Positions 1-64,000 of a stretch of DNA of 64,000 nucleotides are shown piece by piece. Origin of the DNA: Podarcis muralis (Eukaryota); the NCBI RefSeq assembly GCF_964188315.1, contig NC_135673.1, forward strand, positions 14,570,001-14,634,000, given 5' to 3'. The position numbers and the translations under genes were made by a program. The notes below the pieces were generated by a model that searched no databases, had not been told where the DNA came from, and worked only from the letters and a program-made list of their open reading frames with translations. Positions within the stretch are counted from its first letter, which is position 1, and the number at the start of each line of letters is the position of its first letter.

Positions 1-714
1 TATATATGTAAATAAAGTATAGGCAGCTTACCTTGGACCAAAATACATTTTAATGAGATGGTGGAAAGTTGAGAGAAATTCAAAGCGCACAGGCAAAGGA
101 GAAAATGGGGACCCTTTAAAAATAAATAATCAAGATTATGGTCTGCGAGCAAATTTCAAGAACTGTAGCTCTAAATCGTCCAACCCTTTTAAAAGTGAGT
201 GTTGGCTGGTGGAATTTAAGTAGCTATAATCATATTCAACTACCCTACAGATGAATAAAAATCTGAGCCCAGGATTGAGAGCCCACTCTGAATTGCGTGC
301 ATTGTTAAAGAGGAAAGGGGCGAGATTACTTGGAAGTGGCCTCAAATGCAAGAATGCTGTGCAGGAGCCAGTGACGGCACACCCATCAGCCATAAGGCCA
401 CAGAGGCTGCTACACAAGGTGGACACAAGAGTGTATGAGGGAAACAGCTGCTGAAGCAAACTGCTGTCTATTAAGAATCATCTCAGAGCTCAACACCACC
501 CTGCCAGCAAACACATGTTATAAGAAAAACATTCAGAAAGAGCAAAACATACTGTGAAAACAACTTTTATTTCGTGGCTTGGGGGTTCTATTCCCCCCCC
601 CAAAAAAATTGTTACCGTGCTTTTATTACTGTGTTGTCCTCCATCACTTGACAGAATGTTGCCCAGGAGCTTCATGTGACTCAGCCACCACACTCACCGG
701 CCCTCACATGGCTT

Positions 715-861
715 TCTCCAGTCTCTGCTGTACTGGCAGAGACTTCAGGATCTTCTTAGCACTACATGCAAAGCAAGGAATACTGTTGACATGGCATTTG
801 AGGTCTTGATAAAGGAACCTTTCTGAGCATCCTGAATCAACACATTCCAATTTTAATTTTA
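715..861 (-). pseudogene. SETX: Senataxin-like terminal coding exon, disrupted (two in-frame stops and a frameshift)
   Basis: After the acceptor ccctttgtag the minus strand reads *N*NWNVLIQDAQKGSFIKT, then in another frame KKILKSLPVQQR. Human SETX reads ENQHWNQLIQDAQKRGAIIKT...VKILKLKPVLQR. TAA AAT TAA replaces the first codons, and 47 nt instead of about 30 lie between IKT and KILK. Confidence 0.75.
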
Positions 862-1107
862 CTACAAAGGGATTAAACAACAACAACCAATGAATTATTA
901 GGACAGGAGACTAGCAAGGGTTGGTGGCGATTTATTTATTCTCTGCTGCGCTGCAGGAAAGTGGGAGTCTGACTGTGTGGGTCTTGGGTTTCCCTTGCTT
1001 TTGGAGTGCACCTCTCAACAGCTTTTAGCTGGGGGAAATGGGGGCCTTAGCCTGAAAAGTGTTCTTCACCCTTCCTCTAAGTCTGGCTGAATTAATCTAA
1101 AACACTA

Positions 1108-1417
1108 AAGGTAAAGGGACCCCTGACCATTAGGTCCAGTCGTGACCGACTCTGGGGTTGTGGCGCTCATCTCGCTTTATTGGCCGAGGGAGCCGGCGTA
1201 CAGCTTCTGGGTCATGTGGCCAACATGACTAAGCCACTTCTGGCAAACCAGAGCAGCGCACAGAAACGCCTTTTACCTTCCCGCCGAAGTGGTACCTATT
1301 TATCTACTTGCACTTTGAGCAACGGGAGCTCACCCCGTTGCGGGGATTCGAACCGCCAACTTTCTGATCGGCAAGTCCTAGGCTCTGTGGTTTAACCCAC
1401 AGCGCCACCCGCATCCC
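1108..1417 (-). mobile_element. Sauria SINE
   Basis: tRNA-like head (rc gggatgcgggtggcgctgtgggttaaacc), tail ggggtccctttacctt, and a 15-bp TSD taatctaaaacacta at 1093-1107 and 1418-1432. Confidence 0.9.
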
Positions 1418-3849
1418 TAATCTAAAACACTAGAGACCACTAATAATGGGTGTCAGGAGAAATGAGGTCAAACTTCCTCTGGATTGCACCCACTGGTAAA
1501 CAGTGGTTTGTGAACACACAACAGAGGATCCCTCCAATATGGCCGTACTCGGGCTATAAGGATCCTTCCCTCCTCACTGCAGTTACAAAACAAGCAGCAG
1601 CAGCAGCAGGGAAACGAGTGTTTAACAGGAATCCATTCACAACTCTGAACTTTACAGGAGCAAACCATCAATGCCAGGCCTTCCAATGGACAAACCTGGA
1701 TTGGAGGCCCTCTAGTGGCAAAGTCGTTATGGTACAAGGCTGGGGAAAAGGACCATATGAAGACTTTGCGCCCAATATGGGAGTAATTGTGACCTCATGC
1801 AGGAAAGTGCCAGGATGGAAAGAGGGGAGTCCCCCATGCCAGCTGCTTTATCCCCTGACTGGGCGCCTCCCTGGGAGAAAACTGGCAGGACAGGAGTCTG
1901 ATGGGACAGAGGCGACCAGCATGGCAGAGGACGGCATCCCTTTCTCTGCTCCCCTGCACACAGCTGGCATTCTAGCAGAGAGGAAGGAGTGGGGAACTTT
2001 TGTGGCCCTGCAGAAGTTGCTGAACTCCATCTCTCACCGCCCCTCATCATTGGCCAGGCCGGTGGGGCTGCTGGGCATCACACATCTTCAGGGCTGCAGG
2101 ATCCCCGGCCCTTACAGCATCTCACAAACACCTCCCAGAAATGCCATGCTGGGCCTTGCATGAAAAACCACAGTGTTCAATGGTCAGGAGTGATGGGAGT
2201 TGTAGTCCAGCAGCCCACAGCTTCCTTAGCTCTGGAATACCATACTGCCAGTCTAAGATCAACTGGTGAAAGAGCTAAAGTAACGTAAGTTTTACCATCT
2301 ATGAAACCCGAGTTTCAGGTTCCTCTGGGCGCCCACAAGCAGGGACAAAATTGAGATGGCACTGACCCCCCCCCATAGGACCTTCTTAGTGGTAGCTCCC
2401 TCTTTGTGGTGGCCCCCTCCCTGGGGTTCACTAAATCCCTGCATTTGTAAGTGCACTACTAAAAGGTTGCAGGCATTCCTACCAAGGTTTCCATGTCTAT
2501 GTATAATTTCAGTGGGCCTCCTCTGAGTAGAGACAACCCCCTGCTGTCATGTTTCTGCTTTACGTTTTTTATTGGAGGCCCTGATTTTGATCAATTTCGT
2601 TAGTGGTGAATATTTATTAGTGATGTTCATTTATACATGGTTTTTTCCCTTGCTTTGCAATATTTTAGCTTCTCTCTGCCTCCCCCATAGGTTCTTTATG
2701 AAATACCTTTTAAGATTATAATTTAAAACACTCAAAATGGTTGTTTATCGATAGCTTTAATTATCATTTAATTTAATTGTTCCTTGGGTGCCTCCTTTAT
2801 TGGACATCATTTGAGAGCCAAGTGAGAAGCTTGGGGCATAAATCTTAGAAGTCAGACCATGATCTCCTTTTGCAATTTCAGCTACACCCCCCCCCCCACC
2901 ATGTGGCTTCCAAGCACACAGTGCCCTTCCACCCCCCCCACCCCCCAGGTGGAAAGGAAGTGGGCTGCTGGTGGGAACCAGCTTTAGACCTTAGCCACAC
3001 ATCCCTGCAGCACAAACCATTGGCGAATTAATATTATTTGTTGTGATTCATGTGAAAACTCTCTCGTTAATATTTCAAAACTGTGCCTGAATATTTTATT
3101 CATTCCAAAGGTGACTTGCAAAACAGAAAGACACCATTAGCGCAGCTGTGACCTTTTTCTCCTTCTCAAGAAAACAGGAAAAACCCAAACCTGTAAAGGA
3201 AAACCAAAAGAAGTGCAGCCCTGTTTGCCTGATTTCACCCCATAATCCCTCCGTGGGGCCAACAATTCTGCCGGGTCACATCTGAGAGCACCAAACCCCT
3301 TGCCTGCCAGGGAGGACAGGGGTTTGGGGCTCCATTTCTCCTCTCCCCCAGTGAGACACAGCGGAAGAAGAAGCCTCAGAGAAGCCATTTTGCCAGTGTC
3401 AGGAATGGGAAGTTCATTGCAGTAAGAGAGCTGCAGTGACGAAGCTCACATGGCCTAGGCCTGCCCTCACCCCCTGCAAAGACTATTGTGGGACCACAAA
3501 CCTCTCCTCTCCTGAATTCCCTTATGGGCATCGCAGGTGGCTGCAAGAATGCGGCCAGAGACCAACAGGGGCTCTAACAGACAACTGTGACTTGTGGACA
3601 ATGGCCCACACACTTGACCACCCCAAGGATTGCACCCGAGCCCTAGAATTGCCAGCAGAGGCACCCCAGTTGACACATCACAAAACAACAGGAGATGTAG
3701 ACTGGAGAGGTTACCAGAGTCACTGAGTGGGCTGTTGCACCTCACTTGGCCCTTCTTTAAAATGGGAATATATCCTGTATTTAACACACTGCTGTTCCAT
3801 AAAGAAATGATTGGGGGTGGGGTATTTTTGTACTGAGCTATCAATCTGC

Positions 3850-4370
3850 ATACACTTCACAATCATCATCCAAGAAGAGAGATCCCTGCCCCAGGGAGCC
3901 TACAATGTACATTTTAACAACAGGGGAACAACAGAGAGAGAAGTTTTTATTTTATGAAATAAGTAAGTGCAGGCAAGTCCAGCAAGGGATGGCTGCCCAA
4001 GTGTTCTTCAGCAGCAGGGAAGGCCTCAGATGAAAGGCCTCACCAGCGACATCACTTTTGAAGGAAGATAGGGAGGGTTATGGCGCACTGCAAGTGTTCT
4101 TGGAGAGGGAGTTCCAGACACAAAGGGTCAGCGAGGAAGTATCAGGGGAGTTGTTCAAAGGAACAGGAGGCCTTCCGGCCACTGAGGGTGGTAGAGATGA
4201 AGGAGTGAAGGTCACTGGTCAGGTGTTCCAGAGAGCAGGGGAGATGGTGAGTGGAGGAGAGGCTTGTCTGCGGCTGCAAGGAGTGCGCAATCTCCACATG
4301 CAGAGGCAGTCCACCTCTGAAGACAAGGTGCCCAGCTTGTGGGTTTCCTAGAAGCATCTGGAGGCAGTCA
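3850..4370 (-). mobile_element. L2-type LINE 3' remnant
   Basis: Degenerate sequence resembling the reverse complement of an L2 3' region (gggagttccagacacaaaggg...); no intact ORF. Confidence 0.45.
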
Positions 4371-4371
4371 G

Positions 4372-4590
4372 GTGTAGTGGCTGGAGTGTTGGACTAGGAG
4401 CTGGGAGACCAGGCTTCAGATCCCTGCTCAGCCCTGAAAGTGGGCGGCCGTGGGCCAGTCACTGCCTCTCAGCCCAGCCTACCTCACAGGGCGGTTGTGG
4501 GAATTAAATGAGGAGAGGGAGAACCATGTACGGCACCTTGAGCTCCTTGGAGGAAAAGCTGGGATATAAATGCAATGAATAAATAAACTG
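4372..4590 (+). mobile_element. tRNA-derived squamate SINE (MIR/Squam3-like)
   Basis: tgtagtgg...gttggactagga...ggagaccagg head, cctacctcacaggg core and gggatataaatgcaatgaataaataaa tail; related copies at 21960-22157 and 54700-54995. Confidence 0.75.
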
Positions 4591-4855
4591 GACCCTTGGC
4601 TTCATCCAGCAGGGAGATTATGGACAGAGCTGGCTACCTATTGCACTTTTGTACACCACAGGGATGGGGAAACCCTGGCCCTCCAGGTGGTGCGGGACAG
4701 TATCCCCCACCCCCAATAGGCCATCCTGACTGGGGCTGTTGGGAGTCCAGCAGCATCGAGAGGGACACAGCAGGTTTCCCAGCTCTGATCCAAGAATTTC
4801 ACTAACAACAAAAAAAGAGCTCAGCAGCAGTAGCTTGGCATAAATATAGCTACTT

Positions 4856-5207
4856 AAAGGTACCCCTGCCTGTACTGGCCAGTCTTGCCAGACTCTAGGG
4901 TTGTGCGCTCATCTCACTCTATAGGCCGGGAGCCAGCGCTGTCCGCAGACACTTCCGGGTCACGTGGTCAGCGTGACGAAGCTGCATCTGGCGAGCCAGC
5001 GCAGCACACGGAACGCCGTTTACCTTCCCGCTGGTAAGCGGTCCCTATTTATCTACTTGCACCCGAAGGTGCTTTCGAACTGCTAGGTTGGCAGGCGCTG
5101 GGACCGAACGACGGGAGCACACGCCGCCGCGGGGATTCGAACCACCAACCTTTCGATCGGCAAGTCCTAGGCACTGAGGCTTTAACCCACAGCACCACCC
5201 GCGTCCC
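4856..5207 (-). mobile_element. Sauria SINE
   Basis: Full-length copy with a 12-bp TSD atatagctactt at 4844-4855 and 5208-5219. Confidence 0.9.
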
Positions 5208-5710
5208 ATATAGCTACTTGCCACTATACAAATCCAGACAAGCATCAAAGAGCACATAATTCAAGAGTAACGTTTCAGAAATGGTTAGAAAGAAAGATTA
5301 TTATTGTTTACGTATCAAATCAGGTTGCCAGAAGGAATCAGGATGGATGCCTATGATCATGTGCAGAATTTTCACTCACCTGAGTACTCACCTATAGTGC
5401 CTGAGCAAGTGTATTCCCCCCCCCCCTAAAACACACACACACACACACCCCGGATATGATGTCCAGGTGTTGCCAGACTACAAGTCCCCCCATCCCTGAC
5501 CACTGGCCCTTCTGGCTGGGGCTGCTGGACTCCAGCAACATCTGGAGAGCATAGCCGACCCACCACTGGACTTGGGGGTTCTGAAAAATCCAGGATAAAG
5601 TAGAACCTTTGTCCACATTCAGGTTCATTCGTCCACATTCATTCGTCCACTTCTTCTTCTGCAATGTCTGTTGAGGTGAGATAATCAATAACAAAAAGGT
5701 GACTATGCAC

Positions 5711-5898
5711 ATGTCAGTTTTCAAGGCACGGTTGTAGACGTAGTTAGAAGGGAAGAGGCAGATCTCAGGGTGCATCCTGTACTGAGTGGTCAAGCGCAGG
5801 ACTGGAAGCCTGTCAATGACTTTATTCTGGAGCTGCGCATCCAGCTGTCTGCACAGCCGCTCCATCAGAGACTGCCCGTAGCCGTATTCCTCAGCTCT
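5711..5898 (-). pseudogene. SETX: Senataxin-like helicase-domain exon (isolated, frame still open)
   Basis: 188-nt exon after the acceptor tttcccccattggcag. It encodes RAEEYGYGQSLMERLCRQLDAQLQNKVIDRLPVLRLTTQYRMHPEICLFPSNYVYNRALKTD, matching SETX KAQEYGYDQSMMARF...QYRMHPDICLFPSNYVYNRNLKTN. The donor is weak (AT|gtgcat), and there is no room for upstream SETX exons before SURF1. Confidence 0.85.
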
Positions 5899-6099
5899 CT
5901 GCCAATGGGGGAAAGAAGCAAGAGAAAGGAGGAGGAACGAGACTTTCAGTGGGTGGGTCAGGTGCAGACAGCAACTAAAGAACAACAGGTTGCCATGTGA
6001 AATTGCTCCCTGCTCAGGGTACAGTTAACAAAAACTACCCCAAGTAGCCACAAAATTAAGGGTTACAGAATACAATGGTCAGACTTAAGCTCTCAACAC

Positions 6100-6780
6100 A
6101 TGCCACCAGATACTTGACACCATTTGAAAATTAATTCTGAACCCAGATAAACCTTTTTTTAACTATACCCTACAAAATACTCAACAAATTAACATTGGGC
6201 AATATGATCCTGTAAAACAGTTGTGGGAATCTGATTTAGGCATTAAAATTGAAGAGATGGATAGGCAAGGCAAAAAAAGAAAAGAAAAAAGGTGAATCAC
6301 TCTCAACTCATATATGAGAGAATACATTTAAGCTATTACATATATGGCATCTGACCCCACTGAAATGCACCTGTATTAATAAATCACTCTCACCTTGGGA
6401 TTGGCAAGGTTGTAATACAATTGGTACAATTTTCCACATGGGGTGGACAAGAGAATACGCACAGCCTTTTTGGCAAAAGGTGTTCATATAAATAAGACAC
6501 ACCACAGAAGTACAGTGCACACCAAGTTTAGGACTGTTAACCACTTTCAGGGAAAAACAGCTTAACCTTTACTACAGATAACTGATCACTTATTGTGGCA
6601 GCACGCCTATCGGTGACACAGAATTGGAAGAGACTGGAACATTTACATGTTTTTCGCTGGAAACAAGTGTATGGACTGAGCAGCACAAGAGCAGCAGATG
6701 ACTTTATTGACATTTGGAATCCTTTCATTGAGTTTTCAAATGATAACCTGCACAACCGGCATCCACATACAGTACACGTG
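6100..6780 (+). mobile_element. L1-clade LINE ORF2 C-terminal remnant
   Basis: Degenerate translation FKLLHIWHLTP...WQGCNTIGTIFHMGWT resembles the L1 ORF2 C-terminal Cys/His motif. Confidence 0.55.
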
Positions 6781-7037
6781 TTCTCATAACACAGAAGAGT
6801 GCACGTGCCCGCTCCACGTTATCCCCAGGAGGCAGGACACTCAGCGCACGCAGCTCCCAACGGGGAGAACGCTGGCCTGACAACTATTAAAACTTCGGGT
6901 TTCCTGCCCTCATTGCCGCCATATGCGGGGTGAAAAGAGAGTGTTACTTATGCGGCGTCCTTCCCTCCTGAGACATTTCTATGTCCGTGAGGAGATGCTC
7001 TTTTTTAAATAATGATGACGATAATGATGATGTAAGG

Positions 7038-7102
<65 letters not shown>

Positions 7103-7620
7103 TGTTAGGCGGCGAAGGAGCTCCCTGTGTGTTCTGTGACGGAAGCGCCTCGTAAGACCCACCTCTAAGGAGCCTTGGGAGAGCGGAAGTCGCGTGACCC
7201 AGAAGAGGAAAGGCCCGTGAAAGGAGTCGGGGGTGGGAAATGTCTGTGTTTTTGCGGTTGCTAGGCGACTTTGCGCTGAGGGGGCCCTTGCGGGCGAAGG
7301 CGGGCCAGGTGGGAGCCGTTTTATTTTATTATTTCGATTTCAGTTTTTATTATTTTGGCCGTTTTCATGCTGCTAAATCACGGCTGTCTGTATAAAAAAA
7401 CCTCGATGCAACCGCAAATAGAAAATGAGTTAAAATTCATAAAAATCAGAATTCCGTTAAAATGCCTGTCGGGACAATCTTTTCCAAAGGCAGCTCCCGC
7501 ATAAGGCTGCACTGCCGTTTACCTTCGGGGCCTCTCGCAGCAGCCTGACAGGTGGCAATTCAACAGGTCGGGCACGGTTCTTCGTCCCCAGCTATGCGGG
7601 TGGAAGCATCTCCTGCTAAG
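6780..7620. promoter_or_regulatory. CpG-rich SURF1 promoter with ETS (GABP-type) motif
   Basis: High CpG density around the SURF1 ATG (7240), cggaagt at 7184-7190 and a (GT)n(GA)n tract at about 7040-7103. Confidence 0.7.
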
Positions 7621-10600
7621 GTTGCTTTTAAAAACCACAAAGATGATACAGGTCAACTTCGTTTATTAATTTGGGTAGATTAATGTGTCCATTCCTTGAC
7701 AAAAGCCTCTCCTAAGGGGTTTGCGTGATATTGCTAAGTTGTCATTGGTCTGGTCTCAACTCTTCCTGTGGCTCTTATGAGGGTTATTTCATTCCATTTC
7801 TTACACTTTAGATGTGTTGCAAGTTGCCTTGAGTAGCGCCGGACAAGTCTAATAAGTAATAATGTTGTGAAGTTCTTTTAACATTCAAAGTGCCTTTGAG
7901 GCACTAGGGTTATTTTCCTACACAACAGCCAGGTGAGGTAGGCCATCCACCTTTCTATGGATGAGGAAGGATGAGGATGAGAGAGAGAGTTACCTCTTTT
8001 TCTTCCCTTTTCTCTTTGTTTCTTGCCTGGTTTTTAACACTGGTATCATTGTTCATCTTTTGCAATTAACTCTTTTCCAAAAATGACATCTGAAATTCAG
8101 CTTCTTATAAGTTTCTATAATGTAAGGGGGGAATTCAATCAGCACCTTTTGTTTTGCTTTTAGCTCCCTTACTATGTCGGTGGAAGGACGTTGTTTGGAT
8201 GCACCTATTTTAAAGCACCTTCTGGCCTGCTACAACCACATAAAGGTGAATAAAACCCTTAATACTTCATAACATGTTGACTTAGGAGAAGCTTGTCTGC
8301 TGAAGCCTGGTTTCTGTTTTCTTAATTTTATTTGCACAGAGGAGGGTATCCAGATGGACCAAAGAAGATCAGCTTCTACTTTAGCTGGTCATATTTGCTA
8401 ACCGTATTCTATATTCAGGTTGCACTCCTGTATGTAGTTACCTGGGAGTAAGTTTTCTGGAATTCAGTGGGACTGACTTCTGAGTAGATATTTTAATTAT
8501 ATCTGTTTATTCATTTATTATTGTGACTTTTGAGTTGACATGTTCATTTTAGTTGTTGTTATCATCAAGTCATCTTTGTCGTCACCAGGTAGTTATTTAT
8601 TTATTTATTTTGTATGCCTTCCTTCAGGTAAATATTACAGGGCAGTTGACCACATAAAAATACAATTGAGAACAAAAAACATAACAAGGCCAAAAAAAAC
8701 CTCAATAACCCCCCTTCCCCCTCACACACACATTTAAAAGGCCATAGAATGTTAATCAGCCCAAGGCCTGGTTATAGAGAAATGTTTTCGCCTGGCACCT
8801 AAAGGTCAGTATTTTTTAAAAAAAATAATTTTTATTAAAGTTTGGAAAAAGGGATACAAAGAATATTATCTATTATATTTTTATCAAAACTAAAATGTTA
8901 GTCTAAATAAAAATGCAGACCAAAAAGAATAAGAAAAAAGAAAGGAGGAATAGAGAAGAGATAGAGGGGAGAAGGCAAGAGAAAGAGAGGAGATAAAGAA
9001 AAAGGAAGAGAGAAAGAAAAAGAGAGAGAGAGAGAGAGACAAAGAAAATAAAGGAACTTTCCATTCTGTCTGCTATATATAAACATTATTCTGATAATCC
9101 ACTCCAATATGTAATGAAGGTGCCAGGCATGCCTCCCTGGGGAGTGCATTCCACAAATGGGGATGCATCTGAGGCTGGTTAGGCAATGACCCATTGCCCT
9201 AATGTCTTCTGGCTACTGGCTGTAAAGGTTGGAAGCGTTGGAGATTGGTGGTTACTGCCATTTGCCATTTTTAAAACTCAGGTAGGTAAGAGAGCATCTA
9301 GGTGCATTCTCCCTTCCTTGGACCAGCAAAGTGGGTTTTTTTAATATTCCAGGGCCATCTCAGGCTCCAGGCAATTGAGGAAAATATTCTGCTGATTACT
9401 GAAATGAGGCAGCGAGGGCATAACTGCACTTTCCTCATGTTTGTTATGTCAGAACCATAGCAAGTTCTGTGGATCAGTTGCATAGCATCTGCCTTGCATG
9501 CTAAAAGCCCCAGCATCTCCAGGTAGGGCCGAGAGAGACCCATTGCCTGAAACCCTGGTGAGCTGCTGCCTGCCAGGGTAGACAGTACTGAGCTAGATGG
9601 ACCAAGGCCTGACTCAGTATAAGGCAGACACCTATGTTCCAGAATCACTAATACAAATAATAAGTTATTGCTGGATATTAATGAATCTGATGGTAGTGAT
9701 GAACCACGTACTGCACAGAGCTTCTTCCACAGATGACACAAACATTCCTCCTCCCCCCCTGTCGTTTTCCTCAGAGATTCCCCAGAGGCCTGCCTTGTCC
9801 AGGATTTCCACAGCTGCTTCTGCCAAATCTGGAGAGGATGCTGTGCTCAGGTGGGGCCTCCTCCTAATCCCCATAGCGACATTTTGCCTTGGAACGTGGC
9901 AGGTAAATGCAAACGCTGAATCTGAGGCTTGCTCTGTGAGGTCTCTTGATTCAGGGCCAGTGTTCAGAGATGTCTTCAGTTACAGCTCGTAGCCAGTGCA
10001 AGAACCTCTACTGTGAGTTGTTTCCAAAATTAGTCATTATCAAAGATTGATATTAACAGGCATTTCTATCATAGATACATTAATTTCATTCTGTTTGCCC
10101 AGTTTAACTTAATGGAATTCAGTCCAACTCATTTACTATTGGCTGATAACATGGAGTAGTTTTTATTTGAATAGAACTAATAAGCATTTGGAGTGCCGGG
10201 CGTGCTCTGGTCCATGGGGTCACAAAGAGTCCTAAACGACTAAATGACTAAACCACAACAACAACAAATAAACATTTACGGAATTTGAGAGGAGGAACCC
10301 ACATTTTCCTTCAAATGTGCATTTTGTTTTGCTTCAAAGGAGGAAACAGAAAAGCTTAAGTTTTTTGTAATGCAAATACTTCTGTAGTAAATCAGCTATC
10401 CTGCCTTGGTGGGAGGGAAATTTTGTGCTGGGGAGGGCAAATGTACGTCTGGTGTTGCCCTCAAGGCCCCTAAGAGCCCTTATGCCCATGTCAGATTCAA
10501 CGGCGGAAATGGAAGTTGAAGTTGATCTCTGATCTGGAATCCAAGGTGGCAGCAGAACCGATCCCACTCCCAGCAGAGTAAGTATGTGAACTGGCTTGGA

Positions 10601-13600
10601 ATCAATTACCGTATTTTTCGCCATATAGGACGCACTTTTCCCCCTCCAAAAATGAAGGGGAAATGTGTGTGCATCCTTTGGGGCGAATGCAAGCTCCTTG
10701 GCTTCAGCGATAGCAACACGAAGCCTACGAAGCCTGCGCTCCGGAGGCTTCGTGTTGCTTTCGCTGAAGCCAGGAGAGTCTGCTCTTTGAGGCTGGCGGT
10801 AGGGGGAAAGCAGTGCTTCCCCCCACCGCCAGCCCCACAAGCTGGGGGGGGGGGCAGCGGGAAGGCGTGCAATGCCTTCGCGCTACTCTCCGACCTGGTT
10901 TGGAGGCTGGCGGTGGGGGAAAGCAGCACTCTCCCACCCCCCCAGCCCTACAAGCTCAGTCGAAAAACCCACAGGAGCCGCGCGCTCTTTAAAGGGTGCG
11001 CGGCTCCTGTGGGCTTTTGCAGGAGATGGGGGAATTCCCCCACCTCCCGCAAAAGCACGCAGAAGCCGCGCGCTCTTTAAAGGGTGTGAGGCTTCTGCTG
11101 GCTTTTCTATGGGGGGGGGGAATTCTCCCCCCTCGTAGAAAAGCCCGCAGGAGCCGAGCACCCTTTAAAGAGCGCGCCACTCTTGGGGGCTTTTCCCCGA
11201 GGAGGGACAAGGGACTGACTGGCCGTTTCAGTCCCTTCTCCCTCCTGGTCAAAAAGCCCACAGGAGTTGCGCACGGCTCCTGTGGGCTTTTGCGGGAGGT
11301 GGGGGAATTCCGCCACCTCCCGCAAAAGCAGGGAGAAGGTCTTGGAGTAGCGCACAGGCTGCGTGCAGTCTGTCCGCTGCTCCCAGAGCTGCGGGGGGGG
11401 GGGGGGATCATATTTTTTTCCTTGATTCCCCCCCCCCCTGAAAACTAGGTGCACCCTATGGGCCGGTGCACCCTATAGGGCGAAAAATACAGTAAACGTG
11501 TGGAGGGTGTGTGCTGCTTTTCAAAGTGCCACTTTAAACAAAGTAGCCCTTTTTATATTCTGCAGAATTTAAGTCGGTGAAGCTGTTCCTTGCCTTGGGC
11601 TGCAGCTTAGCCTCTCTTTCAAACCTGCTGCTTTCTGTCCTTTGACAGCTTCTCGGAGCTAAAGGAGTTGGAATACAGACCTGTCAAGGTCCGAGGGTAT
11701 TTCATTCATGACAAGGAGCTGTACATCCTTCCACGTTCGTTGGTTGATTCAGAGAAAGAAGCCAGGGATGCTGGCCAGCTGATGTCCAATCCTGAGAGTG
11801 GTGCCAATGTCATCACACCCTTTTACTGTATAGACCTTGGGTAAGTATATTAACTGACAAACAATTTGGGCCACTGCCCTGTACTCATTTACTGGCAAAC
11901 AATCTCTGTTGAAATCTGGGGCACTTGGCTGAGCAGACATGCATAGGATCGTGACATTAGAGAGGATCAAGGCCCTTCAGTAAATACAGTCTGTATATAT
12001 TCAGATTCTGCCTCATAACCATGAGGACCTGAAATGTTCTGCACTGTTTTTATTTAAGTCATTCTCTGGATTCTGTAAAAGGAGTCATAGCTTGTTTCAG
12101 AATGTACTTAAACCTGTGATGATCCGTTTTTGTTTTTTAACTTTTCCAAAAGTATAAGTGAAATTACATGAATTTAATTATAGGAGATAGGCATATCTCC
12201 TATTATCAAATGTATGTAATTTCACTAATATGTCTGAATTTTGCCTAGCATAGGTTTCTTTCACGTTGATAACAATGTCTGAACCATCATAACGTAAAAT
12301 GTCAATTTTCCAGGCACCTGACCATGTTAGTCTGTTGCAGAAAACAACAAGAAAGAATCCTGTATCTTCAAGGCCAACAGATATCTTCTGCCCTAGAACC
12401 TACTCTAAGGTGCATGGGCTGGTTAGCTAAGTGAGTGGATCTACTCTGAGCACAGAGAGGAGAGAGAAAAACCATTGCTGTGGAGTCAAAAGCCAAGTTA
12501 CATGAAAGAGAACTGTTAGTATGTTAACAGTACTATGTAGGGCACTCATAATAGAATCCAAACAGAGTCCAATCAAATTGCCACAATGCAATGTTGATGG
12601 CTGTGTTCTTAACTCTTCCCAGCTGGCTAGCAAAAATAAGTTTTATATAAATGGACTTGTGAGTAAGCCAAATTGAATAAATGATGCTTGCTTCTGAGTT
12701 TAGAATTACAATGTTTGGTGCCTTACAGCAGAAGTGGACCCTCCAGATGTTGCTGAAGTACAACTGCCATCGGCCCCAGCCAACATACCCAACAGCCAGG
12801 GGTACCTGGAGTTGTAGTTCAGCCAAGATCTGGCATGCCAAACATTGTCCACTCCTGCTTTAGGGGGCTTGGATGCTTCCATGCTTACAGAGTTTATTGT
12901 CTTCTCTCATTCCCTTTCCCCCTGACCCTGCAGGATCACAATCCTTGTCAACAGAGGGTTTGTCTCCAGAAAGAAACTTAAGCCAGAGACTAGGTTGCGA
13001 GGACAGGTAGGTAGCAAGGGATGGAAACTACCACATTATATATCATAAGATATTGTGTTCTTTTTTTAAAGGACAGAAACTGCTATTTGACTCTTCCTTG
13101 TAGATCGAAGAGGAAATTGAGCTCACAGGGGTGGTGAGGCTGTCGGAAACCCGCAAGCCATTTGTTCCAAAGAACGACATTGAAAGGAATCGTTGGCATT
13201 ACCGGGACCTGGATGCCATGGCAAGAGTGACAGGAGCTGAGCCCATCTTCCTTGATGCAGACTTCAGTGAGTTCCCCAAGGACCTGGCTGTGTAGTCTTG
13301 GCTTTTAATAGGAGTGGACTGCAACAGGCTCCTGACTTTGGGCCCCATCTGCATTTAAAACAGTATCATACCACTTGACACGGTCATGGCTCCCCTCAAA
13401 GAATTCTGGGAACTGTGGTTTGTTAACAGTACTGAGAGTTGTTAGTAGCCCCCCCCCCCCTTCCTCTCCCAGAGCTACAGCTACTAGTGGTTTAATAGTC
13501 AATCCCTCTTCCCAGGGAACTCTGAATCATAGCTCTGTGAAGGTAAGTTGGGATGGGTGATATATCGATACTTTGTTCCTTACCAATATGAACTCCAGAC

Positions 13601-16600
13601 CACAATCAAGGTTTCATATTTTTTCACCCTGTAATATATTGAGAATGCACTGCCCAGCTGGTCTTGCAGGCAGCAGGCAGAAAGCAGCACTTTACTGCAA
13701 GGTAAAGCCAAGTTTACTGCAAAGTAAATGGCCATTTCCTGCCTGCCCAATCTGTTTCCCCACATAGGATCCACTTGTGTCCCTCTGGCTAGGCAGAATA
13801 GAAACCCAGCATGGTATCAAGCTAAGCAGGGTATTGGGGTCTCTACTCTGCCTAACAAGAGGCATGGTGTGTACCTTAAAGCCCCATGGATCTTATCGGG
13901 AGGAAAATAAAATTTGTTTGCTTATTGGACTCTTCATTCCTCAGCCGTGCCGTGGGAAGGAGATTCCAATCAGCAAACAAAGTTTCTTCCTCGTGACTTG
14001 GCTCCTTCTTGTATTCAGGCAAGGAGGCATCAATTTACTTTTGCAGCAAAGGGCTTTATGCATTTGGAAACTAAATGATGACTAGGCTGCTGTCAGTTCA
14101 AATTTTAATTGCTGGTTTTAGATATATTGTCATGTATTTTAAGTATTGTTTTTAACCAGTTTGTTTTTATTATTCTTTATTCTATGACTGATGTTTTTAA
14201 ATGTTGTAAGCCGCCTTGAATTCCAACTTGGCAGGATATAAATATATTACATAATAAATAAATAAAATAATATGAGAGGCAATGGGGTGGAATCCATGTA
14301 CATTATTCTGAGGTTTTTTTGGAGGATGAACACTATACAGATTTAGTAAGTAACATATATTTTGACATCTCTTTTTTATTGGTTTGGTTCAATATTAAGA
14401 ATATTTTTAACTAGGATGTTTTTTACACATTAAAAATATATAAGACATATATCTACCCTAAATTATAGAGTAGTATTGAGTAGAGCTACACACATGCAGA
14501 GCTACATACACGCAAGAATGAATTTCAGTGGGGACAAATGTGAGGTTCTACACTTAGGCAGGAAAAACCAACTGCACAAATAAAAGATGGGGGACACCTG
14601 TCTTGCCAGCAGTACATGTGAAAAGGATCTAGGGGTCTTATTAGGCCACAGCCTCAACATGAGGCCACAACCTCAACTGTGTGATGCAGCAGCAAAAAAG
14701 CCAAAGCTATTCTAGGCTGCATCAACAGAAATATAGTGTCTTAGTTCCGCTCTATTCTGCCTTTGTCAGACCACACCTGGAGTACTGTGTTCAGTTCTGG
14801 GTGCCACAATTTAAGGATATTAACAAGCTGGAACAGGCGGAAAGGAGGGCAACCAAGATGATAAAGGATCTGGAAACCTAGCCTTATGAGGAACGGTTGA
14901 GGGAGCTGGGTATGTTTAGCCTGGAAGAGAAGACTGAGAGGAGATAGTGTAGCCACCTTCAAATATCTAATGGGGTGTCACATGGAAGATGGAAGCAGCA
15001 TGTTTTCTCCTGCTCTGGAGGGGGCAGGATCTGAATGGAGTTCCACTTAGTTTAATGCCACTTATGTCAGAGCGCGGGTGGCACTGTGGTCTAAACCACA
15101 GAGCCTATGGCTTGCCAATCAGAAGGTCGGCGGTTTAAATCCCCGCGACGGGGTGAGCGCCTGTTGCTCGGTCCCTGCTCCTGCCAACCTAGCAGTTCGA
15201 AAGCACGTCAAGTGCAAATAGATAAATAGGTACTGCTCCGGCGGGAAGGTAAACGGCGTTTCCATGTGCTGCTCTGGTTCGCCAGAAGCGGTTTAGTCAT
15301 GCTGGCCACATGACCCGGAAGCTGTACGTCGGCTCCCTTGGCCAATAAAGCGAGATGAGCGCTGCAACCACAGAGTCGGTCATGACTGGACCTAATGGTC
15401 AGGGGTCCCTTTACCTTTATGTCAGAGCCAGGTGTGGATTGGGTAGAGCATCCATTTGGTTGGTTTGCTATGCTATACAAAGGGTGAAGTCGGACAGGGA
15501 GTTACACAGAAAATCTGAGCATGGGAGAGCTGTGGCAAGGAGAGTGAGATGGGAGTGGGAGTTGAGAGCAGACTACATAGGTTTTCACTTATTACATAAA
15601 AGTAAGCTGCCCCTGGTGTTTGAATTTCTTTTCTAAAGGCTCATATTGCATCTGGTTCTGACTCACTGCTGTCTCTCTCTTGCAACCACAGAAAGCACAG
15701 TTCCAGGGGGGCCCATTGGAGGCCAGACGAGGGTGACGTTACGCAACGAGCACATGCAATACATCATTACCTGGTAAGTGACAAAACATTTGGGGTTTTA
15801 TCTAGAGCTGGGCGATATTTGAAAATCATGATGCAGGAAAAGCTGTGAAGCCAGCTAATGCTTCTTTATAGCTCCATCCTTATTTCAGACATGGTGATAT
15901 GTCTGTATATTGTGATGTTTAGCTGGTGACAATATTATATGCAATATTAAATAAAATAAAGCAGGATATAGAAAAATCAAGATTTTTTTTTAGCAAAACC
16001 CCCTAAAGATAAAACATTGAGTCAAAATATAAAATTATTGCAAATGCAGCTTTCAGCATTGCTAAATAATGAGATTGAAAACAACATCAAATGGATGAAA
16101 CAAAGATTCTTTGAAGCAGGGAATAGACCAGGACGACTACTCGCATGGCAAATAAAGAAAAAATGAAAAGAAAGTCAGATAAATAGAGTACGAAGGGAAG
16201 GTTTATGAAACGGAAGATGAAATCAATAAATGTTCTGTAAAATACTTCACAAAACTATATAAAAGAGGGTCAGAAACAGAACAAGAAATTGCAGATTACT
16301 TCTCAAAGAGGAAAATACCTAAAATAAGCAAAGAGAAAGTGGAACAGTTAAATGCCCCAGTTACGGTAATGGAATTACACCAAGCAATTTCTAGTTTGAA
16401 AATTGGTAAAGCTCCTGGCCGAGATGGACTAACGTCGATCCACTATAAAAAATTTGAAGATAACATAGTCCTGCCTTTAAAAAATCTAAAGTTATCAATA
16501 GGAGGAAGGGTTTCCATAATAAAAATGAATGTCCTTCCCAAAATGCTCCTTCTCTTTCAAACAATTCCCATAATATCTAGAGAAACATGTTTCGAGGAGT

Positions 16601-18883
16601 GGTGGAAAGATATGACAAAATTCATATGGCAAAATAAGAAAGCTCGCATAAAATTTAAGCTCCTGACAAAAAAGAGAGGGGAGGTCTGGCATTGCCAAAT
16701 TTAAAATTATACTATGAAGCAGAATGCCTTGTATGCCTGAAAGAATGGATCACTTTGGAAAAAGCAGATTTATTAAGACCTGGAGGGCTTTAACACGCCT
16801 ACCTCACATATGATAAGATCAAAGTCCATAAAGGCTTCAATAGTCACCTAATTAGGAACGCATTATTTAACGTCTGGAGTAAGTACAGAACGAGACTGAA
16901 GCCAATGACACCATGGTGGCTCTCACCTCTAGAAGCCCATGCCATGAAAAAACTAAACATGAGTAAGGAATGGGCAACTTACAGAGATTTGATAATGGAA
17001 GATCAAGGTAAACTTAGAATAAGACCGTATGAGGAAATAAGGCATTATGTCTCCAACAGAGGGCAATATATACAACTTGGAAGTGTCTTTAACTCGGACT
17101 CGAAGAGAGGCTTTGCTAAACAGAATTCATTAATGCATGAAACATTATTAAAAAAACAAAAAAAGTTCTATCTAAAATGTATAACCTTTTGCTAGATTTG
17201 GACATGATTGACGAGGAAGTGAAAGAGACAATGATTAAATGGGGGCGAGACTTTGGCCACAATATATTTAGAGCAATGGAAGAAACTTTGGCAGAAAGAT
17301 ATAAGGTTTACCGCCTATAGTACAATAAAAGAAAATTTCATCAAAATGTTATACAGGTGATATTTAACACCAGTCAAATTAGCAAAAATCTATAAACTGA
17401 AATCTAACCTCTGTTGGAAATGCAACAAGGAAGCTGGTACAACAATGCATATGTGGTGGAGTTGCACCCCAGTTAAGTACTTCTTGGGGGAAATACATGA
17501 GTTGGAAAAAATGCATAAAATCCCAGAGGCTTACCTACTGGGCCTTTTAGGAAAATACCGAAATCGAAAAAAAGAATTTTCTTATACATGACCACTACAG
17601 CCAGGATAGTAATAGCATCTAAATGGAAAGCTAAAAAACTACCTACCAAGGAGGAATGGATTCTCAAATTAAATGAATATTTAAAATTGGCTAAATTAAC
17701 AGCATCCATACATCAGCAGTCAAATCAAAAACTAAAAAATGAATGGCAATGCTTTGATGGTTATATGACAAAATATTGCTCTAAAAAAGACATGCTAATA
17801 GATTAAGAATGTAAATGCATCAAAACAATAAATTATCAATGACATATGTACAGTGGTACCTCAGGTTACAGACACTCCAGGTTATGGGTTTTCAGGTTAC
17901 GGACGTGCCAAAAAATGGAAGTACTGGAACAGGTTACTTCCAGGTTTCAGCACTCGCGCATGCACAGAGACACCCAATCACAACCCGCATGTGCGCAGAT
18001 GCGGCGCTGCGGGTTGCGAACGTGCTTCCCACACGGATCACGTTCGCAACCCAAGCGTCCACTGTATGTATATAGAGAAAATAAAAACAATCAGAATGCA
18101 ATAAGGATAAAATTGATTCTAGAGAAGATGAGTAGTGGTGGAGGGAAGTTAAACAGGGTGGTGGGTTTATTTTATTTTGGATAGTGTATAATGATTTAAT
18201 GTTTCTTTTCTGTTATGTTTTTTTTTTAATTAAATTGTATGACGGAACATCTAAATAACAAAAAACAAAAATCCTGATTCTCATCAAGGCCACCATCAAA
18301 ATAAGTAAAGTGCACGGATGTATATTTTGCAGTTTCCATGATTCTGGTTCTCTCTTGAATTTTTGGGAAATGATTGGTTATTAAATGGCCAAATCAATGT
18401 GCCAAATGAAAGCAATGATGCATTGCAGGGGTTACACTAGATGACACTTGGGTAGGGTTGCCATGTCTGGGAGTTCCCAGACATCTTCTTTTAGTGGACA
18501 AAAGGCTCATTCAGGGGTACTTATAAATTTTAAAGGAAATGTCTGAGTTGGGGGGACAGTTTTTATTTTGCCTGACTCAGGCTGCTCTGCACACCCTGGC
18601 CGCTGCCAGCCTGAGCCAGGAGAGGCGTACAGGCATGCATTCCCTGGCTGCCGCCAGCCCAAACTGTGTGGCTATGGCCCCGCACACCCCTTTCCCCAGC
18701 TTGCTGTCCTCTTTGTACTCATTTTGTGGCAACCCTTTGCATACATTTGACCCTAAAATTGTGTGCCCTTTGCAGGTTAACCTTGTCTTAACACTAGCTT
18801 TCTCCCTTCTTTGCAGGTATGGTTTGTGTGCAGCTACCTCCTACATGTGGTACAAGAAATTCATTCAGAAGGTTCACCTCTAA
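7240..18883 (+). CDS. SURF1: Surfeit locus protein 1 (cytochrome c oxidase assembly factor), 312 aa, 9 exons
   Basis: Exons 7240-7308, 8164-8245, 9775-9902, 10495-10577, 11649-11840, 12934-13006, 13104-13266, 15692-15773, 18817-18883; all GT-AG with consistent phases, 939 nt. Motifs [44 protein letters not shown] and [24 protein letters not shown] match SURF1. Exons 1-2 are assigned by splice signals and phase only. Confidence 0.95.
9455..9645 (+). mobile_element. Squam-type tRNA-derived SINE
   Basis: catctccaggtaggg...gacagtactgagctagatggaccaaggcctgactcagtataaggcag core; many related copies in the window. Confidence 0.7.
10190..10270 (+). mobile_element. BovB/RTE-type 3' end fragment
   Basis: ggtccatggggtcacaaagagtc...gactaaatgactaaac followed by a (caa)n tail resembles the BovB 3' terminus. 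Confidence 0.55.
10609..11492. mobile_element. Non-autonomous Tc1/mariner (Tc2-like) element with GC-rich palindromic interior
   Basis: TIR ccgtatttttcgcc.tata.g.cgcac / gtgcaccctatagggcgaaaaatacag, TA TSD at 10607-10608 and 11493-11494; lies in SURF1 intron 4. Confidence 0.85.
14490..15035 (+). mobile_element. CR1 LINE ORF2 3' fragment
   Basis: Translates to [42 protein letters not shown], the CR1 RT C-terminal signature. Confidence 0.85.
15074..15416 (+). mobile_element. Sauria SINE
   Basis: gcgggtggcactgtggtctaaacc head, ggggtccctttaccttta tail and TSD ttatgtcagagc (15062-15073, 15417-15428). Confidence 0.9.
15985..18275 (+). mobile_element. L1-clade LINE, 5'-truncated and internally deleted, in SURF1 intron 8
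   Basis: Frames give [37 protein letters not shown] and [18 protein letters not shown]; multiple stops; A-rich tail near 18260. Confidence 0.85.
17851..18064. mobile_element. Tigger-like MITE with asymmetric ends
   Basis: cagtggtacctcaggtt ... aacccaagcgtccactg, TA TSD; relatives at 28743-28994 and 42996-43203. Confidence 0.8.
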
Positions 18884-19836
18884 GACTTACAACTCCTTGG
18901 TGCAAGCTTGGCTTCAAAATGCTCACAGGAACTGCAGCCAGTCTCTGAGGTCACTATACAGAGGAACAGTCCTTCTGACTTGATTGCAGCACTTCAGTGA
19001 CCAGAGCAAGCAGACCCAAGCAAGGAAGACTCCTGTGTTCTGCTGAGAGTCGGCTGCAATATATTAGAGCTGCAGTCTTGAATTCAGTAGGACTCACTTC
19101 TGGGTAGGCATGGTTAAGGGAGGAATTAGGATGATGGGGGCCTTAACAGGGAGGGTGAAAGCCTTTCAAATTGTAGTGCTTATCTTGGGTTGCTTAATTC
19201 TATGTAATCAGAAATGACATGAAGGAAATAAGGATTCAAGAGTATTAGTGTTTGTGCAAGTAATCAGCATGTTGCTGATACAATATGATGCAAAGTTCCA
19301 TGTAATGAAGTAGTAAATAAATCATGTCGCATATACAGCTTTGTTTCTTCTTGGCAACAATAATGACATCAAGTCCCTATCAAAACGAAGTATTGTAAAC
19401 TTCTGAAGTTCATAGTTGCAGGGTATTTCAATTGCAGTCTCCCCTGTGAGCTGATCAATTTCTGTTGTCTTGTCAAGGCAGCTTATGAAATGTTCTAGAA
19501 CCCAATATACTTGCAGCTAACATTGGCCAAAGCTCCATGAAGGTGTTGTTTGAGCTTTCACACCTGCAGAGATAAGCTTCCAGGGTGCTCATTATTGGGG
19601 CAAATCTTAAATTCTCCCCCTTGGGACAGAAAATGGAGAAAGGAACGCTGGAATATATTCTTCTTAGGTGCTATGGAATCCCCCTTCACTAGACAAGGCT
19701 ACCAGAAGACATAACTGACAGAGCACCACACTCTAATCACTAAAAACTTACAGAAAACTAGAACACAATATTTTTATTTTTTTTTTGCAGTATTTTATTT
19801 TTATGGGAATAACTTCTTGAGGAAAATCTGATACAT

Positions 19837-24900
<5,064 letters not shown>

Positions 24901-25851
24901 GTACTCCATGCCGATTATGTTGTGAAACGAGCTATATGTTTAATTAATAATAAATAGTTCAGCAACATCCTTCTTTCCCCAACTGACAATGTCTGCCCAA
25001 CGTTATTTCCTCACTTACTGCCCCTGTACATAAGACACAGATATTTGTGCAGTGATGTACAACAGCTCCTAAGCATGTACAGTGTGTGTTCCCTTAAGTT
25101 TCTAATCAGAGTTAAAATGAAGCCCTACCCAACCCCCAAAGAAGCAAAGTATCAAAGGACACATGGCACAGCTTCTCTCCTAAGCTGTTGGGCTGCCCAC
25201 GACCAAAATTCCCTGAGGCACTTGTCGCCACCTGTCCTGTATAATACAGGATTGTCCCATATTTGAATGTAAAACGCAACGTCCTATATTGAAACAGTTT
25301 CGTCCTGTATTTCAGGTCCGTCCCGCCCCCTCTCGCTGCCAAGCTACGGATCCTGTCCAAATGCATGTGTCCGAAAGGGTGTGTGAAAGGTCATGTATTT
25401 AAGCTCTGGGTAGCAAAGCACAGATAAATTCACGTGTGTGTGTGTGAGACAAATTCTAGTTGGGCCATCCGGTTAGGCTGCAATGGATGGCAATGGATTG
25501 CTTTGAAGTCACTTCAGCACCAGTGGGGGCGGGAATCACCCACCAAACACCCCACCCTACCCTGTCCTGTAGTTTGCTAGAACAATAGTGGCAACCCTAG
25601 CTCTGGTGGCTTGTGTTTATAAAAGAACCACAGGCAAAGTTGAGACTTGAGACTAGTTGCTGAGGATGAAATCTCCCCCCCCTTCCGCACCCATGCCTTC
25701 TCTGTTGTAAACTCCACTTCCCACATTTATGGAACACTCTTCCTAAGGGAGAGATTTAAGGTCCCAGATTAAATCCCTAACATTTCCAAGTAGGGCTGGG
25801 AGATTCCCAGATTCATGGAGTGCTGATGTCAGTCAGTATATACAATACTGA

Positions 25852-26171
25852 CAGCATACCCTCCAACATTTCTCTGATGAAAATAGGGACATCCCATTCC
25901 ATAATTATAATTTTATTATTTATACCTGATACATCTTACTGGGTTGCCCCAGCCACTCTGGGCAGCTTCCAACATTTATAAAAACAGAAAACATTGAAAA
26001 ACTGCCTTCAGATGACTCAGGGGTAGGATAACTCCACACCCTCCAACATTTCTCCAATGAAAATAGGAACAACCGAATGAAAAGTGGGACATTCTGAGAT
26101 CAAATCAAAAACTGGGCAGGCTTTTCTAAATCAAGGACAGCCCTGGAAAATAGGGACACTTGGAGGGTCTG
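25852..26171. mobile_element. Unclassified MITE inserted in a Squam-type SINE
   Basis: Ends cagcataccctccaa... and ...ttggagggtctg, 6-bp duplication tactga on both sides; interrupts the SINE motif acaatactgag(c/t)tagatg. Confidence 0.65.
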
Positions 26172-26190
26172 TACTGAGTTAGATGAACTA

Positions 26191-26536
26191 CCGTATTTTT
26201 CGCCCTATAGGGCGCACCGGCCCATAGGGCGCACCTAGGGGGGTTTTTTTTGGGGGGGGAATAAAGAAAAAAAATCCCCCCAGGCGCAGGGGCTGGGGAA
26301 GCCCGAGCTTCCCCCGACCCCAGCCCCCAGAACAGGCTGCTATCCGCAAGCCTCGGGAGCCCGGCGGGAACTCCCACGGGCTCCCCAGGATTGCGGATAG
26401 CTTCCTGAAGCCCAGAGAGCGAGAGGGGTCAGTGCGCACCGACCCCTCTTGCTCTCCAGGCTTCAGCGAAAGCCTGCATTCACCCCATAGGACATTTCCC
26501 CTTCATTTCATGCGTCCTATAGGGCGAAAAATACGG
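26191..26536. mobile_element. Tc2-like MITE (short relative of 10609-11492)
   Basis: Same TIR ccgtatttt(t)cgccctatag / ctatagggcgaaaaatacgg, TA TSD. Confidence 0.85.
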
Positions 26537-27506
26537 TAACTGTTAAAGAAAATAAGGAGGTTGGCTTTTGCTGCCCAACTCCCCAAGGGACTGAGTCCAC
26601 TAAGTCCATGATTGGTCAGAAAGGAATGGCGGTAGGATGCACTGAAAGCAAGGCAGATCTTTATTTTTCTGTTGCAACAGAGTTCCCTCCCCTCCTTGCA
26701 AGGAGGCAAGAGAGACCTAGAACAATGGTGCACAAGCCCCTATAAAGACTTTGAAAACTGCCCACCCTGTAGCCCAAGACCACCCCAGAAACATCATACA
26801 TACATTGCAGAAGGTGGTCTCCAGCAGAAATTTGAGTGCGTTGCTTCTCTCCTGTCTACCAGAATACCTGATAACGCCTTACTGATTGCATTTTCTGGGT
26901 AGCCTAGCCATTCCTTTGAGATGGTAAATACTTTAGTTCCTGAATCTCCTTTTTACAAATTTACATCTTATTGATAGTCTGCTCAGTTTAGCAGAAACTT
27001 GCCAGACTGGATTTGCAGGGAGGATTTGCAAGTGAAAAGACAATTGGAAAGTTTCTCCCATCCTCCTGCTGCAGAGAAATATTTGAGGTCCTTTGGGGAG
27101 AGTCAAAATGGTTTCAGGATTGCTCTCTTGTACTATTTTAGACACGTGGTTTATATGCTTATCTATGTGTGTTTACCTTGTGCATTTATGAACATTTATT
27201 CTATATATGCACCTGCCTGTTCTGCCTTCTTCCGGTTCAAAAGGGCACATGCATTTGCGATCACACATCAATTGAATCACACACCTAATCTAGTTCCTGC
27301 CTGTATATCAGAAATTGAATCACTTCTCTGCTCTTTCACATGCCTCTAGTATCTGTGTTACATCTAATCAACAACCGTTTCATTTTTATTGTCTACAAAA
27401 TGGGAAAGACACACTCATATTTTCAGCAAAATAACACAAAATTGACTTTATTCATAAAAATGATTTTTATTGAAAATTTTCAAATATACATTTTCATCAT
27501 TAAATA

Positions 27507-28219
27507 TGTGATAGGAATTTTGAGGTCTTAGATATATGTTAAATGTACCAACCAAGCATGTACATAGATCAGCACAGGAAGACCAACCTGAAACCATTTT
27601 GATTCCCAAACTGAGCAAATGTTTTCTCTGCAAGGTCAAAGGAAAATGGAAAAGCCTCCCCATTGTCTTTTCCTTCACAAATCCTGTCTTAAGGGCACAT
27701 TTAAGATATGAATAGGGTGTGAGGCTGTGACCTGGCTCAGGAACTAAGTATGTAACATTACAAAAGACTGGCCAGACATCCCAGGCAATCCAATCAAGTG
27801 ACCATTAAACAGGTAACCTGGCAGACAGGAGGTAAACAAACCACTCAGATTTCTGCTGTAAACCGCCCTTTCTGTGATATAGGTATGATGGATCTGAGGG
27901 GGTGGTCTTGGATTACACCCCTTCTGTGATGTATGTATGATGTATGGAGGGGTGGTCTTGAGCTCCAGGGAAGGGAATTAAAAACATCTATATAAGGCCT
28001 TGCGCGCCATTGTTCTGGGTTCCTCCTCCCTCCTGCGTGTGGTGAGCGAGGACCCTGTTGCAACAGATCAATAAAGATCAAGCTTACTAGCTGCTTTGCT
28101 TCTCAATATTCTCTGGTTGGCCTGTTATTTTCTCCTACCAATAGGGAACCCGCGTAAGGACTCTATATGGGCTCTTGGATATCCTATAAGGGGAAAAGGG
28201 CAGATTTTTGTTTACAACA
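27507..28219 (+). mobile_element. ERV solo LTR (713 bp)
   Basis: TGT...ACA termini, 4-bp TSD aata (27503-27506, 28220-28223), tatataa at 27989-27995, aataaa at 28070-28075; homologous copy at 48130-48849. Confidence 0.8.
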
Positions 28220-28229
28220 AATAACCACC

Positions 28230-29420
28230 ATTGTAATCTTGCATTTATTGACTTCCCTCCTTCCCCTTCCATGGTTCTTTAAATTTTCCAAGATCTGCAT
28301 ACTCTAAAAGGGAAAATAAATCCATTTAATTTAGTCCCGTCCCCCCAATTATATCTGAAGGGGGAAAAATCCATTTAATTTAGGCCCCCCCCCCCAATTA
28401 TATCTGACTACTGTTGAATTTACCTTAATGTTTTCACTTGCTTAGAGTTATTTTCCAAATATTCCATTAAGTTTTCCCACTCTTCTTTATAAACTTGACC
28501 TTCTTGCTCTCGTAGGCCTGTTAACTCTGCATATTCTATCATTTTGAGCTGCCATTTCTCTTTCTTAAGAGCTTCTCTCACCTTCTAGTTTTGGGCTAAC
28601 AAAATCCGAGCTGCTGTAATTGCATACATAAATACGTTTTTCTGGCTCCCGGGTACCTGTCTGCACCATTCCTAAAAGAAACACTTCTGGTTTGAGGGTA
28701 AATGTTTTTCTAACTAAAACATTTTTTCCCCATCTCATTATGCAGTAATACCTCCACGAACGTCCACCTTGTCTAGCGTCCATTCCGGCAAACATCCACA
28801 GAAAACCCTAAAGTACCAAAATGGGTTACTTCCGGGTTTGCCGCTCGCGCATGCGCAGAAGCGCTAAATCACACATGCGCAGAAGCGCAAACTGCTCCGC
28901 ACGCATGCGCAGATGCGACGCTTTGCCCTGTGTCCATGTTGGCTAGCGGCCAGGGCTCCAGAATGGATCCTGGCCGCAAAATGAGGTACGACTGTATATA
29001 ATTTCCCAATATTCCTTAACTAATCTGCATGCCCACCACATATGTAGAAATGTTCCTCCCACTTCTCTGCATTTCCAATACATATCAGATTTAGATTTAT
29101 ACATCTTAGCTAATCTGCTTGGAGTTATATACCATCTATGTATCATTTTCACATGGTTTTCTTTTAGTGTGTAGCACACAGTAAATTTCAAATCTTTCTT
29201 CCATAGTTTCTCCCAGTGGTCAAATTCAATATTATGCCCTATATCTCTTGCCCAGTGAATCATTGATTATTTTACCAGCTCATCTTTTGTTTCCCGCTCC
29301 AATAACAGCTTATACATTTTGGATAAAAATTTTTCATTATTTTCTAATAGGATTCTCTCAAATTCTGAGCTTTGGTCCAAAAAAAATTTTTTTAAATTTA
29401 TCTTGAACCATTCATTTAAT
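28230..29420 (-). mobile_element. L1-clade LINE ORF2 3' remnant
   Basis: HWEKLWKKDLKFTVCYTLKENHVKMIHRWYITPSRLAKMYK...WKCREVGGTFLHMWWAC; interrupted by the MITE at 28743-28994. Confidence 0.8.
28743..28994. mobile_element. Tigger-like MITE
   Basis: cagtaatacctc ... gaggtacgactg|ta; interior related to 17851-18064 and 42996-43203. Confidence 0.7.
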
Positions 29421-29427
29421 TGATAAC

Positions 29428-30790
29428 ACTGGGGAACAATTTTTTTGTTGTATTGACACCTGCAATTGTTCTGACCTAATTTTGACGTGCTGATTTCATA
29501 TCAGAAGTTGGTTTTGTTCTGTACGCTCTAGGGTTTTTTGCAATTCATGTTTTCACTTTTCACCATAATCTTTGTTTTTCACAATGCAAGAATTCAATAT
29601 TTTATTAAACACAGCCAAAGTAGTATAATATGAGTATAAATGTAAGTGACTTGTATAACATTGAACATGACATGTATAGCATTTAAAATGACGTGTATAT
29701 CTATGTACAGTTGGAGGTATGCAAAAAATGTATTCCATTGGGATACACAGTATACTGGGGAACAATTTTTTCCCATTTTCTTTTGCACGAGCTTTTTCAA
29801 CTGTTCTTATATGTTCTTTCAATGCTGATTTCAAACCTGAAATTGATTTTTGTGTACATGCTATAGTTAACTTGCAATTTCTGACTTTTGCCGATATGTC
29901 ATATTTACACTGGGGATAAGTGGACACTGACACGTTGATCTGCCATAACCACATGGTAATTATTGTTTTGCAAATTATTTTTACAGTTTTGTAACCTAAA
30001 TATTTGCATTTTTCAGATTGGACCATGGCTTCTTCAAGTAGACAAAAATGTGTAAACAACCCTGATGCCTTTTGTTATGCTATTTTTGTCTGGTCAATAC
30101 GAAGGGTATCGGCAAGAAAAACCGACATGCTGTCGCCTATCCCAGTATTCCTTCAGCAATTAGACCTATCCCGCACTCTGAGGAACTCCCAATTCCAGTT
30201 TTTAAGGGGTTTGTCTCTTCTGAAGATGAAGGAAGTGAACATGGTGAGGAGCACAATTGGATCATCTGTGTGGATCTCAAAATGGTCAATTTCTTGCTTG
30301 GACAACAGAAAGGCTTTACCAAGTACCTGAATAACAATTGTAGATACCACTGGGAAACAAAAATAGAAGTCACTTGTGTGATCCTTGGGTTCTTGCCAAA
30401 CCATGGGAACCCCAAAAGGCATACTCTTCCATTTTCCTTTTGTCCGGTCTCTAAGCATTTCCTCACAATTGTGACAAACAATATGCGGAGCCCATTTCTT
30501 GTCTTGGTCGCCCAGGGGAATTTCAAAATAGCTTTTATAGGCATGCCTCACAAACGCTGTTATATTGCATCTTTGACGAGGAAGTGCGTAGCAGTCACAT
30601 ACATAACAAAAGGCATCAGGCAGTGTCCCCAGTGTAAATATGACATATCGGCAAAAGTCAGAAATTGCAAGTTAACTATAGCATGTACACAAAAATCAAT
30701 TTCAGATTTGAAATCAGCATTGAAAGAAAATATAAGAACAGTTGAAAAAGCTCATGCAACAGAAAATGGGGAAAAAATTGTTCCCCAGTG
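29428..30790 (+). mobile_element. Rearranged non-autonomous Chapaev3-type (CMC) DNA transposon
   Basis: TIR cactggggaacaattttt at the left end and its reverse complement ending 30790. Transposase pieces MASSSRQKCVNNPDAFCY, CYFCLVNTKGIGKKNRHAVAYPSIPSAIRPIPHSEELPIPVF and WIICVDLKMVNFLLGQQKGFTKY on +; DQDKKWAPHIVCHNC...MPFGVPMVWQEPKDH on -. The family name is from recollection. Confidence 0.75.
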
Positions 30791-30799
30791 ATATTGTAA

Positions 30800-31450
30800 C
30801 CAATCTGCTACTTTTTTTTTTATTTCTTTCACTGTCTTCAGTCTGAGTTCCTTCTCCGAAAAGTGCAGGAATTTTCTGTATGTCACCCATTGCCTGACCA
30901 TATTTATTCTTTTCATAGTAATGGCTTCTATTGGCAATAAACACAATGGAGTTTTCCTTTCCAACAAGTTCTTATATTTCTCCCAGACTCCCCGATTTGA
31001 GAAACTCTTATGTATCTTAACTTTCCCATACCATAGACATGCATGCCAGCCAAATTTAAGATCATGACCTTTCAGATCTAATGGATAAGCGTTTTTTCAA
31101 ACCAATCCATTCCTTTAGCCAGCAAAGACATGCTGCCTCATAGTATAACTGTAAAGGGTGAAGGAGGGTAAAGCCTCCTCTTTATTTATTATCTATCAGA
31201 GTTTTATACTTAATTCTTGGTTTCTTCCCCCGCCAGATATATCTAGAAATATCTCTGAAGCAGCACAAACTGTTGACAATCAGGACAGACTGGAATAAAA
31301 ACATTTTAGGTAATACATTCATTTTGATGGCTGAAATTCTACCCATTAGGGAAAGCTTCATTCTCCCCCCCAGCTCCAAAACTTTCTTAATCTCTTTCCA
31401 AACCTTTGTATGAAAATTGACTTTATTCAAACAATTTGTTAACAATTAGA
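30800..31450 (-). mobile_element. L1-clade LINE ORF2 remnant
   Basis: [23 protein letters not shown]...ISRYIWRGKKPRIKYKTL; probably the more 5' part of the L1 at 28230-29420, split by the Chapaev insertion. Confidence 0.75.
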
Positions 31451-32674
31451 GAAATATACAAACTCCACAAACATGTTACAATCAAGTGTTCAAGTGAACT
31501 GGCATCAGAAAACTAATGTTGAATATACAACTAAGGTTTCTTTTTCAAGTGGCACTTCTCTTCTGCCTTTAAACAGCCACCTGACACACATCCTTAAACT
31601 GACAAATCTCCTCCTGATTTGGGTGGAGGTAAAACAGAGGATACCAGCCCACATGAAGCTGCACATAGACATGGCTAGTTTTTCTGGTTTCTTTAAAGAA
31701 AGGTTGGAAGTAGTTTTGTCAATAGTTTTGAAATGTTTTAGATGGCCCAGTCCTGTTTTCAAATACATGTATGCTAAGGTCCACATCCAGACTTTTACCA
31801 AAGTGTGAGCAGATGGTTTTCAGAGAAGGGTGTGGTAGAAAGAGGCATGAGCTTATACAGTAAGTAGTTACATGATAGGGCTTTAATTCCTTATACAGCT
31901 GATCGGAAGGAAAAAACCCAAATACTCTAGCAATTGGAGTATGGGGAAAGGACTAAGGCCTGTTCCTTCAGTCGAAAACAACCCTTGAACACTGCTCCCT
32001 GAAGCTACTCAATAGAGCAGGTATTTCCAGGACAGGGATGTGAGCCTTAGCTTACACAACTGATACGGAGGAAGACTACAGTACTGAAAACGTAGTATTA
32101 TTACTTTTTAATAGTTGTTCTTAATTTAGTACTAGGGCCACCAAGTTTTTTCATTTTGTTTACAGCTTCTGCACCTTCAAGAGAAACCGACTATGTAGAC
32201 AAAGACACTCTTCTTATAATTTTGTACCCAGTGGCAATAATTTCAATGGCTTAAATTTCTGCCATCTTGGGCTGCCTTGAAGGCAGCTCCTGCTCTAAAA
32301 TTCCCATTCAGATACTAAAATGTCAGACTATAAGCAATGGCCTAACTTTTCCCCACAAGAAATTCCATCTAAGAGAGCACAGTTCCCAAGGGATCTCGTA
32401 GGCAGGGAACATTAAAAGAATGCCTGCACACTAAAAACAGCCACAAGAGAAGCAAACCTCCCATCTTAACTGCACTGGGCACCCCATGGGAAACACTGGG
32501 TTGGCTATCCTGTGAGGTGGTGCCTAGAGAAATGTGGCTTCTTGCAAATACAGCTGAGGCCTGCTGAGAGAGAAGAGGGCCCGGAGAGGGCAGGAAAATG
32601 TTGTCTTGATGCAACCACCGGAACGTTCAACTGTCAAAACGCAACAAAGCTGGGGAGAATTGCAGGCTCCCTTT

Positions 32675-35600
32675 TCAGGCGTGCTCCGTCGGGCCTGCTC
32701 CATGCCCGTTGATGTGAGGGTGAGAAGGAGTGGACCCCTGAGGGGCCGGAATGTTCTCCTCCATCATGGCAGCCGCCAGAGGCATGGCTAGGCCTTCTGG
32801 GGAGGACATGGTCAGCTCCTGTCTCCAATATGCTTCACACAGCGGGAGGTCGTTGGTGTCACACAGACTGTAGCTTTCCCCGAATGAGATGCCCGTTAAG
32901 GAGAAAAGGACAGTGGAAAGCCACAAGAGGGAAAGAGAGAGAGATACAGGAGGGAGAGAAGATGAGAAAAGCAAGACAGAGGCAACAGTGTTAAGAAAAT
33001 AGCAAAAAAAGGGAAAAAAAGAAGCAACAACTAAGGTTAAGAACGTAAGAGCCCTCCAAGATCAGGCCAAAGGCTCATTTAGTCCAGCATCCAGTTCTCA
33101 CAGTGGCCAATCAGATGCTAGTTATGGGAAGCCCAAAAGCAGAAAGCAAGTGCAATAGCACTCTCCCTACTGTTAACAACAGCTAGTATTCAGGTTATAC
33201 CGCATCCCCTCCAAGGTTTTGGAAAGGGAGTCTTTCCCAGCCCTGACTGGAAATACCAGGGATTGAACCCAGAACCATCCTCATACAGAGGATGTGCTCT
33301 GCCACTGAGCTATTGTTCTTCACCTAAAAATAAAGCAACACTTCTGTCCTCATGATACTGAACGGCAACATAGGAAGCTACCTCATCCCGAGTCACAACA
33401 CTGGTTCATTGATCCCAGTATTGTGTACAGCATTTTAGATAGGGAGTCTCTGATAGCCCTGCCTATAGATGTCGGGGACTAAACCTGGGGCCTTCTGCAT
33501 GCAAAGAAGATGCTATACCCCCCCCCCCTTTTTTAAAGATGCTGCAGCTGTGTAACCATTTATCTTGGTCCTTCTTGCTTGTGGAAATCCTGCTCTGAAG
33601 CAAACCAGAGGAGCAAAAGAAAATAAAGCAGTGGAAGAGTTTTGGAAGGAGAGGAACAAGCTTTGCATAAGACAAGCAGGGGGCAGGAGGTTTTCAAAAA
33701 CAAGCTGTGGGTTCGCTTAAAAAAATAATGTAGTTATCAGCTGAAATGACAATTATATTTTCCCTCACACACTGCTGTTTTATTTACAATAAAGTTTGCA
33801 GCAAATATTTTTAATGGGATATGTGTGTGTGTATAATTATAATAATAATAATATAATATAATGGCATAACAAAAGAATCCTTAAAATATTGCTTTGTTTT
33901 GATGCATCTTAACATTATGGAACTGGAAACTCATGGTCCAGTCATCACAGAGAGAAGAAAAAAATGCTTATTATGTCCAATCCTATGTATCTTTACTCAG
34001 AAGCAAGCCCCACTCTATTCAGTTGTGGTCCCTTTCAGCTAAGGGTGCGTGTGATTGCATCCTAAACCCCAAAGTTCCATATCTTCTCGACTGCAGCCCT
34101 TCAGATGTTGTTGTTTGACTACCCCATGCTCGTACCATGCATCCGATACCACTTTAAACAATCATGGCTACTCCTGAAGAATTTTGAGAGCTGTAGTTAA
34201 GAGTGCTAAGGACTATTGGGAGGCCCTTGTTCGCTTCACAGACCTACAATTCCCAGAGTGGCTTAACAATCAATCCCTCTTCACAGGGAACTCTGGGAAT
34301 TAATTGTAACCCTGTAACCTCTGCACCATTCGAAAACTACAGCTCCCCTAATTATCTGGTGGAATCCATAACTGTCTAGCATGGCATCATAGTGCTTTAA
34401 ATGTATTGTATGAATGTGGCCTAAAGCTGCCATCTTCATTTATTATTTATTTCATAAAATTTATACACCACTTGATTGTAAAAAAAAGCTTCAAAGCAGT
34501 TTAATCCCACTTAGCTAGGAACAAACCCCATTGAATTCAAGAGGACTTACTTCTGAGTAGACATGGTTAGGATTGCAGTTTACACTGACTAGTGATTAGG
34601 GTACTCTGGGCAGTTCAAGATCTAATACCTGTTCCTGTTTGCAAGTCATTTAGGTGACAAGATCACAATGCGGATGAGGGGGCAGGAGAAAAGCTCACCT
34701 CCACATCTCTGTGGAGAAAGGCCTAGTTTCATGGTGTGCTTGCCCTCCAAAATGGCCACATCTCACGTCAAACATGAAGTACTCAATAAAACGGCTTTGG
34801 GGCCCGGATTCTTTGGGTGCTGAGAATTTAGGGATGCTTTTTAAAACAAGGACAGTTGTTATTTTCACAAACACCCTGCCCCACTCCCACCCCCACCCCA
34901 TGTCAGAAACAGGAAATTGTTGTGGTTACTATAGGGCAACCGTCCATGGCTTCATTTGTACCTGGAAGAGTAATATTCTTCCTCCAGCTCATAGAGGTCT
35001 ATCGAGATCTCATCACGCAGGGCAATAAGCTTCTTGTCGCATTCCTCCTGAAGGCTGCGCAACTGCTGGTTCCGCTGGTTGATGGCTTCGTTGACGGAAG
35101 GGAAGTCATTGAGGATCAGGAACTGTTTTAGGTCAGAGACAAGCTTCATAAGAGACTCACCAGCCCGAACCTAGCAGAGAAAAAAATTCAAATTATTTAT
35201 TTTATACTATTTATACACCACTAGATCGTAAAAAGTGTCAAAGCGGTCTACAAAATGAATAAAACAAGAAATCATAAGAAAAAAGAAAAATACCACACTA
35301 CTATTTAAAACAGGGGCAGGCAACCTACGGCCCATGGGCCGGATGCGGCCCAATCGCCTTCTAAACACGGCCAGCGGACAGTCCAGGAATCAGCGTGTTT
35401 TTACATGAGTAGAATGTGTGCTTTTATTTAAAATGGATCTCTGGGTTATTTGTGGGGCATAGGAATTCGTACGTCCCCCCCCCCCTGCAAATATAGTCCA
35501 GCCCACTACATGGTCTGAGGGACGGTGGACCAGCTCATGGCTGAAAAAGGTTGCTGACCCCTGATTTAAAACATTCAATGAATAATTAAAGTCAATGACA

Positions 35601-38600
35601 AGCTGGAAACCAAATTAAGATGTGTCTGCCTTCTACATGTCTGGACAGGCTTATCTAAACAAAAATGTTTTTGGCAGGTACCTTGGAGTACAGTGAGGGC
35701 ACCTGCCTGATGTCAATGGACAGGGAATTCCAAAGCATCAGTGCTGCCACCCTAAAATATTAATTTCTTACAAGTCCAGAACAAGTATTACGGGGCATTT
35801 GTAACAGTGCCTGCTCGACAGATCAAAACAGTCCACTGGGCATATATTTGGTAAGACTATCTTGCAGGTAAACTGTTCCCAAGCTGTTAAATGCTATATA
35901 TACTAATAACAACACCATGAACATGGCCCAGTAGCAAATGAGCAATCCTTGCAGGTCTCTTAGCTTGGGTGTTATATGCTGCAGCATTTTGCACTAACTG
36001 CAGCTTCTGGAATGAGCACAAGGGAAGCCCCTATACAGTGGTGCCCCGCAAGACGAATGCCTCGCAAGACGGAAAACCCGCAAGACGAAAGGGTTTTCCG
36101 TTTGCGAGTTGCTTCGCAAGACGAATTTCCCTATGGGCTTGCTTCGCAAGAAGAAAGCCCATAGGGAAATCTCCGGGGACCTCTTTTAAATGCTGGCGGT
36201 GGGGAGCAAAGCCTTTCCCCCCCCCCTCCGGCCTTCAGAAGAGGTCCAGGAAGGCCGGCGGGGGCCGAAAGGCTTTGCTCCCCACCGCCAGCATTTTAAA
36301 AGCAGTCCAGGATAGCAGGGAAGCGCTTCCCGCTATCCCGGACGGCTTTTGAAGGCAGGTACCTTGGAGTACAGTGAGGGCACCTGCCTGATGTCAATGG
36401 ACAGGGAATTCCAAAGCATTGCGGAGAGGTCCGCGAAGCCTGGGCGCGCTGATCTCAGCGTGTGCAGGCTTCGGCATGCTGGCAACTCTCCGCAAGCAGC
36501 CGGAGCACTCCCGCTGCTTGCGGAGAGGTCCGCGAAGCCTGGGCGCGCTGATCTCAGCGCGCGCAGGCTTCGGCATCCTGGCAACTCTCCGCAAGGAGCT
36601 GGAGCGCTCCCGCTGCTTGCGGAGAGGTCCGCGAAGCCTGTCCCTGACGGCTTTTGAAGGCAGGCGGGGGGGAGCAAAGACTTTCGCCCCCCACCCGCCT
36701 TCAGAAGAGGTCCTGGACCTCTTCTGAAGGCCGGCGGGGGGCAAAAGTCTTTGCTCCCCCCCTGCCTGCCTTCCCGGGAGAGCGGAGAAACGCAGCGCGT
36801 TTCTCCGCTGTCCCGGACGGCTTTTGAAGGAGAAGTCCTCCGCTGTCCTGGGGCGATTTTAAAATGCTGCCCGCCAGCATTTTAAGATTGCCCCGGACAG
36901 CGGAGAAGTCCTCCGCTGTCCCGGGGTTTTTTTAAAATGCTGGGGGTGGGAAGAAAAGCCCTTGTCCCCCCCCCCCCCAGCCTTCAGAAGAGGTCGGGGG
37001 ACAGACTGTCCCCGGACCTGGTCTGAAGGCGGTTTCCATAGGAACGCATTAATTGATTTTCAATGCATTCCTATGGGAAACCGTGCTTCGCAAGACGAAA
37101 AACTCGCAAGAAGAAAAAACTTGCGGAACGAATTAATTTCGTCTTGCGAGGCACCACTGTACAGCACATTTCAGTAATCTTGACATACAGCCCCAAATTA
37201 CCCTGAATGTATAACAACATTTTATTGCTCACCCTTCTCCAGCAGGTCCCAAGGCATATTAAAACTTTTTTTTTTATACTGAACAGTTAAAACAAATCAC
37301 ATTCAAAGGAATTGGGTGGATCCTAAAACACACACATCTCAACAAAAACAAGAAGACACACTTCTGTGAGGAGGGAATTCCACAATCGAAGAGCTGCCCC
37401 AGGGAATGAGCTGTCCTAAACTATCAGCACCCAGAACTTCTGAGGGTGGCAGAACAACCAGAAAAGCCCCTCTGCTGATCTCAAGACCTGAGAGGGTCTG
37501 TAGGGAAGAAGGCAGCCTCTCAGGTATCTGAACACACCCTAGAACCCACCCAACATATCCTCCCATTGGATGCTTTTTACTCACAATATTTGCAGCTCTG
37601 ACTTGCATTTCGTAGTTGTCCTGCTCACCTTGGGTTGCCCGAGAAACTTGGGTTTCTTCCTCAATCTACAGCAAATGTTAGAAACAAAGCTTTTACACTG
37701 GGTTCAACATCTTTCTTCCACTGTTCTGCAGAGAAAAACAGCCCTCTCACTATCCTCCATGAGATTTTATTGCATTCCCTCTGCCAGAGGTTCCAAACAC
37801 TTCAGGCGAAAGCAGGCATGGGGAACATGTGACCCTTTAGATGCTGCTGGACTACAGGTCCCATCATCCCTGACTGCTGACTATGCTGCGTGGGGCTGAT
37901 GGGAGATGGAGTCCAAAATCATCAGGAGGAGCCACTGGTTCCCCAACTCCACCATAGAAGAAGCAACACCCCCAACTAGTAAAATGGAGGCTTCTCATTC
38001 AATCCTTCTTATAGGAACATTTAGGCCTCCCTTCTATTCTATAAATTTGAAGCAGTATTATACCACTTTACACAGTCATGGCTTCCCCCAAAGGATTTTG
38101 GGAACTGTAGTTTCTTAAGGGCACTGACAGCTTTTAGGAGAACCCCTATTCACCTCACTGCGCAACAATTCTCAGAGTGGTTCAACAATCAACCCCTCTT
38201 TACAGGGAGTTCTGGTAACTGTAAGCTCTGGGAGGGGACTAAATATCTCCTAACAACTTTTGACACCCTTAACAAACTACAGCTCCCAGAATTCTTTGGT
38301 GGAAGTTATGACTGTTTAAAGTCATATCATAGGGCTTTAAATCGAATGTGAGAATGTGGCTGCAGATTTCCCCCAGCTTTGACTTAAAGGAATGATGAGG
38401 TAATATTTTTATGTTCCAATTAGGTAAGCAAAAACTTTGAGTTTGGGTGGAAGAAAGAATACCCATAACATGAGGTCCCGCCACCCACCCACAAGTAATC
38501 TTCTCATACCTTTGCAGTTTTGACTATTTCTGTGAAGTTATCCATGATAGACTTGATGTCATCTTTCAGCCTCTTGTTGTAAGACTGAAGGAGGGTTTCC

Positions 38601-38632
38601 TTGCTCTGGGGGAGCACGCGCTGCTGCGGCAT
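32675..38632 (-). CDS. MED22: Mediator subunit 22 (Surf-5), long isoform 203 aa; short isoform ends YYSSRYK at 34952
   Basis: Coding exons 38632-38510, 37665-37585, 35170-34962, 32873-32675 (612 nt). Translation [33 protein letters not shown]...[28 protein letters not shown]...GPTEHA. A candidate non-coding first exon has its donor at 41235. Confidence 0.97.
33045..33520 (-). mobile_element. Cluster of Squam-type SINE fragments
   Basis: Motifs aagaacgtaagag...caggccaaaggctcatttagtccagcatcc and ggaacataggaagc...cagtattgt, shared with the other copies. Confidence 0.6.
35311..35563. mobile_element. hAT (Charlie-like) MITE
   Basis: TIR caggggcaggcaacct / aggttgctgacccctg, perfect 8-bp TSD atttaaaa (35303-35310, 35564-35571). 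Confidence 0.9.
35600..35990 (-). mobile_element. L2-type LINE remnant
   Basis: gcctgatgtcaatggacagggaattccaaagc...gtgctgccac resembles a reverse-oriented L2 3' region. Confidence 0.5.
36036..37159. mobile_element. Large Tigger-like non-autonomous element (1124 bp) with internal palindromic 99-bp repeats
   Basis: TIR cagtggtgcc.cgcaagacgaa / ttcgtcttgcgaggcaccactg, TA TSD; 99-bp units start at 36420, 36519 and 36618; lies in MED22 intron 3. Confidence 0.88.
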
Positions 38633-38899
38633 TGTGGTGGCAAGGAGAGAATCTTAGCTGCTCACCAAGAAAGGTCAGAAAGAGTTACAACTAAACAACA
38701 ATTGAAAGTCAAAGCTTTATTACATATATTTCAAGACAACAGTCTTGAATGAATAAGCCATTCATTACAAGCAGTGAGTTGCAACATAACCAGACACTGG
38801 AAAGAGCTTTCTAGCACAGTAGACAATTGGTACAAAACAGTTTGGGAAACGGCCCTCCTTGACAGAGTAATAAATAAACCATGGTTGACATAATAAAAA

Positions 38900-40440
38900 T
38901 ATATTTTTTATTTGGATGCCGCTCGTCTTACTGGGTTGCCCCAGCCATTCCAGGAGCCTCCCAACAAAATAGTAAAATGATAAAGTATCAAATCCAGGGA
39001 CGCGGGTGGCGCTGTGGGTAAAACCTCAGTGCCTAGGACTTGCCGATCGTATGGTCGGCAGTTCGAATCCCCGCGGTGGGGTGAGCTCCCGTCTTTCGGT
39101 CCCAGCTCCTGCCCACCTAGCAGTTCGAAAGCATCCCTAAGTGCAAGTAGATAAATAGGTACCGCTTTCTAGCGGGAAGGTAAACGGCGTTTCCGTGTGC
39201 TGCGCTGGTGCTGGCTCGCCAGAGCAGCTTCGTCACGCTGGCCACGTGACCCGGAAGTGTCTCCGGACAGCGCTGGCTCCCGGCCTATAGAGTGAGATGA
39301 GCGCACAACCCTAGAGTCTGTCAAGACTGGCCCGTACGGGCAGGGGTACCTTTACCCTTTACCTTAAAGTATCAAATAGTAAAAACTTCCCTAAACAGGA
39401 CTGCCTTTAGATGTCTTCTAAAAGTCAGATAGTTGTTTATTTCCATGACATCTGAAGGGAGGGCATTCCACAAGGTGGGCACCACTATTGAGAAGGCTCT
39501 CTGCCTGGTTCCCTGTAACTTCACTTCTCACAGTGAGGGAACCACCAACAGGCCCTCATTGCTTGATCTCAGTGTCTGGGCTGAAAGATGGTAGGGCAGA
39601 CACTCCTTCAGGTATACAGGGCCAAAGCTGTTTGGGGCTTTAAAGGTCAGCATCAACACTTTAAATTGTGCTTTGAAATGTACTGGGAGCCAATGTAGAT
39701 CCTTTAAGACCGGTGTTATATGGTCCCGGCAGCTGCTCCCAGTCACCTGTCTAGCAGCCACACTCTGGATTAGTTATAGTTTCCGAGTCATCTTCAAAGG
39801 TAGTCCCACGTAGAGCGCATTGCAGTAGTCCATGTGGGAGATAACCAGTGCATGCACCACTCTAGTGAGACAATCTGCAAACAGGTAGGGTCTCAGCCGG
39901 CATACCAGATGGAGCTGGTAGACAGCTGTCCTGGACACAGAACTGACCTGTGCCTCTATAGACAGCTATGAGTCCAAAATGACTCCCAGGCTGCGCACCT
40001 GGTCCTTCAGGGGCACAGTTACCCCATTCAAGGGAGTCCCCTACACCTATGTGTTCCCTGCCCCCCCAAGAACAGTACTTCTGTCTTGTCGGGATTCAAC
40101 CGCAATCCATTAACCTCCTACCACCTCCAGACACTCACACAGGACCCTCACTGCCTTCACTGGTTCCGATTTAAAGGAGAGGTAGAGCTGGGTATCATCT
40201 GCACACTGGTGAACACCCAGCCAAAACCTTCTGATGATCTCTCCCGGCTATCTCATATAGATGTAGAAAAGCATGGGGGAGAGGACAGAGCCCTGAGGTA
40301 CCCCACAAGTGAGAGCCCAGGGGTCTGAACATTCATACCCCAACACCATTTTCTGGACACAGCCCAGGAGGAAGGAGCAGGACCACTTTATAACAGTGCC
40401 CCCTGCTCTAGATGGCCCAAAAGGATATCAATGCTTCTGG
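38900..40440 (-). mobile_element. L2 LINE ORF2 3' portion
   Basis: DHITPVLKDLHWLPVHFKAQFKVLMLTFKA...TLRSSNEGLLVVP is the L2 RT C-terminal signature; the 3' tail near 38900-38990 is interrupted by a Sauria SINE. Confidence 0.88.
38997..39364 (+). mobile_element. Sauria SINE, full-length
   Basis: gggacgcgggtggcgctgtggg head, (taccttt)n tail, 13-bp TSD taaagtatcaaat (38981-38993, 39365-39377). Confidence 0.92.
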
Positions 40441-41029
40441 GGGGAAAACTCAATTTGCAACAGATTCCAACAGTTTCTCCATCAACTGCACATCTCCATG
40501 ACCCACCTCAAAATGCATGCATTACAAAATACATACCCACTGGTCACATTCCAGCCTATTTTGCTTCATTAGCCTTAACCAACTTGGTGCCCTCCAGAAG
40601 TTTAGGTCTACAACTCACATCAGTCCCAACTCTGTGATAGAGTTCCTCAGCATAAGGCAGCTTCCTATTTATTTAGGGCCACAAATGCTGGACTGCTACA
40701 TTATTTTTTAGAGGAAAGGACTATAGCTCACCCAACCTGGGAGAGCTGTTGTTAGTCAGCGCAAACAACACTGAGCTAGATGGAGTAATGGTCCGACTCA
40801 GTACATGACAGCATCTTACTCAAACCATCCCTTTTAGATCTGGAACCTTATTTCAGAAGAAGGTCCTCATTTCGTGGAGAGCTGGGAGAGTGCAACCCTG
40901 GAGAGCCACTGCCAGTCAGTGCGGGTCACATTAAGCTAGATGGACCAGCTTTCTGACTTGCTATGATGGGAATCATAAATCCCCAAACCTTAGAAGCCAA
41001 CAAGACCGAGAAAGGCTGATCTGAACTCG

Positions 41030-41700
41030 CCCAGCGCTCAACAAACGAGACTAAGGGGTGCATCACCCCCTGTTTAAGAAGCCTTCCACCCGCAATCGTG
41101 CTGCATTACTCCGCGCACCAATTCAGAAAAGTTTCAGCCTGCAGTCACAAAAGAAGTCTAAATAAATAGATCGATTATCTAACAAATAAATATTAGTATC
41201 TCAGTATCTTACTCAATACATGTAATCCTCTTACAGACAGGCGGCCATTTTTCCTTTTTCTCTTGCGAACGGTTCCTCCTTCACTGGCTACGTCCAGCCC
41301 ATGGGGCGGGGAAAACGTTTCCTCCTCCTCCTTCCGAAGCTCCTCCAACATCCCATAATCCTTCGCCTCATCCTCACAGGGTCTATCAATAGAGCGCCGA
41401 GCCGTTCACAAAGGGCCGTGGGCTAGTTCCGCCTTCCTCTCCAGCTCAGGTAAGTGACCAGCTCACGAGCCACGCGTAGTGCGCTTTTGCGATTCCTCCA
41501 AAAGAAGCGCACGCGTTGAGGTGAACCACACGGGTTGCAGCGCCTTCTTTGCACGCCCTGTGATCCTGGTTTAGGGGAACGCGTGCCAACCCCTAAAAAG
41601 CCTTAAGGGGGTGGATCTCCGCCAACTGCTCACTGGCCAGCCCTACACAGGATGGGAGATCTCGAATAGAGTCGGTTTGCCTTACGCCTACACATTAAAT
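41030..41700. promoter_or_regulatory. CpG-rich bidirectional promoter shared by MED22 (-) and SURF6 (+)
   Basis: CpG island; minus-strand donor ct|gtaaga at 41235; plus-strand donor cag|gtaagt at 41449; YY1-like gcggccatttt near 41241-41251. Confidence 0.7.
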
Positions 41701-42483
41701 GATCTCTCCTTCCCGTGAGCGGCCAGCATGTGTTGGTTCGCACGTGGCGTACAACCTCTGTACATAAGTTGTTTAGCTGCACGCTCCTACAGCTATTCAT
41801 ATTTTCAGTTTGGGAAACTGTGTACACAATAGTTGATCAGTGCACTCTACACGCAAACGCTTGTGCGTGCGTGGAAACAGCTCTGTTTAATGTGTAACCC
41901 TGCACACGTGTTTGCTGGAAAGTAAAATTTAGCTGGCTGGTGTGACACGTGGGGGCTGTTCACCCGTTCTGTTAAACAGATGTACAATTTGGGGGTGCCC
42001 ATGTGTACAAATTAGTTAGGTCTGCTCTTGAACAACCATTCACATGTGATATTAAGGAGTGTACAATCTGTAACTGAGTATACAATAGCTTTACAAGCCA
42101 ACAGATGTACACTTTCCCCCTCAAATGCCTGCACACATGTTAAGATGGCTTTCTGTGGATTTTTATTTTCCTGACTTGTAAATATCAATCTATGAGTCTC
42201 CTTCAGTTTACTCATGTCATTGAATAATTTCTCTCTCTCATTAAGCAGGATGAAAAGCGAGTATGCAAACGTGGCCCCATGAGTTTTGTCCACTTTGGGT
42301 CGACGTAGCAGAAGCAGCCTCACACAGCATTCTGGGTAGAAGTTTCGAAGGGAGGATGATCGGAATGAACAAGACATCTTTGACTTAGAGGCACATTCCC
42401 CCTGCGAGACCATCCTACGATTTTATTTTAATTTTTTGTTTATTTACTTTTAACTTTTACCTTCACGAGACTTTGATCCCACA

Positions 42484-45110
42484 ATGGCCAGTTTAGTCAA
42501 CAAAGACTCTTACCTGCAGAAATTGGCCAAGAAAATTTGCACCCAGGAAGCCCCCGAGCCACGAAAAAGGAAATTTGGTACAATTATCTGATGCTGTCAT
42601 TTACTTCTCTAGATCAGGGTTTTTTGTAGTAGTGCATCCTCCTTGGTTATTGTAATTATTTTCATTTATTTATTTCACAGGATTGATATACTGCTTGTGA
42701 TGAAACCTCAAAGTGGTAGTACTTAATGTTTTCCCTTATTTTAACCACAGCTCATTTTAGATTATAATCTGCTCAGGAAAGGGTCCTGATGCCACAATGG
42801 AATGACAGTAGTGTGTTTTGAAAATGCAACTTGGAAAAATTCAGCTGTCTTGTCTTGGTGCTTCTTGAAGACCTCCAGAAGTTGCTGGACTACAACTCCC
42901 ATCATTCCTGATCAGCCATACTGGCTAAGGTTGATGGGAGTTGGAGTCCAGTAACATCCGGAGGGCATTCTAACATGTATGTTCTTAGGCATTTACAGTG
43001 GACGCTCGGGTTGCGAATGTGATCTGTGCGGGATGCACGTTCGCAACCCGCAGTGGTGCATCTGCGCACGCATGGGATTTGGCGCTTCTGCACATGCGCG
43101 ACCACCAAAACCCGGAAGTAACCCATTCTGGTACTTCCTGGTTTCGGCGATCCGTAACCCGAAAAAACACAACCTGAAGCGGCTGTAACCTGAGGTATGA
43201 CTGTATTCCTTGCAGATTGCAAAATATTTTCCTCTCTTTGTTTAATGAAGTCTTGTGTCTCTGCCTTCAAACATTCCCAGGAACTGGACTGGGAGACGAT
43301 AGCACCCAGCCAAAGAAGAAGAGGAAGAAGAAACAGAAGAAGCAAGGCAAGATAGTGGGCACCTCTCTGGGCAAGCAGACAGCACCTGGGGGCAGCCAAG
43401 CATCACCAGCCAAGCCAACAAATGCCAGTATTCAGAAATCTGGCCCAGTTATCCATGCTGCACCCAGTTCCAGTGGATCTCAGAATACTGGGGGGAAAGG
43501 GGACAGAAGCCAAAACGATGTTGCAGGTGAGAGTGTTTCTACAGCCAGTCAGTTAAGCTACTGGGCTGGTTTCTCACATAACTCTAAGCAATGGTTTAGT
43601 AACTCATATTTTAGCATTATGTGTGAACCAGGCCACTGAGTTTAGCTGAGTTGAGTTTAGCAGCAATTTGGGTTGGGACACAGGTCATGTGCTTTCTCCT
43701 GTTTCCCCTTACAGGTGGTGACAAGAGCACAGCCGGCTCATTTTCAGCCATGAATCTCTTGCGGCAGAGACTGCACGAGAAGATCCAAGAAATCTCTGGC
43801 CAGGTAAGATCAGCACCCTCCTTTAAAATGTTGTCACGATGTGGAGAAAGCCTGGAGAATCCAAAGCCAATTTTAGCCTGTGGGCATATGCCAGCTTAAT
43901 CTGGGAGCAAGCCTTGTTTAGGGCAGTGCAACTTGCTCCTAATTAAACACCCACAGAATTGCACTGTTAGACGTATGGTGGAAATATTCCTATGCTTCTA
44001 GTATTCTGGTTCCAGTTGATATCATACTGGCTTCTGCTCTACCTTGATTTGAACTAAAACAGTTCACCCATCTTTGGAGGCCAGATTTTGGAGGATGTAA
44101 TGGGGGGTGGTTGATGTATAATAGGGGTGGGGAACCTATGGCTCTCCAGATGTTGAACAGCCAGCTTCCATCAGCCCTGGCCACCATTGCCAGTGGTCAG
44201 GGATGGTTAGAAACATCTGAAGGGCTACAGGTGAGTGTATAAATGTAACACTCTCTTCAGTCAGGCCTGTTTGTACTTTGTGATTCTGTTCAAACATAGC
44301 ATGGGTGAGAAATATTTGGGTGAAAAAAATCAGCTTTTTAATAATCTTAGCTTTACTGTTTTCACTCTAAAAAGCAAGTTTGTAGATCACATGGCTGAAA
44401 ATATAAGCTTACAGCTATACATTCTAAGCTTCCAGTGTCCTGTGCACCTTACCCCTCTCCAAGAGAAAGATAGGCAGTGATCCTAAGGATAAGCATGAGC
44501 CTAAGTATGCAAATGAAGAACCTTTCTGTTGGTTCAAGGAGAGAGAGAAAAAGGTATATAAAAATGAGAATTTCTGGATACCATTATCCAAGTTTGGGGC
44601 AAGTACTCTTTGGCAAAAGAACACCAGCAGAGATTTGAAATAGCAAAATACACAACAAAGTAAAGTATGGAAATAAGGATAGGATTTTTAGACTTTTAAA
44701 ATATGCCACTTAAAGTGAGTTCCAAAGTTTCCCTCTTTCAGTAGCTTAGAAAAAGAACACATTTGGCAAATTAAAAAGTTTACTTACAAGCTCTCCAAAT
44801 GTCAGATTCATGTGCTTTTCCATACAGCAGTCAGAAAAAACTGCACAGCACAGGCAATAAAATGTGGCTTAATTACGGTGGTGCAAGTTCCTAAATCATT
44901 GGTATAGGAACTGAAGAGTGACTTGTGAAAGCTGAGCAACGACATCCTCTTACACCTGAACTGCTCAGGTAAACTGGGAGAGAACAAAGCCTTGATTATC
45001 CAGTCTCTCCCAGAGTGAGCTAAGCACATTGATTGTATGAGGCTAGTTATCCCACAGTTCCAATAACTTTTGCAGTATTTAGGTTTTTTCTGTAAACGTG
45101 TAATATATAG

Positions 45111-45155
<45 letters not shown>

Positions 45156-45282
45156 TGACACTGAGATCGATCCAACACTGTTTAGTTAATAAATAGTGAC
45201 AATTCTAAGAGTACTCAGGATGGAAAAATTTTAAGAGATGTGATATATACAAATTATCCCTTTAAAATTACTATTACTACTA

Positions 45283-45313
<31 letters not shown>

Positions 45314-46530
45314 TATTAGCTACATAGAAATTAGCAGAGTGGTTCTATAATACTGTCTTCAGAGTATGTCCCACTGTGTTCAATGGGGTCTACTCTTGGG
45401 TAAGTAGGTTCAGAATTGTAGCCTAAATTTTGTTTTCTGGGTTAAGTCCACAAGGTATCAGGGTCTTGAGTCTGTGTATCCTCCTGCTATTCAGATGGGT
45501 TTTATGGTTGTTCTGTAGGAATAAGTTGGACAGGTTGAAGCAGTTTCCATTTTGGGGGTCAATAGTGATTTCTAAATCATGCATCAAAGTATTTTGTCCC
45601 ATCCCCCCCCCCCCCAATATTCTGATTGTGGCATCCAGTAATGTATAATTACATTGTTAGTCTTCCAGCTGAAATTCTCTTGAAGGAAATAATCCTTGCC
45701 GGCTTTCCTGCTTTTTAATGTAATGGTAAAGATAATACAGTGACCAGATTTACACTGATATATATGTTAGTGCTCTATTCTAGGCACTGTCTTTTTAGCT
45801 TAAAAAGTTCACTTTCCTCTTTTGAACGATTCCTCTTTCTTTTCAACTTGCTGTTTCTTAACAGGGAAACAGCAAAGAGTTGTCCCCAGCAGTGTTGGAG
45901 AAGAGGCAACGAAGGAAATACGAGAAGGAGAGAAAGAAACGCCGTAGAAAAGAGTTGAGGATGAAAGAAAAAATGGAGAAGAAGGAGGCAGAGGAGGCTT
46001 CAGCAGCCATTTCAGAGCCCCAGGCCACAAAGAATGACACCAAGGTCGAGATCGTCTTCAATAAGGTTGAAGTCCATGAGGAAGGGCTTAGCAAAGCGGA
46101 AAAGAGGAAGGCGCTGAAAGGCAACATTACTCCACTGACAGGGAAGAATTACAAGCAACTCCTGAGCAGATTGGAATCTCGTAAGAGTAAGCTGGAAGAT
46201 CTGAAAGACAAGGATGAGGGGAAAGCCAAGGAGCTGGAGGTGAAGATGAAGTGGACAAATGTCCTGTACAAGGCAGAAGGGGTCAAAATCCGTGATGACG
46301 AGGACAGGCTGAAGGCGGCCCTGAAGCGGAAGGAGAAGCGCAAGGCCCAGCGCCAGAGGCAGTGGGAGAAGCGGACTGAAAACATAGTGATCAAAATGCA
46401 GCAGCGGCAAGACAAGCGCCGCAAGAACCTCCAGAAGAAAAAGATAGCCAAGGTGGAGAAGAAGAAAGCCAAGGCTCGCAAAAAGGGTCGCATCCTGCCC
46501 GAGGACCTGGGCAAAGCCAAAATTAAATGA
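42484..46530 (+). CDS. SURF6: Surfeit locus protein 6 (nucleolar, ribosome biogenesis), 364 aa, 4 coding exons
   Basis: Exons 42484-42577, 43281-43526, 43715-43803, 45865-46530 (1095 nt). Motifs MASLVNKDSYLQKLAKKIC, LRQRLHEKIQE, KGNITPLTGKNYKQLL, KMKWTNVLYKAEGVKIRDDE and ARKKGRILPEDL; aataaa at 46587-46592. Confidence 0.97.
42996..43203. mobile_element. Tigger-like MITE (reverse-oriented relative of 17851-18064)
   Basis: ta|cagtggacgctcgggtt ... ctgaggtatgactg|ta. Confidence 0.8.
45115..45318. repeat. (TG)n and (TAT)n microsatellites in SURF6 intron 3
   Basis: TG run at about 45115-45153 and tat/att run at about 45270-45318. Confidence 0.9.
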
Positions 46531-47764
46531 ATCAGGCTAGTGGACCATTGGAACCCACTCCAAAGCAGATGCTCACAGGGCTCATTAATAAAAGCTATTT
46601 TGTAGTGGAACATCTGAAATTCTTTATATCTAAATCTCCTTGCTTGTGAGATGACTTGGAGTCATCAGGCTGTGCAGCTAGACCAAGAAGAGGGAGCTGC
46701 TACACTTGAGATGCAAAAGAGATATATTTCCACAAGACTGTTTCTGTGGCCATACAACCCTGAGCTATACCAGTTGATCAAGTGGATCTTTTCATCCCTC
46801 TCCCTGAGTCAGGATAAGAGAACCTTCAGTCTGGGTGCTAAATGTGGCCTTCAAAACCTATCTTCCAGACCCCCTAGCACAGCTTAACACCCTCCTTGAA
46901 TATTTTCTACCTTTAACTGTGCTATGTCTTTTTTTCCCCTTGAGTAAAATGTGTATTCATTGCTCCCCTCCATTTTTGCTTTTGCCCTGCCCATCAACTG
47001 GCATGCAGCCCCTTGAAAATATCCCAGAAGGGAACACAGCCCTAAGGCTGACAAATGTATTTTTTGTGAAGAAATTTCACAAAATCTCATCAACAGGAGC
47101 TCAGGAAGGAAGCAGATGAATTTAATATCATAACAATAATGGGATGCACAAAAGTTGAATGTTATCTTGAAAATACTAATTCCAGAAGTTAATAAACAGT
47201 ACCACTTTCCCATAAACCAGTCAATTTGAGATTTATAATAGCTTTTTGTGAAATAAGTTTGTGCAGTCCTTTTTGTGGTGGTTCCAGAGTTTTCAGGTAT
47301 GAGGCAATACACATAACTTCAGTTAGTAAGTTTAATACTGTTTGCAAATCCTCTATTTTTTATTTCATTTTAATTTCAACTTTTCAATAATGTATAAGAT
47401 TTATTTTTTCATCTGTAGTTAGATGTTAATCTGTTAAATAACCAAAATACTGTTCCAAAAGTGGCTTATTTTAGAACAGACCCCAAAAGTGGGCATAAGA
47501 TCAACTTGGGAGGTGTGGTATCTTCAATATATATTTGATGAGTTTATAGTATTTAGCCTATGTAGTGTAGGAGATAACTATTTTTTATTTAAATAGGTAT
47601 ATATTTGAAATTTGCATTAATCCAAATTAGGTGGAAAGGAATTATGAAAGGAAAACATAAAGCTGAAGGAGTGTCTTTTATTCGCAATTGACAAACACTG
47701 ATTTAAATCTCTATTACTTAAAGGTTGGGGTAAACCCTTTTATAAATAAAAATCCCACTTTTAT

Positions 47765-47950
47765 AGGGGATAGAGCAGCTCCCCTATGAGGAAAGGTTGC
47801 AGCATTTGGGACTTCTTAGTCAAGAGAAAAAGCAAGTAAGAGGAGACGTTACTGAAGTATATAAAATTGTGCATGGAGGTAAAAATGTGGGCAAAGAATA
47901 TTTCTCAGTCTCATAACACTAGGAAGTCATGGACATGAAGCTGAATGCTT
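47765..47950 (+). mobile_element. CR1 3' fragment (continues at about 48917-49140 after the LTR insertion)
   Basis: gagcagctcccctatgaggaaaggttgcagcatttggg...; the later piece has ggataaattcatggaggataaggctatc. Confidence 0.7.
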
Positions 47951-47951
47951 G

Positions 47952-48849
47952 TGTTATAGGAAAAAACTGCTCCAAGCACCCATATAGAGTCCTTAAGTGG
48001 GTTCCCTATCTGTAGGAAAAAATAATAGGCCAATCAGAGAGTATTGATAAGCAAAGCAGCTAGTAAGCCTGATATTTATTAAACTGTTGCATGCACACTT
48101 CTTCAGATATCTGAAGACATCCTTCAACTAAGTGCACATTTAAAATATGAATAGAATGCAAGCCTGTGACCTGTATTCAGGAATTCAGTAGTTATCATAA
48201 TGAAAGAGTGGCCAGGATGCCCAGGTAATCAAATCAGGTAACCTGGCAGACAGGAAGAAACACCACACCCAGATTTCCACCCCTTCTCTGGTGTATTAAG
48301 GGGGTGGTCTTGGGCTACACCCCTTCTGTGATGTATGTATGATGTTTCCGGGGGTGGTCTTGGACTCCAGGGTGGGCAGTTTAAAATGTCTGTATAAGGG
48401 CTTGGGCGCATTGCTAGGGTTCCCTCCCCCCCCTCCTGTGGGGGGGAGCACCCTGTTACAACAGCTTTAATAAAGATCTGGCTTACTAGCTGCTTTGCTT
48501 CTCAATACAGTGGTACCTCAGGTTAAGTACTTAATTCATTCCGGAGGTCCGTTCTTAACCTGAAACTGTTCTTAACCTGAAGCACCACTTTAGCTAATGG
48601 GGCCTCCTGCTGCTGCCGCACCGCCAGAGCACGATTTCTGTTCTCATCCTGAAGCAAAGTTCTTAACCTGAAGCATTATCTCTGGGTTAGCGGAGTCTGT
48701 AACCTGAAGCGTATGTAACCTGAGGTACCACTGTATTCTCTGGTTGGTCTCTGTTATTTTCTCCTACTGATAGAGAACCTACAAAAGGACTCTCTGTATT
48801 GGTTCTTGGGTACCCCATAAGGGAAAAGGAGCAGTTTTTTCTCATAACA
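47952..48849. mobile_element. ERV LTR composite: inverted 3' LTR fragment (47952-48092, -) plus 5'-truncated LTR (48130-48849, +)
   Basis: Both pieces align by eye to the 27507-28219 LTR (gcttactagctgctttgct..., aataaagat); a MITE is inserted at a TA within the LTR. Confidence 0.75.
48508..48733. mobile_element. Tigger-like MITE
   Basis: cagtggtacctcaggtt / aacctgaggtaccactg, TA TSD; nested in the LTR. Confidence 0.9.
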
Positions 48850-49217
48850 GTTTCCCTTGTACATTTATGAACGTTTACAGTATTTTATATTTGTGACCTT
48901 AGAATTCTTATAACACTGGAGAATTCAGGGCTGGTTAAAGAAAATACTTATTCACATAGTGCAGACTGGAATTACCGTAACTCCCAGATGAGGTAGTGAA
49001 GACCACCACCTTGGATGGTTTTGAAAGGACTGATAAATTCATGGAGGATAAGGCTATCAGTGACTCTTATCCACCATGGCTATGTTCTGGCTCCAGTTAT
49101 TGGCCCCCTTTGGTCTGATCCAGCAAGGCTTCCATTCTTATCAAAATCCCCCTTGATTGGACAAGAAGCTTGTCTTATCTGCATCTGTAAGTTCACAATC
49201 AAGGCATTAAAGAAGTA

Positions 49218-49440
49218 CAGTGGTACCTCGGGTTACATATGCTTCAGGTTACAGACACCGCTAACCCAGAAATAGTACCTCGGGTTAAGAACTTTGCTTC
49301 AGGTTGAGAACAGAAATCATGCCGCCGTGGCACAGCAGCGGGAGGCCCCATTAGCTAAAGTGGTGCTTCAGGTTAAGAACAGTTTCAAGTTAAGAACGGA
49401 CCTCCGGAACGAATTAAGTACGTAACCAGAGGTACCACTG
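49218..49440. mobile_element. Tigger-like MITE (same family as 48508-48733, opposite orientation)
   Basis: cagtggtacctcgggtt / aaccagaggtaccactg, TA TSD. Confidence 0.9.
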
Positions 49441-50062
49441 TACCCATCTCCTGTTGCTTCTCCTAAGCCCCTGGTGTGGATAGACTGCCTCTGAAAATGG
49501 AGCATTGATTTTGCCACCAGGTGGGGCCTGTGATCTCATTTCTCCCCAGTTACCCAAGCAAATCCCCTCCTTAACTGTGGGTGCCCACCTGTGTCCTGAC
49601 AAAAACACGCGTATACTAATGAAATCTGCCAGACAGCTCTACGGCTGGTGTGTGGTCTGTTTTGCTACTTCCCATCCTTTAAAAAACAACACTTTTTTAC
49701 AATCTCTCCCCCCCCCCAAAAAAAAAATAAAAAAATGGAAAGGTGGTAACCTTCAATGCAGGGCATCTTGAATTGAAAATCAGGATTCAAAATGCAGAAG
49801 CATCTTGACGTTATTCTAAGTTTTAAAAGGATTCAAAGTCGGAAAGGTTCTGTACATGCTCGGACTCTTATTTACCACGCAATATTCTGGTGGGGGAAAT
49901 TATGGAGGAAAACAACTATAACAACTAGTACTCTATAAAACGCTGTTATCGCTGTTTCTAACAAGATTACTGTATAAGTGACCAGGACACAATGACGAAC
50001 TCATAAGACAAAAACAAGCTCCTGCCGCTCGTAATTTTTTTTTTTTTTAAACCGCTTTCCGC

Positions 50063-50181
50063 GTCTCTATGGCAACAACTAGTCACCGGAGCGGCCATGT
50101 TGAATCCCGTCGAGTCCCGCGAGAGAATAACACGCACTTTCTCTCTTCCTCCTCCCTGCGCTTGATAGTCACCATGGCAAC
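50063..50181. promoter_or_regulatory. Two RFX X-box motifs in the CCDC180 CpG promoter
   Basis: gtctctatggcaac (50063-50076) and gtcaccatggcaac (50168-50181) fit GTNRCC/YATRGYAAC; first-exon donor cag|gtaagg at 50251. Confidence 0.75.
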
Positions 50182-50993
50182 CAAAAGACGCCGTTCTTGG
50201 CCTAGCTGCCTTGAAGCGGCTTTTAGGACTGGCTTTCCAAGGGTCCCTCAGGTAAGGTTCGCTGTCGGGTGAGAGAGGGGCAATGGCGGGAAGAGATGAG
50301 TTGAAGAGGAGAGCCCCCCCCCAATACGTTACAATGAGTTGCGATCCTTTCCTTTGCCCTAAGGGGGAAAGTAGCCACACGCCCAGCTAAGCATTCTGGG
50401 AGAGCAGCACATGGAACGAATCCGTCCCTCCCATCACATTTAGTTTGGATCTCAAATGTATCCCTCGTGGCAGGACCTGATGCGAGCCACAAAGGCCATT
50501 TTTCTCCTCTCCCCAACAGGACTTGGGGGGGGGACCCCACTTTTGTTTATTGCCTAATTGCATTTGATGATTTGCGTGAATAAGTGCTGTAAATAAATTT
50601 GCACAATTAAATGCAATCATTAATTTTATAAATAAATGACAGTTTTATTTAAAATTGCTCAGGGCACTGGCACCCAGATAGGTAGATGGCAGATAATGGG
50701 GAGGGAGTCCACAGTTGCAAATAAGACTACAGCTATAATATCATAAAACTCTACTGAAATACACTGGCATTTACTGCTGATATATGAGTCAGTTTGAGGT
50801 GCCATGCAATTACAAAAAAGTCTTGTTCACAGCAGTATCTCCCCCACTCGCCATTCCCAACATCACTCAAGGAATGACACCAAACCATTCAATTATTTCT
50901 TTCTTTCTCTTTCTTTGCATTTTCCTTTTTCCCAGCTAACCCAAGAAAAAGTTCAGCCGCAAACCAATCGAGCGCCTAGGAAAAGTCTGCAAC

Positions 50994-51252
50994 ATGACCC
51001 TAGTGGGGGTGTCCCGTGTCGTCCCCAGTGGGAAAGTCTACAGGCAGATATTTGATGATGAGGTACAGCAATGACAGAAGCTAGAAGACCTGATTGGGCT
51101 GGGGCGGGGGGGGGGGGATAGCATCACTTGAAGCAGGGATGGGGAAATGCAGGCACAGAACTCTCCCTGGGCTACACCTCCTCTCCCTAGGCCACACCCC
51201 TGTCCAGCTTTGGTTAGTAGATCTGCAGATTAGTAGATCTACAGGTTCTAGT

Positions 51253-51293
<41 letters not shown>

Positions 51294-54200
51294 GATCCTG
51301 CAAGCCTTCGGTTTGCCCACCACTAGACTTAAACTCCGGCAGAGGCAGTTGCAAAGTTGGGTTAGAGCAGTCTTTGCAAACCTAGTGCTCTCCAGGTGTT
51401 TTGGACTAAAGTTCTCATCAGTCCTAGCCAACACAGGGTGAAGGCTGCATGAAATTTGTGTCCTAATTCTTTGTAGGATGTCTTGCACAGGATCACTTGG
51501 GGAGTATCTTGTTCATTATGGTCTGTATCAACCATTTTAAGATAATACCCTCAAATCAATGTGAAAACATCTGGAGAGACTTCAAGTCCATAAACTTGTT
51601 CTAAGTAATGGTTCTAATTTCATGTTGCTATTAGACTTTTCCCAAGAAATGACAGGCTACTTGCTATTGTTGCAGTTCATTGTATTTTAAATTACATGTA
51701 AAAGCAATAAAACATATTCTAAAAGAAGAAGAAGACTTAACACATTTAAGCTTTTAGGGTGTGAAAGTCACCCAAAGTCTCTTTGGCATATTCTTCTCCC
51801 TGCTGGTCTCATATGCCTTCAGCTTGACTGAAGACAGTGTATACTTTCATTTGAGGAGCGACAGGGTTTGTACAACCTGACACATCTCTGTACCAAGGCA
51901 AAAATGTGGCAAGTCCTTATCAGAGAGATGTTTGCAGAGGACGCAGCCTTGACAGTGCACTCCAAGGAAGCTTCACAAAGACACAAGCCTGCATGAAATT
52001 TGGCCATACCACCAGTCTGATGAAGACCAACATCCTGGGTGAGAACGCCGCCAGCACAACCTTTCCATTAATGCTGAGCTGGACAAGCATATTGGCAAGA
52101 CAGCTTTGGCAATGGCTTGCCTCTCCAAAGGGTATGGGAGAATGTGATGCTAACATCTAATACCAAGATGAAGGTCTACCAGGTTTGCGTGTTGAGCTCG
52201 CTGCTGTTGCACACTGTGTGTTGACTTGTGGGCAACTTACAACTGCCAGGAGCAGTGCCTCAATGCCTCTCACATGTGCTGCATCAGGAAGATTCTGGGC
52301 ATCACATGGCAAGACAGAGTTTAAAACAAAGATGTGCTCTCCCAGGCCCACAATCCCAGCATGTACACATTCCTGTCTCAGCAACATCTACGCTGGCTTG
52401 GTCATGTCCACAGAATGGAAGATGGAAGAATCCCCAAGGACAGTGGTGTCCAAACTTTTTTCAAAGAGGGCCAGATTTGATGAAGTGAAGGGCCGACCCC
52501 GGGAAATAAACTGCCGCAGGGGCCGGATTAGGCACCCAAAATGGACTTTCTACATGCCTGTCCAAGGATGTGCTCTGCCGGAAGCTGGTTTCATGAACTA
52601 GGCTTGTTGGCAGACCAACTCTCTGTTACAAAGATGTCTGCAAATGTGACAAGAAGGCTGGCAACATCAACCCTGTGTGGGAATTCCTTGCAGATGACTG
52701 CAGTGCCTGGAGACAGTCAATCTGGTCATGGGAGGAATGATCACTGGAAGGAGCGCAGAGGGAAGAAACACCATAGTGCTTCTACAGCGGCACAGCCAGG
52801 CACCTTCATCTGCCCCAGCTGCAACAAAACCTCTCTCTCCCATATCGGTCTCTCTTCACCCACAAAGGCACACTCCTCTATTGTCTCCTAAGACAGATGA
52901 ACGCCAACACAAGCTTTTGGGGACTCATGCTCACTTCATCACATAGGTGAATTGAAATCTTAGTATACATGTTTATAAGGGAGAAAATTGTAATGTGGGA
53001 GTTGTATGGCAAAATCTTTCCCCTTATTTTTTTGCATCTCATTGCCATTCAAACCCTGCCTTACAATTTTCTCCTTTATTCACTTGCCAACTTTCACTTC
53101 ATTAACCTTGAACAAGATGCTTTAATTCTAGCTATTAAAAAATGACAACAATATATTATGAAGAATTAAATCAGGGTGTGACTCATAAGTACTTAACTTT
53201 GCTTAGCAAGTGCCCTCTGTTTCTGGTGAGTATAAGCATGCCCTCTTTCACCTTAAAGGAAGAAGTCTAATTATTTTTATTTTGGCTTTGGCTAGATAAA
53301 CCTTGTGCGCACTCTGGGAGAAGCGAGAAGCAAGATAGCCCAGTACAAGCTTCCGCAGATCCCAGGAACGATTCCGCTGGTGAGGGATGTGGAAACCTGC
53401 TCAGGCAATGGGTTTTTATCACATCGTCAGCAGATGTGGGTTGAGGGAATGCCCAATGATGACGTCACTGAAAATCCAGTGCAATACAAGTAAGGAACAG
53501 AGTTATGATGTTATTCTGTGCTGTTAGGCCTGTTGGCCAAATGTGGCCTCTTTACTTGACCCTTGGAACTTTTTCCAGGCCACACCCCTCACTCACCCTT
53601 ACTTCAAATCCCAAGTGTTTTGACCTGACTGGAATGTGTTCTTGAACTCTAATAATGTCTCTTGCTTCAGGTTTCTCCCACTCTGTTTCTATTCCAGAGA
53701 GGCTGCAACACTGGCATTTTTAAAGACTCAAGAAAGTGAAAATGTTATTGCTGCCCGGGAAGTCCGAGGCCTTGCTGAAGTCATAAGTAAATGTTTACCA
53801 ATTTAATTCTGGCACCATAATCAGTGTTTTTAGCAAATGTGGTATCTTTCATTTATGCAGACTACCGGCTATACTACTGCAAAGTACTCTGCTTGGGGCT
53901 TCCTTTGAAGACAGCTCAGTAACTGCAGCCAGTGCAGAGCACCACTGCTCAGTTTTTGGCCAATACCTTGCCAGTTGCACTGGTGGCCACTGCATTCTCA
54001 CACTCAGTTCAATCTGATGGTGATAGTCTTTAAAACCCAAAATTGTTTTGCTGATAGTAACACCTTGAACTTAGGCTGTTACCAAATGGGCCACCAGTGC
54101 AGATCTTTGAGCAGAAGTGTTATATGCTGACAGGGCCTCCTGTCAACAACCATGCTGCAGCATTCTGCACTAATTTTAGTTTCAAACCCACACAGAGTTG

Positions 54201-57200
54201 ACTGCAGTAATCCAATCTTGAAGTCACCAGTGCCTGAACTATTGTGGTCAAGCCCTCCCTTTTTATTGTCTCTAAGCCACTTATATGTTTTATTACAGTT
54301 AGTTAAATAAAAGAATGAGTAACTATGAACTTGTGCATAAAACTGAAGATGGAACTAAAATGTGGCAGGCTTCTTTGGCAGCATGAGAATGTCAGCTAAC
54401 CCAGTGGTTTTGTAAAAAACCCCAAAACACATTACTCTCTCTTTATGCTAGCCTGGCATGAGTTCTACAGCTGTGCATACAATCTAATCTCCCTCCCTCC
54501 TTCCCAGTTCCTGAGAAGAAAAACAGTGACATTGTGGAACGTATCTCAGAGAGCAGGAGGTGCCGTTACGAAGAGACGGTGGTGACGCTACGGCAGGAAT
54601 TGGCACGTGTTGGGAAGGTAGGCAGCCCCCTTCACCACTTTAGTGCATCACTATTGATAGTACTAGGGATGGGATAATCTGTCCATTTGCAATGTGAAGC
54701 CAATGTGGTGTAGTGGCTTGAGTGCTGGACTAGGACCTGGAAGACTAGGGTTCAAATTTATCCACTTGGCCATGGAGGTCTCTGAGTGACCTTGGGCTAG
54801 CCACTCACTTATGTGACACATTTTTCTAATACATACATATTTGATGCACATTGTTTCGTTCAAGCCTTGTTTCGTCCAAGCGTAACATAACTCACAGGGT
54901 TGTTGCTGCGAAGATAAAATGGGGAGAAGGAGAACCATGTACATCACATTGAGCTTCTTGGAGGAAGGTTGGGATATAAATGTAATAAAGAAATAAAATT
55001 CAGTTCTCTCCGTTTCTCATTTCTTTCTATCTTAAATTCAGTTTTCCACCTTTTGCAATAATTTGTGAATCTTTGCTTTAAATCTTCATGAAAATATGCT
55101 ACTGCTTTAGTACGGATCTCTCCAAATGTTTTGTGTTCAGTTTTGACTATATAGTTTTATGCAAGAAATTCCCCCTTATGTGCATTTTCATTTTATTTTT
55201 CATTTATGTGACACATTTTTCTAATACATACATATTGATGCACATTGTTTCATCCAAGCCTTGGCAAGTGTTACCCATCAGATCATCTTCTCTGTTTCAG
55301 GAAATGGAGGTGTGTTTCTTGGAGCCTGGGAAGCTATTTCTCACCAAGCTGTCAGAATCCGATCGCACCATTGAGTCCCTTTTCCAAGTTTCCGCTGAGA
55401 ACCTCCACTTGGAGACTTACACCATGGAGGTGAGGGAGTGCCTCGCAACTCAAACTGAAACAGGGCTTGAAGGCTGCCTGCCACCTTTTCTTGCCCCTCT
55501 GGCTGATACTTCTGGTGACCCTAGATCCTCACTGCTTAGCAACAGGGATGAAGGGCCTGGCAGTCACTGTGGGTAGCAGAATAAGGCATGCTGGAGATAG
55601 GAACATAGGAAGCTGACATACTGCATCATCCCATTGACTTATTTAGCTCAGTATTGTCTACACTGATTGGCAGCAGCTTTCCACTGTTTCAAGTTGGAAG
55701 TCTCTCCTTGGAGATCCCAGGGCTTGAACCTAGGAACATGGAGAACTTCCTTATACTGAATCTATGCATTTTTCTACCTCAGTATTGTCTACACTGACTG
55801 GCAGCAGCTCTCCAGAAAGTCAGGCAAGGGATATTCCCAGCCTTACCTGGAGATGCCAGGGATCAAACCCAGGGACTTCCTCATGCAAAACAGATAGGCT
55901 GCCACTCAGCTACAGCCCTTTCCAGGAACATAGAAAGCTGCCTTATACAAAGTCAGACCATTGGTCCATTTAGCTCAGTATTGTCTACACTGACTGACAG
56001 CAGCTTTCCAAGGTTTCAAGCAGGGGCATTACCAGCCCTACCTGGAGATGCCAGCAATTGACCCTGGGACCTCCTGCATGCAAAGCAGATGCTCTACTAA
56101 GCTACAGCCCTTCCCTCCAAAGGCTGTGACACATGGGCGTAGCCGGGGGGGGGGGGCAGAGGGACAGCTGGCCCTCTAAATCAATACAAATAAGTACGAA
56201 TATGAGGTTTCCCCCCCCCCCAACAAAAGCCTGCCTCCCCAACAAAAATCCTGGCTACGCCCATGGCAGTGAACAGTACAGTGGGATGGGTTGAAAGGAT
56301 CTGGCATGCCAACAAAGATCAGCTCCCCTGTGTGGAAATCACATCCCATTTCTACCTTGCAGGACTTTGAGAGAATGTGGAACCTTGTCTCCAAGGAGAC
56401 CTTAAAAAGAAGGCAGTGGATTAGAGAGCTGGACAAAGCCTTACTCAAGGCAGAGGTAGATCGAACTGAACGGGTAAGTATAAGAAGATGCTAACAGAGA
56501 GTACATGAATGATTGTTGGGGGGGGGGTGTGCAGCTGTATGCTTGTTGCCTAGAAGGAAATGCAGCATCAGCATGTTGCCCAGAAGGAAATGCAGCCCTT
56601 GGAGCTGGAAAAAGTTCCCCATCCCTGCTATGGCTCCTTGAAAGGGTCAGAAATAGTTGTTTCTTGCTGGCACATATGTCTTTTTAGGAATTGGCCACTT
56701 CAGTGAGATGGTGGAGGTTGGTCTCTTTAGGTGAATGGGCCATTGCCTCACCACTCTCATTCTGTCTTCAGCCAATTTGCACCTGCCTTCCTCCTTACTT
56801 ACAAGGAGTCTAGGGGGTTGCCCCAGCTGTTAGCTTCCCCCTGCATAGACTCAAAGTGCCCCTTGTGGAACTCTTCGGGGAGAATGATGAGAATAAAAGC
56901 TAGAATTGGTTGGCTCTGCCTGTCATTGACTCTGGTTCTACCTATCATTGGCTATGGCTCTGCCTACACTACAGCTTTCATCCCTGCATTCCACCTCACC
57001 CATGGCCACTGGTTACCACTGGCTGAGTAGCCCAGTGGGGTGGTCCCCCAGCATGTCCCTAGCAATCTCAGCAGAGAGGTGTCCTCACCATCCTTAACAC
57101 TTTTCTTACCCCCTCCCTCTGCTTTGGTTTCCAGATCAAACTTTTGTTGAACAAATATAATAAGATCCTGGATGATATTTCCTATATCCTACCCTCTGAT

Positions 57201-60200
57201 GTCCACAGGTTCATTCACAAGGAAGCCATGGTAAAACCTTTCTGCTTGATACCTGAAATTGTCCAGTAAGATAACCACAGGTTTTGCTTGATCCCATCCC
57301 CACCCCTGTAGTTTGGAAATGATTGAAAGTGGGCATATTTGCAAGCCTAATTCGGGTAGCAGAATTCGGCATTTTAAAATAAAATTGTGGTGTGTGTGTG
57401 GGTGTGTGGGTGTGAGAGAGAGGGGGGGAGGAATATGTGCAAGATCAGCACAGCAACCGGGAAAGAGGGATGGGATCCCTGAGACATTGTACGTGAAAGG
57501 AGCAGAGAGACAAGACAAGGACAGGTTTGCCCTGGTGTCCTCAGCACGGCGCCAAGGGTGCACAGGTGCCTGTGATACCTCAAAACCCTCTGCAATCTTT
57601 TCTCTCTCCACTTCTTTTTTTATCTTTTCCCCCTCTTTGGAAGTGAGAAAGCAGTGAAGAAAGCAGACTGGGAGGAGGAACCTACTCTGGGCATTTCTGC
57701 TTTCTGCCCCATCAAGTCCCAGTGGGTTACCAGCCACCATTGTAATAGCACCAGAGAACAATTAAGGGATGTGTCTAGCTAAGGTTTATTCAGAGTAGAC
57801 TCCTTTAGATTACTGTACCTAAATTTGTCTTGCCCATCATGTCCTCTGGGTTGAACCAACTAATCTGAAGTCTTCATCTCCCTGAAAAAGAGAGATTCCC
57901 TTGCTACTCTCATCTACATCTTCCAATTCCAGATGATCAACCAAGCCCTGCTGGCCAATCGGAGAGCAATAGCCAAGCTGTTTGTCAACCTGATGGAGGC
58001 AGATCTGAAAGGAGACATTTTCTATCATCGCAAACTGGAGGAGAGAATAAAGACCTGGAGAGCCAAATGGAAGCAGAAGATAATTTACAGTTTCAGGTCT
58101 GAAATTTCATTTATTTATCTATTTAGAGTATTTGTACTTTGCTCTTCATGCAAAAGTGGTTCCCAGGCTTGCATACAATTGGTTAAAACAAGACAGTCCC
58201 TGTCCTCAGGCTTCACAACACACAAGGAGAAAGGGAAAGGATGGGAAGAGGTTGGAAATCAAGCTCAGGAACCAGTTCTTAAACAGTTGTTTTTATAATG
58301 GCCAGCTATCATAGTTCACAGATAGAAGGTGCTTAACAGAGCTGGTCTTTTGGTGAACTCTGCTTCTCATCTCTCCCACTGAGGCAGACTGATTGAATGG
58401 TTGCCTCCAGATGGCAGTTCGGGGGAAAGAAGGCATGATGGAGCAGGAGATTTGGGTAGTATAAGATGGGTGTGGCTTTTCAATCGCACAGTATCCCTTG
58501 CAAAAAAGAAAGCCCACATTTAATGTTTCTTGTCATGTCCTATAGACAGTTCATGGAAACTGAAAGAATACGGCACCCGAGTGCTGTGAATGTGGAGCTG
58601 GAGAATATGCTACAAGATCAAAAATCACTCACTGAGAAGAGAACAGCACTGTTATATTCACTGGGGTAGGTGAACAGGAGAATAAAATGTAACTTCTCAT
58701 TCCTAAGAACGTAAGAATAGCTTCCCTGCTGGATCAGGCCAAAGATGCTTTTATTCCAGTATCCTGTTCTAATAGCAGCCAACCGGATGCACCGTGGGAA
58801 GCTCACAAGCAGGACCTGAGCATAACAGTAACTCTCCCCTTATGATTATCAGCAACTGGTATTCAGAGGCATATTACCTCCCACAGTGCGGACAGAACAA
58901 AGCCACCCTGGCTTGTAGTAGTGATGTTTTGATGGTGTCAAATTATGGGTGGTTGGCAGATGTGTATGTAGGCCAGGGACTTTAACATTTTACTTCCCCC
59001 TATGGTCCCAAACCATATTATCCCCAGCCCCCATGCCAGCAGTTTGCACAGGACGTTTTTCTTATGCAACCTGTGGGGGGGACTCAAAATTGGGGCCGTG
59101 GGGGGCAGAGGCAGTGGCAGAGCTTCATGCTCCAGCACCGGGGGGGTGGAGAGCAGGTGGGGGCGGGGCTGGTGTGTGTCCCAGGGGCGTGACACGTCAC
59201 CTGTGGGGGTGTGGCACCCAGCGTAGGTGGGGGGCAGCCGCAATAGCACCCTACCAAGATTGCGCTGCCGGGGGCAGTGCGCTCCCCCCCGCACTCCTCT
59301 TCCTCTGCCACTGGGTGGAGGGCATCCAATGTTGTCAGTTTGTGTAAAAGAAACAACCACCTGCACATATAAAGGCAAATATAGAACTCTTAACAATCTG
59401 GGCTGTATCCAATGTTAGCCATAATCAAAGTAAGCCCACTGAAGTTAATGACAGATTTAGACCCATTACTTTCTGTGGGCCTACCCGGTAAGTATAAAAT
59501 CATAGAATCGTAGAGTTGAAAACATCCTCAAGGGTCATCTAGTCTAACCCACTGCAATGCACAGGAATCACAGCATTCTAGGACAAACATGGGATACAAC
59601 CTGTTGTTCAGTTTTTCCATTTGGCTCCCTGTATCACCCAACTCCAGGCTTAGCAGTAGGAGTGCTGTCAGCCAAACTACGTGAAAAGAAGGGGAAATCT
59701 GCTACCTCCACTTGTCTCACTGAGCCCCTAGTCCCAGCCCATAAATTTCCAGATTTTCTCCTATGCCCAAACAATACACTCCCTCCTTCAGCTTTCCCTG
59801 GAAAAGTTCTCTGTGGAACTTTCAGCTCAGCTATATAACTAATATGTGACCAGTGAAAACTGGGACCCAAATGAATTTTAAGATTTGTCATGCAGACCTC
59901 AAGAGCTTTATGTGCTAAGTGTTTCTCTGTCTCTTGTCTTTTTAGCAATATGCTGCCTTTGATGCAATCCAAGGCTGAATTAAATGAGTGGTATGAATCT
60001 GTGGTGGCTTTAAATAAGCGGATAGGTAAGGAACAAAAGTTTTGCTATTGTTATTTAGAGCAGCAATTTATATATTTACCAGATTTCCTAACTATAACCC
60101 TTCACTTTAAGGTCTCAGGGCAGGCTACAAGAATATAATATACCATTATAGAAATAAGATGAAATCTTTATAATGATAAAAAAAAGTAAAGCTGTTCAGA

Positions 60201-60478
60201 TGGAACAAACAGTGCTCCATATGTTCACAAACAGAAAGATATAATATTTCATATTCAATCTTGTAACCACCATATCCAATCTTGTGTTAATTTTAATTTT
60301 TGTCTCAAGATACCCACAATGTCCAATACTTAATGAAAATCCGTCTCCAGTACGAGAAAGTTTGCCAGGAGTGTTTGTCAAAGGTGCAGGAGTGTAAGGT
60401 TAGTGGGCCAATCAGTTTTGTTGAAAATATGTGGATTCTGTTTTTCAGCCTGACTACAGATGAGAATAAGAGAAAATC

Positions 60479-60532
<54 letters not shown>

Positions 60533-62349
60533 CCCACCCTTCACTCTAAGGTCCCAGGGCAAATTAAAATGATCAAAACACATTAAAAGTATTCTAAAAA
60601 CAACTTACCATCACAGTAATAAGATAGGCCCTAATATATACATCTCAAGTGTCAGGAGCTAATTTTAAGAAGTGTGCCTTCAGAATATAGATGCCAATAT
60701 AGATATTTCTGAAGACTGTAATGACTAATGATCTGGAAGGGATGATGATGTAAGATGTAAACTCCCCACTGCCAGATCTTAGATCAGGGTAGCCATTGTA
60801 GTGTACCTTCAAGTGCTGTCAGACTACAATTCCTATTAGCCCCAGCCATCATGGCCAGTGGTCAGGCATGAAGGGAGTTGGAGTCCAACCATATCTGATT
60901 TGACAGGTGAGCAGGATTGCCTACCTGTCAGTAATCTACATTGTTATAACACTAGCCTCAAAGAGGGTTGCTGTCAGCAAACTTACATTCCCGCCCCCCC
61001 CCCTCGCAGACCAGAAAAGCTCAAAGCCTATTGACATCAGGCAGTGTCAGGGCAGGTGTCACGAGCAAGCAACAACTCACATGATGTAAGGAAAGTTAAC
61101 TCTTTAGTCAAAGAAACAAAACAGTTCATGAGGCCAGGCCTAGTGAGCACAGCAACTTTTTCCAGCAGATCTTGCCTCAACGAGACAGTTGAAGGTCCCT
61201 GTCTTCCCACAGCTCCCTAAATTTCCTCCTCCCCGTGGTCCTTCTTAAGCAATCTGTGCCTTGTCTGTCTTTGCTCCACCGTCTTCATCCCTCTTCTGGT
61301 TCTGGGAGACCGGGTGGGGGTGGGGGTGGAGGAGCTGGTCATAGCAGAAGGGGGAGAACCCCAGGCTTCTTCAGCAGCCCATCTCAGTCCTGCCTCTTGG
61401 CCCCCCTCCTCTCCAGCCTCATCTTCTGCCTCTGGTTCTGGACTGCCCTCTGCCCCAACATCTTCCTGCTCACTACACCCTGTTACCTTTTCTGCTTCTG
61501 ACACCTCCTTCTCCCAGTCTGCTCTCTCTTCTCTCTCTGACAACTCATCATTGTCCCACCACCAATCCTCAGGTTCTGAACCTTCATCCCTTAAGGGTCC
61601 CCAGCTGGTGCCTCCCACCAGTCCTGTGCATCCATGACAGGCTGACACAACTTCACTGTACCCTTTTCGGCACCTGATAAAAATGGTTTTGTTTAGACAA
61701 GTCCACCCAGGTATTTAGAAAGTTGGTGTGAGTTTTAATCTGTTCTTAGTTTATTGTTATTTGAATGCTTTGAAAATCTTAAATTATCATTGTTAAATCT
61801 TCTTATTGATCATTTTGTTGTTTTATCTTTTTTTGTAAACTGCTTTGAGGGGGTTGCTGTTGTTTTTACAATAAAGCAGTGTATACATTTTGTAAAAAAA
61901 AAAAAAAAGTGACTAACTGCCAGTGTGGATTAGTGACCCCTACTTGCCAAGGAACAAGTGGCAGTGCACCTTAAGCTCCTAATCATCCTTTTGCATCCAC
62001 ATTTTTAGTTGCTCCACACCTGATGTCATCTATGATGGAAGTGGGTGTGGCTTACAGGGAAATGATATCATGGGCCAAATTGCAACACTTACCAGACCTC
62101 GTGGGGCCCCTGAGCCCTGCTGTAAATGAAAAGCGATATTAATTCATAATAAACACATCAGTGGAGTCAAGGCTGCATATTTATGAACTTCACTACTAAT
62201 AACACTTTCTCCCTCTCCAATTTTAGAACAAACTGATAGATAAGAAAATCTGCACGGAAAAAGAGGCTGAAAGGATTGTGAATCCAAATTTCTACCAGTT
62301 AGTTGGGAAGTTACAGGGTCGCTTTGAGCAGGAAGTAGAAATGATGGAC
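50994..62349 (+). CDS. CCDC180: Coiled-coil domain-containing protein 180 (CFAP76), first 12 coding exons; the gene continues beyond the window
   Basis: Exons 50994-51062, 53296-53489, 53698-53786, 54508-54617, 55301-55429, 56363-56473, 57135-57230, 57933-58096, 58546-58665, 59946-60025, 60310-60398, 62227-62349; 1374 nt, open and phase-consistent. Motifs VPSGKVYRQIF, ESENVIAAREVRGL, INQALLANRRAIAKLFVNLME and KIRLQYEKVCQECL match human CCDC180. Confidence 0.9.
51257..51289. repeat. (CA)n microsatellite
   Basis: Direct inspection. Confidence 0.9.
51830..52900 (+). mobile_element. RTE-clade LINE RT remnant with a small hAT-like fragment at about 52441-52530
   Basis: Degenerate IREMFAEDAALTVHS..., ACMKFGHTTSLMKTNILG, KMKVYQVCVLSSLL and CIRKILGITWQDRV resemble the RTE RT domain. 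Confidence 0.75.
54700..54995 (+). mobile_element. tRNA-derived squamate SINE carrying an internal non-SINE insert
   Basis: Same family as 4372-4590; insert at about 54809-54881. Confidence 0.75.
55598..56114 (-). mobile_element. Three head-to-tail Squam-type SINE copies
   Basis: Units begin aggaacat(a/g)g at about 55598, 55731 and 55923; each has ctcagtattgtctacactga. Confidence 0.75.
56132..56265. mobile_element. MITE
   Basis: TIR catgggcgtagcc / ggctacgcccatg. Confidence 0.8.
59113..59311. mobile_element. hAT-like MITE
   Basis: TIR cagtggcagag / ctctgccactg; imperfect 8-bp flanks ggcagagg / ggtggagg. Confidence 0.55.
60480..60530. repeat. (GTT)n microsatellite
   Basis: Direct inspection. 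Confidence 0.95.
61045..61639 (-). mobile_element. Probable LTR-retrotransposon solo LTR (Gypsy-like)
   Basis: TGTCA...TGACA termini, near-matching 5-bp flanks ggcag / ggctg, degenerate polyA signal on the minus strand and a GA-rich interior. Confidence 0.55.
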
Positions 62350-63702
62350 GTAAGTTTGCCAGCGTCTCTTCCTAACACGTTTCCTGCAATGCATCCTAGC
62401 AGGATTAGAGCAGCAGAAATGAACCTGCTGCAACTCAAATTGAGAGAACCCATGGTCTGTGCAGCAGTTCTCCTTGTGGGTCAGATGTGGCCCTCAAGGC
62501 CTCTGCATTTGGCCCTCAGGACCAGTGGCAGAAACTGAAATATGAAAGCTAGGAGCTAAATGGCACCTTAAATCTAGGTTATGGGCACAACTACAGAATG
62601 TTTAGGCACTTTTTTTATAACAAGAATACAAAGCTGAAAATGAATGAACTGCAGCTAAAATATTATGTTCATTTTTCACATGGTCTAGTCCTTCCCCTGC
62701 CCACCTCCCCTAATATTCTTAAGAGGGTCTCTTTTCCAGTCTTCAGAGAGTAGCTGTCAGTGGGGAGGCAGAAAAAGGTACTTTCCTTGCACTCTGCAGT
62801 TTTAATCTTAAATCTTAGCTCAGAAACTGCTTGCGTTAATGACATTCCCTGTTGCAAAATGCACTTATGACAATGGGAGTTTCGAACACTGCTCAGGGCT
62901 CTTCCCACATCACACCTTTTCCCTAGGCACCCTTCTCTCCCTGAGCCACACACTTCACCAGTTCCTCCCTAGCATTATCTATCAGGCTGTCTAGGCAATG
63001 CAACCCAGATGCCTCAACTGGCACCTTTGAGATGCATTCCTCTATTTTATTTATGTCACTGGATGTTTCCTTGGGAGGAGGAGCAGAGACGTCTTTCCTA
63101 TTGGGCTTACTGGTGCCTTGCGCCAGGGCGCTGTCCTCTCAGGGGCGCCCCAGCGAGTGGGGGAGCTGCACAGCTTTGCCAGTGGCCTCCCCTTTCCCTG
63201 CACCCACCAGCTGCACCTTGCCAACCATATGGCTGGCGGGCATGCAGCTTGCCTTCCTAGCCTCCGCAGGAAGAGAGCGATCCCTGCAGAGGCTTCAGGT
63301 GGAAGCTGCGCCCCGCCAGCTATATGGCTGGCTGGCATGCAGCTCTCTCTCTCTCTCCCCCCCCCCCTCTCTCGCCTGCCCAGCCTGTGGGAAGAGGCAG
63401 GTGGGCGATGGCGAGGCCACGGAGCTTCCGCGCTGGGTTTGCAGCCCTGTTTGCAGGGTCCCCTTGCCCGTCCTGTTCAGCTACATCTAGCCCGAGCTGT
63501 GAGTAGCAGCAGCTGCTGCCCTTGTTTCTCTCTCTCCCTGGAATCCTGCCCTGTGTTTAATGTTATGGGCTCCTTCTCTGCCCCCCCCCCCCACCAACAA
63601 GGTCCCTAGGGATTGTAAAGCAAGCCAGACCATTTAGCACCGACCCCATTCATTCCAGCATCTGGCCACCACCCACTCCAAGCCCTGCAAAAAATATCAC
63701 CA

Positions 63703-63703
63703 C

Positions 63704-63751
<48 letters not shown>

Positions 63752-63768
63752 TACTACTACTACTACTG
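63703..63768. repeat. (ATT)n(ACT)n compound microsatellite
   Basis: Direct inspection. Confidence 0.95.
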
Positions 63769-64000
63769 CCCTCCACCCATAGATATCAGGGCGGCTCACA
63801 GCCTGAAACTACGGTACTAAGCACATGCTAAAAACTAGAACAAAGGCAAACCAAACCAAGCCAGCAACCCTCCTTCTCCCTTATTTGTGAAACAAGCCTG
63901 TTAATTGCCTATCCAACTGAAAAAAAAGGCACTGAAGGTTTTTGAGATCAATGCAAGCTAAAAAGCATTGCAGGGGGTTGGGCTAGATGACCTACAGGGT

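What the first reader, a model, noticed from the sequence alone, without database searches (positions are those of the whole stretch)
715..5898. Truncated, unprocessed SETX duplicate sits where SURF2 should be
Seen: two intron-separated senataxin exons on the minus strand. One is a 188-nt helicase exon with an open frame and a good acceptor; the other is the terminal exon with two stops and a frameshift. Only about 1.3 kb, mostly L1 remnant, separates the first exon from the SURF1 start, so the long N-terminal part of SETX cannot be present. I could not find the intervening exons. Known: human SETX is in the same 9q34 region but not adjacent to Surfeit. Inference: this is a partial segmental duplicate left at a rearrangement breakpoint that split the Surfeit cluster. 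The uneven decay between the two exons is unexplained.
Basis: partly seen in the sequence, partly recalled or inferred. Interest (0 to 1): 0.72.

Follow-up and report, generated by a model that had tools for sequence, protein, structure and literature searches.

The report
Senataxin gene relic at inversion breakpoint
This is a dead 3' fragment of the senataxin (SETX) helicase gene, left beside SURF1 by an old chromosome inversion in lacertid lizards; one of its exons still looks intact because the working SETX gene, about 0.75 Mb away, keeps overwriting it by gene conversion.

Summary
Window 5711-5898 (-) is an open 188-nt SETX helicase exon. Window 656-872 (-) is a decayed SETX terminal exon. 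The four exons that should lie between them are deleted.

It is a partial, unprocessed duplicate. Full-length SETX exists elsewhere in Podarcis, Lacerta and Zootoca, and RNA contigs from the window's own species show a second copy.

The relic sits in the ancestral SETX position, next to an NTNG2-like gene, as full-length SETX does in the outgroup Rhineura. SURF1 was brought to it.

In P. lilfordi, relic and parent are inverted repeats flanking a 0.78-Mb segment. A reciprocal SURF1 exon-2 fragment lies just 3' of the parent SETX. This is the signature of an inversion made by staggered breaks.

The "uneven decay" is explained by gene conversion:
- **Introns and helicase exon:** these evolve in concert with the parent. 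Quartet sites are 159 by species against 6 by copy.
- **Terminal-exon island:** this 220-bp stretch escaped conversion (3 against 20). It is about 26% diverged from every parent and dates the event to about three times the Podarcis-Zootoca split.

There is no sign of selection on the relic and no relic-specific transcript. This is a new example of known mechanisms. The locus is already auto-annotated in Podarcis as a short "probable helicase senataxin".

The parts
148..594 (-). Ancestral SETX 3' flank, towards the NTNG2-like neighbour that lies off the window
   Evidence: 66% identical to the region 1.4-1.8 kb 3' of the Rhineura SETX stop codon (L005 62129-62569). In P. lilfordi the Laminin_N/EGF gene follows 3.9 kb further on.
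656..872 (-). SETX terminal-exon relic (residues 2155-2225 equivalent). It has stops, a frameshift, and the C-terminal 121 codons deleted. This is the island that gene conversion never reached.
   Evidence: K2P distance is 0.26-0.30 to all lacertid parents, but 0.02 to the P. lilfordi relic and 0.11 to the Zootoca relic. The relic clade has 100/98 support. Quartet sites are 3 by species against 20 by copy.
939..1110 (-). Last-intron block B5, homologous to the parent SETX intron
   Evidence: 92.5% identical to L003 57832-58004. Quartet 11:0:0 by species.
1106..1418 (.). SINE insertion, absent from the P. lilfordi and P. raffonei homologues at this site
   Evidence: many copies in all loci.
1418..2426 (-). 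Intron block B4. At 2426-2440 lies the junction of a deletion of about 810 bp, seen only in the window, that removed exon C4 (motif VI).
   Evidence: C4 is intact in P. lilfordi (L001 14175-14261) and recognisable in Zootoca.
2440..3692 (-). Intron block B3. Exon C3 is deleted at 3692-3708.
   Evidence: 95.6% identical to L003 54788-56032. Quartet 42:1:0.
3865..4796 (-). Intron block B2. The junction of the old 2.3-kb deletion that removed exons C1 and C2 lies at about 4796-4855.
   Evidence: The junction sequence is shared by the window, P. lilfordi and Zootoca.
4855..5207 (.). SINE insertion specific to the window lineage, with an 11-bp target-site duplication
5208..6020 (-). Block B1, holding helicase exon H (5711-5898). 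The stretch 5538-5968 is converted; 5238-5487 keeps copy-specific sites. The 5' end of the duplicated segment is at about 6020.
   Evidence: The 5' junction is identical in the window, P. lilfordi and Zootoca.
5711..5898 (-). SETX helicase exon H (188 nt, start of the AAA_12 domain), open frame
6128..6700 (+). Probable tail of a non-LTR retrotransposon ORF2 (weak evidence)
   Evidence: No Pfam hit. Shared with Zootoca.
7185..7309 (+). SURF1 transcription start and exon 1
   Evidence: RNA contigs start at 7185-7207 and end at the donor at 7308. ATG at 7240.
9197..9946 (+). The end of the second duplicated breakpoint segment. It holds SURF1 exon 2 (9775-9902) plus 44 bp of the next intron.
   Evidence: An inverted copy lies 0.56-0.7 kb 3' of the parent SETX stop in P. 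raffonei, P. lilfordi and Zootoca, with a sharp shared boundary.

Best explanation
Window about 600-6020 (-) is the left-behind 3' part of the ancestral senataxin gene.

Origin. Early on the lacertid stem, an inversion of about 0.8 Mb was made by two pairs of staggered breaks.
- One pair bracketed the SETX 3' part, from 120 bp 5' of helicase exon H to shortly after the stop codon.
- The other pair bracketed the SURF1 5' part, from upstream of the promoter to about 44 bp into intron 2.
Fill-in and end-joining duplicated both intervals, so both genes stayed whole. The spare SETX 3' copy remained next to the NTNG2-like gene and now abuts the SURF1 promoter. The spare SURF1 5' copy now abuts the 3' UTR of the relocated, functional SETX.

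Decay. The spare SETX copy is a pseudogene. It lost exons C1+C2 and C3 before Podarcis and Zootoca split, and it lost C4 in the lineage of the window genome. It also lost the end of its terminal exon.

Gene conversion. Its introns and exon H have been repeatedly overwritten by non-allelic gene conversion with the functional gene, which lies in inverted orientation on the same chromosome. That is why exon H is open and near-identical to the parent. The 220-bp terminal-exon remnant is boxed in by indels, escaped conversion, and has decayed at the neutral rate since the inversion.

Shown: identity, structure, shared junctions, inverted reciprocal duplicates, concerted evolution. Inferred: the staggered-break mechanism, the age, and non-function.
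For: Identity and truncation.

Parent genes: full-length SETX is present in P. raffonei, P. muralis, P. lilfordi, L. agilis and Zootoca.

Second copy in the window's own species:
- One RNA contig follows window 5908-6008 and leaves it exactly at the duplication boundary.
- Another lacks the relic's private 5-bp deletion and its private T at 5706.

Ancestral layout: in Rhineura the order is Myb gene | SETX | Laminin_N gene. In P. lilfordi it is SURF1(-) | relic(+) | Laminin_N gene(-).

Positions on P. lilfordi OX395140.1: SETX(-) lies at 35.471-35.525 Mb and the relic(+) at 36.250-36.255 Mb, so they are inverted repeats about 0.78 Mb apart.

Reciprocal duplicate: SURF1 exon 2 with flanks is copied in inverted orientation directly 3' of the parent SETX in three species. 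The boundary is shared, and order and orientation are as the model predicts. The model is that of Ranz et al. 2007 (PMC1885836).

Single origin: the 5' junction and the C1-C2 deletion junction are identical in three species, and the stops are shared.

Concerted evolution: informative quartet sites, given as by species: by copy: other, are B1 23:5:1, B3 42:1:0, B3b 38:0:1, B4 45:0:1, B5 11:0:0, but B6 3:20:0. In the trees (Zootoca relic, Zootoca parent) has 100/100 support and (P. lilfordi relic, P. lilfordi parent) 100/99 for introns, while B6 gives a relic clade at 100/98.

No selection on exon H:
- P. lilfordi relic against its own parent shows 0 synonymous and 5 non-synonymous differences.
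- In the window, exon H is no better conserved than the adjacent intron: 5/188 against 20/613 differences, p = 0.81.

No relic-specific RNA: depth is zero over 5921-7120, and there are no joints from exon H to any place in the window.
Against: - The SURF1 side of the ancestral state was not seen in any outgroup. The neighbour beyond the SURF1 5' relic is now a REXO4-like gene in an orientation that a single inversion from the human-like order does not give. At least one further rearrangement must be assumed.
- Only about 750 bp of the expected 3.9-kb SURF1 5' duplicate is still recognisable, and L. agilis lacks it.
- The Zootoca relic locus lies on a different 9.3-Mb record, without SURF1, as a 100%-identical inverted pair. 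It may be a secondary copy or an assembly problem.
- NCBI predicts 82-100 aa products with three isoforms at this locus in P. muralis, which hints at transcription there.
- Only four RNA data sets, each read at about 12%, were examined. The age rests on about 220 sites.
Confidence: 0.8

Rival explanations
1. The fragment is a working short gene. A transcript driven by the SURF1 bidirectional promoter is spliced through exon H and encodes an 82-100 aa senataxin-derived peptide, or acts as a regulatory RNA. On this view exon H is kept open by purifying selection.
For: - Gene models with alternative first exons joined to exon H and exon C4 exist in P. muralis (XP_028571759-62) and P. lilfordi.
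- One such first exon (ATGTGGATGCCGGTTGTGCAG|gt) is conserved at window 6757-6777.
- Skipping C1-C3 keeps the frame.
Against: - Exon C4, one third of that ORF, is deleted in the window genome.
- Changes specific to the relic in exon H are mostly non-synonymous (0 synonymous, 5 non-synonymous in P. lilfordi).
- The flanking intron is as conserved as the exon.
- RNA depth is zero over all candidate first exons, and there are no relic joints.
- The peptide would lack the ATP-binding motifs.
Confidence: 0.06
2. An inverted partial copy of SETX was first inserted beside SURF1 by an ordinary segmental duplication. The 0.8-Mb segment was later flipped by homologous recombination between the two inverted copies, perhaps repeatedly.
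For: Inverted repeats that flank an inverted segment and still exchange sequence are also what recombination-driven inversions look like.
Against: - The relic, not the full gene, keeps the ancestral 3' flank and the NTNG2-like neighbour.
- A second, reciprocal duplicate of SURF1 exon 2 sits at the other junction, in the order A-p-q' ... p'-q-D that staggered breaks predict. A recombination origin does not call for it.
Confidence: 0.1
3. The fragment is an assembly artefact: a misjoin, or a collapsed or duplicated contig placing SETX 3' sequence beside SURF1.
For: The Zootoca locus shows a suspicious 100%-identical inverted pair on a separate record.
Against: - The same junctions, deletions and stops appear in three independently assembled genomes.
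- RNA contigs of the window's species resolve two distinct versions that differ by private indels and part exactly at the boundary.
- DNA runs from seven studies hold the 5300-7300 stretch that spans the junction.
Confidence: 0.01
4. The relic arose recently and independently in each lineage, so its similarity to the parent reflects youth rather than gene conversion.
For: Relic and parent introns are 95-98% identical within a species.
Against: - The 5' junction, the C1-C2 deletion junction and the terminal-exon stops are identical in the window, P. lilfordi and Zootoca.
- The terminal-exon island groups strictly by copy, with K2P 0.26-0.30 to the parents.
Confidence: 0.02

Closest known systems
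Inverted duplications at inversion breakpoints made by staggered breaks (Ranz et al. 2007, Drosophila melanogaster group; PMC1885836)
   Same: Formerly single-copy gene fragments from both breakpoints are present at both ends of the inverted segment, in opposite orientation. Both broken genes survive because the overhangs were filled in.
   Different: This case is in a vertebrate and is much older. Both spare fragments are still exchanging sequence with their functional parents across about 0.78 Mb.
Unprocessed pseudogenes that exchange sequence with their parent genes (my own recollection of human examples: CYP21A1P/CYP21A2, GBAP1/GBA1, SBDSP1/SBDS)
   Same: A disabled partial or whole duplicate is kept close to the parent in sequence by non-allelic gene conversion. 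Converted and unconverted patches form a mosaic.
   Different: Those pairs lie tens of kb apart. Here the partners are about 0.78 Mb apart and inverted, and flow from relic to parent, the direction that causes disease in humans, was not demonstrated.
Concerted evolution of palindrome arms on sex chromosomes (from my own knowledge)
   Same: Arm-to-arm gene conversion between inverted repeats persists over long evolutionary times.
   Different: The spacer here is hundreds of kb holding many essential genes. The arms are 0.75-8 kb gene fragments rather than whole amplified genes.
Database entries for this very locus: P. muralis XP_028571759-62 'probable helicase senataxin isoform X1-X3' (82-100 aa), P. 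lilfordi CAI5794154/5, Zootoca LOC132591440
   Same: They are the orthologous locus, built on the same exon H and, in Podarcis, exon C4.
   Different: They are automatic protein-coding predictions. None records that the locus is a breakpoint relic, and the window genome has lost exon C4, so those models cannot be built here.

Membership tests
Senataxin (SETX) orthologue, i.e. a functional SF1B helicase gene | Complete helicase core (AAA_11 plus AAA_12, motifs I-VI) and the long N-terminal region | tested here: not met
   Only residues 1943-2004 and a broken 2155-2225 remain. tblastn of the 2346-aa parent finds nothing else in the 64 kb. Homology ends about 120 bp 5' of exon H.
Senataxin-derived sequence, as opposed to another SF1 helicase | Best match to SETX, with intron collinearity to the SETX gene | tested here: met
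   98% identical to P. raffonei SETX, against 74% to the other SETX-like paralogue and E 1e-3 to UPF1. Five intron blocks are collinear with the parent locus.
Unprocessed (duplicated) pseudogene | Keeps intron-exon structure, and an intact parent exists elsewhere in the same genome | tested here: met
   Parents are present in five lacertid assemblies. A second copy in the window's species is shown by RNA contigs.
Unprocessed (duplicated) pseudogene | Disabling lesions and no purifying selection | tested here: met
   Four exons deleted, plus stops and a frameshift. Relic-branch changes are near neutral. The exon is no better conserved than the intron. The counts are small.
Unprocessed (duplicated) pseudogene | Not expressed as its own stable transcript | tested here: inconclusive
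   No relic-specific reads or joints in four runs, but sampling was shallow and P. muralis has predicted isoforms.
Staggered-break inversion with breakpoint duplications | The two copies lie in inverted orientation at the two ends of the inverted segment | tested here: met
   P. lilfordi chromosome coordinates and strands.
Staggered-break inversion with breakpoint duplications | A reciprocal duplicate from the second breakpoint, in the predicted order and orientation | tested here: met
   The SURF1 exon-2 block lies 3' of the parent SETX in three species.
Staggered-break inversion with breakpoint duplications | An outgroup shows both regions single-copy and not inverted | tested here: inconclusive
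   Rhineura shows SETX beside the NTNG2-like gene and no SURF1 fragment 3' of SETX. The SURF1 side of an outgroup could not be fetched.
Interlocus gene conversion (concerted evolution) | Paralogues within a species are more alike than orthologues between species, with unconverted patches that group by copy | tested here: met

The most novel reading that the evidence does not exclude
The two pairs of inverted breakpoint repeats are not inert scars. They may still mediate recurrent flipping of the 0.78-Mb SETX-Surfeit segment in lacertids, giving inversion polymorphism or toggling. They may also pass relic mutations back into the essential SETX and SURF1 genes. Alternatively, the SURF1 promoter may drive a conserved senataxin-derived micro-protein in Podarcis.
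Probability: 0.1. Interest if true: 0.6.

Novelty: new member of a known kind. Interest (0 to 1): 0.4.

Why it matters
- **A clean vertebrate case.** Both ends of an old inversion can be read at base-pair level. Both broken genes were rescued by breakpoint duplication, and both leftovers are still recognisable.
- **A caution for annotation.** An open, well-spliced exon in a gene fragment can be a by-product of gene conversion rather than a sign of function. This is relevant because pipelines already call this locus a "probable helicase senataxin" protein.
- **A dating tool.** The unconverted island gives an internal clock for the event, and a marker that should be shared by all Lacertidae.
- **Context for SURF2.** It frames the loss of the SURF1-SURF2 head-to-head pair in wall lizards, which another report of this scan links to a SURF2 retrogene.

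Tried and rejected
- **PDB sequence search** with the exon found only UPF1 at E 1e-3 and no solved SETX.
- **Search for SURF2 remains.** A motif recalled from memory (TGHE/GHELP) found nothing in any locus. Pfam on all minus-strand ORFs of window 6300-7300 found no SURF2. Reading ORFs by eye in the 4.3 kb between L. agilis SETX and the REXO4-like gene showed nothing recognisable. I had no SURF2 reference protein, so this blank is weak.
- **Pfam on the putative L1 frames** found nothing.
- **Glu-45 as a derived marker of the relics.** I first took it as one. Outgroups show Glu is ancestral and Asp is derived in some Podarcis parents, so I dropped the idea.
- **The window 9245-9946 match as a transposon.** I first suspected this. 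I rejected it because the match contains SURF1 exon 2, is single-copy apart from an internal SINE, and has a sharp boundary shared across species.
- **P. lilfordi SETX isoform P0131** was not on record. The longest isoform, P0249, worked.
- **Terminal exon from the other SETX-like paralogue.** I checked whether the relic's terminal exon came from P0004/P0128. Those proteins end after exon C2, so it did not.
- **Joined models.** Spliced SURF1 and relic models were searched exon by exon.
- **Constraints.** No contig was taken to be human.

Full report
**1. What is in the window**

On the minus strand, 5711-5898 reads RAEEYGYGQSLMERLCRQLDAQLQNKVIDRLPVLRLTTQYRMHPEICLFPSNYVYNRALKTD without a stop. 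A strong pyrimidine tract and cag precede it, and gt follows it. It is the start of a Pfam AAA_12 domain (E 7.5e-11).

A search of 1.84 billion representative proteins put senataxins on top. The 2346-aa Podarcis raffonei senataxin (XP_053229668.1) matches at 61 of 62 residues, positions 1943-2004. Other SF1 helicases are far behind: 74% for a second SETX-like paralogue and E 1e-3 for UPF1.

tblastn of the whole parent protein against the 64 kb finds only one more piece, at 656-872 (-). It corresponds to residues 2155-2225 and carries stops and a frameshift. No other exon is present. The SURF1 ATG is at 7240, and RNA contigs start at 7185-7207.

**2. It is an unprocessed, truncated duplicate**

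The parent locus in P. raffonei (L003) has this 3' exon series:

| Exon | L003 coordinates |
|---|---|
| H | 50306-50491 |
| C1 | 52185-52277 |
| C2 | 53038-53208 |
| C3 | 54680-54778 |
| C4 (motif VI) | 56160-56246 |
| terminal | 58263-58841 |

The window is collinear with this stretch in five intron blocks at 92-96% identity. It lacks exactly the pieces that hold C1+C2 (2.3 kb), C3 (about 270 bp) and C4 (about 810 bp). Homology begins about 120 bp 5' of exon H, at window ~6020, and this junction is identical in three species.

The same locus is annotated as a short gene in three lacertids:
- P. muralis: "probable helicase senataxin X1-X3", 82-100 aa.
- P. lilfordi: 97 aa.
- Zootoca vivipara: LOC132591440.

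Full-length SETX genes exist elsewhere in P. raffonei, P. muralis, P. lilfordi, Lacerta agilis and Zootoca.

For the window's own species (a wall lizard, according to notes of this scan), RNA contigs show a second version:
- One contig follows window 5908-6008 and departs exactly at the duplication boundary.
- Another lacks the relic's private 5-bp deletion and its private T at 5706.
- An mRNA contig joins exon H to 205 nt that are not in the window.

**3. Where it sits and how it got there**

In the outgroup Rhineura floridana the order is Myb gene(-), SETX(+), Laminin_N/EGF (NTNG2-like) gene(-). From memory, SETX has the same 3' neighbour in human.

In P. lilfordi the order is SURF1(-), relic(+), NTNG2-like(-). 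Window 148-594 is still alignable to the Rhineura SETX 3' flank. The relic is therefore the part that stayed at home.

In all four lacertids the full gene has a REXO4-like RNase_T gene on its 3' side instead.

On the P. lilfordi chromosome the full gene (-) lies at 35.471-35.525 Mb and the relic (+) at 36.250-36.255 Mb. They are inverted repeats at the two ends of a segment of about 0.78 Mb that has SETX at one end and SURF1 at the other.

The second breakpoint left its own duplicate. Window 9197-9946 contains SURF1 exon 2 (9775-9902...[23 protein letters not shown]) plus 44 bp of the next intron. This block is copied in inverted orientation 0.56-0.7 kb 3' of the SETX stop codon in P. raffonei, P. 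lilfordi and Zootoca, with one sharp boundary shared by all.

The resulting order is p-q' at one end and p'-q at the other. This is what the staggered-break model of inversion predicts (Ranz et al. 2007, PMC1885836). Fill-in of two staggered breaks duplicates both intervals and leaves both genes intact. A recombination origin between pre-existing repeats does not predict the reciprocal SURF1 fragment, nor that the relic keeps the ancestral flank.

**4. Why one exon looks new and the other old**

I cut the duplicated region into blocks and compared relics (window, P. lilfordi, Zootoca) with parents (P. raffonei, P. lilfordi, L. agilis, Zootoca) and with Rhineura.

Percent identity in the intron blocks B3, B3b and B4:

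| Comparison | Identity |
|---|---|
| Relic vs parent, within P. lilfordi | 97.4-98.4% |
| Relic vs parent, within Zootoca | 95-97% |
| Relic vs relic, between these species | about 92-93% |
| Parent vs parent, between these species | about 92-93% |

Informative sites in the quartet (P. lilfordi relic, P. lilfordi parent, Zootoca relic, Zootoca parent):

| Block | By species | By copy | Other |
|---|---|---|---|
| B1 | 23 | 5 | 1 |
| B3 | 42 | 1 | 0 |
| B3b | 38 | 0 | 1 |
| B4 | 45 | 0 | 1 |
| B5 | 11 | 0 | 0 |
| B6 (terminal-exon block) | 3 | 20 | 0 |

Maximum-likelihood trees agree. For introns, the clades pairing a relic with its own species' parent have 100/100 and 100/99 support. For B6 there is a relic clade with 100/98 support.

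Within B1 the by-species sites lie at window 5538-5968, a span that contains exon H. The few by-copy sites lie at 5238-5487, next to the old deletion junction.

This mosaic is the signature of repeated non-allelic gene conversion. Yet the relic's junctions, deletions and stops are shared by three species, so the relic itself is old.

In the window's species the exchange is very recent. The expressed SETX mRNA contig is identical to the relic over all 188 nt of exon H, including a codon (AGA) seen in no other species.

Selection is not needed to explain exon H:
- P. lilfordi relic against its own parent shows 0 synonymous and 5 non-synonymous differences.
- Relic-branch changes overall are close to the neutral ratio.
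- In the window the exon is no better conserved than the adjoining intron: 5/188 against 20/613 differences, p = 0.81.

The terminal-exon remnant is about 220 bp. On one side a 247-bp versus 67-bp replacement separates it from the converted region. On the other side the rest of the exon is deleted. A short island without flanking homology is a poor substrate for conversion, which explains why it decayed.

**5. Age**

K2P distances in the island:

| Comparison | K2P distance |
|---|---|
| Relic vs any lacertid parent | 0.26-0.30 |
| Window relic vs Zootoca relic | 0.11 |
| Podarcis parent vs Zootoca parent | 0.10 |
| Lacertid parents vs Rhineura | 0.21-0.24 |

The relic stem is about twice as long as its crown. 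The event is therefore roughly three times as old as the Podarcis-Zootoca split, which the Zootoca genome paper puts at under 40 Ma (PMC7643610). That places it early on the lacertid stem. This rests on about 220 sites and is a rough figure.

**6. Expression**

I laid two stranded RNA-seq runs and two contig sets on window 1321-7320.
- SURF1 exon 1 has depth 10-17.
- Exon H has depth 1-2, on the SETX strand.
- Depth is zero from 5921 to 7120, which includes the first exons used by the Podarcis gene models.
- No joint links exon H to any place in the window.
- The contigs that cover exon H continue into sequence that is not in the window, so they come from the parent mRNA.
- In the window the donor of the "MSQE" first exon reads GG, not GT.
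- Exon C4, needed for the Podarcis ORF, is deleted.

I conclude that the relic is a pseudogene in this genome. Low-level transcription elsewhere is not excluded.

**7. Open points**

- I could not see the SURF1 side in an outgroup.
- The present REXO4-like neighbour, and its orientation, require at least one more rearrangement than the single inversion. So I cannot say whether this inversion or an earlier event parted SURF1 from SURF2.
- Another report of this scan (s1-152588, not checked here) says lacertids rely on a SURF2 retrogene.
- The Zootoca relic locus is odd. It is a 100%-identical inverted pair with a 21-kb spacer, has no SURF1, and lies on a 9.3-Mb record other than the SETX chromosome.

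**8. Verdict**

The mechanisms involved are all known: inversion with breakpoint duplication, pseudogenisation, and gene conversion. The locus is already auto-annotated. This makes it a well-resolved new example rather than a new kind of thing.

Noticed in passing
L003 59576-59701 (-), L007 64776-64901 (-), L006 64312-64424 (-): A near-intact pseudo-copy of SURF1 exon 2 lies just 3' of the functional SETX gene in P. raffonei, P. lilfordi and Zootoca. In P. lilfordi it shares derived bases with that species' real SURF1, so it too seems to undergo gene conversion. L. agilis lacks it.
   Followed up: yes
P0004, P0127, P0128 (P. raffonei, 31.6-Mb chromosome): A second, older truncated SETX-like paralogue (249-965 aa) corresponds to SETX residues 1-367 plus 1461-2087 at 65-73% identity and ends after exon C2. 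It is unrelated to the relic in the window.
   Followed up: partly
L002 1-4838 and 25914-34563 (Zootoca OY735920.1): The Zootoca relic segment is present twice as a 99.9-100% identical inverted pair around a 21-kb spacer. SURF1 is not adjacent, and the record is a 9.3-Mb one different from the SETX chromosome. It could be a real palindrome, a secondary copy or an assembly artefact.
   Followed up: partly
window 5730: All RNA-seq reads of two runs, and half the depth of one contig set, read A instead of G here (CGT to TGT, Arg to Cys in ..YNRALKTD). Another run has only G. This is probably a polymorphism in the expressed SETX gene.
   Followed up: partly
window 21240-23021 (-): Two SNORD36 and two SNORD24 box C/D snoRNAs. 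This is the usual intronic cargo of RPL7A and places RPL7A on the minus strand downstream of SURF1.
   Followed up: no
window 10694-11206: A cluster of nested inverted repeats (self-complementary at 72-86%), MITE-like. Related copies occur in the 3' flanks of the parent SETX loci.
   Followed up: no
window 56043-56111 (-), 9474-9640: A tRNA-like hit and related SINE heads. The same SINE family supplies the insertions at 1106-1418 and 4855-5207 and is heavily represented in RNA reads (depth in the hundreds).
   Followed up: no
window 7025-7105: A compound (GT)n(GA)n microsatellite lies between the SURF1 promoter and the candidate divergent first exons. Homology with the Zootoca relic locus ends here (about window 7100).
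   Followed up: no
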